The notes: generated by a model from the sequence alone, not told the origin. Positions 1 through 64,000 are shown, counted from the first letter of the stretch. The stretch is 64,000 nucleotides of DNA from a virus (IMGVR_UViG_3300025133_000026), one strand, 5' to 3'. Made by a program: numbers and translations.

Positions 1-240
1 TATTACAGTCAAGAGTTAGACTTAAAAGATCTTAATGATTGGTCAGACACATTTGGCCTAACAACTATAAATACATTGGGCGGATCAAGAGCATTGCTTC
101 AGTCAAGCGGAGGACCATATCCTCTTTCATCCTGGCCCACCTTTTACTATATTAATAAGGAAGGAATTGTAGAGTATTACCACTCTGGATATTCAGAAGA
201 AGCTCTACAACATAACCTCGATTACTTAACCTCGCAATAA
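1..240 (+). CDS. 5'-truncated TlpA/ResA-like redoxin (C-terminal part), not in the ORF track
   Basis: Frame 1 is open to TAA at 238-240 and reads ...YPLSSWPTFYYINKEGIVEYYHSGYSEEAL..., resembling the cis-Pro/beta-hairpin end of a thioredoxin fold. It lies just upstream of the RNR. The CxxC would be outside the window. Confidence 0.6.
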   Translation, partial: YYSQELDLKDLNDWSDTFGLTTINTLGGSRALLQSSGGPYPLSSWPTFYYINKEGIVEYYHSGYSEEALQHNLDYLTSQ

Positions 241-259
241 GTCTCTATACAGGCTCGAG

Positions 260-2668
260 ATGACCTATACAGAAGAGCAAGCCAAGCAGGCTTGCTTAGA
301 ATACTTTAATAATGATTTTTTAGCTGCAGATACTGTTGTTAAAAAATATCTACTCAGAAACCTTAATGGTGAACTATTAGAGGTCTCTCCAACAGACATG
401 CATCGGCGTTTGGCTAAAGAATTTGCACGAATTGAAAGTAATTACCCTAGTCCTCTTTCAGAAGAAGAGATTCTTTCACAACTTGAAAGATTTTCTAAGA
501 TTATTCCTCAAGGTTCTCCCATGTATGGGATTGGAAATCCAAGACCTGTGTCTTTGAGTAATTGTGTTGTGATTGATAGTCCTAAAGATAATATCTCTGC
601 AATCTTTGAAGGTGCACGAGATATTGCGAACCTAAGCAAAAGACGATGTGGAATTGGTGTAGACATTAGTCAGCTACGACCAGACGGGACTGTTGTTAAC
701 AATGCAGCACAGACGACTACTGGAGCTTGGAGCTTTGCTGATCTTTACAGCTATACGCTAAGAAAGATTGGACAAAAAGGCCGGCGAGGTGCTGGTATGA
801 TCTCTATAGATGTACGACATCCAGATATAGAGAAGTTTATTACCATGAAAAAGGATCTAACTAAAGTTACTGGCGCTAATATTAGCATTAGAATCAGAGA
901 TGATTTTATGGAGGCAGTAGAAGCCGACACTGACTTTACTTTACGTTGGCCTGTGGATAGTAAAAACCCAAGCATTACAAGAATAGTAAAAGCAAAAGAG
1001 CTATGGAGTTTAATCACAACAACTGCCACGACTACAGCAGAGCCTGGACTAATGATGTGGGATAACATCATCAATCATCTTCCAGCTCACTGTTATAAAG
1101 GATTTGAAACATTAACAACCAACCCTTGCGGCGAGGTCCCCTTGTCTGCTTATGATAGTTGCCGTTTGATCACTATAAATCTAACTTCTTTTGTCCAGAA
1201 TCCCTATACTTCACAGGCTAATTTTAATATAGATGATTTTAAAAACACAGTTCGCATTGCTATGCGTCTTTGTGATGATCTAGTAGATCTTGAGCTTGAA
1301 AAACTTGAATTGATTTATCAATCTGCAGATACAGAAGATGAAAAAGTTTTATGGCAACAACTCAGAAATTCTTGTGAAAAAGGACGCCGCACTGGCTTAG
1401 GAACAACAGGCCTTGCAGATGCACTAGCTATGCTTAACCTTGAATATGGGTCAACAAATAGTCTTTATCATATAGAGAATCTTTATGAAATATTTAAGTT
1501 AGAAGCTTACAAAGAATCAGCAAGTCTTGCACAAGAAAGAGGAGCATTTCCCGTTTGGAAACCAGGCGTAGAAGAAGACTGTAAGTTCTTTGATCCTTTT
1601 CCTTTGGGGCTTGTTGAAAAGATGGAAGCTCATGGACGCCGAAACATATCTATCTTAACAAATGCTCCAACAGGATCATGTTCTATCTTAGCTCAATGTT
1701 CATCAGGAATAGAGCCTATCTACAGATTAGAGTACACACGTAGAAAGAAATTATCTCATGACGAACTAGAAAATAGTTCAGATTTTATCGACAAAGATGG
1801 AGAGAAGTGGAAAGAGTTTACTGTCTTCCATCATGCCTATAATGAATATAGAAAACTAACAAAGAAAACTACTTCTTCAAAGTTTTTCGTTACCTCTGAT
1901 CAAATAGATTGGAGTGCTCGTATTGACGTACAGGCAGCCATACAGCGGCATATTGATCACAGCATTAGCTCGACCATCAATCTACCCAAAGGAACACCTG
2001 TAGACGTCGTTAAAGAGCTTTATATGAAAGCCTGGAAGGAAGGCCTCAAGGGAGTTACCGTTTATGTAGAGGGGTCTCGAGCAGGTGTTCTGGTATCGAA
2101 AGATATTCAATCAACCAAAGACTTGATTACAGAAACAACAGCTCCTAAACGACCACAAGAACTTCCTTGTGAAATCCATCATAGATCTGTGAAGGGCGAG
2201 AAGTGGACAATCTTACTTGGTCTATTAGACGATAAACCTTATGAAGTATTTGCCGGACCTGCAGAAAATATTGATATTGCCACTAAATTTACAACTGGAA
2301 CAATCTTTAAATATCCAAGAAAAACAATTAACTCAAGATATGATTTAGAGTATGGGGAGAACGGCGGGACAACAAAGATAAAGAACATTGTTAAGTGGTT
2401 TGAAAACGATGACTATGGAACAATGAGTCGTCTTGTCAGCATGAATTTAAGACATGGTGTACCTATCCATTACATCTGTGAACAATTACAGAAAGATCCC
2501 AACGGAGATCTTCTCAGTTTTAATAAAGTATTAGGACGTGTTCTCAAAACTCATATTCCAGACGGAACAGACAGAGATAGAATCTGTGGCGAATGTAATA
2601 ACGAAGGCCTGACTTACCAAGAAGGCTGTTTGACATGTACTTCTTGCGGCTACACTAAGTGTAATTAA
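260..2668 (+). CDS. nrdJ: Class II (adenosylcobalamin-dependent) ribonucleotide reductase with C-terminal TSCPD-like and Zn-ribbon extension
   Basis: PQGS, SLSNC, TNPCGE, TNAPTGS, HSISSTINLP, KGVTVYVEGSR motifs; C-terminal CGEC...CLTCTSCGYTKC. Confidence 0.93.
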   Translation: MTYTEEQAKQACLEYFNNDFLAADTVVKKYLLRNLNGELLEVSPTDMHRRLAKEFARIESNYPSPLSEEEILSQLERFSKIIPQGSPMYGIGNPRPVSLSNCVVIDSPKDNISAIFEGARDIANLSKRRCGIGVDISQLRPDGTVVNNAAQTTTGAWSFADLYSYTLRKIGQKGRRGAGMISIDVRHPDIEKFITMKKDLTKVTGANISIRIRDDFMEAVEADTDFTLRWPVDSKNPSITRIVKAKELWSLITTTATTTAEPGLMMWDNIINHLPAHCYKGFETLTTNPCGEVPLSAYDSCRLITINLTSFVQNPYTSQANFNIDDFKNTVRIAMRLCDDLVDLELEKLELIYQSADTEDEKVLWQQLRNSCEKGRRTGLGTTGLADALAMLNLEYGSTNSLYHIENLYEIFKLEAYKESASLAQERGAFPVWKPGVEEDCKFFDPFPLGLVEKMEAHGRRNISILTNAPTGSCSILAQCSSGIEPIYRLEYTRRKKLSHDELENSSDFIDKDGEKWKEFTVFHHAYNEYRKLTKKTTSSKFFVTSDQIDWSARIDVQAAIQRHIDHSISSTINLPKGTPVDVVKELYMKAWKEGLKGVTVYVEGSRAGVLVSKDIQSTKDLITETTAPKRPQELPCEIHHRSVKGEKWTILLGLLDDKPYEVFAGPAENIDIATKFTTGTIFKYPRKTINSRYDLEYGENGGTTKIKNIVKWFENDDYGTMSRLVSMNLRHGVPIHYICEQLQKDPNGDLLSFNKVLGRVLKTHIPDGTDRDRICGECNNEGLTYQEGCLTCTSCGYTKCN

Positions 2669-2973
2669 TGTCTCAAGATGAATATTCAGAGATGGGCAAA
2701 CAAATACTAAGAGCCGTTTTCACCTCAGCCGTTTTTGACTACAATAAATATGTTGTCAGAAAGCGCCTTAAGCCCAAAGAAGCATTAGCTTTCTCTACTG
2801 CAAGTCGTCTGTTATTTGACGATGATTATCGAATATTGTATGGGGACTGGGAGCTTTCTCTCGAAGAGCTTCTTTCTGTTATTAATGATAACAAAGAAGT
2901 AGATCTCGAAATAGTTAGAGAAAATATTATAAACAAGGCTTATCAGAGAAAATCAAGAAAAAAGAAAACATGA
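2668..2973 (+). CDS. Hypothetical protein
   Basis: 101 aa ORF coupled to both neighbours (TAATG/ATGA overlaps). Confidence 0.7.
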   Translation: MSQDEYSEMGKQILRAVFTSAVFDYNKYVVRKRLKPKEALAFSTASRLLFDDDYRILYGDWELSLEELLSVINDNKEVDLEIVRENIINKAYQRKSRKKKT

Positions 2974-3539
2974 TTCCTCCAGTAAAAATTCTTAAAATTA
3001 AAGACGAGACTGAACTAATCTTAGAGCTTGGCTCAACTGAAATTAGTTTTGTAAATGGATGTTTTGAATTACCTCATATGGGGTATGCAACATTCTTTTG
3101 TGAAGTCTTAGCTCAAGCGAACATGATGTCTCTTACTTTTAAAATAACAGAATTGAGAAATGCCAAATATACATTTGGACATACCCTACTGATAGCTGTC
3201 AATGACGACGAGTCTTTCAGAAAAGTTCGAGGAACAAAACCACTTTACAAGTGGGATGAAAGAGTTGATACATTAATATCTTGTCTTCAGGGACTTACTT
3301 CTAGGAATACTTTGTTTTCAGATATTGATAAAATTATTTTCTTTAAAATGGAAGAGACTAATCCCTGCAAATTACTTAGAGTAGTTCAGCCAGGTTATAT
3401 CTATAAAGGCTCAGAATATAAATATAAACAAATTCCTGAGAAAAAAGTTATCAAAAGTTATGGTGGAGAAATTAATTGGATTAAAAATCCAGTCACAATA
3501 CATGGCTCTGATATTAAAAAAAGAATTCTAGAAGGATAA
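2970..3539 (+). CDS. Cytidylyltransferase-family protein, HldC/RfaE domain II-like (heptose-1-phosphate nucleotidyltransferase-like), degenerate
   Basis: NGCFELPHMGY (cf. NGCFDILHxGH), AVNDDESFRKVRG..P, ER..L, P..IYKGSEY, E..VIKSYGG match RfaE domain II. HxGH is changed to HMGY. Confidence 0.75.
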   Translation: MIPPVKILKIKDETELILELGSTEISFVNGCFELPHMGYATFFCEVLAQANMMSLTFKITELRNAKYTFGHTLLIAVNDDESFRKVRGTKPLYKWDERVDTLISCLQGLTSRNTLFSDIDKIIFFKMEETNPCKLLRVVQPGYIYKGSEYKYKQIPEKKVIKSYGGEINWIKNPVTIHGSDIKKRILEG

Positions 3540-3541
3540 AA

Positions 3542-4588
3542 TTGGAACAACAGAATACCTACAAGAAAAAAGACCCAACTCAAATTGATGCCCTCTTAGC
3601 TAGACTAACAAAGTCTATGGGCAAGGGAACTATTTTCAGACAAACAGAAGAAAGAGTTTCCGCCTGGCCCGCAATCAGTACTACTTCACTATCTTTAGAC
3701 CATGCATTAGGTATTGGAGGAGTTCCCCAAGGAAGATTTGTTGAACTTCTGGGGATGGAGAGTAGTGGCAAAACCACAATGGCGTTACATATGATTGCTG
3801 AAGCTCAAAAATTAGGAGCAACAGTCGCTTTCGTTGACGCAGAGCATGCTCTTGACCCCAACTATGCTGCAGCTCTTGGGGTAGATATGGACAACATGTT
3901 AATCTCTCAGCCCAATACTGGAGAAGAAGCACTGAATATAGTTGATGAGTTAGTTCGTTCTCAATTGATTGATCTTGTTGTTGTAGACTCTGTCGCCGCC
4001 CTTGTACCGAAGGCAGAACTGGAAGGCGGGATGGATGAACAGCAAATGGGGCTACAAGCAAGACTCATGAGTAAAGCTTGTCGAAAGCTTACACCACTTG
4101 CTCATAAAAACAACGTAACCGTTCTTTGGATTAATCAATACAGAAGCAAGATAGGAGTCTTCTTCGGCTCTCCTCATGTTGGGGCAGGAGGAAATGCATT
4201 GAAATACTACTGTTCAGTTCGAATGAAAGTCAGTCGAACAAAGACAGAGAAAACCCAGGGAGAAGCGACTCATAACAGGACTAAGGTAGAAATTATTAAA
4301 AACAAAATGGCACCACCATACAAGCAAGCACAGTTTGACATTCGCTTTGGCGTTGGCATAGATCAAGTTGGAGAACTTATTGATATTGGTGTCTTGCATA
4401 AAATTATTAGAAAAGCAGGTCCTTACTTTTATCTAGAAGCGGAGAACGTTAAATTAGGTCAAGGGAAAACTAATTCCATTAACTTCTTAAAGGAAAATCC
4501 TGAAATACAAACTCAATTGAAAACAGCTGTCATAGATGCTCTCTATCCCCAAGAGGAGGACGAGGAGATTATGGATGGCCTGGAGTAG
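3542..4588 (+). CDS. recA: RecA recombinase (TTG start)
   Basis: GMESSGKTT P-loop, FVDAEHALDP, VVVDSVAAL, GLQARLMS, GGNALKYY, KNKMAPPYK. Confidence 0.97.
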   Translation: MEQQNTYKKKDPTQIDALLARLTKSMGKGTIFRQTEERVSAWPAISTTSLSLDHALGIGGVPQGRFVELLGMESSGKTTMALHMIAEAQKLGATVAFVDAEHALDPNYAAALGVDMDNMLISQPNTGEEALNIVDELVRSQLIDLVVVDSVAALVPKAELEGGMDEQQMGLQARLMSKACRKLTPLAHKNNVTVLWINQYRSKIGVFFGSPHVGAGGNALKYYCSVRMKVSRTKTEKTQGEATHNRTKVEIIKNKMAPPYKQAQFDIRFGVGIDQVGELIDIGVLHKIIRKAGPYFYLEAENVKLGQGKTNSINFLKENPEIQTQLKTAVIDALYPQEEDEEIMDGLE

Positions 4589-5135
4589 CCCAATTGAAGA
4601 TAAGTTCAATCAAAAGATAAGGCCTTATCTGAAAAGATCACCAAAAGTAACACTCTCAAAAGTAACCCCAGGCGATTTAGTCTGGGGTTATTACGATAGC
4701 GCGTGGCAAACAACTGCTTTAATAATTAGACCTCTTGGCTCATTAAAAGCTTTTTGTTCTGAAGAAAATATCTCTAAAGAAATGGTTGAATATATTTATA
4801 GTGAATATCAATTTCTTTTAAAGATTAGACAAAATACAAATCCAGATATAAATATTACTCTTGATCCACAAATTTATAATTGTCTAATTCAACATACAAC
4901 TCCAGAATATATTCTAAAAGAAATCTGGAAGTTTTATGAAACAAATCAAGTAGGGTTGTACACAAAATCTTGTTTTCTTTCTCAATCAATGATTACTATA
5001 AAAGACAAACCCCAGTGGTGGTTTCATTGGATTGATAATGAAATCTTTTTACAAGTTTTAGAACATCCAGATTCATATTCAGCATTTGCTACGAAATATG
5101 ATTATTTTTTAGAACATTCACAGGATTATAGATGA
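4575..5135 (+). CDS. Hypothetical protein (likely start ATG 4575, MAWSS...)
   Basis: ORF overlapping the recA end; no family recognised. Confidence 0.65.
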   Translation: MAWSSPIEDKFNQKIRPYLKRSPKVTLSKVTPGDLVWGYYDSAWQTTALIIRPLGSLKAFCSEENISKEMVEYIYSEYQFLLKIRQNTNPDINITLDPQIYNCLIQHTTPEYILKEIWKFYETNQVGLYTKSCFLSQSMITIKDKPQWWFHWIDNEIFLQVLEHPDSYSAFATKYDYFLEHSQDYR

Positions 5136-5707
5136 CACTAGAAGAAATTAAGACTACACAACAATGGTATTCAAAACTTCCCAACCATAAAAGAGAAAAA
5201 TACTTAGAGAATGAGTTAGCCAAACTTACAAAGTTTGATACAACACCCACTCTATGGGATGACTATATACAAAACAATAACCTTTGGTGGCAAAAAGCTG
5301 ACTCAAATCCAACAGCCTTATTTAAAACTATCTTTCTGGGAAAGACCTTTTTTGTAAAAATAAAACATAAAACAAATATTATTGATATGCCAAAGTATCT
5401 ACAAGCAAATACGCCTGGTTCCACACAGCTTTATGAGGGTCAGCCTGTCGCTTCAATAGGACCTTTTCAAGGAAAGATCTTCTTTAATTCTAATGATAAT
5501 CATTTTTACTTGGGAGCTACTGGGCGACATAAATATTTGCATCGATCATTCATAATGGAGTTCTTGCAAACACATGGACAAGAGGATTACTCTTGGATGA
5601 AAGATATTGAATTATTTTATAAAGACTCATATCTTATTGGTGGCTATAAAGAATTAGAAGAGCCACAATCTAAACAAACAGCACTTCAATGGAAATATAT
5701 AGGATAG
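5132..5707 (+). CDS. Hypothetical protein
   Basis: 191 aa, ATGA-coupled to the previous gene. Confidence 0.7.
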   Translation: MTLEEIKTTQQWYSKLPNHKREKYLENELAKLTKFDTTPTLWDDYIQNNNLWWQKADSNPTALFKTIFLGKTFFVKIKHKTNIIDMPKYLQANTPGSTQLYEGQPVASIGPFQGKIFFNSNDNHFYLGATGRHKYLHRSFIMEFLQTHGQEDYSWMKDIELFYKDSYLIGGYKELEEPQSKQTALQWKYIG

Positions 5708-5710
5708 ATT

Positions 5711-6265
5711 ATGCCAAAGAAAAAGAAAGTAATAAGTGCAGACGAACAAGCTCTGATTCTTTATAGCAAGGCTTCAAATAAAAGAAGGCTTGACTTCCTT
5801 TCAAAGATAACAATTGACGCTATGGTTGCTGTTGGTTATGTCAAAGAAGGACAAAACTGGCATCCATTCAAATCTCAAACAAGCAAATATGCTTGGAGTT
5901 GGAACAAAGACAAATATCAAGAATATTGTACTGTAGATCTCCCCATCCACACTCGTCCTGCCAATGTAGTTCTTGGACATCCATATTCTATTTTTTCTAT
6001 TGAATTAATAGAAAAAGACAATTGGTCTAAAAAAGAATTAAAATACTGGGCAGGAGGAGTACTCGGCCCGAAGTCCCCTGCTATGAAACAACTTTGCGAA
6101 TATATTCTATTGAAATTAATAGTAGATGAGTTTGAGATTTCCTCACTACAATACCTTAGAGAACCAATGGAATACTATGAAATGAGTTTTTCTCTCATAG
6201 ACTTAGATTCACTAACATCAAAAGACAAAACAAAGGCCTTGACTCACCAATGGAAAATATTGTAA
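5711..6265 (+). CDS. Hypothetical protein
   Basis: 184 aa ORF in the operon; no family recognised. Confidence 0.7.
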   Translation: MPKKKKVISADEQALILYSKASNKRRLDFLSKITIDAMVAVGYVKEGQNWHPFKSQTSKYAWSWNKDKYQEYCTVDLPIHTRPANVVLGHPYSIFSIELIEKDNWSKKELKYWAGGVLGPKSPAMKQLCEYILLKLIVDEFEISSLQYLREPMEYYEMSFSLIDLDSLTSKDKTKALTHQWKIL

Positions 6266-6771
6266 ATCAAATTGAACAAGCTGTTGAGCATAAAAAATGG
6301 GAGATTGCAAGCAATCTTGTCCTTACTGTTATTAAAAAATCTACAAATCTTAATAGTTTAATTTTACAAACAAAATGGATTGGAAATAATCCAACTCTGA
6401 ATATCCAGCTCAATCACCTTCATTTAGGTAATACAAATATTTCTATGCCTATTCAGTCTAAAAGTCAACAACAACTAAGGTTGAGAGAATTATTTAAGTC
6501 AGGTTATGGTAGGTGGAGAGATCATATTAGTCTTAGTACAGGAGTTAGGTATTCCAGATTCCCTATTTCACATAGTCACGTAATTAAAGGAACTCCCAAG
6601 CTTGTAGCTTTGCTTTGCTTAGGAATCTATGGACTTAAAATCGAAAGCTTATATCCTCTTCAAGAAATACTTGAAGAAACTTTGATGCCCCCTGAGCTAG
6701 GTTTTATTAAAGAAATACGTCCGGGTGTCTTAATTTTTGCCAAGCCACCAACAAAAGAAGATACTTTTTAA
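6250..6771 (+). CDS. Hypothetical protein
   Basis: 173 aa, TAATG-coupled to dnaE. Confidence 0.7.
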   Translation: MENIVNQIEQAVEHKKWEIASNLVLTVIKKSTNLNSLILQTKWIGNNPTLNIQLNHLHLGNTNISMPIQSKSQQQLRLRELFKSGYGRWRDHISLSTGVRYSRFPISHSHVIKGTPKLVALLCLGIYGLKIESLYPLQEILEETLMPPELGFIKEIRPGVLIFAKPPTKEDTF

Positions 6772-9700
6772 TGAATACACCTAACTTTGTACATCTTCAT
6801 ATGCATACTGAGCATTCGCTTTTGGATGGCATCATTCGTGTGAAACAACTTCCTCAAGCTGTTAAAGAAATGGGAATGAATGCTGTTTCTATGACTGATC
6901 ATGGAACTCTCAGTGGTGCCCTAGACTTCTATAAAGAGTGTACAAAAGCAAATGTTAAACCTCTTATTGGTTTAGAGTCTTATACTTCTAAAGACAGACT
7001 TCTTAAACAAGTAGATGATTTAGATCAAAAGTATTATCATTTACTCCTTTTGGCTCAAAATGAAGTAGGCTACAAAAACTTATGTCAGCTTGTCTCTACA
7101 GGAAATAGGGATGGTTATTATTACAAGGGAAGACTTGACGATAAACTATTAGAGCAATACAGTGAAGGTTTGATTGCAACTAGTACATGTCTTGGTGGGC
7201 GAATTGCACAACTATATAGACGTAGTTCTTCTGCAGCTGCAGAAAAGCTTATCATGTACTATGCAGATCTATTCAAAGATAGATTCTTTTTAGAGATTCA
7301 GCATCATCCCACTGAACCAGAACAAGTTGCTTTAAATAATTTCCTCCTAGAAGTCTCTAGTAAATATAATATTCCTCCTATTTTGTCAGCTGATTGTCAT
7401 TATTTGAAAAAATCAGATGGAATCACTAATGATTCTCCTCATGAACAGATGCTTGCTTTGAACGTAGGTTCTACCATTCATACAGAGGGTAGATTTTCGT
7501 TTGATCAACGTCATCATTATGTTCTTCCTCCCGAAGAGGTTCGTGAGATTTGTGAAACAAATCAATGGCCACTTGACTTAATGACAAATACACAACACAT
7601 TGCAGACATGTGTACTGGAAAATACTTCACAGATTGTGGTGTTGGTTCTAAAATGCCCGAACCACTCAATATCAAAGTAGATTCTCTTACAGACCTAACT
7701 AAATTAGGTAAGTGGGGGTTAGTTAATCGATTTGGGTCTGTAAATAAAGTTCCAGAAAAATACAAAGCGCGCCTAAACTATGAGCTTGAAGTTATCCACA
7801 GGATGGGTTACTCCAATTATTTCCTCATTGTCAAAGACCTTGTAGATGCTATTAGAAAAAAAGGAATAGCTATTGGGCCTGGAAGAGGATCAGCGGCGGG
7901 CTCTTTACTTAATTGGGCCTTGGGTATTACTTCTAAAGAAGCCGATCCTATTAAGCATGATCTTTATTTTGAACGTTTCCTTAACGCAGCAAGAACTGAC
8001 GCCATGGTTGATGTTGACCTTGACTTCCCTACCTCTAAAAGACATTTAGTGTTTGACTATCTCAAAGAAACCTATGGAGAGAAGGGGTGTGCCCATCTGG
8101 GTACATATCAAAAGTTTAAAGCACGAGGACTTATGTGGGCCTTAGCTCGTGTTCAAGGACACAGTATTGAATACGGAAAGAAGTTATCTAAGCTAGTTCC
8201 TGAAGATCATAGAGGTGTTTCTCCGACACTAGAAGAGGCTATCGAGGCTTCTCCTGAATTACTAGAACATCCAAAAATCTTATCAGTTGCAGAAAAAATA
8301 GAAGGGATGACTTCAAGAGCAGGCGTTCATGCTTCTGGTTACATCGTTTATAACGATGACCTGGGAAAGTATATGCCTGTTTATCAAAAGAAAGATGCTA
8401 AGACAAAGAAACCAATCATGGTTACCCAAATGGATATGCATGATGTTGAAGAAATGGGTTTCGTTAAGTTTGATATTCTTGGTATTCAAAATCTTGATGT
8501 TGTAAGCAGAACTTTAGATCTTGTTGAAAAGTATCATAATGTAACTATTGATTTAGACGCTATTGATTACCATGATGATAATGTCTTTGCGTTAATGAGA
8601 GAAGGAAGATTAGCTGGTGTCTTCCAATTAGAAGACTCACTTCGAAACATTACTGTTAGAGTACAGCCAACATGCCTTAACGATATCTCTGTTGTTAACG
8701 CTATAGGACGCCCAGGACCTTTAGATGCTGGGCTCTTGGATGGATATGTCCTGGCTAAAGAACACGGCCTAGAGGGGCTTAAGAAGTGGGGGAAATACGG
8801 CTCTGACCGAATGTCTGAACTACTTTGGAACCTGTTGCCTGAAACCTATGGTCTCTTTATTTATCAAGAGTCTGTTATGAGGCTTCTTGTAGAAATTGCT
8901 GGCTTCTCTCTTGCCGAGGCTGACCTTGCACGCCGAGCAATGGGAAAGAAAAAACCCGAAGAGATGAATAAGCTAAAGAAAAGATTTGTTCCTGGTGCTA
9001 TTGAAAAAGTAAATGCTACCGAAGAAGAAGCAGAAACTTTATGGAAGCTTATTCAAGGTTATAGTCTTTATGGCTTTAACAAATCCCACAGTCTTACCTA
9101 TTCTATTCTTGGATACCAGGAAGCATGGCTCAAAAAGTATTATCCTGTCGAGTTTATGACTGCATTATTATCAGAAGAATCTGATATTAATAAGATTACA
9201 AAATATATCTCTGAGTGTAAGATTTTGGGTATTAAGGTAGAAGGACCTAACGTTAATAAATCTTTAAGGCACTTCTCTATTGAAGACGACACCATTGTCT
9301 TTGGCCTTGAAGCAATCAAGGGGATGGGTAGAGGCGCCGTCACAGCTTTATTAAAAGCAAGAGGCTCTCAACCATTCAAAGATATCTCAGACTTATTAAG
9401 TAGAGTAAACCTTACAAAGATTAACTCAGCAAAAGTTGAAGCATTAACTCATGCTGGCGCCCTCGATTGTTTAGGGTTAGGGCGACAAACTATTCTGGAT
9501 CATTTTAAAAAGATTACTCAATACTTTAGAGATTTAGAAAAGTATGGCGAAAAGATACTACGCTACAAAGAAAGAGAAAAGGAAATCAAAATAGCTCTTG
9601 CTCTTAGAGAAGCAGGAGAGAAAGTTAATAAGCCCAGAATCCTTAAGAAACCTGAACTTCCTGAGAAGCCTACGATTCCAGCAGAAGAAAGACGTGAGAT

Positions 9701-10082
9701 TACTTTCGATCTTCTTCAAAAGGAAAAAGAAGTCTTGGGGTATTACCTTTCAATTCATCCAACTGATTTTGTTACTGCAACCAACAATACATCTCTTATC
9801 TTAGATGTTTGTAGGACAAGACAAAGAGGGTTTTTGAATGGTGTAATCTTACAAGCCAAAGAGATAACCACAAAGAAAGGTACTCGCATGGCATTCCTCA
9901 CTGTGGAAGATGCTACCGGCCAAGCCGAAGTAGTTGTCTTCCCAGGAAAAGTTTTTAAACAATACAAAAAGGCGGTAAGTAATTCTCCTAAAGATAAAAT
10001 TGTTAGGATAGAATTTACAGCTGAAGATATACAGCAAACGCCAATCAAACTAATAGCAGAGCGTATAAGAGGAGTAAAATGA
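6771..10082 (+). CDS. dnaE: Family C DNA polymerase III alpha subunit
   Basis: PHP domain HLHMHTEHS...TDHG; GPGRGSAAGSL; catalytic DVDLDF and KFDILG; YGFNKSH; C-terminal OB fold (TKKGTRMAFLTVEDATG). Confidence 0.96.
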   Translation: MNTPNFVHLHMHTEHSLLDGIIRVKQLPQAVKEMGMNAVSMTDHGTLSGALDFYKECTKANVKPLIGLESYTSKDRLLKQVDDLDQKYYHLLLLAQNEVGYKNLCQLVSTGNRDGYYYKGRLDDKLLEQYSEGLIATSTCLGGRIAQLYRRSSSAAAEKLIMYYADLFKDRFFLEIQHHPTEPEQVALNNFLLEVSSKYNIPPILSADCHYLKKSDGITNDSPHEQMLALNVGSTIHTEGRFSFDQRHHYVLPPEEVREICETNQWPLDLMTNTQHIADMCTGKYFTDCGVGSKMPEPLNIKVDSLTDLTKLGKWGLVNRFGSVNKVPEKYKARLNYELEVIHRMGYSNYFLIVKDLVDAIRKKGIAIGPGRGSAAGSLLNWALGITSKEADPIKHDLYFERFLNAARTDAMVDVDLDFPTSKRHLVFDYLKETYGEKGCAHLGTYQKFKARGLMWALARVQGHSIEYGKKLSKLVPEDHRGVSPTLEEAIEASPELLEHPKILSVAEKIEGMTSRAGVHASGYIVYNDDLGKYMPVYQKKDAKTKKPIMVTQMDMHDVEEMGFVKFDILGIQNLDVVSRTLDLVEKYHNVTIDLDAIDYHDDNVFALMREGRLAGVFQLEDSLRNITVRVQPTCLNDISVVNAIGRPGPLDAGLLDGYVLAKEHGLEGLKKWGKYGSDRMSELLWNLLPETYGLFIYQESVMRLLVEIAGFSLAEADLARRAMGKKKPEEMNKLKKRFVPGAIEKVNATEEEAETLWKLIQGYSLYGFNKSHSLTYSILGYQEAWLKKYYPVEFMTALLSEESDINKITKYISECKILGIKVEGPNVNKSLRHFSIEDDTIVFGLEAIKGMGRGAVTALLKARGSQPFKDISDLLSRVNLTKINSAKVEALTHAGALDCLGLGRQTILDHFKKITQYFRDLEKYGEKILRYKEREKEIKIALALREAGEKVNKPRILKKPELPEKPTIPAEERREITFDLLQKEKEVLGYYLSIHPTDFVTATNNTSLILDVCRTRQRGFLNGVILQAKEITTKKGTRMAFLTVEDATGQAEVVVFPGKVFKQYKKAVSNSPKDKIVRIEFTAEDIQQTPIKLIAERIRGVK

Positions 10083-12163
10083 CGACCAAGCCCTGGACTA
10101 TTGAAGAAGACAATATCCTTCTGTCTCATTATGAGCCAGACCCAGGGAGTAAACCCCTGGGGATGGATGATGTTCTCGTCTCTTTACCCAGCCGAACTTA
10201 CAAGGCTGTGTATTCTAGATATAAAAGAATCAAAGTGCTTCGAACAAAACTACAAGAGTGTGTTCCTAAAAGTCTCCCTACTATTAAGCTTCCTACAGAA
10301 GAAGAAAGGACAAAAGAAAATTGGGAAAAGTTAAAGAAATTCTTTAACGAAGAGGTCACAAAAAGTGCAAAACTAGAACCAAGAGGCTTGGTTGATGGAG
10401 AGGTTAAAATCCTTTCTATGTCTGATTGGCATATTCCTTTTCATCGAGCTGAATTAGTGGAAGAAATTTTAGAAGAACATGGCGACGCCGATGCTGTTGT
10501 TGTTAATGGAGACTTCCTCGATATGTATGGAGTCTCTAGTTATACCAAACATAAGCACATTCCTCTTATGGATGAGTATAAAATAGGGCTCGAGATGGTC
10601 GCTAGACTTTCAAGTATGTTCCCAAAGGTTTTTCTAACCAGAGGTAATCATGAGAATAGATTGTCTAGAATCATGCGTAGTCAACTACCATTAGAAACCA
10701 AGGGGTTTTTCGCAACCAATGTGACAGCAATGCTCGCGAATGGTATACTCATTGACAAAAATGGATTAGCTGGCGAAAGCCTTGACTTCCCGAATGTTTA
10801 TCACGACCCACACCTACCTTGGGGATGCTTGATTGGGAAAACCCTCTTTGCTCACCCTCATCCTTTTAGAAAAGGGCCAGGGAGAACAGTAGAGTATGTC
10901 CATAAGCAGTTAGAGGGTGGTCACTTAGACTACGACGCAATCGTATTGGGTCATTGCTTTGATGCAGAAACAGAACTCTTGACAAAAGAAGGGTGGCAAT
11001 CTATTGATAGCATTGATGAAAAACATCAAGCCGTTACATTCAATTTAGACACAGAAGAATTAGAATTTAATCATATCAAAGCCATATACAAATATAATGA
11101 CTATGATAAGTTAATTCATTTTACAAACAAAGATGGACTAGAGATTGCCGTTACAGAAGACCATGGTATGGTCGGACGATCGACCAATGCCTGTAATTGG
11201 CAGAAGAAGAAGGCAAAAAACTTTTTTAATAAAAAGTTCTATATCCCTGCAGCAGGAGAGGAAACCTCAACAAAGGATGCTGGTATCTCCGATAATCTCC
11301 TTAGGCTTCTTGCTTGGGTAGTTACTGAAGGACACATTACTTGGACAAATAAAGATCAAACTAATGCCTATATTAGGATTTCTCAATCACAAGACAAAAA
11401 CGAATATGTAACTTATTTAGAAGAGCTTCTTCAAAAAGAAAACTTCTCCTATTCAAAAAGCCAGAGATATGTTGCCAACTCTGTCAAACACAATCAGCAT
11501 CGAAATTACGATGCATATCGTTTTGGACTTGGAGTAAAAGATACTCCACGTCTTATGAAATTCTTAACCAAAGACAAAGTATTTAAACAGTCTCTTCTTG
11601 GTCAGCTTTCTCTTCGGCAAAGGAAGCTTCTGATAGAAGAGCTATGTAAAGGAGATGGTAGTAAGTGTGGCTCAGAATCTTGGAGAGCTTATTACACCAA
11701 AAACCCAGAACTTAAAGATCAATTTCAATATCTAGCAACCCTAGCTGGATATAGAACTAAGGCTTCCATAAGAGACGATGGTGTTTTTGTTATCCATCTT
11801 AGTTACCAAAACGTACGACAAGTAACGAAAACAGAAGTGAAGCCTTATAGCGGAAAAGTGTTCTGTGTCTCCGTCCCTAATGGCACATTAGTTGCAAGAA
11901 GAAATGGAGTGGTCTTTGTTACTCAAAATACCCACCACTGTGCTAAGTATATTTATGAAGGCATGCTTCTTATGGAACAAGGATGTCTTTCGGGACTTCA
12001 TGGATACCAGACTTCTCCTAATTTAGGCTATAAGGCTCAAGTAAATGGGTACGCCGTAGTTTATCAAGATAAAGATGGAAATACAGACTACAACAAGAGT
12101 CGAGTATATTACCGTGGAATACAAAAAGCATACAAAACACATAGTGCTGTAGCAAAGGATTAA
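10079..12163 (+). CDS. Calcineurin-like metallophosphoesterase with N-terminal Myb/HTH-like segment, interrupted by an intein
   Basis: SDWH, NGDFLD, RGNHE, AHPH and a GH|TH motif split by the intein; N-terminal KPWTIEEDNILL. Confidence 0.85.
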   Translation: MTTKPWTIEEDNILLSHYEPDPGSKPLGMDDVLVSLPSRTYKAVYSRYKRIKVLRTKLQECVPKSLPTIKLPTEEERTKENWEKLKKFFNEEVTKSAKLEPRGLVDGEVKILSMSDWHIPFHRAELVEEILEEHGDADAVVVNGDFLDMYGVSSYTKHKHIPLMDEYKIGLEMVARLSSMFPKVFLTRGNHENRLSRIMRSQLPLETKGFFATNVTAMLANGILIDKNGLAGESLDFPNVYHDPHLPWGCLIGKTLFAHPHPFRKGPGRTVEYVHKQLEGGHLDYDAIVLGHCFDAETELLTKEGWQSIDSIDEKHQAVTFNLDTEELEFNHIKAIYKYNDYDKLIHFTNKDGLEIAVTEDHGMVGRSTNACNWQKKKAKNFFNKKFYIPAAGEETSTKDAGISDNLLRLLAWVVTEGHITWTNKDQTNAYIRISQSQDKNEYVTYLEELLQKENFSYSKSQRYVANSVKHNQHRNYDAYRFGLGVKDTPRLMKFLTKDKVFKQSLLGQLSLRQRKLLIEELCKGDGSKCGSESWRAYYTKNPELKDQFQYLATLAGYRTKASIRDDGVFVIHLSYQNVRQVTKTEVKPYSGKVFCVSVPNGTLVARRNGVVFVTQNTHHCAKYIYEGMLLMEQGCLSGLHGYQTSPNLGYKAQVNGYAVVYQDKDGNTDYNKSRVYYRGIQKAYKTHSAVAKD
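10955..11929 (+). mobile_element. Intein (325 aa, Cys293-Asn617) with LAGLIDADG-type homing endonuclease, in the metallophosphoesterase
   Basis: Block A CFDAETELLTKEGW; block B TEDH; LAGLIDADG-like RLLAWVVTEG and LIEELCKGDG; blocks F/G VFCVSVPNGTLV...FVTQN followed by Thr. Confidence 0.9.
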
Positions 12164-12493
12164 ATGACACCACAAGAAAAACTAGAAGAGTTAATGGCCA
12201 AAGCCAATAATGGCGGAGGCCTTTCTTTAGAACAAATTGCACACATGACAAATGGCAATTACCTTGCAATCGAAGAGCTACAAAGTGCCTTTCAAAGTAT
12301 GGCTCGAGATATGCTCATGATCTTAACTAATGCCCAGGGCATGCAGAAGATTCTTATCGACAAAGAATTTACCACAGAAGAAGAACTGAATAATACAATT
12401 ACAAAAGTTCAGCTTGCTCTTGAAGAGGAGTGGAAAACAAAAAGACAAGAAAAAGAGACTACAGTAATAGATGATAGTGACCTGGAACTATAA
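12164..12493 (+). CDS. Hypothetical helical protein
   Basis: 109 aa, coupled to the next gene. Confidence 0.7.
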   Translation: MTPQEKLEELMAKANNGGGLSLEQIAHMTNGNYLAIEELQSAFQSMARDMLMILTNAQGMQKILIDKEFTTEEELNNTITKVQLALEEEWKTKRQEKETTVIDDSDLEL

Positions 12494-13710
12494 TGAAAGC
12501 ATGGGAAGCACTAGACAAAGCAATTACAGAAGTTGATCCACTAAAAGAATGCAGAACTATTAACCTTTACCCAAGTGAGGCAAGTTTGATAGATCCTACG
12601 ACAAACAAAGCCGCTGGCGGGTGTGTTCGTAAGGGTTGGCTTCGTTTTAAAACTGCTATAGATCAAAATAATAAACCAAAAGATATTCATGCAAAGAAAG
12701 CAAGTCTAGATGTTCATGGTGAACCCTTAAACATTGTTGTTTCACATCATACTCCAAGATCAGAATGGATTTTTAAAGCAGGTAATACTTTTGAAAGCAT
12801 GATTATCCAAGTAGCAAGACGTGGAGGTATCCTCCACTCAGGTCACAAACGTTTTAAGATCCCTGTTAAACATGATCTATTCTTGGCTGGTGAAGTTGAC
12901 GCTGTCTTTCGAGATGGCTCCACGTTGGTTGGGATTGAAATTAAATCTACTCATGGCTATATGGCCGAAAAGAAAATTATCCATCCCAAATATGGAGAGC
13001 CAAAGCTAGAGCACTTGCTTCAAACAGCACTTTATGCCTGGTATTATCGAGATCAAATTCCATACTTTCAACTTCTCTATATTTTAAGAGGGAAGCTCCA
13101 AAGAAGAGAGTTTAAAATCTCAATTCATGAATTAGATGATGGCGACTTCGGAATCAAGGTCGACGACATGAGAACACCCTATCGTATATCTCATGTTCTT
13201 GATCGATATACAGAATTGGCTGAATATATTCACGAAAACTATCTCCCTCCAAGAGACTTTGAACTCATCTTTGATGATGATCAAATGAATGAGCTTAACG
13301 ATAACAATGAGTTAGGCAAAACACTTGGATCTGCTTGGGAAAAGTATTGGGATAGAAAGGTCAATGGTGGCCGAAAGGTTCAACGACCAGAAAAGGGACA
13401 CTTCCAATGTTCTTACTGTCAATTCAAAGATGTTTGTTACAAGAAAGATGGGACTCCATACGATATGACAAAATACATGAATCCAAAAGATACAAATATA
13501 ATGTCTCTTGAGTCAATTGCAGCTGACACTGTTTGGGATGTAGTAAAATTCTATCAATTAACATGGCCGTTTAAAGAAACACTCATGGAAAGAATGAACG
13601 TAGATACGGTTGAAGAAGCTGCAGAACTCTTCAATCAGGACCAAAAGAAGTGGATACAAGATTCAGAGCTTGAGCAATTCTCCCTAATAATGCGTAAGTA
13701 TAGAGAATAA
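12493..13710 (+). CDS. Cas4/RecB-like PD-(D/E)XK exonuclease with Fe-S-type cysteine set
   Basis: N-terminal GGCVRK; GEVDAV; IEIKS; HLLQTALY; C-terminal CSYCQFKDVC. Confidence 0.85.
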   Translation: MKAWEALDKAITEVDPLKECRTINLYPSEASLIDPTTNKAAGGCVRKGWLRFKTAIDQNNKPKDIHAKKASLDVHGEPLNIVVSHHTPRSEWIFKAGNTFESMIIQVARRGGILHSGHKRFKIPVKHDLFLAGEVDAVFRDGSTLVGIEIKSTHGYMAEKKIIHPKYGEPKLEHLLQTALYAWYYRDQIPYFQLLYILRGKLQRREFKISIHELDDGDFGIKVDDMRTPYRISHVLDRYTELAEYIHENYLPPRDFELIFDDDQMNELNDNNELGKTLGSAWEKYWDRKVNGGRKVQRPEKGHFQCSYCQFKDVCYKKDGTPYDMTKYMNPKDTNIMSLESIAADTVWDVVKFYQLTWPFKETLMERMNVDTVEEAAELFNQDQKKWIQDSELEQFSLIMRKYRE

Positions 13711-14216
13711 TGTCTAAGCTTCATGGTCTATTCCTCGACAGGGATGGGGTTCTTAATGTGAATACACATTACCCTCACCTTGTCGAGGATCTTTACATTC
13801 CCGATGGTGTTTTTGAGGCCTGTACTTTATTAAAGTATTATCAAAATAAAATTCGACCAATAGTAGTGACCAATCAAAGTGGTGTTGGGCGTGGGCTTTA
13901 TACTAAAGCAGAATGTTTAGAATTTGAAGAGCACCTTGCTAATGAAATCTATATACATTCTGGACTTAATATACCTAAAGAAAACTGGTACCACGCATGG
14001 GACACTGCCTCTCCTGACTATAAACCTTCTCCCAACATGATTCTACAGGGTATGAAAGATCATAACTTAAAACCCAAAAACTGTGTGCTCATTGGAGACA
14101 AACAGACTGATGTTGACGCCGCGATGGCAGCAGAACTTAGTCTTGGCTATCTCATTTACACCAATAATGGTGAACACTTCCTTGAAGCTGTAATGGAAAC
14201 TTTATTAAAATTATGA
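13710..14216 (+). CDS. gmhB: GmhB-like D,D-heptose-1,7-bisphosphate phosphatase (HAD)
   Basis: FLDRDGVLN, VVTNQSGVGRG, KPSPNMI, IGDKQTDVDAA. The Zn-binding CxH/CxC motif is absent. Confidence 0.8.
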   Translation: MSKLHGLFLDRDGVLNVNTHYPHLVEDLYIPDGVFEACTLLKYYQNKIRPIVVTNQSGVGRGLYTKAECLEFEEHLANEIYIHSGLNIPKENWYHAWDTASPDYKPSPNMILQGMKDHNLKPKNCVLIGDKQTDVDAAMAAELSLGYLIYTNNGEHFLEAVMETLLKL

Positions 14217-14473
14217 ACAAAGGACTCCTCTGGTCTCAAATAGCCAGTCATATAGAATCATCTATAGCCCCCGCTCTCGCAACACATCAAGGCTCTTGCG
14301 AATTAAAAGATATTGAATTAACAAAAGACGAAGATCTTGTTGTTTATATTCAATACCAAGGAGCTTGTAATGGCTGTGCTTATTCAGAGACAACTACATT
14401 ATCTATGATTCAAAATCTCCTTAGAGAAGAACTCAATGATCCAAGAATAGTTGTAGAGAAATGGAATGAGTAA
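14213..14473 (+). CDS. NifU/NfuA C-terminal-like Fe-S carrier domain
   Basis: PALATHQGSCEL...YQGACNGC...T..MIQNLLREEL matches the NifU domain CxxC pattern. Confidence 0.85.
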   Translation: MNKGLLWSQIASHIESSIAPALATHQGSCELKDIELTKDEDLVVYIQYQGACNGCAYSETTTLSMIQNLLREELNDPRIVVEKWNE

Positions 14474-14672
14474 GCAAAAGAAAAGCAGCTGGGAGAATAT
14501 AGAGATTCTCGAGCTGGGTGGTTTTATTATTGAATACGACAAGTCTGACAATACACTTACAGTAAATACAAAGTTTGAATGCGAGGTAGATTGCATTCAT
14601 TTGAGTAACTTTATTGAAGAAATAGATGAATGCAAAACCGTCATAATTAAAGGGCCAGAATGGAACGAATAG
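14466..14672 (+). CDS. Hypothetical protein
   Basis: 68 aa acidic ORF in the operon. Confidence 0.6.
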   Translation: MSKQKKSSWENIEILELGGFIIEYDKSDNTLTVNTKFECEVDCIHLSNFIEEIDECKTVIIKGPEWNE

Positions 14673-15034
14673 TTACAAAACACTGGTATATCCAACTTCG
14701 TATAGCAACAGGAACACAGAAAAAGAAATGTCTTTATGCTGGAGAGGGTTGTTGTAATACAGTAACAAAACAAAGAACAGTTCCCACTGGTAGTCATTGG
14801 ACCTGTACAAATGGAAGGTGGAAACGGTCTAACACAAAGAAAGAAAAAAGAACTTACCATTCTACAGTTAAAGGAACCAAGCTTTTATGCTTTAGTATAA
14901 AGCATAAACATCATCTTGTATGCACAGCTTGTTGGCCTAGATTGATTAAAGAATTAGCAATGATGCCAACTCAAGTAACAGAATTTGATTATGAATTAAT
15001 GATGAAAGGACTAACAGATGAGCATAACGAATAA
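14660..15034 (+). CDS. Cys-rich basic protein, putative Zn-binding, paralogue A
   Basis: KCLYAGEGCCNT ... LVCTACWPRLIKEL; similar to the next ORF. Confidence 0.7.
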   Translation: MERIVTKHWYIQLRIATGTQKKKCLYAGEGCCNTVTKQRTVPTGSHWTCTNGRWKRSNTKKEKRTYHSTVKGTKLLCFSIKHKHHLVCTACWPRLIKELAMMPTQVTEFDYELMMKGLTDEHNE

Positions 15035-15419
15035 TAGACTATGTGTTAAAACCTTTACGGTGAATAATAAGCTTCATAAATGTGACTATGTAGAAAAGGG
15101 TTGTGTTAATACAGAGATCATAACCAAGAAAGTACCAATTAGAAAAAGAGTACAGAAACAATACAAAAAAGGATACACTCGTTGGGGTCAAAGCCGGTAT
15201 TGGACGTGGAAAACTACAGGCCACAACAAGGTTAAAAAACATTACACTAGAAAAGGCACTATGCTCTTTCAATTAAAAACAGGTTCTTACGGTGGATATA
15301 ATATTCTTAAAGTATGTCCTGACTGTTGGCCCAGGGCTATCCAAGAGATACAGGACCTGCCTTCAATTGACTTCCAATACACTACGACAATGAAGGAATT
15401 TGCAAGTGGCGAAGAATGA
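15018..15419 (+). CDS. Cys-rich basic protein, putative Zn-binding, paralogue B
   Basis: KCDYVEKGCVNT ... KVCPDCWPRAIQEI. Confidence 0.7.
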   Translation: MSITNNRLCVKTFTVNNKLHKCDYVEKGCVNTEIITKKVPIRKRVQKQYKKGYTRWGQSRYWTWKTTGHNKVKKHYTRKGTMLFQLKTGSYGGYNILKVCPDCWPRAIQEIQDLPSIDFQYTTTMKEFASGEE

Positions 15420-15732
15420 TATATTTCGTGAAGAGGACTGGGAGCTTATAAGAACTGAAAGGGAATGGATCGACCGCTGGAATAAAGTTGGCGGCGAGAA
15501 CAAAAAACGCTCCCGATCTGATGTAGACTGGCCTCAAAGCTATCCTGTTCTTGTTTGGTTTCAAAGAGAATATGATGAATATTTTGATGAGGGTTGGGCG
15601 TGGCCCAATTTCTTTTATCCTCTCAATCATATATGCACTAACTGCCAACATACAGAACCCATCTGGCCAGAAACTGGCGACGATAATATAGATTATGAAT
15701 TATTAATGGAGAAAACAAATGAGATTAAGTAA
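15400..15732 (+). CDS. Hypothetical Trp-rich protein with CxxC
   Basis: 110 aa; HICTNCQH. Confidence 0.65.
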   Translation: MQVAKNDIFREEDWELIRTEREWIDRWNKVGGENKKRSRSDVDWPQSYPVLVWFQREYDEYFDEGWAWPNFFYPLNHICTNCQHTEPIWPETGDDNIDYELLMEKTNEIK

Positions 15733-16012
15733 ATGGAAAATAGGCGATATTGTAATCGCAAGAAAACTTATAACTGAAGATGGTACTTCTCAGGGCGATC
15801 ATAATGCTTCTTTCCCTGCCCCCAATTACATTCATGCATGTAAGAGTGATCGAGGTGCTGTTGTGGGCATTCATGACGAAATACCAACTGTTCGTTTTCA
15901 AAAGACTAAAACTGCTACTATTGTCAGAGATGACGAAATAAAGTATATCGGATTTAACTCTAAAAATAAAGCGTCAGATGCTTTCATGAACCCTTCATAT
16001 AAAACAAAGTAA
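15719..16012 (+). CDS. Hypothetical protein (SH3-like beta pattern)
   Basis: KWKIGDIVIA...GAVVG...PTVRF. Confidence 0.6.
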   Translation: MRLSKWKIGDIVIARKLITEDGTSQGDHNASFPAPNYIHACKSDRGAVVGIHDEIPTVRFQKTKTATIVRDDEIKYIGFNSKNKASDAFMNPSYKTK

Positions 16013-16015
16013 AAT

Positions 16016-16234
16016 ATGAAACGAATAGCAATAGCTGACATTCTCCTAGAGTCTGGAGAGACAGAAGTATCTCTCGACCTTAGAGAACACATGAATTCAT
16101 TTGAAAAAGCAAATCCTGATAAAACTCTTCACCCCTCTACTCTTAAGTTAATCACACACCCTGTTTCTGATGGAAATTTTAGATTAATCTTATCTGTAGG
16201 CTATACACAGTATGGGGAAAAATATGTTAGGTAA
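16016..16234 (+). CDS. Hypothetical protein
   Basis: 72 aa ORF in the operon. Confidence 0.6.
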   Translation: MKRIAIADILLESGETEVSLDLREHMNSFEKANPDKTLHPSTLKLITHPVSDGNFRLILSVGYTQYGEKYVR

Positions 16235-16291
16235 ATTAAATTTAAACACAGATTTAGGACGAACAACTTATCCGCCGTCCCTGTATTATAA

Positions 16292-16561
16292 ATGAAAAAG
16301 AAACAAAAAGTAACCAAAACATATTATGTATTTACTAACAAAAACCAAACAAAGTTTATAGAAGAAATCAAAGACGAATGGAATGACGATGTCTGTCCGT
16401 CCTATTTGCCAACAGAAGACATTCTTAAGGCCTACAGGGCAACCGCAAATGAACTCAAAGAAATAGGATGGCATTCAAATGTTGGTAATATTAAAACAAA
16501 TTGGCCAAGTTACAAACCAATGAAAATTAAATATACTCGTATAATTGAGGTGGAATATTAA
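16292..16561 (+). CDS. Hypothetical protein
   Basis: 89 aa ORF in the operon. Confidence 0.6.
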   Translation: MKKKQKVTKTYYVFTNKNQTKFIEEIKDEWNDDVCPSYLPTEDILKAYRATANELKEIGWHSNVGNIKTNWPSYKPMKIKYTRIIEVEY

Positions 16562-17432
16562 AATTAACATACTAGACGATGGCTTTGTTCGTCTTGTTGA
16601 CAGTATGGGGACAGATTCTTCTATAGTTAGGAGTGCTCGTGTTTCCTATGGTGACGGAACAAAGAGTAAAAGAGAAGACGAAGGGCTAATTAGATACCTC
16701 ATGCGTCATAAACACTTCTCTCCATTCGCCTCCTGTCAAGTTCAGCTTCATTTAAGACTTCCCATTTATGTACATAACCAGCTGGTACGTCATGATCGAG
16801 TCCACTGGAATATGCTAAGTGGAAGATACTCTGTAATGCCAGATGAGAAGTGGATATGTCAGGAATGGAAAGGCCAATCCGACCATAATAAACAAGTCGG
16901 AGACAAGGGTCTGGATGGCACTGTGACAACTGATCACCCCAAAGCTATAGCCCTGGGTCTAGAGCCAGAACAAGGCCTCCAAGAGGGCTTGCAGGACCTA
17001 CAGAAAGCTGCTTATGAAGAGTCTCAAGAACACTACGAAGCTCTTCTAGAATTAGGAGCTAGTAGAGAAAAAGCGCGATCAGTATTACCCATGGGGCAAT
17101 ATACTGAAGGCTATATGACTGCTAACCTTGGGGACCTTATGCTTATCCTCTCACAAAGAATGCATCCCCATGCTCAAGAAGAAACTCAAGAATATGCTAA
17201 GGCTATCTTTACTATTCTTTCAGATTTGTTTCCTGTTTCTATGCAAGCATTCGAAGACTACCAATTAAATTCTATTTCTTTAAGTGGTTATGAGATACAG
17301 TTGATTACAAGGGCCTTTAAAATAAGATATGAGGATGACATAGAGGGGCTTAAGAAAATAATGGACACGATGGGGTTTCCTAAAAACAAAAGAGAGCGGG
17401 GTGAGTTCCTGAAAAAGATGGAGTTAATATGA
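16545..17432 (+). CDS. thyX: ThyX-family flavin-dependent thymidylate synthase-like protein with altered signature motif
   Basis: LDDGFVRLVDSMG, ARVSY, LIRYLMRHKHFSPF, SGRYS, ARSVLP, RMHPHAQ. The RHRx7SxR motif reads RHDRVHWNMLSGR. Confidence 0.85.
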   Translation: MRWNIKINILDDGFVRLVDSMGTDSSIVRSARVSYGDGTKSKREDEGLIRYLMRHKHFSPFASCQVQLHLRLPIYVHNQLVRHDRVHWNMLSGRYSVMPDEKWICQEWKGQSDHNKQVGDKGLDGTVTTDHPKAIALGLEPEQGLQEGLQDLQKAAYEESQEHYEALLELGASREKARSVLPMGQYTEGYMTANLGDLMLILSQRMHPHAQEETQEYAKAIFTILSDLFPVSMQAFEDYQLNSISLSGYEIQLITRAFKIRYEDDIEGLKKIMDTMGFPKNKRERGEFLKKMELI

Positions 17433-17644
17433 CGACAAAACAGAAAAAGATTATTGACGAGGCTGTTTCTAGAGTAGCCTCTATGATTGTAGCTACCAAT
17501 CATTGTGGACACGGATCTCTAGAGGATTTATCTTGTGCAATGTATTCTCTTCAGGATTATTTAGGAAATATAGATTGCAATGAAGAAGGCCTTACTCTTC
17601 CTGGCCAAGAAACACAATCAATTACAGATCTTTGGGAATATTAA
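17429..17644 (+). CDS. Hypothetical protein
   Basis: 71 aa, ATGA-coupled. Confidence 0.6.
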   Translation: MTTKQKKIIDEAVSRVASMIVATNHCGHGSLEDLSCAMYSLQDYLGNIDCNEEGLTLPGQETQSITDLWEY

Positions 17645-17645
17645 A

Positions 17646-17795
17646 ATGAACTGGTTAAGGGATAAGCTAGCAGAAATCCTACATAATTGTATTGCGCATC
17701 CACTCATGCCTTTCCTTCCTCGAAAGTGGGGTAATTTTCTCCATGATTGGACTCTAAAATTCTGGCCACCTTATCATGGAGACCATGATGAGTGA
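17646..17795 (+). CDS. Small hypothetical protein (likely start ATG 17646, MNWLRDKL...)
   Basis: ILHNCIAHPLMPFLP...FLHDWT, a His/Pro pattern familiar from small phage proteins. Confidence 0.6.
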   Translation: MNWLRDKLAEILHNCIAHPLMPFLPRKWGNFLHDWTLKFWPPYHGDHDE

Positions 17796-18015
17796 TCCAG
17801 TCAATCATCCCGACCACTATAAAAAAGGTGGACTAGAATGCATAGATGTAATCGAGGGCCTGGGGCTTGGGTATCATTTAGGAAATGCCCTTAAATATAT
17901 GTGGAGAGCAGGAGATAAAGACCCATCTAAATACGTAGAAGATTTAGAGAAATGTATTTGGTTTATACGGAGGCGCATTGAGTATTACGAAAAAACGCAT
18001 TCTAGTGATAGGTGA
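17776..18015 (+). CDS. DUF3310 (SaV-like) protein
   Basis: DPVNHPDHY..GGLECIDVI...GNALKYMWRAG.K...EDLEKCIWFI. Confidence 0.88.
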   Translation: METMMSDPVNHPDHYKKGGLECIDVIEGLGLGYHLGNALKYMWRAGDKDPSKYVEDLEKCIWFIRRRIEYYEKTHSSDR

Positions 18016-18826
18016 TGGGATACAAGACACCTATCATACAGGAGATATCCTAGGTATTGCTAACGAAGACCCTGCATTAAAATTTAGACCAACAGGAATG
18101 GTAACAAAAAAGGGTGGAGCCGCATACTGTCAAGCACTTCTTCAATCGTTTCTGCCTGACTATGAGATAGAGCTATTCTTAACTAGCCATTCTCACATTC
18201 AACGCTTTGTTGATAACAAATACAAAAGAGTTGTTCTTACTGTAGATACAGAACCAGTAGAAAAGTATCCGTATGAGGTTATTGCAAATCATGCGTTGGA
18301 AAGATTTGTAAAGTCTTGGGACCCTAGTGTTCTTTATATATGGGACGACGACAGAACTCCATCTTTACCCTCTTGGGTTTTTCGACTTTCGGGACTAGAT
18401 GCTCTTCCCGTTCGAGGAATTTATTTAGACTCTTCTAGGAAAAATACTTTGGGTTACCCTGTAGTTAGTTATAGAAAAGCCTCAGAAACTGAGAATATAT
18501 TACCTCAGCAAAATGACCATCTTTTAATTACAACAAGTGCCTCCAAGGTAGAAATCATTAATGCATGGGCTCTAAATCCTTTCGCACGCAAAGGAACCTT
18601 AAGGCCTATCGATTACTTAGTTCCTAAATCAAATAAAATTGTCGACACATGTGGTGCAGGAGACACATTTTTCACTGCCTTCTGTGCAGCCAAAGAACAA
18701 GGAAAAGAGTTAGAAGAAGCTATTCATTATGCTATCAGTGCAGCCTCTTTGAGTATTGAACACAATGGCTGTTTCCTCCCATCCTTACAAGAAATAGAGG
18801 ATAGACAATTAGAATATTATGGTTAA
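17978..18826 (+). CDS. PfkB-family sugar kinase, HldA/RfaE domain I-like (heptose-7-phosphate kinase-like)
   Basis: RILVIGDGIQDTYHTG..I..EDP...KGGAA aligns to RfaE GDVMLDRY..G...I.PE.P...GGAAN; anion hole DTCGAGD. TTG start with GGAGG upstream. Confidence 0.78.
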   Translation: MSITKKRILVIGDGIQDTYHTGDILGIANEDPALKFRPTGMVTKKGGAAYCQALLQSFLPDYEIELFLTSHSHIQRFVDNKYKRVVLTVDTEPVEKYPYEVIANHALERFVKSWDPSVLYIWDDDRTPSLPSWVFRLSGLDALPVRGIYLDSSRKNTLGYPVVSYRKASETENILPQQNDHLLITTSASKVEIINAWALNPFARKGTLRPIDYLVPKSNKIVDTCGAGDTFFTAFCAAKEQGKELEEAIHYAISAASLSIEHNGCFLPSLQEIEDRQLEYYG

Positions 18827-19223
18827 AGTAGTTATGACAGATAAAAAAACAGACCCTTCATATGTTCAGCGCTTTGAAAAAACAAAAAATGTTCCCAAAA
18901 GATGGGGTTATGAATTATGGATAGCCAATTCCCACCTATATTGTGGAAAGCAATTAAACATATTCCCCCTATGTCAAACCTCCTTGCATTTTCATGTAAA
19001 TAAAACAGAACACATTTATGTTTCTTCAGGAACTATGACTCTTGAAGTAGCAAAAAAGGATGGTTCTGGCTTACAGATTACAAGATTAAAACCAGGTGAT
19101 TCAGTAATTGTCACTCCTGGACTAATGCATAGACTTAAAAATGAAAACAGTACTGAAGACCTAGTTCTTATGGAATTCAGCACACAACACTTTGATGAAG
19201 ATAGTTATAGAGTACAAACATGA
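18819..19223 (+). CDS. Cupin (sugar isomerase-like)
   Basis: VPKRWGYELW, SLHFHVNKTEHIYV, GLMHRL...EFSTQH. Confidence 0.82.
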   Translation: MVKVVMTDKKTDPSYVQRFEKTKNVPKRWGYELWIANSHLYCGKQLNIFPLCQTSLHFHVNKTEHIYVSSGTMTLEVAKKDGSGLQITRLKPGDSVIVTPGLMHRLKNENSTEDLVLMEFSTQHFDEDSYRVQT

Positions 19224-19693
19224 GAATTGCACAATTGCCACATGCAAGTGGCCTCAAGTTTCCCGAGAGAGGAGACGAATACGCAGCTGGCTTAGATTTA
19301 AGAGCTGCACATCCAAACAAAACAGAAGTTCCTCAAGATCAAACAGACACATTAGTCTGGACTCTTAAACCAGGAGAACGAAGACTTATTTCTACTGGTT
19401 TAATTGTAGAAGTACCTGCTGGAAACTATGGAAGAATTGCGCCGCGCTCTGGCCTCGCCCTCAAACAAGGCATTGACGTTATGGCCGGCGTTGTGGACTC
19501 TAGTTATCGAGGCGAGGTAGGCGTCGTCCTGGTTAATCTAGGACAAGATGAAGTAACGCTTAAGCATGGCGACCGCATCGCACAATTAATTGTTACTCCT
19601 TATAGGAATGTGTCTATACAACCAGCAGAAATAAAAGCCCTAACTAAAACAAGTAGACAAGATGGCGGCTTTGGTTCTACTGGCGTACAGTGA
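19220..19693 (+). CDS. dut: Trimeric dUTPase
   Basis: AGLDL, IAPRSGLA, GVVDSSYRGEV, GDRIAQL, RQDGGFGSTG. Confidence 0.96.
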   Translation: MRIAQLPHASGLKFPERGDEYAAGLDLRAAHPNKTEVPQDQTDTLVWTLKPGERRLISTGLIVEVPAGNYGRIAPRSGLALKQGIDVMAGVVDSSYRGEVGVVLVNLGQDEVTLKHGDRIAQLIVTPYRNVSIQPAEIKALTKTSRQDGGFGSTGVQ

Positions 19694-20274
19694 TAATTGC
19701 AATCGTATTGATGGCGCTTGGACTCTCAATCCTAGGCTACCTACTCTTTCATGCTCAACGGTCAAACAATAAAGCAGAACACATTATAAATAGTTATAAA
19801 AAACAGTTTGATATAAAGTCTCAAAATATTCAGCATCTGCTGAATGAAAATGAGACTTTGAATAACCATATATCTATTATTAAGAATGTTCTTGCCAATA
19901 TTGAAAAAGAAAAGACTGATTGGAAAAAACAAGAAGAGCACAAGATAAGAGCAGATGCACTAAAGAAGTCCAAGTCCATCTTACGAGGGCAAGCTGTAGA
20001 ACACCTAGCCCCTTTCCTTACTTCACATGACTTTAATCCAAAAGATATGCGATTTCTTGGTGACCCAGTAGATTATATTATTTATGATGGCATGTCTGAC
20101 CTCAAAGCTGGCAATAGAAATGATATAGAAAAGATTGTTTTTATGGATATTAAAACAGGCCAGTCCTCTTTGAATAAAACACAAAGAAGAATTAGAGATG
20201 CTGTCAAGGCAGGCAAGGTAGAATTTATTACAGAAAGAATAGAAACGAAAAAATCAGGAGACAATAATGACTGA
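19690..20274 (+). CDS. Membrane-anchored Holliday-junction-resolvase-like endonuclease (Endonuc_Holl-like)
   Basis: N-terminal TM and coiled coil; LRGQAVEHLAPF, RFLGDPVDYI, FMDIKTG..LNKTQRRIRDAV. Confidence 0.8.
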   Translation: MIIAIVLMALGLSILGYLLFHAQRSNNKAEHIINSYKKQFDIKSQNIQHLLNENETLNNHISIIKNVLANIEKEKTDWKKQEEHKIRADALKKSKSILRGQAVEHLAPFLTSHDFNPKDMRFLGDPVDYIIYDGMSDLKAGNRNDIEKIVFMDIKTGQSSLNKTQRRIRDAVKAGKVEFITERIETKKSGDNND

Positions 20275-20830
20275 CCTTCCAAAACCAAAAGCACGACGAC
20301 TTTATTTAACTAAACAAATAGACCAATCTTCAATAGCTCCATTAATTCAAAGTATTCTTGATATAAATGCTAATGATAAACATCTAATCAAGTTATATAA
20401 AATATATGGTCTTGATTACACACCCCAACCAATAGAACTCTATATAGATTCTTATGGTGGTACAGTCTATCAAGCCTTTGGTCTTATTAGTGTCATGGAA
20501 CAGTCAAAAGTTCCTGTTCATACTATTGTCACAGGTGTCGCTATGTCTGGAGGGTTCATGATACTTATTCATGGGCATAAGAGATTTGCATACAAACACT
20601 CTACCCCCATGTACCATCAAGTCTCTACAGCAAAATGGGGAACCATTAAAGAGATTGAAGAAAGTCTCGAGCAAAGCCAAAAGCTACAAAAACAAATGGA
20701 AGCTATGGTTAAAGCTAAAACCAAAATCCCCAAAGCTAAACTCAAAAAGATTTTTGAGAATAAGGCTGATTGGTATATGACTTCTAAAGAAGCTCTTGAG
20801 TACAAAGTCATTGATGAGATCATTAAATGA
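20267..20830 (+). CDS. clpP: ClpP-like serine protease 1
   Basis: IELYIDSYGGTV; GVAMSGG (Ser); MYHQ (His); ADWYMTSKEAL (Asp). Confidence 0.9.
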   Translation: MTDLPKPKARRLYLTKQIDQSSIAPLIQSILDINANDKHLIKLYKIYGLDYTPQPIELYIDSYGGTVYQAFGLISVMEQSKVPVHTIVTGVAMSGGFMILIHGHKRFAYKHSTPMYHQVSTAKWGTIKEIEESLEQSQKLQKQMEAMVKAKTKIPKAKLKKIFENKADWYMTSKEALEYKVIDEIIK

Positions 20831-21129
20831 TAAATGAAAACAAAACAGCTTTTACTATTGGTCACGAAAAGAATTACGATGAAGTTCTTGAAAGAGAACC
20901 GACTGTTCAAAAAGTTGGAAGATATTTGGGCTACCCCGGAGGGTGGGTTTGGGAAAAGGCTGAAGATGCAAAAAGTTTTATAGACCAATCTTCTTTTTCA
21001 TTCAGAGCTGCAGTTTATGAATTACGTCTTAGAAATGGAGTTGACGCAGACTTTTCAGCTGTACCAGGGGAAGACGGTGTATATAACTTACTCCATGATG
21101 CTGAAATAATTAAAAAAATAGAACTATGA
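20827..21129 (+). CDS. Hypothetical protein
   Basis: 100 aa, ATGA-coupled. Confidence 0.65.
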   Translation: MINENKTAFTIGHEKNYDEVLEREPTVQKVGRYLGYPGGWVWEKAEDAKSFIDQSSFSFRAAVYELRLRNGVDADFSAVPGEDGVYNLLHDAEIIKKIEL

Positions 21130-21503
21130 AAAAAGAATTAGAGCAACAACTGCTTAGTGATTATCCTGATCTATTCTTTACTTTTGAAAATAGTCTTATC
21201 CTTAGCTATGGATTTAATTGTCAAGATGGTTGGTTCGATATTATCGACACTCTTTGTAAAAATATACAACATAGAGTCAAGTGGGTTAAGCCACCTATAA
21301 ATCAACCCAAAGTTGTTCAAGTCAAAGAAAAATTTGGTGGTCTTCACTTTTATCTTGATGTCTGTTTAGACGAAGAAATAAGAGGAATGATTGGATTTGC
21401 TGAAAGCTTTAGCCTCAAAATCTGTGAAAAGTGTGGCTCACCAGGTAAACGACGTCAAGGCGGATGGATTAAAACACTTTGCGACAAATGCCATAAAGTA
21501 TAA
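21126..21503 (+). CDS. Conserved phage-type protein with C-terminal Zn ribbon
   Basis: DGWFDII, QVKEKFGGLHFY, CEKCGSPG...WIKTLCDKC. Confidence 0.75.
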   Translation: MKKELEQQLLSDYPDLFFTFENSLILSYGFNCQDGWFDIIDTLCKNIQHRVKWVKPPINQPKVVQVKEKFGGLHFYLDVCLDEEIRGMIGFAESFSLKICEKCGSPGKRRQGGWIKTLCDKCHKV

Positions 21504-21518
21504 AGGGAAATTAGAATA

Positions 21519-21734
21519 ATGAATACATATGTAACATATTTCGAAAGCGAATCAGGCGATAATTACTTGGTTCAATACAAACGCGAAACACTCCCCGAGT
21601 CACCACAAGAATGGCTTAGCGTAATCCAAGAAACTTTAGATGATGAATATTTTGTTGCCGAACAAGATGATTTTTCAGGCCCCGGAATTATGGGCACTTG
21701 GGTTTACCCACAAGAAACAATTGAGATAGTTTAA
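21519..21734 (+). CDS. Hypothetical acidic protein
   Basis: 71 aa, TAATG-coupled to the next gene. Confidence 0.6.
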   Translation: MNTYVTYFESESGDNYLVQYKRETLPESPQEWLSVIQETLDDEYFVAEQDDFSGPGIMGTWVYPQETIEIV

Positions 21735-22762
21735 TGAGCACTCTATGGAGAGATCCTCTCTTCACATATGATGATCTTTTACTTATTCCACAACATTCTT
21801 GTCTTTCAACCAGGAAAGAGGCCATAACTGAAACAGCTATAGGAGATACAAAACTTAATTTTCCTATGATTTCAGCTAATATGGATACAGTCACTGGTGT
21901 AAGAATGGCTATCGCCATGTGGAAAGCAGGTGGATTAGGAATACTCCATCGTTTTTATCCTCCAGAGCAAGAGAACCGTAGACTATCCGATGTCCAACAA
22001 CTAGTTGATAGGGGTGTCCCTAGAGAATATATCTACACTAGTATCGGTGTAGGTGGAAAAGAAATAGAGTGGGCCGAAAAGTTAGTAGAAGCAGGAGCAG
22101 GGGGTCTATGTTTAGATATAGCTCATGCACACTCTGAACTAACTGGATATGTTCTTAAGCAATTACAGCACCTTAGGCCACATATCACTATTATTGGAGG
22201 GAATGTAGCCACACCCGAAGGGGCTATCTTCTTGGCTCCATTGTGTGATGCAATTAAGGTCGGGATTGGACCCGGTTCTCGCTGCACAACTCGCTCAGTA
22301 ACCGGACATGGCGTTCCCCAAGCATATGCCATCCATAGTATTAGACGAACACTTCCTAATAAACCAATCATTGCTGATGGTGGACTTAAAACTTCTGGAG
22401 ATATTGCAAAAGCGCTTGCTCTAGGAGCCACAGCAGTCATGAGCGGCTCTATGCTTGCTCCTTCTACAGAAGCAGAAGGAACTCACTATACAGGACAAGA
22501 CGGAAGAACCTATAAGGTTTATAGAGGCATGGCCTCTAAGCAAGCAATGGAAAAGGCAGGACGACAACCACGTGCTGCCGAGGGTGTGTCTGCACCCGTG
22601 CTTGTCCGGGGAACAGTATCTGAATTAATGTCTGAATGGAAAGATGGCTTACAGAGTGCTTTGTCTTATTCTGGTTGCATGAGCATTACAGAATTTAGAG
22701 AAGATGCAATTCTTTCTCTAATCACGCCTACAACATTAGTAGAAAATGGAGTTAGATTATGA
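21734..22762 (+). CDS. IMPDH/GMP reductase-family enzyme without CBS domains, GMP-reductase-like
   Basis: SANMDTVT, DIAHAHS, GNVAT, KVGIGPGSRCTTR, IADGG, GDIAKAL, YRGMAS, RAAEG. No RY dyad is visible in the flap. Confidence 0.88.
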   Translation: MSTLWRDPLFTYDDLLLIPQHSCLSTRKEAITETAIGDTKLNFPMISANMDTVTGVRMAIAMWKAGGLGILHRFYPPEQENRRLSDVQQLVDRGVPREYIYTSIGVGGKEIEWAEKLVEAGAGGLCLDIAHAHSELTGYVLKQLQHLRPHITIIGGNVATPEGAIFLAPLCDAIKVGIGPGSRCTTRSVTGHGVPQAYAIHSIRRTLPNKPIIADGGLKTSGDIAKALALGATAVMSGSMLAPSTEAEGTHYTGQDGRTYKVYRGMASKQAMEKAGRQPRAAEGVSAPVLVRGTVSELMSEWKDGLQSALSYSGCMSITEFREDAILSLITPTTLVENGVRL

Positions 22763-22908
22763 ATAACTACAAAAGAAAGTTTCCGCGTTTAACCTGGGAA
22801 CAAAAAGAAGCTATTAAAGAATATTTTGCTGACAAAGGCGATGTCATTTCTATATTAAAAGCAATACGAAAGAAGAAGGAAACAATTCCAGCTGATGAAA
22901 CTAAGTAA
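22759..22908 (+). CDS. 49 aa basic protein (possible HTH fragment), not in the ORF track
   Basis: MNNYKRKFPRLTWEQKEAIKEYFADKGDVISILKAIRKKKETIPADETK. It fills the gap exactly and overlaps both neighbours (ATGA overlap upstream). Confidence 0.6.
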   Translation: MNNYKRKFPRLTWEQKEAIKEYFADKGDVISILKAIRKKKETIPADETK

Positions 22909-25900
22909 AGCTATTACCGAGCTTAAACTCCTCCTCCCTCAATATCTAAAAGATCAAGATATTGTCAGTAGTAAATCAAAGAAGTTTGCTTGTATCAACC
23001 CACACCATAAAGACTCAACTCCAAGTGCCTCTCTCTATCCTGGAAGTGATTACACTGAAGGAAGATGTTTTGGTTGTGTAACTAACTTTGATATTTTTAC
23101 TGCAGCTCATTGGTTAGAAGGAATGCCTCAAGAAGGGCCCGAATGGGTCTCTACTACTGTCTCCACACTATGTGAGAGGTATGATATACCCTTAGAGCTT
23201 GAGCCCCTTACAGACGCCCAGAAAGCCTCTAAGGCAGCACTTGCTGCATTTCAAGAAGCAGCTCGTATTCTTACCACACATACTGTTTGGTCAAAAGATT
23301 GTGAAGAGTATATTAATAAAAACAAATGGAAGAAAGAGGTACTTTTACACAGGGGTGTGGGCTGTCTCTCTAGAGAAATTCTAACTTTAGAAATGTCCAA
23401 AAAAGGATACAGCGCAGAGTATCTTAGAACATTAGGTTTGCTTGGTGAGCATAATTGTCCTTTCGATGGAGAGCAACTTGTATTTACTGTGTATAACCAC
23501 CGTGGGCAAGCCCTTGGCTTCTCCTATCGGACATGGGATGGGAAACAAAAGTATGTTAACCCACACATGTATGGCTATGGCACAGAGTCTTTAAAGAAAG
23601 GGGAGACACTTTATGGGTTGGATAAAGCGCGCCGGTGCACTGACCAACCACTCATTCTAGTAGAGGGATATACAGATGTCCTAACTCTTAACCATAAAGG
23701 AATCAACAATGTTGCTGCCATTTGTGGAACTGCCCTAACTAAGGAACAGATTCTCCTCTTAGAAAGTGTAGGTTTTCATAGTATTGTTTTGGCTCTTGAC
23801 TGGGATGCAGCTGGCCAGATAGGAATCAGAAGAGCAATAGACTTGCTTATGAAAGAAAGTCAAGATCTTGATATTTCTATCATTGGAAAGACCGACAAGA
23901 CTGAGGGATTAGACCCTTCTGATTTTGTACTCCAACATGGAAAGAAAGGATGGCTAGCATTACCCAATCTAAGTGCCTTCTCTTGGTTGCTTCAAGATCG
24001 TTTGACAGGCCAAACGCCAAAGAGAAAATTAGCCGAAGACATGGTGCGAATTATTGCACTTGAATCTTCTGCAATTACAAGAGAAGAATACACTAAGGAA
24101 TTGGCAAATACAACCGGGGTGTCTATCCATGCTCTTGATATTGAGGTTGGCAAACAACTCAATAAAAGAGAAAGACAACGCAATAAGATTGAAAAAAACA
24201 TAATCGAAAGAATGGCTCTGGACTTAGACAAGTTCCCTGACCATCGCATATCTATCCTTTCTGAAGCAGCTGGCAATATTGAAAAAGTCCGTAATGATTA
24301 TGAGTCTGGCAAATACTCCTCAAGAGGAGTTCTTTCTTTACTCAGAACACAAAAGATTAAAGAGGAGTCAATTGACCCCTCTGTTGGCCTTGGATTCAAA
24401 ATGAATCTAATGCCCCAATTAGCTAAATGCTTTGAAGGAGGAAAGGACTGGGCGAGTGACACGCTTATGCTTTTGGGTGGAGAAGCCAATGCGGGTAAGT
24501 CCTCGCTCATGTCCAATATCGCTTTTGATATTGCGCATTCTAACAAAGATGCAACCGTTATCTACTTCTCTATTGATGACTCTGGTCGAGACATCTTGCC
24601 TAAATTCCTATGTAATGCACATGTCTCTAACTTAGGCAGATTACCCACAAGCAAATTCGAAGAACTATCTATCGGGGCAATCATTAACCCCGGACGATGG
24701 GCCTCTATGCTTCCATCTAAAGGACACAAGGAACGCTTCTTTGACTTTAGGCAACAGGCTTATAACTTAATAGAAAATCTTGTAAAAGAAGATAGGTTTC
24801 TAATTAAGGATGCTACTGATGGAGCTACTCTTGAATACATGGAAGCCGTTATTCGCTTTCATAGAGGAAAATACCCAAGTCGTAGAATCTTCTGCGTCTT
24901 AGACAATACTCACAACCTTCAAGACTATGGTGGCAAAGACATGAGAGAACGCTTTAGTAAAATTGCAGATACTATGAACAATATTTGTAACAAATACAGT
25001 GTCTGCATGCTGGCCTCTGTTGAGTATAAGAAAAGAAGTGGTGGAATGCGTGGTGGGAAGTTACTTCCCAAAAATGAAGATATTGCTGAGTGTATGACAG
25101 GAGATTCTCTTGTCTTTACAACTCAAGGGCTAAAAAGAATTGATCAAATTATCCCTGGCAATATTGTTTACACCAAAGACGAAAACAATCGAATTGTTAC
25201 CAACAAGGTGTTGGCTAAACTAGACAAAGGCGTTCAGCAAGTTTATAAGGTCATGCTTAAAGGTGGACGCACTATTAAAGTTACTGGCAATCACCCATTT
25301 TTCACAGAAAAGTATAAATGGAATAAACTTTCAGAATTATCTGTAGGGGATTTTGTTGCTTTGCCTTCTGAGATTCCTCAACCAAAATCATGCTCTAATC
25401 CAATAAATAACGACATTGCTCGTTTACTTGGATACATGGCAGGTGATGGTTGCTATGCCTTAAAAAGTACTCCTCGTTTTACAAACAGAGATAAGGGCAT
25501 AATCAAAGATATAAAAACAATAGTACAGGATAGGTTTAAATTAGGAGCTTCTGAAAGACTCCATAATGGTTCTCTTCATCTTCGTTTTACTAACGGAAGA
25601 CAAGGATGTAAGGTCAAAAATCCACTAACAGAATATCTAAAAACTTTGGATATCTGGGGTCAGACGGGTATGGCAAAAAATATCCCGACTGAACTTTATT
25701 CTCAAACCAATGAAGTTATTAGCCATTATATCTCTGGCTTAATTGCCACAGACGGCTCAATAGATACAAAGAAGAAAACAATCAGATTCTTTAATAAGAG
25801 TAATTATTTAACTCAGGGTTTAATATCTCTTTTAAGTAGACTTGGTATTTATTCCACACTAAATAATGTAAAGAATGGTGTTAATGCTGTTTGTATTTCA

Positions 25901-26602
25901 GGCGATGAAGCAATTAATCTCGCTCAGCTTTTGTTTATTCCTGGTGCAAAAGGAAACAAGTGTAAGCAATTGGCTAGTCTTTCCAGACTGAATAAAAACA
26001 AACATGATCATTTGCCAATTCTGTTTACTGAGCGCCTTAAAGAAATTACAACAAAGGCAAGAATAAATATAAATGACGGAAGAGAGCTAGGGTTTCAAGT
26101 AAGAGACGGTCATAGAGTTACAAGATCTATTGGCTCTAAATTAGCAAGCTCCTTAAAGGACAAAGGATTACAAGCCATACTTAATGAACAGTTAAGGTGG
26201 GTGAACATTGTCAAGATTGAAAAACTGGACAAAGAACAAGTCTGGGATTTAACAATTGATGGAACTCATAACTTTATTGCCAATAATATTATTGTTCATA
26301 ACACCAGGGCCTTCAATTACCGAGCTAAGTGGATTGGACACATCTATAATGATATGCACGAACGACAGGAAGATTATGATACTTTTCATATCGACCCAAT
26401 GACGAAGAAACCAATGCCTCGCATCCTTTTACTCCACTCAAAAAATAAGATTAATGGTTTTAAAGAGATTACTGTTCACGACTTCTTTCCTCACCTTAGT
26501 ACTTTCAAATGGAAAGATGAAAGTGAGGCCAAACTAGAAGCCAAGAAATATCTAGAAGACCTTAAAGAAGAGGAAGAATATGATCAAGACGAAAATTGGT
26601 AG
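22895..26602 (+). CDS. DnaG primase - DnaB-type helicase fusion, interrupted by an intein
   Basis: Zn finger CINPHH...CFGC; KYVN; TOPRIM VEGYTD and LALDWDAAG; Walker A GGEANAGKS; CVLDN; DIAE|TRAFNYRA after splicing. Confidence 0.88.
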   Translation: MKLSKAITELKLLLPQYLKDQDIVSSKSKKFACINPHHKDSTPSASLYPGSDYTEGRCFGCVTNFDIFTAAHWLEGMPQEGPEWVSTTVSTLCERYDIPLELEPLTDAQKASKAALAAFQEAARILTTHTVWSKDCEEYINKNKWKKEVLLHRGVGCLSREILTLEMSKKGYSAEYLRTLGLLGEHNCPFDGEQLVFTVYNHRGQALGFSYRTWDGKQKYVNPHMYGYGTESLKKGETLYGLDKARRCTDQPLILVEGYTDVLTLNHKGINNVAAICGTALTKEQILLLESVGFHSIVLALDWDAAGQIGIRRAIDLLMKESQDLDISIIGKTDKTEGLDPSDFVLQHGKKGWLALPNLSAFSWLLQDRLTGQTPKRKLAEDMVRIIALESSAITREEYTKELANTTGVSIHALDIEVGKQLNKRERQRNKIEKNIIERMALDLDKFPDHRISILSEAAGNIEKVRNDYESGKYSSRGVLSLLRTQKIKEESIDPSVGLGFKMNLMPQLAKCFEGGKDWASDTLMLLGGEANAGKSSLMSNIAFDIAHSNKDATVIYFSIDDSGRDILPKFLCNAHVSNLGRLPTSKFEELSIGAIINPGRWASMLPSKGHKERFFDFRQQAYNLIENLVKEDRFLIKDATDGATLEYMEAVIRFHRGKYPSRRIFCVLDNTHNLQDYGGKDMRERFSKIADTMNNICNKYSVCMLASVEYKKRSGGMRGGKLLPKNEDIAECMTGDSLVFTTQGLKRIDQIIPGNIVYTKDENNRIVTNKVLAKLDKGVQQVYKVMLKGGRTIKVTGNHPFFTEKYKWNKLSELSVGDFVALPSEIPQPKSCSNPINNDIARLLGYMAGDGCYALKSTPRFTNRDKGIIKDIKTIVQDRFKLGASERLHNGSLHLRFTNGRQGCKVKNPLTEYLKTLDIWGQTGMAKNIPTELYSQTNEVISHYISGLIATDGSIDTKKKTIRFFNKSNYLTQGLISLLSRLGIYSTLNNVKNGVNAVCISGDEAINLAQLLFIPGAKGNKCKQLASLSRLNKNKHDHLPILFTERLKEITTKARININDGRELGFQVRDGHRVTRSIGSKLASSLKDKGLQAILNEQLRWVNIVKIEKLDKEQVWDLTIDGTHNFIANNIIVHNTRAFNYRAKWIGHIYNDMHERQEDYDTFHIDPMTKKPMPRILLLHSKNKINGFKEITVHDFFPHLSTFKWKDESEAKLEAKKYLEDLKEEEEYDQDENW
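25091..26302 (+). mobile_element. Intein (404 aa, Cys733-Asn1136) with LAGLIDADG homing endonuclease, in the helicase domain
   Basis: CMTGDSLV; VTGNHPF; LLGYMAGDG and YISGLIATDG; VWDLTIDGTHNFIANNIIVHN followed by Thr. Confidence 0.95.
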
Positions 26603-27470
26603 CATGGCCTTGGGCATCATTGTAGGTATTATCCTAGCAATAGGACTTGCCTTTGGAGTTGCACGGCGGGCTAACGCCAGAATGATTATGCTTGATGATC
26701 AACTGACAGCAGAGAAACAGCTTTCTCAAGAAGTCTTGCGTACTAAAAACAAAGAAGTCTATAATCTTGAAAAACATATTAAAGATTTAGTAAAATCAAA
26801 TGATGGTTTGAAAGAAGATATCAAAGAACTCGAGGCCAATCCTGTTGTTGTGACGCATACAGAGGTCATCATTAAAGGGGAGACAACAGAAGAAACTGTG
26901 GACCACTTTCCTGAAGAGTGGGACTATCGAAATGCAAACAATCTTCTTGTTGCTTCTCACCTCTATAATGAGGATCTTTCTTCTTTCTCTGCAACTACTT
27001 ATGACTTAACAGTGAGTGTTCAAAACCTTATCGCAACGATACCAACAGGAGAATCAGTAACATACAGCACTGTTACTGTTACTTCTTCTGGTGATGATAG
27101 TAGTGTTCAGTTAGTACCAAAGTCAGTCGAAACCATTTATGAAGACCAAACACAATCTAGATGGCACTGGTGGGCGCCGCACATTGATGGCGGCATTAGT
27201 GCCACCCCCATGTCCTATGGACCAACTCTTGGTTTCTCTCCAACAGCAATAGGGAAGACTAAAGACGACAATACCATCAGGCTCTTTCATGTCAGAGGTG
27301 TTGTCACCAATGACGAAAACCTTCATGTCGGTTTTGACCCCGGCGGAATCCCTGTATTTAAACAAATAAATTTTATCCCATTAAATGACACATGGTTATG
27401 GGTAGGAGTAGACTACAATGTCAGAACTGGGGGAATTTTACCAGCAGCTGCTGTCACATCAACATTCTAG
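26580..27470 (+). CDS. Membrane-anchored coiled-coil protein with beta-rich C-terminus ending in Phe (spanin-like candidate)
   Basis: N-terminal hydrophobic helix; heptad region; amphipathic beta strands; ends AAAVTSTF. Confidence 0.6.
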   Translation: MIKTKIGSMALGIIVGIILAIGLAFGVARRANARMIMLDDQLTAEKQLSQEVLRTKNKEVYNLEKHIKDLVKSNDGLKEDIKELEANPVVVTHTEVIIKGETTEETVDHFPEEWDYRNANNLLVASHLYNEDLSSFSATTYDLTVSVQNLIATIPTGESVTYSTVTVTSSGDDSSVQLVPKSVETIYEDQTQSRWHWWAPHIDGGISATPMSYGPTLGFSPTAIGKTKDDNTIRLFHVRGVVTNDENLHVGFDPGGIPVFKQINFIPLNDTWLWVGVDYNVRTGGILPAAAVTSTF

Positions 27471-27474
27471 TTCT

Positions 27475-27930
27475 TTGGAGTTTGATACAAACATTGAGGT
27501 CGATTTAATTCAAGCGTTGATCAGAAATGGATCAAACTACATTACAGAATCTATCATCCTAAAAAGGGGATCGATTACTCCCCTAATAAATTATTTTCTT
27601 GTTTGGCCTGAAACTCATTTATTTCAAAACCTTTATCAAGAAGAAAGATGCTTAATTATTCCAACACCAATTTGTAAAATTTACTCAGTAAAATCTCAAA
27701 GAGATGTGAAGTCAATATATCAAATGGGAAGGAGAACTCCTTTTTCTTTCTCTACAGGGATGACTCAAACTACTTTTAGTATGAGTATTTCTCAAGACCT
27801 AGCCAGACAACCATATATCATTGAAGTTCAAAACATTCTTTATCTCAAAACTCCTAGTAATGTTATAGATCTTTATAAAGATGATATATATAAACACATG
27901 ATGACTGGAGAGACCCATGCCAATCTTTGA
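27475..27930 (+). CDS. Hypothetical protein (probable TTG start 27475; ORF track start 27418)
   Basis: An in-frame TTG just after the upstream stop removes a 53 nt overlap. Confidence 0.6.
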   Translation: MEFDTNIEVDLIQALIRNGSNYITESIILKRGSITPLINYFLVWPETHLFQNLYQEERCLIIPTPICKIYSVKSQRDVKSIYQMGRRTPFSFSTGMTQTTFSMSISQDLARQPYIIEVQNILYLKTPSNVIDLYKDDIYKHMMTGETHANL

Positions 27931-28120
27931 ATACGAATGCCAGGAATGCAAACATAAGTTTGAACAACTTGTTCTTCCTCGAGATCTGAAGAATGAAAAC
28001 TTTAAAATCCAATGTCCACATGAGCACGAACACCAACTAGGCAAAGATTATGAAATCAGAAAACTTATCAGTCAACATGCACAGCATTTGTCTTGGAGCA
28101 AGTGGAGAGCAATAGATTAA
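27917..28120 (+). CDS. FmdB-family Zn-ribbon protein
   Basis: MPIFEYECQECKHKFEQL...CP...IRKLIS. Confidence 0.85.
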   Translation: MPIFEYECQECKHKFEQLVLPRDLKNENFKIQCPHEHEHQLGKDYEIRKLISQHAQHLSWSKWRAID

Positions 28121-28821
28121 TGCTTATTCACGGGCACGACCTTGATACATTCCAAAAGTGTCCACGACTACTAAGCTTCTCTAAGAAAGATCCCCAACCC
28201 TCACCACCACAGTTTAAAGATCTTTATCTTTATATGGCTAGGTGGATGTGGGCTGCAGAAGTGCAGCATGAATGCAAAACAACAGAGAAAAGACTTAAAG
28301 AAAAATGGGCACAGTTAGTTGTGACAGAAACTAATAAGAGAGTCAAGGCAGGCGCCACCTCCCTTAAGTCAACTCAAGAAGTAATTGCTATAGGATATCC
28401 AAGAGTAAAGGATATCTATGCTCATTATCTTAATTACAGCTTAGTCCCCATGGCAGGTACTATTCCTATAGTTTATAAACTTAATAAAGATTATAGATTA
28501 AAGGTTTATATAGATGCTATCGGAGTGAGTACAAATGGAAAAACAAAAGTTTTGTTGTATACAGAATCCAAGCACAACCAACACATACCCACAAGACTAA
28601 AGATTATTGCTCAGGCATTTGCAGCCAAAGAGACTTTGGGTATAAAAGAATTTGATGTATATAAGCTAACTCGTCGCGGCGACCAAACTGTTTACTCATT
28701 CAAACCTCAATCTAGACATAAACAATGGCTTTTAAATGCATGTCAACAAATAGAATCTAAAATAGATATTCCTATTCTTAATTGTCATCACAAGTGTCCT
28801 TATAAACAAAAATGCAAATAA
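28093..28821 (+). CDS. Degenerate PD-(D/E)XK/Cas4-like protein
   Basis: LDTFQKCPR at the N-terminus; VYIDAI; C-terminal CHHKCPYKQKC. The D/E-x-K motif is replaced by LLYTE. Confidence 0.55.
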   Translation: MEQVESNRLMLIHGHDLDTFQKCPRLLSFSKKDPQPSPPQFKDLYLYMARWMWAAEVQHECKTTEKRLKEKWAQLVVTETNKRVKAGATSLKSTQEVIAIGYPRVKDIYAHYLNYSLVPMAGTIPIVYKLNKDYRLKVYIDAIGVSTNGKTKVLLYTESKHNQHIPTRLKIIAQAFAAKETLGIKEFDVYKLTRRGDQTVYSFKPQSRHKQWLLNACQQIESKIDIPILNCHHKCPYKQKCK

Positions 28822-29087
28822 ACACCAACTTTAAAATATCCAATCCTAATCGAAAGGCTCTTCCTAAACATGCTCAACCACTAGGGAGGGAGATTTGGCA
28901 TATCTGTACAATCACTGGTGGTTTGAGAGAGTATGTTCTTCTACAAGACCGTATTAATCCGAAAGATATATGGCTAAACGAAGTAGATGGGATTAGCAAC
29001 GTTAAAGAAATAGAGGACGAGGAACTTTTTAAAGACCTATGGAAGTATTTATATGACTTGGGATTTATCACAGCAACAGCGATTTGA
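28812..29087 (+). CDS. Hypothetical protein
   Basis: 91 aa ORF in the operon. Confidence 0.6.
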   Translation: MQINTNFKISNPNRKALPKHAQPLGREIWHICTITGGLREYVLLQDRINPKDIWLNEVDGISNVKEIEDEELFKDLWKYLYDLGFITATAI

Positions 29088-30171
29088 CTTAATAGCAAAA
29101 GCGCTAGGTAGCCGAAAATTCGGCAAGATTCTTTCTCTTTACAGCACTATGTCTATTTGCGACCTTGCTGATAAATACCTTATTTCTCCGATGGCTGTAT
29201 ATCTTATATATGATATGAGTTTAGAAGCAGACACCCATATGTCTCATTGGACAAGCAAACAAGATAAACTATTAGAAAATTCATATCCCTATTACACATC
29301 TGCTCTAGAACACTCTCGTGAAGAGGGGCTTCAGCGAGCATTGCAACTGAAATTAATAAGCACAGGGTGGGATGTTCAAAACCTGAAATATCTAACTCAT
29401 TATAGAAATAGTAATTATTCTATTAAAACTTGCGCGGCATTTCTCCATAAAAATGTTTCTGATGTGCAAGCAAAAGCAAAAGAATTAGGGCTTCTTAAAA
29501 GATACACCCCAACGAAAATACAACTCTCTAATCTTAAGAAACTTATTGATGCCCAACCCCACTCTCTGAACATTTATGACTTAAGTTCTCTAACACAAAT
29601 TCCCCCAGAAACTATTTCTGCTGTGTGTTTTAATAAAAAATGGACTAATAAATTAGAGAGAACAAACTCAAAAGGATGTGCTCAACTTAAGCATATCTTG
29701 CAAAATATTTACCCAAATACTACCATTATTGAAGAGTATCAAGTCGGCGAAAAGCTGCGTCTAGACCTCTATATCCCTGATCTTAATATAGGTTTTGAAT
29801 ATGATGGAATTCAGCATTTTGAATTCACTCCAATGTTTCACAATTGTGTAGAAGACTTCTTAGAGGGAGTCCGTAAAGACACTCTTAAAGAAAAGCTGTG
29901 TACAAAACGTGGTATAACTTTAGTTAGGTTTTCCTACAAAGAAGTTTTAACCAAAGGTACTGTTACCAACAAGATCAAAGATATTGGTTATGGGACAGGT
30001 ATAATAGAAGATGCGTCTGTTCTTACTGCTAAAGAAAAGAAAGCACAAGAACAAAACAACTATAAGCACAGTCAGAAACAGAAACAAAAAGAATGGAGAA
30101 AGAAACAATATGAAAAGCTGCGCGAATTCAAAAAGAAAAAACGAGGTGTCGATGTCTCAAGCTCCAGCTGA
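29053..30171 (+). CDS. Multi-HTH protein with C-terminal DUF559/Vsr-like endonuclease domain
   Basis: HTH/Myb-like segments (SICDLADKY, HWTSKQDKLL); EEY...LRLDLYIPDLNIGFEYDGIQH...RKDTLKEKLC...ITLVRF. Confidence 0.75.
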   Translation: MTWDLSQQQRFDLIAKALGSRKFGKILSLYSTMSICDLADKYLISPMAVYLIYDMSLEADTHMSHWTSKQDKLLENSYPYYTSALEHSREEGLQRALQLKLISTGWDVQNLKYLTHYRNSNYSIKTCAAFLHKNVSDVQAKAKELGLLKRYTPTKIQLSNLKKLIDAQPHSLNIYDLSSLTQIPPETISAVCFNKKWTNKLERTNSKGCAQLKHILQNIYPNTTIIEEYQVGEKLRLDLYIPDLNIGFEYDGIQHFEFTPMFHNCVEDFLEGVRKDTLKEKLCTKRGITLVRFSYKEVLTKGTVTNKIKDIGYGTGIIEDASVLTAKEKKAQEQNNYKHSQKQKQKEWRKKQYEKLREFKKKKRGVDVSSSS

Positions 30172-30718
30172 AGAGCCTACCCCTTTAATGTATGATCCAT
30201 TTTTAGCTGCTCGAACCATTAGAGTTTTTGGTGAAATAGATAGTGACGTAGCCCAAAGTGTCTTTGAACATATTTATATATTAGAGGTACTAGACCCCGA
30301 CGAACCCATTAAGCTTTATATCAACAGCCCAGGAGGAGATGTTTACGCTATGTTCGCGATTGTAGATACAATCAAAAGTACAACTTGTCCTGTATATACT
30401 ATCGGATCTGGACAAGTCATGAGTGCTGCAACTTTGATTTTAGCTGCTGGCACTCCTGGCCATCGCTCTCTTTTTCCAAACACTACCCTAATGCTCCACG
30501 AAGCATTTTCTGCTGTTTCAGGGAAGTTAACTGATATCACTATTCATCATAAAGAAACAACTAGATTACAAAAATTATATATAAAACTTCTTGAAAAATA
30601 CACAGGAACGGCTAAAGCCGATCTGGTGTCTTATATTCTTGGAAGTGATTACTACTTTAGCCCAACACAAGCTTTAAAGCTTGGTTTGGCTGATAAGATT
30701 ACAAAGAAATTAATTTAA
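30152..30718 (+). CDS. clpP: ClpP-like serine protease 2 (likely start ATG 30152)
   Basis: GAGGTG upstream; IKLYINSPGGDV; GQVMSAA; MLHE; SDYYFSPTQALKLGLADKI. Confidence 0.9.
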   Translation: MSQAPAEEPTPLMYDPFLAARTIRVFGEIDSDVAQSVFEHIYILEVLDPDEPIKLYINSPGGDVYAMFAIVDTIKSTTCPVYTIGSGQVMSAATLILAAGTPGHRSLFPNTTLMLHEAFSAVSGKLTDITIHHKETTRLQKLYIKLLEKYTGTAKADLVSYILGSDYYFSPTQALKLGLADKITKKLI

Positions 30719-30722
30719 TATT

Positions 30723-31040
30723 ATGTCTGTAGACGATAGGCTTTTGAAAATCCAACATGATGTGGACGAGATAAAAAGAGTACAGACATACACTACTGCA
30801 CATCTAGACAATCTTTCAAGAGAATACAATAGAACTTCAGCTGCCTTAGAGAAAATGGCACAGATTCAACAAGACAAATCTAATGCTAAAAAAGAGGCTA
30901 TTAAAGAAATCTGGGCTGTTCTAAAGAAACCATTAACGATCTTTTTGTTAGCATGGGCAACTTCAATGAGTTATCTCTACTTTTCAAAAGGAGAAAGCCC
31001 TGCCCCTGAGGCAGTAGAGTATCACAACAAGGGGGACTAA
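30723..31040 (+). CDS. Coiled-coil protein with single C-terminal TM helix
   Basis: Heptad N-terminus followed by PLTIFLLAWATSMSYLYF. Confidence 0.6.
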   Translation: MSVDDRLLKIQHDVDEIKRVQTYTTAHLDNLSREYNRTSAALEKMAQIQQDKSNAKKEAIKEIWAVLKKPLTIFLLAWATSMSYLYFSKGESPAPEAVEYHNKGD

Positions 31041-31435
31041 TGTACACTTTTCTTTTAGCAGAAGACTATCACCCTGATATTCTTCTATTTAGAAAAGCCA
31101 TCAAGGAACTTGGATTGCCTGTTCGTTTGATAGAAGTGCGGAATGGCGAAGAAGCCTGGACTAAATTACAAACAGAGTCTATAGATTTAATTATCTCAGA
31201 TTTAAAAATGCCAGAGCTTGGTGGTGTAGACTTATTAAAAAGAATCAATCAAGACTCTAGGCTTAAAATGATTCCATTTATTATCTTTTCAAATTCAATC
31301 AATCCAGAAGATATACAGAAAGCTTATGAGCATTACGCAAATAGCTACTTACAAAAACCAGGCTTGTTTGAAGACTTGAAAGAACTCCTTGCTAAAGTTC
31401 ATGACTATTGGTTGAATACAAATGAGAGAATTTAG
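31040..31435 (+). CDS. Single-domain response regulator (Rcp1-like receiver)
   Basis: LLAED, LIISDLKMPELGG, IIFSNS, AY...ANSYLQKP. Confidence 0.92.
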   Translation: MYTFLLAEDYHPDILLFRKAIKELGLPVRLIEVRNGEEAWTKLQTESIDLIISDLKMPELGGVDLLKRINQDSRLKMIPFIIFSNSINPEDIQKAYEHYANSYLQKPGLFEDLKELLAKVHDYWLNTNERI

Positions 31436-32229
31436 TGACCAAGAAACAATGCACAAAGTGCAAGGCCACGAAAACCTTACGTAGTTTTCATAAAGATGCC
31501 AATAAACCAGATGGCTATGCCTCTAACTGTAAACTTTGTCGAAAAAAGCACAAAGAAAAAGCTACAGCAGAAGGCAATGCATATCATCAGACACCTATAG
31601 CTAGATATAAATCATATCAAAGAGGTGCTAAACAAAGATCTTTAAAATGGGAATTAACAGAAGAGGAATTTCTTCAATTCTGGCAAAGACCTTGTTTCTA
31701 TTGTACGGCACAGATAAGCACAATTGGCCTTGATCGTTTAGATAATAATTTAGGCTACACGATGACAAATGTAGTGCCATGCTGCACATCATGCAACTTC
31801 TTAAAGGGTCCTCGTGGGGCTGATGATTTTATTTCAAAATGCTTCAAGATTGGACAGAATAAAATTCCTTACAAACTATTAACTAGCTTTACTGTTGACT
31901 CCAAGCCTATCTCTACAAACAAAGGTTATTTCATAGGAAATAAACGTATGTTTAAAACTAAAGAAGCAGTGCATTGGCAAGCGGCAATCAAAGAAGCCTG
32001 TCCGTATACAGGTGAGGTAATTCAGGGAAAGAAGATTCATGTAGAAATAGACTTCTTCTTTAAAACAACCGCTAGTGACGTTGACGGACCCACCAAGTTC
32101 ACCATGGATGCCCTGGAAAAAATTGTCTACTTCAATGATAAGCAAATTTATTCGGTCAAGCTTACCAAAAACAAAGATAAAGATAATCCCCATGCTAAAA
32201 TTCGAGTATATGAAATCATTGAACTCTAA
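31435..32229 (+). CDS. Zn-finger/HNH-like domain fused to RusA-like resolvase (GTG start)
   Basis: CTKC...CKLC; CFYC..GLDRLDNNLGY...NVVPCCTSCNFLKG; KPISTNK...SDVDGPTKFTMDAL...NDKQI. Confidence 0.8.
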   Translation: MTKKQCTKCKATKTLRSFHKDANKPDGYASNCKLCRKKHKEKATAEGNAYHQTPIARYKSYQRGAKQRSLKWELTEEEFLQFWQRPCFYCTAQISTIGLDRLDNNLGYTMTNVVPCCTSCNFLKGPRGADDFISKCFKIGQNKIPYKLLTSFTVDSKPISTNKGYFIGNKRMFKTKEAVHWQAAIKEACPYTGEVIQGKKIHVEIDFFFKTTASDVDGPTKFTMDALEKIVYFNDKQIYSVKLTKNKDKDNPHAKIRVYEIIEL

Positions 32230-32319
32230 AACACGGACAACTTCTAATCCCTCCAAAATAAAGAAAAAAAAAGGAAGGAAGAAGAAATCCAAATACTAGA
32301 AACCACCTACAAAAGACAA

Positions 32320-32472
32320 GTGTGGTATAAACTAACTAACTGGGAAAGATACATCTTGTATCTCCACTCATACTGCGGCTTAACGGCTAGAGATATTAGC
32401 AGGATTACAGGAGTGGCGAAGACAGATATAGCAAAAGATATAAAAGGAGTATTAGATGGCATTCGCTGTTAA
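32320..32472 (+). CDS. Sigma-70 region 4-like HTH, not in the ORF track (GTG start, or reached by -1 shift from the ATG 32210 frame)
   Basis: Reads (V)WYKLTNWERYILYLHSYCGLTARDISRITGVAKTDIAKDIKGVLDGIRC*. The frame stays open upstream to 32248 with no ATG. Confidence 0.65.
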   Translation: MWYKLTNWERYILYLHSYCGLTARDISRITGVAKTDIAKDIKGVLDGIRC

Positions 32473-32920
32473 GGGCAGACCAGACACTTATGGTGCTACA
32501 AACCAAGGTGACATTGTGGATAATACATTTCCACACGAAAACTTTAAGACAGTTGTCTGGGATGATCCTAAGGATTGCCCGGGTTTAACTATTGACTTCG
32601 CAGACCGAGAGAAGGAAGAGTCTATCAGTACCTTTATTTACAACTCTCTTAGAACAAGAACCCTTCCCCAGGTTTGGGAGCTTGAATTAAGCAGCAACAT
32701 GAAGACAACAAATACACGGTGGACAGGTATCATCGATGACAGAAAAATGTACAAGCGTCCTCTTCGAGACTCATGTACAGAAATAGCTCGTCAAATACTA
32801 GGCACAGACAATGTCGTTGGTATTCGTATTACCCAACAACATGGTGCTCAGCTCGCCATCAATCCAGATGGCCCTGCGGATACAAAGAGAAGTCTAACCA
32901 TGGTCTACAAGGCACTGTAA
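32456..32920 (+). CDS. Hypothetical protein
   Basis: 154 aa; GGAG upstream; followed by a terminator. Confidence 0.75.
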   Translation: MAFAVKGRPDTYGATNQGDIVDNTFPHENFKTVVWDDPKDCPGLTIDFADREKEESISTFIYNSLRTRTLPQVWELELSSNMKTTNTRWTGIIDDRKMYKRPLRDSCTEIARQILGTDNVVGIRITQQHGAQLAINPDGPADTKRSLTMVYKAL

Positions 32921-32942
32921 GTACTTGTTTCATAAGAAGACT

Positions 32943-32971
32943 AAGAGGGAGCCTGAGTGCTCCCTCTTTTT
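32943..32971 (+). terminator. Rho-independent terminator
   Basis: Perfect 10 bp stem AAGAGGGAGC / GCTCCCTCTT, 6 nt loop, T-run, 22 nt after the stop of 32456..32920. Confidence 0.85.
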
Positions 32972-32976
32972 ATGTT

Positions 32977-33531
32977 ATGACTGATGCCTTGGACAGATAC
33001 ATATTCCCTCTTGGGACTATTCAGAGAGCGCCCGCGGCTATCTCTTTGTTGAATAATATTTATAATAAATATGAAGTCAATTGCCCAACGAGAGAAGAAC
33101 AACAAGAATATGTTGATCATATAAAAACTTTCTTATCATTATCAACAGCTGTTGCTCGTGGTTATCTTTTCTTACCAATTCCCCACATTCCCGCCTTGGG
33201 AATGTTAGGGGTAGTCCAGTTACCTGTTAATCCTATTTATTTTAGAGGAGTTTCTTCTCCATTTGGAATACATACCACCAACCCAATTGGCCAAGATGTT
33301 CTTGACATTAGTGTATTGTGGCAACAAAAACTAACGACAAAACCAGAGAGAAGAAAAAGCGAAGTAATAAAAAATAGGCCTATCGGAGAAGAAGGCTTTG
33401 CCTTTAAGTGTCTCCCAGATAGAACCTATTTATTACAAGACTGCGAATGGGTTGCAACGAACCCACCCACTTTAATTGGAAATAAATCCCTCTTGCTGAT
33501 TAAGACTGATGATAAGATTCAAGCTGAGTAG
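32977..33531 (+). CDS. Hypothetical protein (likely start ATG 32977, MTDALDRY...)
   Basis: Start placed after the terminator; the ORF-track N-terminal extension overlaps the previous gene. Confidence 0.6.
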   Translation: MTDALDRYIFPLGTIQRAPAAISLLNNIYNKYEVNCPTREEQQEYVDHIKTFLSLSTAVARGYLFLPIPHIPALGMLGVVQLPVNPIYFRGVSSPFGIHTTNPIGQDVLDISVLWQQKLTTKPERRKSEVIKNRPIGEEGFAFKCLPDRTYLLQDCEWVATNPPTLIGNKSLLLIKTDDKIQAE

Positions 33532-33745
33532 CTCTTGACTCTACACCATCCATACGGGTCTTCAGTTGCTCAACATCTGTTTGTTTGAGAAGACCCAACT
33601 GTGTTATCTGATCAATTGTGATAGTACGCCCGAGAGCAGTGATAACATCATTCATCTTATTCTCAAGTGCCTTGACTCTAGCCAACAGGGATTGATACTC
33701 CACAGAACTAACAGGCATATTACATCGCCTCCTCTTCGAAACCAT
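33500..33745 (-). CDS. Small coiled-coil protein, last gene of the minus-strand arm
   Basis: LLARVKALENKM...LKTRMDGVESR; probable start MPVSS. Confidence 0.65.
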   Translation of the reverse strand: MVSKRRRCNMPVSSVEYQSLLARVKALENKMNDVITALGRTITIDQITQLGLLKQTDVEQLKTRMDGVESRATQLESYHQS

Positions 33746-33971
33746 TTTGTTTTTTCTCTACAGGAGAGAACTTGGCCGCTACATTGGATGCAAAATAAGC
33801 ACCCCAAATCATACTTAGAAAAGCAACCCATTGCTCACCTGCAATTAGCACCCACTGAACAGCACCAAAAGCCGTCCAGGTTAAAGGAACTGCAAACAAT
33901 AAGGTAACCAATATTGTTAGTCCTACGGCTGCAGAGAATTTACGGGAAACCCATTTATTATGTTGTTCCAT
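33720..33971 (-). CDS. Two-TM holin-like membrane protein
   Basis: WVSRKF followed by two hydrophobic helices and a charged C-terminus. Confidence 0.6.
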   Translation of the reverse strand: MEQHNKWVSRKFSAAVGLTILVTLLFAVPLTWTAFGAVQWVLIAGEQWVAFLSMIWGAYFASNVAAKFSPVEKKQNGFEEEAM

Positions 33972-33974
33972 TTT

Positions 33975-34964
33975 CTAAGTATAGCATCCTAACTGTAATG
34001 CCGTTAAATCGCTGAGATACATTTCTCGAAGAAGATCTCTCCAACTATAGCTAGGAGTCCAATCCAGGATAGCTTCTGCTTTAGAACCATCGCCTTTAAG
34101 ATATGGAACATCAGACGGCCGCATGTATCGCTTATCCATCCGATATACATCTTCATATTTGAGTTCTGCAAGTTCACAAACATACGCTAACATCTCCCTG
34201 ATTGATACTGATTCACCAGTTGCAATCACAAAATCTTGAGGTTTATCTTCTTGAAGCATTAGGTGCATAGCTCTAACATAATCTTTACTATGCCCTATGT
34301 CTCTGTATGCATCCATGTTACCCATATCTAGGCGATCTTGCAAGCCTAATTTTACAGAAGCAACACCTTTTGTGATCTTCCTTGGAGCAAAGTCTAATCC
34401 TCGTCTAGGTGACTCATGATTAAAAAGGATACCAGAACAGCAGTGAAGATCGTAGGCTTCACGATAGTTACGAACAGCATAAAAGCTAGCAGCTTTAGCA
34501 ACAGCATAAGGGGACCGGGGGTCGATGGGTGATTCTTCATTGTAGCCAGACTCAGGACATTTCATTCCTCCAAACAATTCACTTGTTGCGGCAAAGTAAA
34601 CCCTGGTCATAGGGCTCTCTTGTCTTACCGCTTCTAGTGCTCCAATAGTGGCCTCTGCGTCCACCCTGAAGGTCTGTATTGGCTCTTTGAAGGACTGGCC
34701 GACATGGGACATGGCTGCAAGCAAATAAAGCTCTGTGGGCTGTATCTGGCGCATTAGAGACTGCATCTGAGCATGGTCACATATATCACCAGGAACTAAA
34801 TGAAGTTTAGGGTGTTCTTTAATAAGTTTAATATTATTAAAGTTATTCCCTGTGCTCACTCTGCGATATAATCCATAAACATCGTAATCTTGTCCAATAA
34901 GATACTCTGCAAGATAACTGCCATCCTGGCCCGTCACCCCGGTAATCAACGCACGCTTCTTCAT
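33975..34964 (-). CDS. gmd: GDP-mannose 4,6-dehydratase
   Basis: ALITGVTGQDGSYLAE, AAMSHVGQSF, ATSELFG, PRSPYAVAK, GILFNHESPRRG. Confidence 0.96.
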   Translation of the reverse strand: MKKRALITGVTGQDGSYLAEYLIGQDYDVYGLYRRVSTGNNFNNIKLIKEHPKLHLVPGDICDHAQMQSLMRQIQPTELYLLAAMSHVGQSFKEPIQTFRVDAEATIGALEAVRQESPMTRVYFAATSELFGGMKCPESGYNEESPIDPRSPYAVAKAASFYAVRNYREAYDLHCCSGILFNHESPRRGLDFAPRKITKGVASVKLGLQDRLDMGNMDAYRDIGHSKDYVRAMHLMLQEDKPQDFVIATGESVSIREMLAYVCELAELKYEDVYRMDKRYMRPSDVPYLKGDGSKAEAILDWTPSYSWRDLLREMYLSDLTALQLGCYT

Positions 34965-36061
34965 TCTGCCTCCACAGAGTTTACTGCTTCAACAACAAGA
35001 TTTGCTTGTTCTTTTGTCATACAGGGATGAATTGGAAGAGAGATAAGGCGCTCAGATAGAGCTTCACAAACAGGTGTAGTTGCCGAACCAAAGAGCCCAG
35101 TCTCAGATAATGCCTCAGGATAATGATAGCCAAAAGCAATGTCAGCATTTGTCAAAGCAATTGCCACATGGTCACGATGCTTAGGGCTATCACAGCGATA
35201 TTCATAGAGATGATAAACATGAGTTGATCCTACTTGTTTCCCAGGCGACCGGTGTTCAAATGCATTGTCATATATCTTCGCCACTTCTTGTCTCTTCTTG
35301 TTCCATCCATCTAGAGCCCCCAGAGCATGGAATAACTGAGCTGCCTTGATTGTGTCAAGTCGAGAATTGCCTCCTAGGATTTTATGCTCATATTTCTTTT
35401 GGGCGCCCTGGTTGATCCAGGTACGAACATAATTAGCAATCTCTGTATTGTCTGTTAAAACAGCTCCACCCTGTCCTATAGTACCAAGGTTCTTGGCAGG
35501 ATAAAAGGATGTTGTGGCGGCATCTGCATAAGCTCCTAGGTGTTGTTTATTAAAAGTTGCTCCCAGTGACTGCGCGCCATCTTCTATTAAATAAACTCCA
35601 TGAGCCCAACACAGATCTTTTAGTTTAGCCATGTCTGGCCTTTGACCATAAAGAGATACAGCGACAACAGCAAGAAATTCACCTTTCCTAAAAGCAAGAT
35701 GATTTCTTACAGAATCTATATTAATTAGATATGTATTCGGATCAACGTCAACAAAGACAGGCTCTAGTCCAGCCTGTACAGCAGCGTAGGCAGTTGCAAT
35801 AAAAGTATTATTTGGCATTAATACTTTTTTTCGCTTAAGACTACCAGGAAGAGAAGAGAACACAATCCGCAAGGCATCCGTTCCATTTCCTACACCAACT
35901 ACATGTTTGCATCCAGTATAGTCTTCAAGAGCATTCTCAAAACGTTTAAGATATGATCCTCCAACAAACTGACAAGTATGAAGAATATCTAGAACATCTT
36001 TATCAATTGCATCCTGTATCTCTTTATACTGTCCGGGTAGATTTACAAAGTTAACTTTCAT
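34961..36061 (-). CDS. DegT/DnrJ/EryC1/StrS PLP-dependent sugar aminotransferase
   Basis: GVGNGTDAL, IEDGAQSLGA, SFYPAKNLG (PLP Lys), GGNSRLD, ISLPIHP. Confidence 0.95.
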   Translation of the reverse strand: MKVNFVNLPGQYKEIQDAIDKDVLDILHTCQFVGGSYLKRFENALEDYTGCKHVVGVGNGTDALRIVFSSLPGSLKRKKVLMPNNTFIATAYAAVQAGLEPVFVDVDPNTYLINIDSVRNHLAFRKGEFLAVVAVSLYGQRPDMAKLKDLCWAHGVYLIEDGAQSLGATFNKQHLGAYADAATTSFYPAKNLGTIGQGGAVLTDNTEIANYVRTWINQGAQKKYEHKILGGNSRLDTIKAAQLFHALGALDGWNKKRQEVAKIYDNAFEHRSPGKQVGSTHVYHLYEYRCDSPKHRDHVAIALTNADIAFGYHYPEALSETGLFGSATTPVCEALSERLISLPIHPCMTKEQANLVVEAVNSVEAE

Positions 36062-36076
36062 TTTGATTATAGAATC

Positions 36077-36484
36077 CTATTCTCGAAGAAATCCAGTTTT
36101 TTGGGTTCTTCCTTTTAGATGTTTATTAAAAAATACCAAGTCTGTTCTGTTCCACTTCTTATAACGTCCATGATTTACCAATCTCATCTTCTTTATTACT
36201 TTGTCTTGACCGCCATGCTTTTTAATTATATTTTTATTAAGATGGACTATATAGTTTCTTACTAATAGTTTTCCTAACCTTTCGTATTCTACAAAAGGAA
36301 TGCTTCTTTGATATCTGCTCGAAACAAGATCTATCAGTCGTAAAAAACTATGATGTTTTGTAAAGATATATGATTCGCCTCGCTGACCAACAATTTTTGG
36401 ATGACTAAAGATTACATTTGCCATGTATGTAGTCCCTGATCGCCCGTGGCCGCCAATAATAATTGGTGCTTTTGGTGGCATCAC
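36077..36484 (-). CDS. Short sulfotransferase-like protein (internally deleted or minimal)
   Basis: PIIIGGHGRSGTTY (5'-PSB-like); only 135 aa. Confidence 0.6.
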   Translation of the reverse strand: MMPPKAPIIIGGHGRSGTTYMANVIFSHPKIVGQRGESYIFTKHHSFLRLIDLVSSRYQRSIPFVEYERLGKLLVRNYIVHLNKNIIKKHGGQDKVIKKMRLVNHGRYKKWNRTDLVFFNKHLKGRTQKTGFLRE

Positions 36485-37395
36485 TTACTCCTTGCTGCTT
36501 TTAATACTTGTTCTTTGTGAGCATAATCTCTTTCATTTACAATTCTTATATCACATAATTGTCCAGATTCTGGAAGTACCAATACATCTAAAAGATTAAA
36601 GTCTTTGTCATATAGATTGATAGCAGAATCTCCACTCTCTCGATCTTCTCTAGATTTGCACTCTGAAACTCCGACGATGTAGCAATCTCTTGTGACAGCA
36701 AAACCACGTAACCAGGCGCCCTTGCCCAAGAATCTTTCTCTTTGTTTCTTTGTGTTTTGCTCAGTCCATAAAACTCTCCCATCATGAGAGCTAAAGGTTA
36801 AAATCTCACTACCTTCTCTGTAAACATTATGAGCTGCATAGCCAGCTGTAAAGCTATCTACTTCAGTCAAATTCTTGTCAAGAATAACTATACGGCTTTT
36901 ACGCTTAAGCTTCTTTTCTGTTCTTGTATTGAAATGAAGTCCAGCAGGACAATAGCCTACTTGGTTATGTTCAACAACATAAAAAAGTTCTTCTTCTTTG
37001 TCATACCAAATGGAATTAAAATGATTAAGGTCATTGCCTGTTGGTCGCCAACTAACTGGATCAAAAGCGCCATGCCGATATATGTAAAGAGAATTCGTCC
37101 CACTGTCTACTACTATTAGACTTCCTTCAAGATGAATCACTTGGTGATGGTGAGTTCCAGGTAAGTCTAATTCGTGTTTCTTTTTAAAGCTATGGTCCAT
37201 GACCAAAAGCTTTTCGCTTTTTGTGGCTATTTTATCTTGGTTCTCTCTTGCAACAACATAAAGATTATCTTTATCCCAAGACATACCATAATAAAGCCCC
37301 TGTCCTGTTAAGACAGGAACTATCTGTTTGTCCTGAATATGATAAACAGCTTGAGCCGTTGACACTAAAAAACTAGGCCACTTCATCCTTATCAA
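36481..37395 (-). CDS. Beta-propeller protein (DUF4915/TIGR03032-like resemblance)
   Basis: Repeated blades: YYGMSWD, HHHQV, NHFNSI, AHNV, WLRGFAV...VGVS. Confidence 0.6.
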   Translation of the reverse strand: MIRMKWPSFLVSTAQAVYHIQDKQIVPVLTGQGLYYGMSWDKDNLYVVARENQDKIATKSEKLLVMDHSFKKKHELDLPGTHHHQVIHLEGSLIVVDSGTNSLYIYRHGAFDPVSWRPTGNDLNHFNSIWYDKEEELFYVVEHNQVGYCPAGLHFNTRTEKKLKRKSRIVILDKNLTEVDSFTAGYAAHNVYREGSEILTFSSHDGRVLWTEQNTKKQRERFLGKGAWLRGFAVTRDCYIVGVSECKSREDRESGDSAINLYDKDFNLLDVLVLPESGQLCDIRIVNERDYAHKEQVLKAARSK

Positions 37396-37984
37396 ACCTC
37401 TTGTTCACTAGAAGCTTACCTGTTGATTCCATCTCAGAAAGATATTTTTCTACAATATCATCTGTAAAATTGAGATTGCAGTCAATTCCAATTCTATCTT
37501 CCAGCGGTACTTCGCCAACCCTGACTGCTGGACAGCCAAGATAAATGCCACCCTCTTCGCAATCTTTAACCACTACCGCGCCCGCACCAACGATAACGTC
37601 CTTGCCAATAGTAATACCAGACACAAGGGTTACACTGCCACCAATGATAGCACCTGATTTAATGTGAACACCACGAGAAATTTTCTTTACATTGCGTTGA
37701 AAAGAAACATTCTTCTCATGAATAATCATTATGCCAGGACCAATAAAAACTTTGTCTTCTATGACAGTCCCTTGTGTAATGCAAGACATTCTTTTGATAT
37801 GAACATCATTTCCAATCAATACAGTTCCTGAGGTGTTGCAGTAGTCGTCAAATTTTACATTGTTCCCAATGCGAGTTCCAGAATGAAGCTTACAAAAGTC
37901 TCCAATCTTTACATCGTCACCAAGAACAACATCATTGTCGATAACTGTATATTTTCCTGCTCTTGTATTCTTTCCTATTTTCAT
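37373..37984 (-). CDS. Hexapeptide-repeat (left-handed beta-helix) acetyltransferase 2
   Basis: Hexapeptide repeats; VFIGPG; IGKDVIVGAGAVVVKD...YLGCPA. Confidence 0.9.
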   Translation of the reverse strand: MKIGKNTRAGKYTVIDNDVVLGDDVKIGDFCKLHSGTRIGNNVKFDDYCNTSGTVLIGNDVHIKRMSCITQGTVIEDKVFIGPGIMIIHEKNVSFQRNVKKISRGVHIKSGAIIGGSVTLVSGITIGKDVIVGAGAVVVKDCEEGGIYLGCPAVRVGEVPLEDRIGIDCNLNFTDDIVEKYLSEMESTGKLLVNKRFDKDEVA

Positions 37985-38628
37985 TCAAACACCCACCTTT
38001 TAAGCACTGCCGGAACACCAGCAACAAGAGTTCTTGAAGCAACCGACTTAGTGACAACAGCACCAGCTGCTACTATTGCATTTTCTCCTATTTCAACACC
38101 AGGGAGAAGCGAACTGTTTTGTCCAATTCTAGCCCCTTTTTTAATAACAGGGCCAGCACTAGTCCATTCTTTTCCTTGAGGCGCTAACCTACCCATAGAG
38201 TTGTCGTTGGCACACATCGTTCCTTGTCCAATGAAGACACCATCTTCAATAGTCATGTTGCCAGAAATATTGCATAAATCCATGATTTTTACTTTGTTGC
38301 CAACAGTAGTTTTGAATCCAATTTTTGCATTCATTCCAACAATACAAAATTTACCAAGAACACAATGATCTCGGAGCTTGGCGCCATCACCGATAAGAGT
38401 ATTAGCTCCTACATAACAACCATGGTAAATAGTTGCTCCAGCCCCGATTACACAGTTCTCTTCAATATAAGTAGAAGTTAATTCTGTGCTGGGCTTTCGG
38501 CTAGTTGCACCAGAGGGAACTTTCGGCGGCTTTCCAATTACAGCAAAAGGACCGACTGACACGTTCTCACCCATAACAACACCTTCATAAATATAACAAG
38601 GAATCCCTTTCCATTCTGTTAGTATCAT
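37981..38628 (-). CDS. Hexapeptide-repeat acetyltransferase 1 (WbpD-like)
   Basis: GVFIGQGTMCAND; IGENAIVAAGAVVTKSV...VAGVPA. Confidence 0.9.
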   Translation of the reverse strand: MILTEWKGIPCYIYEGVVMGENVSVGPFAVIGKPPKVPSGATSRKPSTELTSTYIEENCVIGAGATIYHGCYVGANTLIGDGAKLRDHCVLGKFCIVGMNAKIGFKTTVGNKVKIMDLCNISGNMTIEDGVFIGQGTMCANDNSMGRLAPQGKEWTSAGPVIKKGARIGQNSSLLPGVEIGENAIVAAGAVVTKSVASRTLVAGVPAVLKRWVFE

Positions 38629-39485
38629 TAAATTTCTCCATGAGCTTTTAGTACTTCTAATATAAATTCAGCACGTTGTAGATAGGTGTGGTGGCACAAC
38701 ATATGCTTATAAGCCTTTTGTCCTAACTCTATTAAATCTTTTGGATATCTAGAATAATATTCTAAAGCGGGCTTTAGTTTAACAGATTCAATATAGTGTT
38801 CGTTTGGAGTAAAAAGTTCGCGTAAACCTTTGTGTGGGTATGTCAACACAGAAACTTGGCAACTAAAACTATCAAAATATCTTATTGGAACACCTGGCTT
38901 GCCCTCTTTCCAGAGATAATCATTCCAAATACCTATAGAGGCTAAGCTTTTAGATAAATGCCTGAATCTTTCTCTGTGGTAAAGATGGGGAGGAATGTTT
39001 CCCATAAGTTTATACATCCCTCCAATATCTTTCTTTATTTCTCTGTGAAGTACTCCGCGCAATGTGTCTTCTTTGCTTTTATCCTTAGCAAGGAGAACAA
39101 AATCAGATCTTTTTTTAGCGACCATCCATCCTCGCTGTAGACCAGCAAAGGGAAGGTAAAAACTATTTTTGACTTCGCGACGAGTTGTAAAATAATACTT
39201 TATTCCTCGTCGCCCACGAGCTAATTCGTGGCTAGCTTCCTTCTCCCAAAATATACAGATATGTTTTTTCTTTAATTTCTTTAAAATATTTGTAGGAGGT
39301 AATGTCGAAGGACAGGGGAATATAATTAGATCAATATTTCTTGCTTTGAGCCATCTTGATAATTTCTCATAAGGAAGTCCTAGCACTTCGTTGTGGCAGT
39401 GATAAACATTGTGCCCAAGAAGAGTAAAGCCACAACCTAATGCCTTCTCCAAAGGTCTTGTATGGCCAATAAGTATATTTAACAT
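38628..39485 (-). CDS. CgeB-like glycosyltransferase (Glyco_trans_1_2-like)
   Basis: PIRYFDSF, LRELFTPNEHY, HHTYLQRAEFIL. Confidence 0.75.
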   Translation of the reverse strand: MLNILIGHTRPLEKALGCGFTLLGHNVYHCHNEVLGLPYEKLSRWLKARNIDLIIFPCPSTLPPTNILKKLKKKHICIFWEKEASHELARGRRGIKYYFTTRREVKNSFYLPFAGLQRGWMVAKKRSDFVLLAKDKSKEDTLRGVLHREIKKDIGGMYKLMGNIPPHLYHRERFRHLSKSLASIGIWNDYLWKEGKPGVPIRYFDSFSCQVSVLTYPHKGLRELFTPNEHYIESVKLKPALEYYSRYPKDLIELGQKAYKHMLCHHTYLQRAEFILEVLKAHGEI

Positions 39486-40408
39486 TTCTTTAATATATCT
39501 TCAATATCTCCAACAACCCTCATTCCAAGACTCCCTGGAGAAACAAAAGGTTTATCTAATAAAATCCAATCTGCAAATTCATCAACAAGCAAAGCCAATG
39601 GCTCTTTAACTTCTCCTTCATAAATAGACATCCAACTATAACGATGGGCCATGTCTCTATCAATACCAACAATGGCTTTGTCGTAAATAATAAGAGGAGA
39701 GTCAGACAACATGTCATACTCAATCATCCCATTAGTTCCGACTACAGTTGTTGTTCTGTCTTTCTTCGGGTTTAACCAGCTTAAATCTAATCCATAAGTC
39801 ATCCCAGTTTTGTATTCTATATGGATAGTTGCTGTATCAACAACATCATTCTGTAGATGAGTTCCAGAAACTACAGCCGAGACTTGAAAGTCAGAACCAA
39901 AAAGATAATCCATAACGGCTAAGTCATGTGGTGCTAAATCCCAGATAACTCCAGACAATTGGAACTTACCAAAATTAAGACGTCTAGAAACTACATGAAG
40001 AATATCCCCAATTTTTCCAGCTTGAATTAATTTTCTAAGTTGTCTTATATGTGAACTAAACAAAAATGTATGATCTACGCCTAATTTAAGATTCTTTTCA
40101 GCGGCCAGCCGGACAAGGGCTTGTGCATCTTTTAGGGTTGTTGTTAGTGGCTTTTCTACAAGGACATGTTTTCCTGCCAACAAGGCTTCTTTTGCCACAC
40201 TATAGTGGGTTTCGGGAGGAGTAGCAATAACAACAGCATCGAAGTCTCTCATGGCCAATGCATCTTTTAAAGACTTTTCTTCCCTCTCTTCTTCGCCTGC
40301 TTGCATATCAACCAAAGCAGTCACTTTTATTCTGCTATTTTTTTCTAAATTTCTAAGTAACTTTGGGCCCCAATATCCTTTATGTCCTACAAGACATATA
40401 CTTAACAT
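39479..40408 (-). CDS. Gfo/Idh/MocA-family NAD(P)-dependent sugar oxidoreductase (WbpB-like)
   Basis: VGHKGYWG, IATPPETH, HVLVEKP, VDHTFLF, WDLAPHD. Confidence 0.92.
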   Translation of the reverse strand: MLSICLVGHKGYWGPKLLRNLEKNSRIKVTALVDMQAGEEEREEKSLKDALAMRDFDAVVIATPPETHYSVAKEALLAGKHVLVEKPLTTTLKDAQALVRLAAEKNLKLGVDHTFLFSSHIRQLRKLIQAGKIGDILHVVSRRLNFGKFQLSGVIWDLAPHDLAVMDYLFGSDFQVSAVVSGTHLQNDVVDTATIHIEYKTGMTYGLDLSWLNPKKDRTTTVVGTNGMIEYDMLSDSPLIIYDKAIVGIDRDMAHRYSWMSIYEGEVKEPLALLVDEFADWILLDKPFVSPGSLGMRVVGDIEDILKKC

Positions 40409-41257
40409 TTAAACTCCTAACTTATAGTTTTCGATTATTTTTAAATAAGCTTTAGCCATTTTGAATGCCGACCATTTTTTATAGACTAACTCTAAACATT
40501 TATTAGAGCAGTAAGTATAAAAATCTTTATCTGTACTCAGTTCTTCTAAACAAACAACAGCGTCTTCTATTTTCTTGAAAGCAAGACTATTGAGTATAGG
40601 ATGAAGAGAAATTAACTTTTTGTTTCTGGGATGAAGTAGTGTTACTACAGGCAAACCACAAGCCATGGCTTCTTTTGGAGCTAAACCAAGAGAGTAGCTT
40701 AGAACAAATACTTTGCTTTTCCAATAAAAATTCCTCACTCCATCTTTCTCTACTGCGGGTATATCATACCCTACCAAAGGAATTTCCTTAAATTTTTGCA
40801 TTTCTTTTAAAAGATCAATTCTCTTTTGGTCATAGCGTGCTTTGTTCCAAATATCAGCACAAGAAATAAACCCAAATCTCGAAGTCACCGAAGGTCTCCA
40901 AAAGTTTAGATCTATACCATTGGGAATGTGATGGATACCTTTTTTGGGCTGACAAAGCATACCACCCTCAAGGGGTGAACGCTCATCAACAATGATAATT
41001 GGTCGATGAGTTGTAGGCAATCGATGATCAAGAGACCATCGGTTATGATCAATTAACAAAACATTTTGCAGATCAATTAACTTTCCTGCCTCTACAAAAG
41101 TAATAGAAGCAATGATTAAGTCATAAGGAGAGAGGTCTAAATCAAAATCTTTCGGAGTGGCAGGGTTGACAGTTATGTCCATTAGTCCAAGAGAATAAAA
41201 ACCTTTAGCTAAATAATCACCCCAGGTGGGATGATGCGGAAGAATCAATATATTCAT
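40409..41257 (-). CDS. GT-B (GT4-like) glycosyltransferase
   Basis: HHIPNGIDLNFW; VFVLSYSLGLAPKEAMACGLPVV. Confidence 0.8.
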   Translation of the reverse strand: MNILILPHHPTWGDYLAKGFYSLGLMDITVNPATPKDFDLDLSPYDLIIASITFVEAGKLIDLQNVLLIDHNRWSLDHRLPTTHRPIIIVDERSPLEGGMLCQPKKGIHHIPNGIDLNFWRPSVTSRFGFISCADIWNKARYDQKRIDLLKEMQKFKEIPLVGYDIPAVEKDGVRNFYWKSKVFVLSYSLGLAPKEAMACGLPVVTLLHPRNKKLISLHPILNSLAFKKIEDAVVCLEELSTDKDFYTYCSNKCLELVYKKWSAFKMAKAYLKIIENYKLGV

Positions 41258-42066
41258 ACATTAAACTTCCACTTCTTTTTTCTTTTAATCCAAGAAACGA
41301 TAACCTTTGGGTGAGATCCTGCAAAAGTCTGTGTTTTAAGACTACCTGGATTATAGACAAAACTTGACTGAATGTATCTTTTATTGCGAAAAGAACGATA
41401 GTTCGCATTCTCTACAGCAAACTGTTTCTTTAGTTTTTTCCCCATAGCTTCCGCGTCTCTGCACCAACCGTAATGGTTTACAAAAGCAGATACTTTTTGT
41501 ACATCGGCGCGAGCATAAAACTTTTCTGTATTGATATCAATATTATCAACACCAACAGCTACATGAGAACAGCCAGGCCTAGCAATAAACCTTACTTTTT
41601 GATTTCGACGAGTAAGCTTTGAACGCTCTTGATACCATTTAGTGTCTATCACTTGTTTTTGTGCTTTCACCCCAAAGAAATGCCTAAACTTAAATACAAA
41701 ATAATTTTTATCTCTTCTTTTACTTATCTCTATTATCTTTTTTGCTGTCTTTGAGGGCACTACTTCGTCAGCATCTGCTCTCCAAATCCATTCGCTTGTA
41801 CAGGCCCGCAAAATCCGAGTTCTTAGTTTAGATTCAGTAGAGCGGTTTAACGCCCAAGGATGCCGCAAAATAACAAATCGTCCATTTGGCTGAACTTGAT
41901 AAAACTCTTCTTGAAGATCTAACAACAACTCTAATGTATTATCAATAGAGTGTGCTTCCAAAATGACTATCTCATTAGAAAAAGCAAAAAGAGATCGTAT
42001 AGCTGCTTGCATTGGATAGTCAAGAATCTCCACATCCCTAACCCACATTACTGAACTAACAGACAT
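41254..42066 (-). CDS. GT-A (GT2-like) glycosyltransferase
   Basis: NEIVIL...SIDNTL; EWIWRADADE (DxD); NHYGW. Confidence 0.85.
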   Translation of the reverse strand: MSVSSVMWVRDVEILDYPMQAAIRSLFAFSNEIVILEAHSIDNTLELLLDLQEEFYQVQPNGRFVILRHPWALNRSTESKLRTRILRACTSEWIWRADADEVVPSKTAKKIIEISKRRDKNYFVFKFRHFFGVKAQKQVIDTKWYQERSKLTRRNQKVRFIARPGCSHVAVGVDNIDINTEKFYARADVQKVSAFVNHYGWCRDAEAMGKKLKKQFAVENANYRSFRNKRYIQSSFVYNPGSLKTQTFAGSHPKVIVSWIKRKKKWKFNV

Positions 42067-42072
42067 AAGTGA

Positions 42073-42411
42073 TTACTTTACTTCAAATTCAGCATCAACC
42101 TTGTCATACCAAGTCACTCCTTCACGAACTAAACCAAATCTTATTTCGTATTTTCCTGACAATAAAGAAAGATCAGCTGCTTCAAAAGAAGTGCGATAAA
42201 CCACTGTTTCTCCAGCAGGAACAGTATCTGCCCTAACTAGCCCTACCCTATAAGGTATCTTTATTTCCTTGTCTCCAACAAGATGTCTTATACGACAAGG
42301 CCTAATCAGTAATTTACTTTTGCTCTGATCTTGACCAGTAGTATTGTCTAGCTCAAGAATAAAGAAGAATTTATTCTTTCGACGATAAGCTTTGATTACT
42401 TTGAGTTTCAT
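42073..42411 (-). CDS. Small Ig-like protein within the glycan locus
   Basis: V.AGETV...GKYEIRFGLVREGVTW, a beta-sandwich pattern. Confidence 0.55.
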   Translation of the reverse strand: MKLKVIKAYRRKNKFFFILELDNTTGQDQSKSKLLIRPCRIRHLVGDKEIKIPYRVGLVRADTVPAGETVVYRTSFEAADLSLLSGKYEIRFGLVREGVTWYDKVDAEFEVK

Positions 42412-43790
42412 AAGTCCATAACCTCGATAAGCCTCTTGGCAGAAAGATCATAATTCTCATTCTTCCTAACCCATTGAGCGGCTTTCTTTCCTTTTTTAAA
42501 TGCCTCTCTTTTGTGAGAGACAATATGACGCATTTGTTCTACTAAATCATCAGTATTAATTTTAGCATACTGACCAAAATCATCTGATCCATTATTGTGT
42601 GATCTTAAGAATTTAGGCAAGTCAGCTCGTTGTAAGCCACTTGGATTCACCCAATAAGCGATATCATCCTTGCATATTTCTGTAAGAGAAGACCAGTTAC
42701 AAAGAATAACGGGGAGTCCCGTGCACATAGCCTCTCGTGGAGGTAGGCCATAGCCCTCTCCGTTAGAGGGAAATAGGAAACAGTCGGCCCGGTGCATTAG
42801 ACTCACCAATTCTTTATGCGGCAACCTTGCATCTATAACCTCAACATTGCTTGGCAAGTTAGGCTTGTTTCCTCCCCACCCTCCGCTGATTTTTAAAATA
42901 AGCTTCACATCTGTTCTATTCCCAAAAGCTCTTTTGAATGCTGCCAACGTCAGAGGGTAGTTCTTCCTAGAGTTAGACCAATGCGCATTAGCTAGCAAGA
43001 GAAACTCAAAGGGTTTATCTCTCTTTGCTCTATTCTCACACATAGGCCATATCTTATGATTTACCCCCAAGGGAACTTTGTGGATAGGAACTTTTACCCC
43101 TGCGTCTTTGAAAATCTTTTTACAAAAGTCAGAAGGAACAATAAGGTGATTAAACTTATTGTTAATTCTACCGGCCCAGGCGCTAGGAACCTTTGTCGTT
43201 TCGAACATTGTGAGAATATATTTCTCTGCTCTTTGACATTTTCCATGCGTCCTGGTTATAGCTGGAGTATGATATAAAAGATATTTCTTGTAAAGGAAGT
43301 TTCTTTCATTAACCAACTCATGGAATTTTGCACTAGCTAAATGATTGTTATTCCTACGTGTAGGGACAAATGACATAGAGATATGTGCACGATCCAGAGC
43401 GAGAACTAATTGCTCTGTACTATTTCCATAACCATCACAAGGGTCGAACACTCCTTCAAATACCAATCCTTTCTCCAGAGGAGCTACAGATTGATCCATA
43501 AAGGCGTGGCCTAGTTCTTTACACAAAGCCGTATAGACATCCTCTACATCTTTTCCATTCTTCAAGCATCTTGAATAGTCAATTACATATCCAAAACGTT
43601 GTCTTTTGAATCCCATAAGAGGGATAATCCCTATCCCAGGATATTTTTGAGGTAAGCCCGGTGCTGGGTTGGCGAGAGCAAAATGCCAACTATACCTAGA
43701 GGTTTCCTCTTTTATCTTGTTAATAGCTGCAAAATAAATTTTATATAGTTCTGGGTTTTGTTTAGGAAATTGAATAACTACTTTTTTCAT
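42408..43790 (-). CDS. GT4-family glycosyltransferase with N-terminal extension
   Basis: DGYGNS, MFETT, VPSDFC, RKN, FLFPSNGEGYGLPPREAMCTGLPVI. Confidence 0.9.
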   Translation of the reverse strand: MKKVVIQFPKQNPELYKIYFAAINKIKEETSRYSWHFALANPAPGLPQKYPGIGIIPLMGFKRQRFGYVIDYSRCLKNGKDVEDVYTALCKELGHAFMDQSVAPLEKGLVFEGVFDPCDGYGNSTEQLVLALDRAHISMSFVPTRRNNNHLASAKFHELVNERNFLYKKYLLYHTPAITRTHGKCQRAEKYILTMFETTKVPSAWAGRINNKFNHLIVPSDFCKKIFKDAGVKVPIHKVPLGVNHKIWPMCENRAKRDKPFEFLLLANAHWSNSRKNYPLTLAAFKRAFGNRTDVKLILKISGGWGGNKPNLPSNVEVIDARLPHKELVSLMHRADCFLFPSNGEGYGLPPREAMCTGLPVILCNWSSLTEICKDDIAYWVNPSGLQRADLPKFLRSHNNGSDDFGQYAKINTDDLVEQMRHIVSHKREAFKKGKKAAQWVRKNENYDLSAKRLIEVMDL

Positions 43791-45820
43791 TTTAAAGTCA
43801 AAAGCTTTTGAGCTGTAACAACAAAGGTCTCTGCCACTGCAGAGTCTACTGTTTGCAACAACTCTTTCTTAATTGTAACGAGTTCATCATTATAAAGATA
43901 TCCTTCAGAGGCAATGTCAAAAGCTGTCCCCAATTCTTCGAGATCAAATCCCTCGACTTGACCAAGGACTTTCTTTGTTTCAGAATAAAAAACATTATGA
44001 AGTTCTGTATTTCCCTGTAAGAAATAAGAAGCGTTAAAGGGCATGTCCAGCTTTTTGAGTGCTGGAGAACTTATCGTAGGCTTTCCATATAGCATTGCTT
44101 CTTTCAAGTAAGTACCCAAGTGAACATCATCTAATTGAATGTAAACATCAATCCCCCTAAACCATTTATGCATAACTGCTCTATTGGTCAAAGGAACAAC
44201 ATTAACAGAAGGACTTACAAAAGGTGCTTCGCCCGATGCCAAATCCTGTAATAGTGTTAACTGAAGGTCTTTCCATCCAAACTTTTTTGTTCCCTTTATT
44301 AAATCCTGTAACCTTGATCTTGAAACATTCTTAACAACACTACCCACTACAAGCTTGTTTTTGGTTGGGTTGTGAATTCGAGAAAGACTAACATTTAAAG
44401 GTAGGTCTACTACATAGATTGGCTTAGAAACTCCTGCGTCGATAATTAAAGACTCTGCATATTTAGATGTCACAAACAATGCATCATAGTCTCGAGTTAA
44501 TCGATTGATTGCTTCTCGAGAAAGCTTCCTCTCTTCTATTAGTACAAAAGCAAATCGCAGTAATCCCTGCGCTGGCATTGCATAGTTCGTACGAACAAGA
44601 GTGGAGGTTTTAAACACATCAACAACCAAGGCATCCTTGTTGTTTTGGGATGGATTAAGAGAAGCCTTGAAGCCTATCTTCTTGAAGATCTCCTTTAGAG
44701 ATTCTGCAAGATAACCTGTTTCAAAATCTGGCTCAATCAGAGTGAAGATATCGATAGGTATTTTCTTATCAAGAATAGTTACTAGATCTTTATCTAGTCT
44801 AGATTCAATCGCCTGGCCGACTTCTTGATAGGTAATTCCTTTCATACAAGCAATATTGATTGAGCACGGCTTGTAGAAACACCCAGCACATGGAAGGTCA
44901 CTAAATACAGCAGTTGCATTTTTGTAATGATTCAGCCGAGCCATGGGAGGAGTAGAACCGAAGACCCCTACAATATCTTTTTCAAGCGCACCTGCGATAT
45001 GAAGCATCCCTGAGTCAGGGCCAACAAAAAGACTACAGGCATTTACTAATGCAGACTTCGCTCTTAGGTCAAACTGAGAAACATCCCATGTGTTCTTATA
45101 GTCCCAGGTCCTACCCAGTCTTTTATTATGATCGTTAACAAGGAATTTTAAATCATTTCTGATGCTATTCAAATAACCAATAAGATGGACATACTTTCCA
45201 ACAGGCCATGTCCGGCGAGGGTCAACAGAAGCAATATCTAAGAAAACTAATTTAGTGCCATTGAGTTTGCCAAACTGTTTCTTCAGGATTTTCCCCACCC
45301 ATTCCTTTTCTTTTTTAGATACAATGTAAGTAGGCTTCTTGTTCGGAAGCCTAATCCCTACATAATCTGCAAACAAATCAATACGATTGCGAGGATATAA
45401 ATTCTTGTTTTCATGGGTAAGGCCCGCTGTCGTAATATCAGAAAAGAAATGGTAATCTTCTCTATTGACTTTTTGGAAATCAACAACATGATCTATATGA
45501 GGATTCTCTTTAAGAAGATCGCTCAAAACTCCAGGCTGTGTAGCATATGTCGTTTCACAGTTGGGGTAGAAATGCTTAAAAGCCTCCAAGACAGGAGTTG
45601 ACATAATGATATCACCGATACCGCCTAGCTTTCTCTGAATACAAACCTTAACAATAGATTGATCTCCTCCTAGTTGAGGAACAGAATTCTTTTGTTGAAA
45701 GTTCGGACGCTTTTGAGCCTTTCCTCTTCCACCATTTGTGACAACGGGGATTTGCTTTCTTGTTGGACGAGCTACTCCTCGACCACCGATACGTCTATTC
45801 TTTCTAAATACATTTCCCAT
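43787..45820 (-). CDS. GT9 (ADP-heptose heptosyltransferase-like) fused to a degenerate GT-B domain, with basic N-terminal tail
   Basis: GGIGDIIMSTP, RTWP, FVGPDSGMLHIAGAL, VFGST, CAGC...C...CM; C-terminal half has DVYIQL...KEAMLYGKP. Confidence 0.85.
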   Translation of the reverse strand: MGNVFRKNRRIGGRGVARPTRKQIPVVTNGGRGKAQKRPNFQQKNSVPQLGGDQSIVKVCIQRKLGGIGDIIMSTPVLEAFKHFYPNCETTYATQPGVLSDLLKENPHIDHVVDFQKVNREDYHFFSDITTAGLTHENKNLYPRNRIDLFADYVGIRLPNKKPTYIVSKKEKEWVGKILKKQFGKLNGTKLVFLDIASVDPRRTWPVGKYVHLIGYLNSIRNDLKFLVNDHNKRLGRTWDYKNTWDVSQFDLRAKSALVNACSLFVGPDSGMLHIAGALEKDIVGVFGSTPPMARLNHYKNATAVFSDLPCAGCFYKPCSINIACMKGITYQEVGQAIESRLDKDLVTILDKKIPIDIFTLIEPDFETGYLAESLKEIFKKIGFKASLNPSQNNKDALVVDVFKTSTLVRTNYAMPAQGLLRFAFVLIEERKLSREAINRLTRDYDALFVTSKYAESLIIDAGVSKPIYVVDLPLNVSLSRIHNPTKNKLVVGSVVKNVSRSRLQDLIKGTKKFGWKDLQLTLLQDLASGEAPFVSPSVNVVPLTNRAVMHKWFRGIDVYIQLDDVHLGTYLKEAMLYGKPTISSPALKKLDMPFNASYFLQGNTELHNVFYSETKKVLGQVEGFDLEELGTAFDIASEGYLYNDELVTIKKELLQTVDSAVAETFVVTAQKLLTLK

Positions 45821-45841
45821 AATCCACGTTTTTAAGACTTA

Positions 45842-47815
45842 CTATCTATACCAGCAAACATTGATTGCTACGACACCAACATCACCATCCCAATCATCGT
45901 CGGCATGTCCAACAACTCTTGTTAACTTCAACAAGAGTGGTCCCATTTTAGGACTCTCAAGGTCTTGAATACCAAAATCAACAGTATATATTAAATCTTC
46001 AGACGTTCCCATTACCCAACCTGTTTTTGAAATGCTATCTACATTTACCCATACAGGATTTGCCGTCTGAGCATCTCCTACTGTATCATAGTTTCCACTA
46101 GCATGAGGATCCGAAGCATCTAGTTGCCAACGACTACCAGTGCCCCCAGCGGGCGCTTCAGGCTTTAGGGTAATGTAGACTCTAAACCTAGAAGGATAGT
46201 TGTCATCTTCATCCATTGGGACTGTACTATATACATATCCTGACTCTGCGACTGTTTGGTCATATAGACAGCTTCTCCAAACCATTGCAGGTGGACCGGT
46301 GTATTCTGAGTTTGCTGGAGCCGGTCCGGCGGCTGCTGCAGGCTTCATAATTTGATCAGCATGAATTGTATTGTTGGCAATAAGTTTTTCAAAGACAAAG
46401 CCATCTCTTGTAATTTGAACTACATTTCCATTTTCATCTTGTGTGTATAGTTCAGAATCTCCACTGTCATCTTTTGAATATACTTTTACAGAACCTGTTG
46501 TGGCACCAGGATCACCGCTAGATTCTTCTAAGACAATAGGGACATCTCCCTTCGTAACAAGTTCGTCAATATGAACTTCTACTTTTGCAGATCCGCCATT
46601 GTCTGCAACAGAGAATAAAGAAGAGCCTAGTCCAGCAACAGTATCTCTGATTTGTACTTGACCGATACCACCAAGAAGACTAATACGGCCATTTGATCCA
46701 GCCTGATATGCAGTATTAAGAGACCAACCATTTAGTTCTGCATCAAGTGCCTGGATGGCTGCTTCGAGGGTTGTCCCATCAGAGACAGTTGCGATTGGGC
46801 CAGAGTCACTATAAGTACCAAGGATGTCATCAGCATCAAGACCATGAGGGTTTATTGCTGTTTGGGCCGCGGACCCCTTAGAGTCAATATGAGCTGCAAG
46901 AGAAATAATATTGGAATCATATCCTGGAGCAACTCCTGCATCTGTATTCCACACCCCACCTCTTAACCGAGCCAGCTCCCACCGAAGTCTATTGAGATCA
47001 TCTTCGAGTGTTGTTACTGTACCAACCCTATTTAAAATAGTATAATCTACAGAATTATCTACACCCGTTTGGGGAATCAACTCATCGTAAACAAGGTCAC
47101 TAGTATTGGTCGTATGAGACAAGGTAATATCATTAGATGAAATTAGGCCTGTTGCATAGCTAGAACCACCATGAACTGCTAAAAGTGCTTCAACCATCTC
47201 TAGAACAGAGTTTGATAAGTCTCTATTCCCATCACAGTCAAGGACATAGTCATTTCCAAAGACATCTTTGCTCAACTGAGTGAGATTGAGTTCTGCACAG
47301 CTAAGTCGACCATCCATCGAAGTAGAAGAGCTAGAGGCAGTGCTATCAAATGCTTTTGATCCGATATAGGCTTTGGTATAAGAACTAATTCCTGTTACTG
47401 ATCCAATCTGTGCCTCTAAAGAAGCAATAGATGTATCAAGCTGATTAGAAAGCTTGATAAAGCTTTCTTTGATTGTCGCTCGACGATTTCCCTCAAAGAA
47501 CAAATACATTGTTCCTTGATCTGCAATTGTAGAATTGCTTAAAGCGATATTTCCATCAGTCCAAATATGATCACCACCCAAACCATAAACAGCAGCATCT
47601 AGAGAAGCTGTTAATAATGGTTTCTCATCATCATCAGCTCCACGAGGCAAAGCACTCAGTAAAGGAACAAGGGTGTTGTTGTGAAAATTTTGAAGTTCAG
47701 TTAGGTCCGCAGCAATCTCTACGAGAGAAGAGTTTAACTGTTTCATCGGGAAAGCTCCACCAGAAACGAGTCTTACTGACCGTGATCTAGGAACAATAGT
47801 TTTTATCTTTGACAT
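45842..47815 (-). CDS. Putative virion protein (tail fibre/appendage-like)
   Basis: Acidic S/T/G-rich; INPHG and TLEAAIQALD fibre-like motifs; beta-rich C-terminal domain. Confidence 0.55.
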   Translation of the reverse strand: MSKIKTIVPRSRSVRLVSGGAFPMKQLNSSLVEIAADLTELQNFHNNTLVPLLSALPRGADDDEKPLLTASLDAAVYGLGGDHIWTDGNIALSNSTIADQGTMYLFFEGNRRATIKESFIKLSNQLDTSIASLEAQIGSVTGISSYTKAYIGSKAFDSTASSSSTSMDGRLSCAELNLTQLSKDVFGNDYVLDCDGNRDLSNSVLEMVEALLAVHGGSSYATGLISSNDITLSHTTNTSDLVYDELIPQTGVDNSVDYTILNRVGTVTTLEDDLNRLRWELARLRGGVWNTDAGVAPGYDSNIISLAAHIDSKGSAAQTAINPHGLDADDILGTYSDSGPIATVSDGTTLEAAIQALDAELNGWSLNTAYQAGSNGRISLLGGIGQVQIRDTVAGLGSSLFSVADNGGSAKVEVHIDELVTKGDVPIVLEESSGDPGATTGSVKVYSKDDSGDSELYTQDENGNVVQITRDGFVFEKLIANNTIHADQIMKPAAAAGPAPANSEYTGPPAMVWRSCLYDQTVAESGYVYSTVPMDEDDNYPSRFRVYITLKPEAPAGGTGSRWQLDASDPHASGNYDTVGDAQTANPVWVNVDSISKTGWVMGTSEDLIYTVDFGIQDLESPKMGPLLLKLTRVVGHADDDWDGDVGVVAINVCWYR

Positions 47816-47822
47816 AACTTCC

Positions 47823-49877
47823 TTATCCCAACTTTAGTAAGAACCCCTCAAGGGCTGGAGATACTTCAGCATTGTTGGTTTGTAACTTAGCTCTGAATAC
47901 AATTGTATCAAAAGTCTTATCTCTGAGCTTATATTCCACCAGATATTTTTCATTTATATAATCTGCATCTTCTGCATTAATCTTAATAAGAAAGATTATA
48001 TTTCCATCATTGTCTAAAGTTCTACTATAGACAAGTCTGTCGGTATCTGATCTGCCAGAAAAAGCCGTAGACCCTTCGTAGACACCAAGTCCTTCTGCAA
48101 AAACGTCAGCACCAGCATAAGTCTTTTCGTCAGTCCAACCAGAAGGGTAACTATATCCTTCGATAAGTAATTTATGATTGTAAGGATAGAGACTGTCTTT
48201 AGATTTCAGATCATCTAAGTCTGTAGCTGCTACAACTGTTAGCCAGTTGTTTGTTGTTGTCTTTATAGTGTGTCGGCCTTGAGTTAATGTAACAACTCCA
48301 CTAGAGGTGACATCATTAATGGTTATTTCTGAAGACCCAAAATCTATTTGCAACCCATCTGTTGCTCGTATGTCTACAACAGTAGATACAAAACCTTCTT
48401 CCTCGTGACTCCATCCTCGAGATTTTCCTCGAACAGTTGTCTCAGAACCCTTTTCTCCTGTATTTCTCCAAAATACAATTGAATCTGTATCTAAATTGTC
48501 AACATCTGAACTTGAAATATAAAAGTTAGTAACTCCGTCATCTTTGTTTGTTAAAGTATACGAAGCTGTCTGGTTATAATCCAGAGCAGTAACCCCTAAG
48601 GTAGAATCATGTCCTACTGTTGCATCGCTGGACTTTACTGTTACTGCATCACTAAAATCAATGATGTTTGAATATGTAGCATTTTCTCTTTCAAGAGGAG
48701 ATATTGATAAATAGGTTGCCCCATTATCTACCGAAACATAATAAAGAATATCAGTGTCTTCTGGTAAGCTTTCACAAACAGAACAGGCTACCTTTTGAAA
48801 AGTCTTTTTGTTTCCATCACCATCTAAAACAGATAAAGGAGTTGACTCTACAAGATAAGTATTCTCAGTGTTGAATTTTGTTTTGTACAAAGCTAGCAAC
48901 TTAAGACCTATTTCATAGACATAGTTTCCATTACTGTTCTTGTCATCAGCCCCGGCCTTTGTAATCAATAGTTTAATAAAGCGAGCCTCGACTTCAGGAA
49001 AAGTCCATGTAGCTCCAGTCGTAACTAATTGAGTACTATTTGTTGTGGGGGCCAAGTCATAGTCAACACCATTCGAAGAATAAAACAGAGAGACTGTGAA
49101 ACCACTAACGGCTGTAGAGCCTGCCATCTGAATACTAACTCGGTTGATAGTCTTAGTTTCTGGGAGTTTAGCAACATAGGATACAGTTACTGTTCCCTGT
49201 GTACTTAATTGAACATAGTGTAACCACTGAGTATTCTCATCGGAAAGAGCCTTTATGGCTTCAAAATTATCGCCGGCCGCAGACGAGACTAATCCAGACC
49301 CAGAAGCCTGAATACCTACATCAGTGCTCTGCACTTCTCCTAAATCAATTCTTTCATAGTCATCACTGTCAATGTTTGCTTCTCCAACTGAGATAATTCC
49401 ATTTGTAGTATCAACAAAGGCAGTTGTCGCTGACATCTCAAGACTATCGACAGTTAAGAAATCATCACTTACATAATTAAAATAGCCCAGAGTGTCTTGC
49501 TCCATAAGTAACAAAGAGTCAATTCGATCCTCAACAGATTCAAGAGTACGGCGCAAAGTTAAGTAATTGGAAGACCATTTTTTGTTCTTGCTCAAAATCT
49601 CTTTTTCTAGATCTTCGATTGTTTCCCACAAAGCCTCAGAGTCTACTGTATAGCGGTGTAGCATTTCATTTGTTTTGCTCGCAGAGCTTTCCTCTGCAAA
49701 AGCAACACTGGAATCTTTGAATCTGAAGAGTGGTCTTTCTCCTAGTCTAGGATAAGTCTTTTGTAGTTCTTCAAATTCTTCAAGCAAATCATCAGCAAAT
49801 GGAACTTCTCCATCTTTGAGATGCTCTAGCAAAAGTTCAGACAATAGTATGTCGTTATATTTAGATCCCAAAGACAT
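47823..49877 (-). CDS. Putative structural protein, paralogue C (coiled coil plus discoidin/galactose-binding-like domain)
   Basis: N-terminal heptads; TINRVSI...SSNGVDY...EARFIKLLI. Confidence 0.55.
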   Translation of the reverse strand: MSLGSKYNDILLSELLLEHLKDGEVPFADDLLEEFEELQKTYPRLGERPLFRFKDSSVAFAEESSASKTNEMLHRYTVDSEALWETIEDLEKEILSKNKKWSSNYLTLRRTLESVEDRIDSLLLMEQDTLGYFNYVSDDFLTVDSLEMSATTAFVDTTNGIISVGEANIDSDDYERIDLGEVQSTDVGIQASGSGLVSSAAGDNFEAIKALSDENTQWLHYVQLSTQGTVTVSYVAKLPETKTINRVSIQMAGSTAVSGFTVSLFYSSNGVDYDLAPTTNSTQLVTTGATWTFPEVEARFIKLLITKAGADDKNSNGNYVYEIGLKLLALYKTKFNTENTYLVESTPLSVLDGDGNKKTFQKVACSVCESLPEDTDILYYVSVDNGATYLSISPLERENATYSNIIDFSDAVTVKSSDATVGHDSTLGVTALDYNQTASYTLTNKDDGVTNFYISSSDVDNLDTDSIVFWRNTGEKGSETTVRGKSRGWSHEEEGFVSTVVDIRATDGLQIDFGSSEITINDVTSSGVVTLTQGRHTIKTTTNNWLTVVAATDLDDLKSKDSLYPYNHKLLIEGYSYPSGWTDEKTYAGADVFAEGLGVYEGSTAFSGRSDTDRLVYSRTLDNDGNIIFLIKINAEDADYINEKYLVEYKLRDKTFDTIVFRAKLQTNNAEVSPALEGFLLKLG

Positions 49878-52800
49878 TAGATCATTCCTTCTGTAAGTAC
49901 TCTAAATCTGATATCTCTCACTATCGGAGAGAAGTAGGGGGCAAGCTCCTTCAGCTCTTCTTCTGAAAGTGGAACATATTCATAACTATATTTGATACTT
50001 CCTTTCTTTAGTCGTGTTGTTTCGAGTGAGATAGTGTTTGCTTCTAAGTCTACCTCTACATCATCAGCTGGAATCTTCTTGGCAACTATGTAGTGGAATT
50101 GGTATTTAGAATATTTATAAGTAATATCTACAGAGTCAGTGACTGTCCATTTGCAATAGATCAGTCCAGTTGCATAGTTTACACTATAGGCTCCATTTCC
50201 TGGAGCTTCTCCAGAGGCGAAGGCATAGGTCGCTGTAGTCCCTTCTGGAATACCGCTACCCCCTAGATTTACTGTTACTAACCCTGTCGCTGGCTCCGAG
50301 TAATAGTTTCCAACAGAACCACTAACTGCTGCTGCAGTGCTTACTGGAGTTGTAAAAACAGAAGCATCCGAATACTTTACTCCATAGGTTGCGATGAATG
50401 CGTCGCCGTTGTTTATTGAAAAAGTATAAACACCAGAAGCCCCAGTAGAAACAAGATTTTCTGTTTGTACAGCAACCGCATTGTTTAATTCAGTATAGCC
50501 ATCAATAAAGTCTACTTCTTCTGGAGTGTAAATATCAAAGATGCCATCTCCCAAACTGATTGTTCCAGGGATTACAGCCTTCTGAGAAAGACGAATAAGT
50601 TTTCCAGAACTGCTGCTTACATTTGCAACATGGGCTCCTGCAACTGACTTTCCATTTTTATCGAAAGGCTCTCGTGCTGCCCCAGTTGTATCTGTCCATT
50701 CTTGACTAACAAAAGCATCAGAAGGGATATAGACAGTATTGTAGTTTCCGGAGTCTCCTTGTCTAATCTCATACTCTTCTGCCTCAGAAACTGTATATGC
50801 TTTATAGGTGATTGTCGTTACTCTGTCTTCTGCTGCTGGTTTTGAGGAAGTGAGGATGCCCTTCTCATAATCAATATGATAATCTCCTGTACTAGAAACA
50901 TCAGCTAAATCTGCTTCGAGAGTAACATAGCTCGTTGCAGCCAATGCACCCAAGAAGTTTCTTTCTTCAATTTGAACAGTAGAACTATCAATGGGGGCTT
51001 GTTTAAGAGAAATCTCGTCTTCACCAACAGGGAGGATTTCTGTAATAGAAGAGGCTGGAGGCGTCGTTAGCTCAAGCTTGCAGCTTTTCTTGTCTCCATC
51101 TGAAGGAAGTGCTAGGAGAGCTGTATAGCCACCATCAACTACAGAAAAAGCAAGAGTCTCTGGAGTCAACCCAGCAGTAATAAAGGCACCGGCCCTAGGG
51201 CTGGCACTGTTTCCTGTATTCGTTCTTATATCGCCATCGCCAAAAATGACATAGCCGCTGTTGTCAATGTAGAATGATTGACTCCCGGCACCTGCAGCAT
51301 CGAGAGTACTTTCTGCATTAACTCTAGTCCAGGCTTTTCCAGCAACATATACAGTTACGTCAGACTTCAAGATTGAAGACTTTGGGAAAATGTCAAAAGG
51401 AAGCTTAACTCTTAGAGGCCCACCAGTACCTCTAGCGATAACAAATCTTCCTTTGGCAAAATCATCATCTCCACGAGACCCGACGGGACTCTCAAATATA
51501 TATACAACATCAGAGGCCAATGTTTTTGACGGAGTAATTGTTGCAGGAGAAGAGTCTAAGGAGACTTTAGAGAGTTCAAAAGCTACAGGGTTGCTTCCTG
51601 CTCCTTCAAACAAAGAGCTAAGCTCTTCAAACTTTTCAGAGTTTCGAGAAAGAGAAATCCTATATCTTAGGTTTTGATAGCCATTCCCTGTATCGTAGGT
51701 AACAATTTCCTCTTCTGAAACAGAAGACTCTAGTGGGTAGATGTCATTCCACGTATTTCCATCATCTACTGTCACACTAAAGGCTACTTCCCCAATCTCA
51801 TTAGTTGTCGGAATGTAAGCAGAGAGAAGGCCCAGTTTCCACAGAGGAGCATTGAGAGAAAGAGAGCTAGAAACTATTTCGCCAGAGTCTTCATATTGTA
51901 CACTGTAAACATCTATCGACTTAACGCCAATGGCCAATCTATTTTTTACTCCACTACTGGTTTCAATTCCTACTGGGTATTTTTGAACAAGAGTACAGGA
52001 AACATACTTGGCCCTTCGTGGGAGAAAGGGATAAGTGAACACGCCCTTGTAATTAGCAGATTCTGGAGAAACAGTGTAGAAAGTATCCTCAGACTCGTCT
52101 AGGTAATCTGCCAGCGGAGCATCTCCACGTATAGTCGTCCAAGATGTCCCGTCAGTTGAAACTTTAATATCTTCAATAACCACACCCTCGAGTGTTCCAA
52201 AGTTTACTGGATCAATAAAGATCTGATTAATTATCCTTTCACTCTCTAATTCCAGAATCAACCGTACCGTTAGCGGATCTGAAGTCTCATCTGTATAGTA
52301 AGTCTTTTCAAATTCTACCCAAGTGTCTGCATTTTGGTCACCAATGTTCCCTAAATTAGATTGGGCGCCATACTGATTATTTGTATCTTCGTTGTTTCCA
52401 AGAACACCATTTGTTGTGTTTTCGTCTAGTTTGATTTTCTTTACGTTGATAACAGTAGAGGACACAATTGGAAGAGAAACAAAAGCACCGCTTGTATTTA
52501 CTTCCGCCTCTGTCGCTCCAAGAAGCTCTGACTCTATGTCAATATTTTCTGTAGTGCTAAAATTGTCTCCCAGGGCAAAACCAATATCCCCTAGATAGAT
52601 TTTATAATCAGCAAGCTTCCCGTCCGTCCTCCGTAAACGCCCCAAAAGATCATCAAGTTCAGAGACTTGTCTGTTAAAACTAGACACAGCAAGTTTATCT
52701 AATGCTTGTAAATGGATGTAGAGAAGAATTAAGTCCTGTCTAATACGAGAAAGGATTTTATTCCATTCCTTGTAATCAGCATATGTTCCAGCTGATACTT

Positions 52801-52993
52801 TTGGCGCTTCTTTGAATCTAACTCTGTTCGAGATTTCTCGATAAGCTGTCATCAGTTCACCAAAGGTTTTGCTTAGTTCTTCTTCTGTCCTAACGTCTCC
52901 TGTTCTAAAAGACTTTACTAATTCTCCCAAAACAAGAGAAACCTTCTGTTTGAGTACTTTAGAGGATTCATCAAGATATTTATTCTGACTCAT
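49877..52993 (-). CDS. Putative structural protein, paralogue B (baseplate/tail-like)
   Basis: Heptads; IINQIFIDP...VSTDGTSW...AKYVS; IFGDG; repeated Y.IDY..G. Confidence 0.55.
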   Translation of the reverse strand: MSQNKYLDESSKVLKQKVSLVLGELVKSFRTGDVRTEEELSKTFGELMTAYREISNRVRFKEAPKVSAGTYADYKEWNKILSRIRQDLILLYIHLQALDKLAVSSFNRQVSELDDLLGRLRRTDGKLADYKIYLGDIGFALGDNFSTTENIDIESELLGATEAEVNTSGAFVSLPIVSSTVINVKKIKLDENTTNGVLGNNEDTNNQYGAQSNLGNIGDQNADTWVEFEKTYYTDETSDPLTVRLILELESERIINQIFIDPVNFGTLEGVVIEDIKVSTDGTSWTTIRGDAPLADYLDESEDTFYTVSPESANYKGVFTYPFLPRRAKYVSCTLVQKYPVGIETSSGVKNRLAIGVKSIDVYSVQYEDSGEIVSSSLSLNAPLWKLGLLSAYIPTTNEIGEVAFSVTVDDGNTWNDIYPLESSVSEEEIVTYDTGNGYQNLRYRISLSRNSEKFEELSSLFEGAGSNPVAFELSKVSLDSSPATITPSKTLASDVVYIFESPVGSRGDDDFAKGRFVIARGTGGPLRVKLPFDIFPKSSILKSDVTVYVAGKAWTRVNAESTLDAAGAGSQSFYIDNSGYVIFGDGDIRTNTGNSASPRAGAFITAGLTPETLAFSVVDGGYTALLALPSDGDKKSCKLELTTPPASSITEILPVGEDEISLKQAPIDSSTVQIEERNFLGALAATSYVTLEADLADVSSTGDYHIDYEKGILTSSKPAAEDRVTTITYKAYTVSEAEEYEIRQGDSGNYNTVYIPSDAFVSQEWTDTTGAAREPFDKNGKSVAGAHVANVSSSSGKLIRLSQKAVIPGTISLGDGIFDIYTPEEVDFIDGYTELNNAVAVQTENLVSTGASGVYTFSINNGDAFIATYGVKYSDASVFTTPVSTAAAVSGSVGNYYSEPATGLVTVNLGGSGIPEGTTATYAFASGEAPGNGAYSVNYATGLIYCKWTVTDSVDITYKYSKYQFHYIVAKKIPADDVEVDLEANTISLETTRLKKGSIKYSYEYVPLSEEELKELAPYFSPIVRDIRFRVLTEGMI

Positions 52994-54851
52994 TAGTTTC
53001 CTCCTGTGCTAAAAGAGTATAGTCGAAAACAATTGGCGTTTCTCTTGTAAAACTAAAATCTAGACTCCTTGTAATGATGACCATATACAAATGGCTATAG
53101 GAAACAGATTCATCTGAAGAATAAGTGTAAGTGATTGCTCTTGAACCAAGCTTGGCTGTTTGGCTTGCATTTAAATCTTTATCTGTAGCTGCTGTGTAAG
53201 AAGTTGTATAGACAGAAGAGATGATCGGGGTCAAAATCTTTACCCTTAATTCTGGAGGTGGGCCTCCAACCGCGGCAGCTTCAAGATCCGTTAGTGTTGA
53301 GTAGTAATTCAGACCATCAACAGACAACTGATAATCAGTTCCAACAGCTAGTTCAATAAAATCTTGATAAACTTTTACCGTATTGAAGGTAGGGAAGAAC
53401 CTAGTCTTTGACACACCATTATTTAGCGTAAGAACTTCATGCGTTACACTATCTGCAGAAACAGGAATTGGCGTTCTCTCTAATGAAACAAAAAGTCCCG
53501 AGCTGTCATAATTGAGTTTAGCTATATAAAACTCAATAGCATCAAGTGGATTTCCATTAGATGCTAAAGAATTCTCAATTGCTGCAGTAGCATATACTTC
53601 TTTTAGTCGTCCTGTAGAAACAATCGGACTTGAAGAAACATAAATACCTAAGTCTTGGAATGAGTTCTCTCCACACTCGACAAAGTCATATCCTAGAGTA
53701 TAGAAATAACCTCGCGCATACTTGTCGGTTTCTCCACCGCTCCCAACGGTGATTCCTTCTACTCCTCCTGCATCCATAAGGTCTTGGATTTCAGCAATGT
53801 CTTCTGGAGTGTCTGAGTAGTAAAAGTCTGCAATCTCGCTATAGCTTTTCTGTGAAGCTGTTACTCTTATAGATTCTGCAACTACTCTAGAGAAAGTAAA
53901 GGTAACTTTCTCCGTGATCGCTTGTGGTGTAGAAAGAATATAATAAGAATTCCCATCAACATCTTGATAGGAGATACTTTCAATAGTCATTGATGTATCT
54001 GTGACAGGAGACAAAGTAATATAATTGATTTGTTGCGCACCGCTTAAAGTAAATTCTACAGTTAAGTCAACGCCATCACTTGGAGGAGTTGTTTTCTCTC
54101 CACCTTCGTCTTGGTCTACAAGAATAATAGGGTGAACCCAAAACTTTCCATCACTATCTGAATATAAATTCGTTATAGAGTTATCGTCTGGCTCCATATC
54201 TAAATCAGATTCTGTTGTGTCATTTCCTTCAATGACATCAACTACTGTGATAGTGGCTTTTGTTGTCTCTCCACTCAGGGGTAAGGTAAGTCCCTCTGCT
54301 GCAACATCCACAGTGCTTATTTGAGAATCAGAAAGCAAGGCTCCAGATCTTGGGTCTACATATAATAGTTTTCCAATCTCAGTATCATATTCATAAGATC
54401 CAGCTTTGAGGGTATTGAAAGTATTATAATCAATTAACCCATAGTCTGGTTCTGTAGTTAGGATCTCATATCGACTGATTTCTGTATCAAGTCGAGCTAA
54501 TGAGTTTTTTAAATCTGTCAGTTTTTTACTAAAAAGTTCTCTGTGAGAAATACTCAAATCACAAAACCCCTGAACTCTGTCAAACAGAACACCCAGGTCA
54601 TTGTCAATATACTTTACTAAAGTATTGTAATACTCTGAAGTTATCTGATCTAAGGGAGTGACATTCTTTTCGCTAGCTGTCAAAGGACGTGATAAATTTC
54701 CACTCTTTTCAACAAGAGAGTCTAGTGCTGTTTTGAAATCAGCAAGATTTGATATCTTGCTACCAGCAAGCTCTTCTTGTAATAAAGTTTCTATCTCTGC
54801 TTTTTGGGCCCCACTAAGGTTACTAGCGAAACCCTCCAATAGACGTGCCAT
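52980..54851 (-). CDS. Putative structural protein, paralogue A
   Basis: Heptads; QINYITLSP...AESIRVT. Confidence 0.55.
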   Translation of the reverse strand: MARLLEGFASNLSGAQKAEIETLLQEELAGSKISNLADFKTALDSLVEKSGNLSRPLTASEKNVTPLDQITSEYYNTLVKYIDNDLGVLFDRVQGFCDLSISHRELFSKKLTDLKNSLARLDTEISRYEILTTEPDYGLIDYNTFNTLKAGSYEYDTEIGKLLYVDPRSGALLSDSQISTVDVAAEGLTLPLSGETTKATITVVDVIEGNDTTESDLDMEPDDNSITNLYSDSDGKFWVHPIILVDQDEGGEKTTPPSDGVDLTVEFTLSGAQQINYITLSPVTDTSMTIESISYQDVDGNSYYILSTPQAITEKVTFTFSRVVAESIRVTASQKSYSEIADFYYSDTPEDIAEIQDLMDAGGVEGITVGSGGETDKYARGYFYTLGYDFVECGENSFQDLGIYVSSSPIVSTGRLKEVYATAAIENSLASNGNPLDAIEFYIAKLNYDSSGLFVSLERTPIPVSADSVTHEVLTLNNGVSKTRFFPTFNTVKVYQDFIELAVGTDYQLSVDGLNYYSTLTDLEAAAVGGPPPELRVKILTPIISSVYTTSYTAATDKDLNASQTAKLGSRAITYTYSSDESVSYSHLYMVIITRSLDFSFTRETPIVFDYTLLAQEETNESE

Positions 54852-55300
54852 TAAGCCTCTTCATAGATTAAATCTATTTGGAAATAGAGACGGCGAGCAG
54901 TCTCACTTGAGGGCGGTGTTACTTTAAAAGTAATCTCTACACTTTCTCCAGGGCTAATCCCTGTTGATGTAGTCGGACCAATAGATAGTGGAATCGCGTT
55001 TGAGGTCTTGTCACCTACACCAAATTGAAATTGAGTTGTTGTTACATTCTGCACAATGCTCAATCCTTCTCCTGTTGTAGCTCCCCAAGTCAATAGATCG
55101 AACCAATCCTGAACAAGACCTTGTCCTGAGGGTTTGGTTACTTCTCCTTCCAAGTCAGCTACACTCAAATAAAATCCTAAAGAACTAGCTATACTATCTC
55201 CAGTATTTTTGAGAGTAAAAGCATAAGATTGATTTGCTGTATTTGCAAAAGGCTCCTCAACCAGGGAGCCAGATTGAGACCATTCTAATGTTACTGCCAT
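54851..55300 (-). CDS. Putative structural beta-sandwich protein
   Basis: FTLKNTGD...ISPGESVEITFKV...FQIDLIY. Confidence 0.5.
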   Translation of the reverse strand: MAVTLEWSQSGSLVEEPFANTANQSYAFTLKNTGDSIASSLGFYLSVADLEGEVTKPSGQGLVQDWFDLLTWGATTGEGLSIVQNVTTTQFQFGVGDKTSNAIPLSIGPTTSTGISPGESVEITFKVTPPSSETARRLYFQIDLIYEEA

Positions 55301-55860
55301 TAAAGCACCTTTGCCCCGTACACTGTACTCGATGGGCTTTCAATTTCACCCAAGCTCAATGCATGAATCTTAAAGTAATAAGTTACATCTTGTGTTAAGC
55401 CACAGTTTCTATACTCATTATACCCATAAGTTGTTCCGTCTACGGTTGCAATCTTTTCAAACTTTTTATCAATATAAAGAGAACGATAGATTATAAATCT
55501 ATAAGTTGGATCTTCTAGCTCCCAACGTAATTTAACACAGCCTGATTCTGGAGTTATAGAAATAAATTCAGGAATGACGCCATCGTAAATAATCACAGGA
55601 TACTCGCCTGCACTCATATGTTTTTCTATAAGGTTTCTTATAGCCTTCTTTTCTAGATCTCCACCATACTCTTTAAGAAGTGTATAGGGAACACGGATAA
55701 CATGAGTAGCATATTTAGGATAAGAGTATCCTCCAGAAGGAGAGATAGGAGGAGTATAAGCTAATTTATAGTTAACGAGGAGCGCCTCTTCTAAATTGTT
55801 TGTTTCAACGCCGCCACCATTGCTTCTGGCATCAATAAAAACTGCATCGCCACCAGCCAT
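55300..55860 (-). CDS. Protein with C-terminal fibronectin type III-like domain
   Basis: VKLRWE...FIIYRS...Y...GLTQDVTYYFKIHA...ES.PS. Confidence 0.65.
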   Translation of the reverse strand: MAGGDAVFIDARSNGGGVETNNLEEALLVNYKLAYTPPISPSGGYSYPKYATHVIRVPYTLLKEYGGDLEKKAIRNLIEKHMSAGEYPVIIYDGVIPEFISITPESGCVKLRWELEDPTYRFIIYRSLYIDKKFEKIATVDGTTYGYNEYRNCGLTQDVTYYFKIHALSLGEIESPSSTVYGAKVL

Positions 55861-57404
55861 TAGACCTCCAAGGGCTCTGGACGAGCCGTTTCCAATACAT
55901 TAATTTCAGCCAGTATGAGATATTCTGGATACTTATCTTCAAAAGACGCACCATAGATTCCCTCTGCTGCATAGTTCAGTCCGATAACAGAATTGGTGTT
56001 TATTGAACCATCGCTATTGAGTGGCGAAAGATTAGGGACAAATGTTCCTCCAGTCTGGGATATATAAATAATTTTATTATCTCTGACGAATAAATGATAG
56101 AGAGAAGCTTCGTCTGTACCCTTTACATCTGGAACTATATAGAGAACTGTCATCTTGTTTAGAATATCTGGATATTGAATTGGATTAAAATTCACAACAG
56201 TGTAAGTGTACTCTCTCTCTTCATAATAATAAGCAGCCCGCAAGTCATGCCTGTCTTCAATTGTTACACCATCTAAAACAACAAAGCTTTCTTGCGAGTC
56301 CCAAGAAGAGATAGCGGTAGAGTTATATTCAATATCAGTTGCCCCATACTTTGTGCCTTCTAGAGTAGTGTCTGTTGTTAAAACATATTCAACCACACCT
56401 GTCGTCTTGTCTTGAATAATGATAGAGAAATGAATATTTTCGTCTGTATCAATTCTAAGCATTTCTCTTTGTAATTTCAAAACATTATTCGATACTTTCA
56501 GTGCCTGTTCGTATCCAACTTGTTTCAATGGGCCGTAAGGAGTAAAAATTTGTAAGTCAAACTCTTCTGGATAATAAGTATAGTTAACTCCATCCAGTGC
56601 TCTTGTAAACTGTCCTACAGTTACACCAAATTGCCACGGGTCTTCAGCTTGAGTTAAGACTGGTGGTGTAGGATTGATTCGTGTCTGGGGAGAATCTTTT
56701 ATATAATAAATCCCATAAACTGGAAGGGTGTAATGAAAACGCCCATTCCTCTCATCCTTTGTATAGGCCGTTACTCCTTCTTTTACTGTGGCAGTATCAA
56801 AATCAATGTCATCGAAAGTTGCTTCTGTGTAAATTTGTTTAGGATTCCAAACCTCGCTAACAACATTTCCTGATGAATCTATTGACTGAATGTAATAAAG
56901 ACGATATCTTCCAGTAAGCTCATCAAACCAGTTCTCAAAGTTTGCATAAATCTCAGAAACAGACGAACTTGTTTTGTACAAACCAGTACTAACATCGGTA
57001 CTTCCATTATGTGTTACTTGACGAATGGAAACAGTGGAAGTGTTTTCTGGGAGAGAATGCTTCTTGAAAAGAGGAGTAACGTTTCCGGCACTGTCCGTGA
57101 TGACTTGATCTGTTATTAGAAGATTATCCAGATCGCTACTAACAGTTTTTGTAGTAGTCGCCGTCACTTCTGCAAAATACGTAGGTCTTGTAGAGTTCTC
57201 TTTTACATCTGCTGATCTATTAACATAGCTAATATCTTTCTCTGCATGTATTTCAGGTAGACCAACATAAGAGAGAGGGATGTCTTCATCGGGTACAGAT
57301 TGACTGTACTTGATATACTCAATCCTTTTTTGTACTAACTGTCGCGTAGAAAGAATCTTTTCACCTGCAACATTTGTAATAGAGAGCTTGTGAACAAGAC
57401 CCAT
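55860..57404 (-). CDS. Putative structural protein
   Basis: 514 aa, beta-rich and acidic, within the co-directional block. Confidence 0.5.
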   Translation of the reverse strand: MGLVHKLSITNVAGEKILSTRQLVQKRIEYIKYSQSVPDEDIPLSYVGLPEIHAEKDISYVNRSADVKENSTRPTYFAEVTATTTKTVSSDLDNLLITDQVITDSAGNVTPLFKKHSLPENTSTVSIRQVTHNGSTDVSTGLYKTSSSVSEIYANFENWFDELTGRYRLYYIQSIDSSGNVVSEVWNPKQIYTEATFDDIDFDTATVKEGVTAYTKDERNGRFHYTLPVYGIYYIKDSPQTRINPTPPVLTQAEDPWQFGVTVGQFTRALDGVNYTYYPEEFDLQIFTPYGPLKQVGYEQALKVSNNVLKLQREMLRIDTDENIHFSIIIQDKTTGVVEYVLTTDTTLEGTKYGATDIEYNSTAISSWDSQESFVVLDGVTIEDRHDLRAAYYYEEREYTYTVVNFNPIQYPDILNKMTVLYIVPDVKGTDEASLYHLFVRDNKIIYISQTGGTFVPNLSPLNSDGSINTNSVIGLNYAAEGIYGASFEDKYPEYLILAEINVLETARPEPLEV

Positions 57405-59134
57405 TAGTCTATATAAGTAATAACTGCTTTAAAGTTAGTTGCCCCCGGCCATGAGCCAGCAGCAGAAAAGTCAAAATTAAGCGTGTTTGCACTGCTGTCA
57501 TAATATACACCATACGAACCGCCAGATAATAGCGTAGTATAAGTTCCTGGCGCAACCCATTTACTAGTACCCACATCCACCAGTACCTGTACTCCAACTA
57601 CAGTCTTTGTGCTTAAAGCGCTAGGCATCGCAACAGAATCAATCCCGCCAGCAGGCGCTGCTGTAACAGAGTCTTCGACAATTTTCGTTTGCCACAAGGT
57701 GCTACTTGCACTGTTGTCATTCCTAATTCCATCTAATGCAGTAAGTCCTTCGTCAACCCGAAAGGTTTTTTCAACCCTAACGCCCTTGGTTTTAAAAGTA
57801 ACAACATCAAGCGCTTGCGCATAATGGACATAAGCTTGAGACCCAAAATAAATTCCAAAAGAATCTGATGTAGTAGAAAACGGAGTGACTCCAGTAGGGG
57901 GAGTGTCTGATGCTAATCTAAAATCTGTTAGCATTGCATTTAAAGTAGTGTCTCCTAATCCAGGATTTCCCCTATAGAGATACTGTGGGTGGTCGACCCG
58001 ATCTCCTGTTCCAGTAGTATAGGGCGTGAATTGAAAAACAAAGCTATTGAGGGTTTCTCCCCCATGGGCTAGCTGATCAAGATCACCGTGCTTTATCCTT
58101 TGACTACCATTTGTTCCATCATGTCTGTGCTTCCGATACCTAGAGCGAAGAGAGTCTAAAGTTCTTGTGATATCCACACCAACTACGCAAAGAGAATATC
58201 TATCAGAACCAACCTCTAGAGTTACTCCTGTATTTACGCTAACTTGAATTGAAGTTTGACTTACATAGAAAAAAGTAACATTTGGAAGAACCACCTTGCT
58301 GTCGCCATCCCAGAGACCGACAAGGCCTTCTGCTATTTGATCTCCAGCAGTGTATTCATTAGAAAAATACTCAGGAAGATTAAGCTGAGCCAAATAGTTA
58401 AGATCATCGACCGCACTCAGTGTCGTTGATGTGTCATCCCAATTTGCCTGTTGATCAGTGACTGTAGGGAAAGCAATAGTATATTTTCCAGCTGTTGGTC
58501 CAGATACCGTGCATTTTGTAGACTGATTGGGGTCTGGAATTACATTAAAGCGCGCCCCCTCGTAAGTGTCTCCCATATAAGAAGCACTGACATCAACATC
58601 ATATGTGGCTGTACCAGGGCTAGAACCTGTATCCCAAACAACAACACGACCTGTAGAGTAGTCTACATAATATTTTCCTGTAGTACTTACACCACCCTCT
58701 GTTGTCTCTGTTGCAAACTGCGTTCCATTTGAAAAGGTAAGTGTTCCACTCTCTGGAATGAATTCTAGATAGAATTCATTCACATTTGCAGGAACACTCT
58801 CTCCAGTAATTGTCGCTGTATTGTCTGAGAGAATGCGAGGATTGAGGGCCGAGGCAGGCCCCATCAGCCTAGCAAGATTCAATATTTGTAGATGTCTTTG
58901 TTCAGACCCAAGACTAGTTCCACTTTTATTGAAAGCCCATCCACCAATAGGAGTATTGCTAGATCCAGAAAAAACTGGATACGAATCACCCCAAAGATCT
59001 CCCAAAGCTAAGGAAACTAGATTCAAAGCACTATTCGTTTGTCTTGCCCAATTAGTTAGCTTCTCGGCACTAGGCTGTTCGCCTGCAGAAAAGGTTACAT
59101 TAACTGGAAATAAATCACGTAGTTTGTCAGACAT
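57404..59134 (-). CDS. Putative structural protein (tail/baseplate-associated)
   Basis: S/T/G-rich; YYVDYSTGRV; HRHDGTNG fibre-like motif. Confidence 0.5.
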   Translation of the reverse strand: MSDKLRDLFPVNVTFSAGEQPSAEKLTNWARQTNSALNLVSLALGDLWGDSYPVFSGSSNTPIGGWAFNKSGTSLGSEQRHLQILNLARLMGPASALNPRILSDNTATITGESVPANVNEFYLEFIPESGTLTFSNGTQFATETTEGGVSTTGKYYVDYSTGRVVVWDTGSSPGTATYDVDVSASYMGDTYEGARFNVIPDPNQSTKCTVSGPTAGKYTIAFPTVTDQQANWDDTSTTLSAVDDLNYLAQLNLPEYFSNEYTAGDQIAEGLVGLWDGDSKVVLPNVTFFYVSQTSIQVSVNTGVTLEVGSDRYSLCVVGVDITRTLDSLRSRYRKHRHDGTNGSQRIKHGDLDQLAHGGETLNSFVFQFTPYTTGTGDRVDHPQYLYRGNPGLGDTTLNAMLTDFRLASDTPPTGVTPFSTTSDSFGIYFGSQAYVHYAQALDVVTFKTKGVRVEKTFRVDEGLTALDGIRNDNSASSTLWQTKIVEDSVTAAPAGGIDSVAMPSALSTKTVVGVQVLVDVGTSKWVAPGTYTTLLSGGSYGVYYDSSANTLNFDFSAAGSWPGATNFKAVITYID

Positions 59135-59141
59135 GGTTATC

Positions 59142-61826
59142 CTATGAAATTGTTAACAAATGCAATTTGCTCGCGAAGGGATTCGCTATTGCAGTACCAG
59201 AACTTCCGGCCACTGGGTTTATTGTAACAAATGTTGCTCCATCTAAGCCGCTTGCAGCCACCAAGCTGTCATCTCCTAACCTCCAACCGTAAGGGACTTT
59301 TCCACTAGTTCCAAGATAAACTCCTTTCAGATAATCAGGAAGATCAGCCTGGAGTTGAATTGTATTAGAAAGTACAGTTCCTCCAGATAATGGATCTACA
59401 GCAGAGGCTTGAAAAGGAATGCTCCGCGGCGTACTTACCCAATAAGCTCCAAGATTTGTTTCAACATCAGATTTATTAGGTGTCGCCAAAGCATAATCAT
59501 ACGTTAAGGTTGTTGTTCCATTAGCAACTGTAATCGTTGTGGGATAGATAGGACGATAAGCACCAAGCTCAGAAGTTACAGGATTGATGGATGTTGTGTC
59601 ATATATATATAAAACTCTTTTCTTTCCATTTAGTCCAGAAGCACTCCATTCTGTCCAATCAGTTCTTAGAACACTGACAAAATCTATGTTACTTAGAGTC
59701 ATCCCAATATTGCGGTCAAGGTAAAGTGTTTTTCCAACCCAATAAAGAAGAGTTGCACTTTCTCTATCTCCATCTTTACCGTAAATTGTCACAGTGGCCC
59801 CATCTAGACTTCTATCACTATAGACTTTGTCAGGATCAACAGTAGTGTCATGTAAGAAAGTAGCTTCTATAGAACTTTTTGCTAAGCCTAAACTTACGGC
59901 AGTTGTGTATGTGGCTGTATCAATGTCGAGAAGAACACCAACGGTACCTCTCGATGGATCGTCTTTTGTTACTGCATAGATATAAACATCTTCTGGCTCA
60001 AGATCTGGATACTCTCCTTGGATTGTTAGAATGCGAGTATCTCCAGAGCCAATAGTTATATCTGTTACAAAGGTTCCCAAGAGGTCGAGGTTGGCTCCTA
60101 AGCTATAGCTGGCGGTAACTTGACCTTGGGCATTCGTGAAGCTTGTAAAAGCATTCTGGGCACCATTAAGAAGCCCTACGAATGGGTATATTGTTTCGTC
60201 AATAGTTGTTTCAATTTGAGAAACGATATCTCCGTTTCCATCATAAGCTGTAGCTGTTAGTAACGCATAATCAGCACCAATATAAAGTGGGCCATATGTG
60301 TTTCCAAAAACCTGTTTCTTGTCAGTTTCTAAAGTAAGACTAACAATAGAAGACGGGATTCTGGAGATATAGACTATTCCGCGCGGGTCAGGGTTACTTA
60401 CTGGTCGAAGGTCAACATCTTTTCCAAGAAGAGTTGTTGGTTCGTCAGCAAGACCATACTCAATTCTTGGCGTTGTCGAATATCCCATGTAGATAGCTTC
60501 GCTGCTTGTTGGGACTGCACCGGACCTCTGCCAGGTAATAGATACACCTTGAAGATGAGTAGCAGCTATTGTAGAGGCATGCCCTCGTTCACATTGTAAA
60601 AGTTGAGTTGTATTTCGTCCAACATAACGAACAAGTTCATCCCCTGTCTTAATGATTCCCTTCTTCGGCCAATGTTCAATGTCGCCAATAACATTAATCA
60701 TTGTGTCTGTGTCGGAAATAGTCAAGCCCAAGGCAATCTTGTCTTCGTACATTGCTGATCCAAAAGTCAAAGTTCCAAGATCAAAATCTATTGAATAGAC
60801 TTTGTCACTGGGCCCATGATTAGTTAAATCATTTGAGGTAGCCTGCAGCCAGAGAGTATCATCAACATAAACCAAATGGTTTGCCTGAGACCCAGAAAGA
60901 GTATCGTTGGGAGATACTGGGAAGTACTTTGTAAAGTACTTCTGTAAACTCCCTCCAGAGCTTGTTCCTAGCTTTTCTAACAATAATTCAGGACCATTTG
61001 TGAACTGGGCAAGATAGGAAGCATCTGTTCTTCCTACAGTAAAAGCAAAGTTTTGATTAAAGTAAAGGTTTTTGTTTTCTTGATCATAGAATAATTCATA
61101 CTTGTGAAAAGAATCTACCTTTGTATAATCGGGCAGTCCATCCGAAGTTAGAGTACTTTCTCTTCCAGAACTTGTTAGTGTTCCCGTAAACTCACTAACC
61201 AACTCTGCGATTCGATAAGGAAAGGCACTGAGATTATCTTCTCGCCTGTAGATTCCAGCAATAATTGGGCTTGAGGTCGATGGTTCAAACTCAAGAGTTA
61301 TTTTATCTGTAGTTACATCGAAGCCAGACACAAAGCCTACATAAAGAGAATGCATTACATGCTTATCTCCAAACAAGAAATAAGGCTGATGATGACTATA
61401 ATAGTAGCCTTCATCAATTCTTGGAAGCCAGGATTTTTTTCGTTCATCATCTTTCCAGAAACGAACTAGCTCAGAAACAGAACAGTCTTCCGTCTTCTCT
61501 CCAACACCAGAATGCCAGTGGGCTTCTTTTGTCCCATTATGTAGCTGGTGGGAGATATTTCCTACAGTTCCCGGAAGAAAAGTCTTTTTGTCTTCTAGGT
61601 CAACCCAGCGATTTATATCAAATTTAAATCCCTTGTATGGGTGATCGCTTTTCCACGGCATGTCTGCAATGTCATTGTAAGGGCCAACAATAGGTAGTTT
61701 CTCTGAAGTAACAAAGACATCTTGTCTTAAAGATAAACTTACAGTTCCAGAAGTGATAACTGCGCCACTTCCTCCTAAACCAGATGTAATGGGATTACCG
61801 CCTAATCCACTAGTAACAACAGACAT
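59142..61826 (-). CDS. Putative structural protein (baseplate-like, with Ig-like segment)
   Basis: N-terminal TSGLGG x2; YSIDFDLGTLTFG; CERG...AATH; LTATAYDGNG...TNAQGQVTA. Confidence 0.55.
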   Translation of the reverse strand: MSVVTSGLGGNPITSGLGGSGAVITSGTVSLSLRQDVFVTSEKLPIVGPYNDIADMPWKSDHPYKGFKFDINRWVDLEDKKTFLPGTVGNISHQLHNGTKEAHWHSGVGEKTEDCSVSELVRFWKDDERKKSWLPRIDEGYYYSHHQPYFLFGDKHVMHSLYVGFVSGFDVTTDKITLEFEPSTSSPIIAGIYRREDNLSAFPYRIAELVSEFTGTLTSSGRESTLTSDGLPDYTKVDSFHKYELFYDQENKNLYFNQNFAFTVGRTDASYLAQFTNGPELLLEKLGTSSGGSLQKYFTKYFPVSPNDTLSGSQANHLVYVDDTLWLQATSNDLTNHGPSDKVYSIDFDLGTLTFGSAMYEDKIALGLTISDTDTMINVIGDIEHWPKKGIIKTGDELVRYVGRNTTQLLQCERGHASTIAATHLQGVSITWQRSGAVPTSSEAIYMGYSTTPRIEYGLADEPTTLLGKDVDLRPVSNPDPRGIVYISRIPSSIVSLTLETDKKQVFGNTYGPLYIGADYALLTATAYDGNGDIVSQIETTIDETIYPFVGLLNGAQNAFTSFTNAQGQVTASYSLGANLDLLGTFVTDITIGSGDTRILTIQGEYPDLEPEDVYIYAVTKDDPSRGTVGVLLDIDTATYTTAVSLGLAKSSIEATFLHDTTVDPDKVYSDRSLDGATVTIYGKDGDRESATLLYWVGKTLYLDRNIGMTLSNIDFVSVLRTDWTEWSASGLNGKKRVLYIYDTTSINPVTSELGAYRPIYPTTITVANGTTTLTYDYALATPNKSDVETNLGAYWVSTPRSIPFQASAVDPLSGGTVLSNTIQLQADLPDYLKGVYLGTSGKVPYGWRLGDDSLVAASGLDGATFVTINPVAGSSGTAIANPFASKLHLLTIS

Positions 61827-61834
61827 CTAGCCCC

Positions 61835-62347
61835 TTATGTGGTAGGAACTCTAGAGTAAGGTTGTTGCGAAGTAGCTTCACCGTCCGCGTCGAATAAGTC
61901 GAACGTATTGGTTAGTAAACCACTAGAATCATAGAATTTCAATTGATTGTCAGCTATCTCCCATTTTCCAACAAGGACATCTACTGTTTGGTTCATCTTA
62001 GAAAGGGCTGTTACAACATTACTGGCCACTGTGTCCAGTGTTGCGGATATATTGTTTGTAAGCTCGTGAGCATTATCAAATTTTGTAATTTCACCATGAA
62101 TAAAACGTTCACTAGCCTCGGCAATACCCGCGCCGGCATCTATGGTAAAAACTACCTTTTCCACACCACTGTATTTTGCTGCGTCCCAATTTACAACAAA
62201 TTTATAATGACCATTACCTATTTCTGAAATAGTTTCAGGGGTGATTGCTGCACCGGACAAAACATTTCGAAAGGAGCCAAAGGTCGGGGTCAAGCCTGTC
62301 GCCACCGACCCAGAATCTGTGATTGTAAGAGAATAAGTTTCTGACAT
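61835..62347 (-). CDS. Putative structural protein
   Basis: ISEIGNGHYKF; GKWEIADNQLKFYD...FDLFDADG. Confidence 0.55.
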   Translation of the reverse strand: MSETYSLTITDSGSVATGLTPTFGSFRNVLSGAAITPETISEIGNGHYKFVVNWDAAKYSGVEKVVFTIDAGAGIAEASERFIHGEITKFDNAHELTNNISATLDTVASNVVTALSKMNQTVDVLVGKWEIADNQLKFYDSSGLLTNTFDLFDADGEATSQQPYSRVPTT

Positions 62348-62405
62348 TATGATTTCCTAACAACTTTTTAATTTGACTTGCAAGCACTCTGAGTCTATCA
62401 CTCAT

Positions 62406-63515
62406 CTACTCTAGTACGTCCCAGACTTTGACCCACAGCTTCTCGGCGTGCGCGATCTGGTCAGAGCGGTTGCCAGCCTTGCCGACAACTACTGCTGCCG
62501 TGCTAACGGCGAGATAGTTTGCGGTTGTGGCCGCCATGTTAAAGCCGAGAAGGGTATTGGTGTCCTTAGCGCTAGCCCACGAACCACCCGAGAATGCGGT
62601 CTGGTAGTCGGCTGCGTCCGTACTGTAGTAGACCTCGACCTGGTTCGGATTCAGCAGGCGAAGCCCCATCACGCGGGTCTTTGCCCCAGGTAGTGGTCCA
62701 CTGGAATCGTTCGACAGAGCGTTGTTTTGGAGCCTGGTGCACTCCACCTCTTCGACACCACCATTGTCGAAGCCCGCCTTGATCAGAAGGGCATCAGACC
62801 CCGCATCACCGGGCAGGGTGGTTGGGTCACAGATTCCAAACACCGCCTGCGCGAAGCCCAGGGTGAAGGTGTCGTTGGCGAGGAGCAGCTGGAGGTCCAC
62901 CACCTGCCGGCTGTCTACGTAGGCGGCAACGAGGTCGGAGATCAAGATGTGGATGTTCGGCCCACGGGAGGTGGTGGTGCTCTCCCAATGTCTGGTGCCG
63001 GTGTTAGTCATTTTCAAACCAGTGCCATTGATCACTTGGAAGTCGGACGTGTAGATCATGGCTTCGGCGGTCCACGTCTTGGAGTCGAGTGTGATGCTGC
63101 CGTCGCCAGCCGCATCGATGTCGAGGCTCGCCTCGGTTGTAAAGTCGAGCTCGTACTCGTTAGAACCCCAACTCGTTCCGCCTGCGCCAGCCCGAAGTGT
63201 TCGGCTGGTTTCTTGTGAATCAGAGTCTACTGTCACTGTACATCTAATTTCCCAAGACCCCAGGGCATCGGGAGTAAAGGTTGGCGTCTCAACATTTGCA
63301 TCGCTAAATTGAGTTGTACTGGCCGACCCATCGGTAGGATCGATACAAGACCAGGACCAGGCCGTCGCCGTGCCTCCTGTAACGGTTGGAGCAACTTGTA
63401 CTTCTGCCCCAAGCGCGGGCTGGGTTGCATCAGCAGCGAGCCCAACAGTCCATTGTGCACCACCACCGGATACAACACTTTTGAAGATTTTCCCTTTTTT
63501 ATGGAATCCTGACAT
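62406..63515 (-). CDS. PKD/Ig-like N-terminal domain plus high-GC beta-rich C-terminal domain (possible receptor-binding or decoration protein)
   Basis: WSWSCIDP...PTFTPDALGSWEIRCTVT, then a beta-sandwich-like domain. Three sampled lines in 62461-62940 were 57-67% GC. Confidence 0.6.
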   Translation of the reverse strand: MSGFHKKGKIFKSVVSGGGAQWTVGLAADATQPALGAEVQVAPTVTGGTATAWSWSCIDPTDGSASTTQFSDANVETPTFTPDALGSWEIRCTVTVDSDSQETSRTLRAGAGGTSWGSNEYELDFTTEASLDIDAAGDGSITLDSKTWTAEAMIYTSDFQVINGTGLKMTNTGTRHWESTTTSRGPNIHILISDLVAAYVDSRQVVDLQLLLANDTFTLGFAQAVFGICDPTTLPGDAGSDALLIKAGFDNGGVEEVECTRLQNNALSNDSSGPLPGAKTRVMGLRLLNPNQVEVYYSTDAADYQTAFSGGSWASAKDTNTLLGFNMAATTANYLAVSTAAVVVGKAGNRSDQIAHAEKLWVKVWDVLE

Positions 63516-63952
63516 TAGCGTAGTCCTTCGGCAATCACACGCCCTAGTTTCTTGTTTAAAGTAATTGTAGTCACTCCATCAGGTCGATCAAGACGTCCAG
63601 AGATAAAACGTTCACTATCTTCTGCGCCGGCGGCATCAAGGTAATGAACTGTCACAGTTTGGGCGCCGACTCCAGCTGCATTATCATTCGCATGTTCTGA
63701 AACTACTGACATCTGTTCCCCAGCATCGTCGGGAAAAGGAATACGAGTATGAGATGTTGGGGCGGGCGTTAAGTCATTACCACGCCACAAGTCTTCTCCT
63801 GTGATCGTTGTTCCTATGCTTTCTCGTTCCGCCATCGCCTCCATAATTCTACAGCCAGGAATTAGACTCATCTGAACTTTACGAATAAAATCAAAATCTT
63901 GCCTACCGTGCGCCCTGGAAGAACCACCTAAGACTACTGTTTTTACAGACAT
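63515..63952 (-). CDS. Hypothetical protein
   Basis: 145 aa; GVGAQTVTVHYLDA; TAATG-coupled on both sides. Confidence 0.6.
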   Translation of the reverse strand: MSVKTVVLGGSSRAHGRQDFDFIRKVQMSLIPGCRIMEAMAERESIGTTITGEDLWRGNDLTPAPTSHTRIPFPDDAGEQMSVVSEHANDNAAGVGAQTVTVHYLDAAGAEDSERFISGRLDRPDGVTTITLNKKLGRVIAEGLR

Positions 63953-64000
63953 TTATTCACCCCAGGTTCTTTTGTGAACAGAAATAAGTTCATTAATGAT
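63953..64000 (-). CDS. 3' end of an upstream gene truncated by the window edge
   Basis: ...IINELISVHKRTWGE* ending TAA immediately before ATG 63952. Confidence 0.5.
   Translation of the reverse strand: MINELISVHKRTWGE

Follow-up and report, generated by a model that had tools for sequence, protein, structure and literature searches.

A variable glycan-synthesis island in the tail operon of an uncultured marine myovirus: a tentative case for virion glycosylation

The window – the whole 64,000-nucleotide stretch of DNA analysed here, from a 151-kb record of estimated 85% completeness (IMGVR_UViG_3300025133_000026) – comes from an uncultured marine phage, a marine myovirus. ORF calling defines a run of 13 co-directional minus-strand reading frames that extends from 45820 to 33975 and is separated by a 21-nt gap (45821-45841) from an upstream ORF of 657 amino acids (s657). 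Nine of the junctions among the 13 are start/stop overlaps of 1-23 nt, one abuts without a gap, and two are gaps of 6 and 15 nt. The proteins were searched against families in Pfam, NCBIfam and PHROG, structural look-alikes in ESM Atlas and solved proteins in PDB; they comprise five glycosyltransferases, a Gfo/Idh/MocA oxidoreductase, a DegT aminotransferase, two hexapeptide acetyltransferases and a Gmd-like dehydratase, together with a putative beta-propeller, a putative Ig-like protein and a marginal sulfotransferase-like protein:

43787-45820, minus strand: GT9 fusion glycosyltransferase, GT9_677 (PF01075, 58 bits)
42408-43790, minus strand: GT4-type glycosyltransferase, 460 aa, GT4_460 (PF00534, 45 bits; PF20706, 28.8 bits; phrog_2170 glycosyltransferase, E 7e-36)
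42073-42411, minus strand: putative Ig-like beta-sandwich protein, 112 aa (ESM Atlas look-alikes in Ig-like, CARDB or N_BRCA1_IG clusters, scores 0.91-0.93)
41254-42066, minus strand: GT2 glycosyltransferase, 270 aa (PF00535, 37 bits)
40409-41257, minus strand: GT4-like protein, 282 aa, marginal (PF13692, 26 bits against a cut-off of 27; PF00534, 22.8 bits)
39479-40408, minus strand: Gfo/Idh/MocA oxidoreductase, probable NDP-sugar 3-dehydrogenase (PF01408 and PF22725)
38628-39485, minus strand: Glyco_trans_1_2 (CgeB-like) glycosyltransferase, 285 aa (PF13524, 47.5 bits)
37981-38628, minus strand: hexapeptide (LbH) N-acetyltransferase, 215 aa (PF00132)
37373-37984, minus strand: hexapeptide (LbH) N-acetyltransferase, 203 aa (PF00132)
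36481-37395, minus strand: putative beta-propeller, 304 aa, SMP-30- or DUF4915-like (ESM Atlas look-alikes at TM 0.82-0.84)
36077-36484, minus strand: 135-aa protein with merely a sulfotransferase-type PAPS-binding loop (PF13469, 22.9 bits against a cut-off of 27, profile positions 1-28 only)
34961-36061, minus strand: DegT-family sugar aminotransferase, 366 aa, probably C-3-acting (PF01041, 296 bits)
33975-34964, minus strand: Gmd-like GDP-mannose 4,6-dehydratase, 329 aa (PF16363, 343 bits)

The first-pass annotation had described a co-directional, mostly coupled locus of twelve genes lying 21 nt behind a structural-type gene; layout and gap are confirmed, and the number becomes 13, as many as the functions it had itself listed. 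Pfam upholds four of its five glycosyltransferases (GT9, GT4, GT2 and Glyco_trans_1_2) and leaves the GT4-like protein marginal, while the oxidoreductase, aminotransferase, two acetyltransferases and Gmd are all matched in Pfam or NCBIfam. The sulfotransferase call is marginal, given the few profile positions covered and the score under cut-off; about 36 N-terminal residues, and no more, align with the full-length island sulfotransferase of a relative, and sulfation by this protein appears doubtful. The propeller and the Ig-like protein match no family in Pfam, NCBIfam or PHROG, and their identities are leads that come from the ESM Atlas look-alikes. That the transferases carry no transmembrane segments is borne out: Kyte-Doolittle averages over 19 residues peak at 1.67 in the island, within a beta-helix protein, and hydropathy reveals no polytopic membrane protein in the island or in the 151-kb record, where proteins have at most three hydrophobic segments and those at that upper end are small.

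Several matches bear on the sugars. The top NCBIfam match of the oxidoreductase is an archaeal UDP-GlcNAc 3-dehydrogenase (128 bits, under cut-off). The aminotransferase retrieves 7B0D (228 bits), QdtB (197), WbpE (187) and perosamine synthase (115) from PDB, and the closest solved proteins to both acetyltransferases are 7S3U/7S43, WxcM-like 4MZU, WlbB (3MQG) and QdtC, the 215-aa enzyme matching PerB much more weakly than WlbB/QdtC-type proteins. By sequence, all three enzymes appear to resemble those acting at sugar C-3 (QdtB/WbpE and QdtC/WlbB types) more closely than perosamine enzymes. The Gmd-like protein scores 339 bits with TIGR01472, under the cut-off of 415 and three times the next family (107 bits), and is 55% identical to the island Gmd of one related locus (L020). 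The GT2 protein weakly matches the SunS-family S-glycosyltransferase in NCBIfam (20.5 bits, far under cut-off). Further candidate sugar-donor genes, and an unassigned cupin, lie on the other arm:

13710-14216, plus strand: GmhB-like heptose-1,7-bisphosphate phosphatase (NF050049, NF006506 and TIGR00213, 82-84 bits, E 1e-23, all under cut-offs)
2970-3539, plus strand: HldC-like heptose-1-phosphate adenylyltransferase (TIGR02199, rfaE_dom_II, 73 bits, E 2e-20, under cut-off; single PDB match 5X9Q, a putative cytidylyltransferase)
17978-18826, plus strand: PfkB-family sugar kinase (weak top match to heptose-7-phosphate kinase, C-terminal motif only, 48 bits)
18819-19223, plus strand: cupin, 134 aa, adjoining the PfkB kinase

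The kinase is possibly HldA-like, and GmhB-like, HldC-like and possibly HldA-like genes are consistent with a heptose donor. Of the glycan first envisaged – heptose with an N-acetylated amino or deoxy sugar, perhaps sulfated – the heptose thus fits, the amino-sugar enzymes look to be of the C-3 type, and the sulfate falls into doubt.

In order to place the island in context we sampled 57 related IMG/VR loci via the s684 fibre gene; island presence could be judged in 40. The borders in the window are marked by the following features:

45842-47815, minus strand: s657, a distal tail-fibre or receptor-binding-type protein that precedes the island slot (by synteny, conserved N-terminus and variable C-terminus)
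33720-33971, minus strand: 83-aa ORF downstream of the island, with two putative hydrophobic segments in its translation, holin-like (weak match to phrog_20455)
33500-33745, minus strand: 81-aa coiled-coil protein at the far border of the slot (cluster c14, the conserved last tail-operon gene in relatives)
32943-32968, plus strand: hairpin with a 10-bp stem and T-run, likely to terminate the converging plus-strand arm (end at 32920)

The island occupies a fixed slot, with s657 on one side and the conserved terminal coiled-coil gene on the other. The range first given for the locus extends over s657, which is no island enzyme but the distal fibre gene, conserved at its N-terminus and variable at its C-terminus. 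It has no match in Pfam, PHROG or NCBIfam and its AF2 monomer model is unusable (pLDDT 44.5), but a homologue lies 3′ of s684 in 53 of the 57 loci, conservation being confined to the N-terminal 130-250 profile positions of matched reading frames of ~210-1950 codons. At the far end the 83-aa and 81-aa ORFs continue the operon past Gmd, and the latter shows 26-40% tblastn identity to the c14 gene of eight relatives. Two long plus-strand ORFs here (32773-33531 and 33566-33907) look spurious.

Among the 40 judgeable loci the island is present in 29 and absent in 11, and these 11 keep the same fibre genes; in most island-less relatives the fibre gene is followed directly by c60, c14 or a homologue of the 81-aa protein. 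In the window, and in no fewer than 26 of the 57 loci, a GT9 gene lies downstream of the fibre genes and shares their strand; in at least 14 it is directly 3′ of the distal fibre gene, and in six its start overlaps the fibre stop. The survey of relatives supports a link to the tail genes: there the island comes straight after the distal fibre gene, as part of the tail operon, and is headed by GT9. Indeed, the GT9 gene with its conserved basic N-terminal tail is the sole constant island gene, and is usually first; around it the content varies, with FkbM and SAM methyltransferases, pyruvyl transferases, full-length sulfotransferases, GT25, GT4, Gmd and DegT. In a subgroup of 14 loci the island lies instead on the replication/recombination arm, behind an endonuclease-I-like gene and converging on the fibre genes. 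An unrelated second lineage has the order portal, major head protein (phrog_334, E 1e-40), c102, GT9+GT2+GT2 fusion and epimerase, and in a third GT9 follows a DnaB helicase gene. We found no cultured relative, and in the literature no paper describing this pairing of GT9 with a fibre gene.

GT9_677 comprises a disordered basic N-tail (residues 1-46), a GT9 heptosyltransferase-type GT-B domain (58-345) and a second GT-B domain (355-677). Foldseek on its AF2 model (pLDDT 84.6) retrieves WaaF, 3TOV, WaaC and TibC, all at E ~1e-10 (TibC ~4e-10); the predicted fold is equally near the protein heptosyltransferase TibC and WaaC/WaaF, and the TibC-type N-terminal beta-barrel is absent from the model. 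Searched by sequence, the GT9 domain finds LPS heptosyltransferases I, II and III as its best named matches, none of which reaches its cut-off (57 against 185; 48 against 135). A PDB sequence search returns 3TOV, WaaF and WaaC and failed to reach TibC from the GT9 family profile, and no model for bacterial autotransporter heptosyltransferases (BAHT) appears among the NCBIfam matches at E <= 0.01. GGIGD, DSGxLH and four cysteines (311, 314, 319, 325) are invariant or nearly so across the family, and the motifs, all intact, line up with a solved GT9. The N-tail, of ~45 aa and net charge +5 to +15, is kept in relatives. The second GT-B domain matches the chlorovirus NY2A transferase 3OY2 (Foldseek, E 6e-8), which is generic GT-B similarity.

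We read the locus as a glycan-synthesis island that the tail operon carries as cargo at a fixed position, and a glycan on the phage's own virion as the best explanation, held tentatively and with slightly less than even confidence. Gene content, solubility, synteny, island variability and the intact GT9 motifs are directly established. Support comes from the recurrence of GT9 3′ of fibre genes, from the tail-operon genes that bracket the island on both sides, from the GT9 fusion after the capsid gene of an unrelated lineage, and from a constant GT9, motifs intact and predicted fold near TibC, amid varying tailoring genes; the heptose-nucleotide genes on the other arm, with no sign of DNA-base-modifying enzymes in the record, also appear to favour it. 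To this we add that a change to LPS made late in lytic infection would hardly reach the surface. Against it stand the LPS-type sequence matches of GT9, with no BAHT or TibC match by sequence and no beta-barrel, the islands on the other arm, the 11 loci without an island and the GT9 after DnaB; moreover, the junction of two converging arms is a common site for any accessory cargo. Nor was an acceptor signature found: the upstream structural proteins, first described as Ser/Thr-rich, do contain 13-23% Ser+Thr (most 18-22%) against 8-12% in island enzymes, but searches of the fibre and structural proteins for Ser or Cys tracts and repeats gave no motif, the upstream proteins have no low-complexity Ser/Thr tracts, Cys enrichment or tandem repeats, and a Ser-rich motif of s657 is missing from many fibres of GT9-bearing relatives. 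The virion glycosylation proposed by the first-pass annotation is thus supported in part. The late co-expression that it supposed fits the island's place inside the tail operon here, but that arrangement is not conserved.

Host LPS and phage DNA, the two other destinations already considered for the sugars, differ in weight. A serious rival, though one we rate as less probable than a virion target, is that the host LPS core is remodelled: soluble enzymes at the host inner-membrane face would act on lipid A-core (an LOS-type extension) or another glycolipid, and the product, exported by host MsbA and Lpt, would mask the receptor recognised by the adjacent fibre, so that superinfecting phages are excluded or progeny kept off debris. 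The missing flippase, polymerase and initiating transferase, earlier taken as pointing away from the envelope, make a weak argument, because LPS-core transferases work without a phage flippase or polymerase; WaaC and WaaF are soluble or peripheral and depend on host MsbA and Lpt, so a soluble enzyme set is compatible with an envelope target. The named matches of GT9 point the same way, its basic N-tail could bind anionic lipid, the island is optional, hypervariable and in one subgroup on the non-structural arm, and O-antigen-modifying genes of P22- and Sf6-type phages adjoin the tailspike gene. In phage genomes, annotation routinely labels GT9 genes as LPS genes (PMC10747093), and the lytic marine cyanomyovirus P-SSM2 carries large sugar-gene clusters of epimerases, transferases and synthases, their function never established, for which alteration of the cell surface was proposed (PMC1079782); there, however, no fibre-gene link or constant GT9 primer is described. 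Phage GT9 shares with WaaC/WaaF (CAZy GT9) the Pfam family, fold and conserved GD and DSGxxH-type motifs, yet it falls far under the equivalog cut-offs, adds the basic N-tail, Cys4 cluster and fused second transferase, and is phage-borne beside a fibre gene. A phage-borne heptose-nucleotide pathway would be unexpected where the host already heptosylates LPS, and the late tail operon that holds the island in the window's subgroup would leave little time for LPS renewal in a non-growing cell. No integrase or lysogeny function was seen among the gene batches scanned in a non-systematic look, and the fusion right behind a capsid gene in the second lineage is hard to account for on this reading.

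A different acceptor – a non-virion phage protein, a host protein, a soluble or secreted oligosaccharide, or a small molecule – would make the fibre-adjacent position merely a permissive insertion site at the arm junction. The optional island, its switch of strand between subgroups, GT9 in the replication modules of another lineage and the match of GT4_460 to PF20706 ('GT4 in conflict systems') all suit this idea, which we nonetheless regard as rather improbable: GT9 sits right after a virion gene repeatedly, often with stop/start overlap, and in two unrelated lineages, and a set of five transferases plus tailoring enzymes suggests a glycan of some size, not one regulatory sugar. Sugar transfer to a modified base of the phage's DNA, known from T4, RB69 and the metavirome clusters described by Pyle et al., in which 5hmC receives heptose, is unlikely, indeed very much so. 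Phage-encoded relatives of LPS enzymes do attach hexose, HexNAc, heptose and Kdo to 5hmC; one of these clusters relies on a HAD/kinase enzyme together with a cytidylyltransferase and a GT-B transferase, and the clusters sometimes lie near structural genes (bioRxiv 10.1101/2023.12.21.572611). Our phage likewise has HAD, kinase and nucleotidyltransferase genes and a strongly basic GT9 tail, and in one lineage GT9 follows DnaB. DNA-glycosylating clusters, like the island, bring sugar-nucleotide genes of their own, heptose being one of the sugars, but need makers of 5hmC or 5hoC (Pyle et al.; Lee et al., PMC13326640), and the 151-kb, ~85% complete record contains no maker of a glycosylatable base: no thymidylate-synthase homologue (PF00303), Tet/JBP dioxygenase or C5-cytosine methyltransferase was found. 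ThyX is over its equivalog cut-off (139 against 87.9 bits), from which ordinary thymidylate synthesis is expected, and described DNA transferases are T4 beta-GT-like or GT-A, not CAZy GT9.

Among the closest known parallels to virion glycosylation are the BAHT enzymes (TibC and AAH, with their adhesins TibA and AIDA-I), which use ADP-heptose, act in the cytoplasm on Ser residues and are typically encoded ahead of an autotransporter-substrate gene (PMC4358343). Phage GT9 is likewise soluble, of GT9 fold and paired with an adhesin-type gene, and has a four-Cys cluster late in its C-lobe. It differs in its ~16% identity to TibC, in a disordered basic tail instead of the N-terminal beta-barrel, in cysteine spacing (CxxC-x4-C-x5-C as opposed to Cys 339, 342, 358, 370), in fusion to a second GT-B domain with a multi-sugar pathway, and in its substrate, which would be a phage fibre and not an autotransporter. 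Relatives of the window phage pair GT9 with methyltransferases, and mycobacteriophage glycosylation systems also include O-methyltransferases. Mycobacteriophage virions are glycosylated by phage-encoded transferases (Freeman et al. 2023, as cited in PMC12619734 and PMC12582341), where the glycans, in actinobacteriophages, occupy capsid and tail-tube subunits at their C-termini. Soluble phage transferases with the phage's own particle as target would be common to both, whereas in our case the neighbour is the tail fibre of a marine myovirus and the priming enzyme would be GT9. In giant viruses, glycan pathways run through Gmd-type, aminotransferase and acetyltransferase steps. For chloroviruses and Mimivirus, the review PMC9614988 describes virus-encoded pathways that make rare amino and deoxy sugars independently of the host, together with multi-domain transferases that serve virion proteins, although these are viruses of eukaryotes, with no homology to the island shown.

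If the virion is indeed the target, cytoplasmic enzymes co-made with tail proteins would build up an oligosaccharide on one of the virion proteins, the adjacent fibre being the likeliest, either ahead of particle assembly or in its course; donor sugars, order of action and acceptor we infer. The first sugar would be heptose from ADP-heptose, supplied with the help of the phage GmhB-, HldC- and perhaps HldA-like enzymes and added by the conserved GT9 domain. Chain extension would fall to the second, fused GT-B domain and to the remaining four transferases; a 3-acetamido sugar would come from the oxidoreductase, aminotransferase and acetyltransferase, and a 6-deoxyhexose derivative by way of Gmd. 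Given the fusion and the multi-sugar pathway downstream, a glycan larger than a single heptose is expected. The logic would match that of TibC-TibA and Aah-AIDA-I, in which the gene for a dedicated soluble heptosyltransferase stands beside that of the adhesin it modifies.

The locus is a hypervariable glycan island, putatively primed by GT9, and in a clade of uncultured marine myoviruses it follows the receptor-binding fibre gene in a slot of fixed position. Its source record is linear (151,482 bp, with an estimated completeness of 85% and a GC content of about 40%); the window's sequence recurs in several marine metagenomes, with a word depth of about 430 in one marine sample (run X1) and low depth in the others, and a search of 50,697 deposited phage records returned no relative by megablast and no useful match by tblastn. 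The plus-strand arm – RNR, a PolIII-alpha-type polymerase, a primase-helicase, RecA, ThyX, dUTPase and ClpP – carries genes of replication and nucleotide metabolism; its last gene ends at 32920, and a hairpin at 32943-32968 is the likely terminator. The minus-strand arm encodes large proteins that match PHROG 'virion structural protein' families, among them the upstream fibre/structural proteins s684 (3e-21) and s1038 (6e-17). Positions 62001-64000 of the window have a GC content of 0.51, compared with about 0.39 elsewhere on the structural arm. The minus-strand features of concern here are the following.

33500-33745, minus strand: 81-aa coiled-coil ORF, the terminal gene
33720-33971, minus strand: 83-aa ORF between Gmd and the terminal coiled-coil gene; its translation reads as two hydrophobic segments (holin-like)
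33975-45820, minus strand: the genes of the island, from Gmd to GT9_677, the 677-aa GT9 protein
45842-47815, minus strand: s657, a 657-aa protein of distal tail-fibre/receptor-binding type

The first-pass annotation described twelve co-directional genes; the common direction holds from 45820 down to 33975, and the number becomes 13 ORFs, nine of which overlap the next. The ORF layout bears out the 21-nt gap said to separate the island from the upstream 657-aa ORF; that ORF, which falls within the span first given (33975-47815), is a fibre gene. Beyond Gmd the operon runs on into the 83-aa ORF (apparently 2-TM), which had no tblastn counterpart among the first 56 related loci, and then into the 81-aa coiled-coil ORF. 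Two plus-strand ORFs opposite these true minus-strand small genes (32773-33531 and 33566-33907) are probably spurious, because their Arg/Cys/Trp/Ser-rich composition is odd and they lie past the plus-arm terminator.

Evidence for the slot comes from related loci, compared by tblastn, clustering and HMM. A single-sequence GT9 scan of viral contigs gave no match, an alignment query being needed, and the alignment-based scan of IMG/VR with GT9 homologues yielded 56 loci; a second IMG/VR scan used the s684 fibre protein as query, and its 57 loci thus form a sample independent of GT9. Relatives share the gene order s1038, s684, s657-type gene. In the s657 family the N-terminus alone is conserved and the matched reading frames range from about 210 to 1,950 codons, a variability that, judged from the sequences, is the pattern of a receptor-binding protein; the AF2 model of s657 itself has a pLDDT of 44.5. 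Within the s657 gene, at 47448-47454, high-depth contigs from three other marine runs carry a 3-base and a 1-base deletion relative to the window; their similarity is confined to this short stretch, and because the match is only local they probably derive from another organism or a repeat.

Whether relatives keep the locus beside tail genes had been put forward as a check on the original proposal, and they commonly do: GT9 lies downstream of the fibre genes, on the same strand, in 26 of the 57 fibre-sampled loci. The island is on the opposite strand in three, 11 reach a conserved terminal gene (c60, c14 or a homologue of the 81-aa ORF) without any island, and 17 could not be judged for its presence. 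Where there is an island GT9 is usually its first gene, and in at least 14 loci it stands directly behind the fibre gene, whose stop codon its start often overlaps. The window's 81-aa ORF is itself a homologue of c14, the cluster of terminal coiled-coil genes, and the island therefore sits in a defined slot inside the tail operon. Its content varies strongly, from GT9 alone, or GT9 with a methyltransferase, up to the 13 genes of the window; relatives contribute FkbM and SAM methyltransferases, pyruvyl transferases, full-length sulfotransferases, GT25, GT4, Gmd and DegT. One subgroup (L001-L008, L010, L012, L016, L018, L025 and L028) carries its island on the other arm, at the end, where it follows an endonuclease-I-like gene and converges on the fibre genes. 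An unrelated lineage has the order portal, major head protein (phrog_334, 1e-40), small gene, GT9+GT2+GT2 fusion and epimerase, and in a third lineage GT9 follows DnaB. Many related phages also carry a Volactin-family actin-like gene directly upstream of GT9 (PF25216, E 1.5e-72, at L021:8844-9845; likewise in L026, L027, L029, L041, L043, L047, L059, L060, L065, L067, L071 and L083); the window's phage has no Volactin-family gene at that position.

The constant member, GT9_677, matches PF01075 over residues 146-321 with 58.1 bits, above the gathering score of 22. Its AF2 model (pLDDT 84.6) has three parts.

Residues 1-46: disordered basic tail
Residues 58-345: GT9-type GT-B domain, its first Rossmann strand beginning at 58
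Residues 355-677: second GT-B domain

The protein combines a GT-B fold with an N-terminal Gly-Asp and a C-lobe DSGxxH donor-binding motif; its GGIGD and DSGxLH motifs align with those of 3TOV, a solved GT9 protein, and, together with four cysteines (311, 314, 319 and 325), vary little or not at all across sets of 14 and 42 homologues. The basic tail, of about 45 aa and with a net charge of +5 to +15, is kept in relatives; phage GT9 proteins that are more distant lack it. Homologues close to it in length make up a family found only in metagenomic contigs, and some are interrupted by inteins: several of about 690-1060 aa (P0008, P0018, P0019, P0040 and P0041) have intein or LAGLIDADG domains (PF14528, PF14890, PF07591) inside the transferase. 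Inteins usually reside in conserved, important phage genes. Foldseek retrieved 1PSW, 3TOV, 6DFE and 2GT1 at E 1e-10 to 1e-11, placing WaaF, 3TOV, WaaC and TibC on one level (E of about 1e-10 to 1e-11, identity 14-16%), and sequence and profile searches of the PDB did not separate TibC-like from WaaC/WaaF-like affinity. With these enzymes equally close, the acceptor of GT9_677 is not readable from fold or sequence.

Family searches uphold most of the enzyme set as first described. The five glycosyltransferases return as GT9, GT4, GT2, a marginal GT4-like protein and Glyco_trans_1_2 (the former 'CgeB-like' ORF), and the oxidoreductase, aminotransferase, two acetyltransferases and Gmd as Gfo/Idh/MocA, DegT, two hexapeptide proteins and a Gmd-like dehydratase. 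Less secure are the propeller and Ig-like proteins – a 304-aa beta-propeller and a 112-aa Ig-like sandwich, for which the support is ESM Atlas look-alikes only – and the sulfotransferase-like protein, which has the PAPS-binding loop and, in its 135 aa, nothing else of the family. The dehydratase matches TIGR01472 over its full length (338.7 against a cut-off of 415; the next NCBIfam family reaches 107) and PF16363 with 343 bits, and has no partner reductase within the island. The closest matches of the aminotransferase are 7B0D, QdtB and WbpE (187-228 bits), with perosamine synthase far weaker (115 bits); those of both acetyltransferases are 7S3U/7S43, the WxcM-like 4MZU, WlbB and QdtC; and the best named match of the oxidoreductase is an archaeal UDP-GlcNAc 3-dehydrogenase. 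These affinities suggest a route from a 3-keto through a 3-amino to a 3-acetamido sugar. A perosamine pathway (Gmd, Per, PerB) is disfavoured because the aminotransferase and both acetyltransferases are closer to C-3 enzymes.

Candidate donor genes lie on the plus arm. A GmhB-like phosphatase reaches 84 bits (E 1e-23) and an HldC-like adenylyltransferase 73 bits (E 2e-20); these two and a PfkB kinase whose weak best match is heptose-7-phosphate kinase all fall below their cut-offs. Taken as predicted functions, they agree with heptose as the GT9 donor, and the GmhB-like and HldC-like genes lend indirect support to ADP-heptose in that role. No GmhA was seen alongside them, and a cupin considered as GmhA-like or as a 3,4-ketoisomerase could be assigned neither role. 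In locus L025 an apparent phosphatase-nucleotidyltransferase fusion of 349 aa (2374-3423) matches both the window's HldC-like (2970-3539) and GmhB-like (13710-14216) proteins, and lies on the same arm as that locus's GT9 island.

A critical issue is the acceptor of the glycan. We lean, tentatively, toward the virion itself, and in particular the fibre. This reading draws support from the recurrence, in two unrelated lineages, of GT9 immediately after a virion gene, from the embedding of the island in the tail operon, from the phage-borne heptose genes and from a mycobacteriophage precedent, in which phage transferases reportedly glycosylate the virion (PMC12619734). A further parallel may be drawn with the bacterial autotransporter heptosyltransferases (TibC and AAH), whose genes adjoin those of their adhesin substrates (PMC4358343), much as the GT9_677 gene is strongly tied to a fibre (adhesin-type) gene, with the fibre as a candidate substrate. 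The resemblance has bounds: relatives of TibC and AAH share more than 50% homology (PMC4358343), whereas GT9_677 has about 16% identity to TibC in the Foldseek alignments, its family profile recovered no TibC chain in the PDB at E <= 1, and the autotransporter model was absent from its NCBIfam matches at E <= 0.01. TibC has an N-terminal beta-barrel where GT9_677 has its disordered, basic residues 1-46. The four-Cys iron finger inserted in the TibC C-lobe (339, 342, 358 and 370) may have a counterpart in the four cysteines of GT9_677, which stand much closer together. A search of the structural proteins for an acceptor signature (Ser/Thr tracts, Cys content, tandem repeats) found nothing that tracks GT9, nor did a Ser-rich s657 motif do so between island-bearing and island-less relatives.

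The first-pass annotation argued for a virion target chiefly from the solubility of the enzymes. The absence of obvious TM segments in the transferases stands (island Kyte-Doolittle mean peaks reach 1.67, below membrane-helix character), and no protein in the 151-kb record has more than three hydrophobic segments; the record thus differs from the GtrABC/Oac serotype-converting cassettes of temperate phages, with their polytopic flippase, bactoprenol-linked transferase and acyltransferase. But the transferases of the LPS core are soluble enzymes too, which undercuts the argument and suits a rival in which the island remodels the host envelope by acting on the LPS core. The nearest named sequence matches of GT9 are LPS heptosyltransferases, the island is optional and switches strand among relatives, and the sugar-cluster hypothesis for P-SSM2 offers a precedent (PMC1079782). 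The scores, however, fall far under the equivalog cut-offs of the LPS heptosyltransferase I and II models (TIGR02193, 56.7 against 185.3; TIGR02195, 47.6 against 134.6), and an island expressed together with the late genes would, we infer, have little chance of renewing the infected cell's surface; we judge this rival less likely than the virion reading, if still a serious one. Transfer of the glycan to another acceptor seems to us less likely again. Least credible, by a wide distance, is glycosylation of DNA by the island transferases: phage transferases able to add heptose to 5hmC do exist (bioRxiv 10.1101/2023.12.21.572611), but such systems need an enzyme for hydroxylated or hydroxymethylated bases (a ThyA homologue, or a C5-methyltransferase with TET/JBP), and searches of the 85%-complete record for a thymidylate-synthase homologue, a TET/JBP enzyme and a C5-methyltransferase (PF00303, PF12851, PF00145) gave no match at E <= 1. 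ThyX (16545-17432, plus strand) also speaks against it, exceeding its equivalog cut-off (TIGR02170, 139 bits against 87.9).

The virion reading can be put more fully, and we hold the fuller form with a little more reserve: that a clade of abundant uncultured marine myoviruses may place a phage-specific, heptose-primed glycan on its receptor-binding fibres, by means of a swappable island whose constant part, GT9, would be a protein heptosyltransferase, TibC/AAH-like but on a separate branch, with a basic docking tail. Our literature search found no paper that connects GT9 enzymes with phage particles. Since the slot is fixed, GT9 is constant and some relatives have no island, recombinant proteins would suffice to test the question; an isolate is not needed.

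To our knowledge, demonstrated cases of virion glycosylation are so far limited to actinobacteriophages and some giant and archaeal viruses. If the virion reading is true, no earlier system of this kind would have been shown for a phage of Gram-negative bacteria, and the GT9 family would gain a new function in viruses. A self-made, variable glycan on the fibres of common marine myoviruses would bear on our understanding of host range, of adsorption, of particle stability and of attachment to marine particles, and receptor-binding proteins would then vary at a second level, through sugars. Were host LPS the target, the island would show a lytic phage masking the receptor with no membrane component at all. 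With either target, the label 'LPS auxiliary metabolic genes' that phage GT9 genes routinely receive would need correction.
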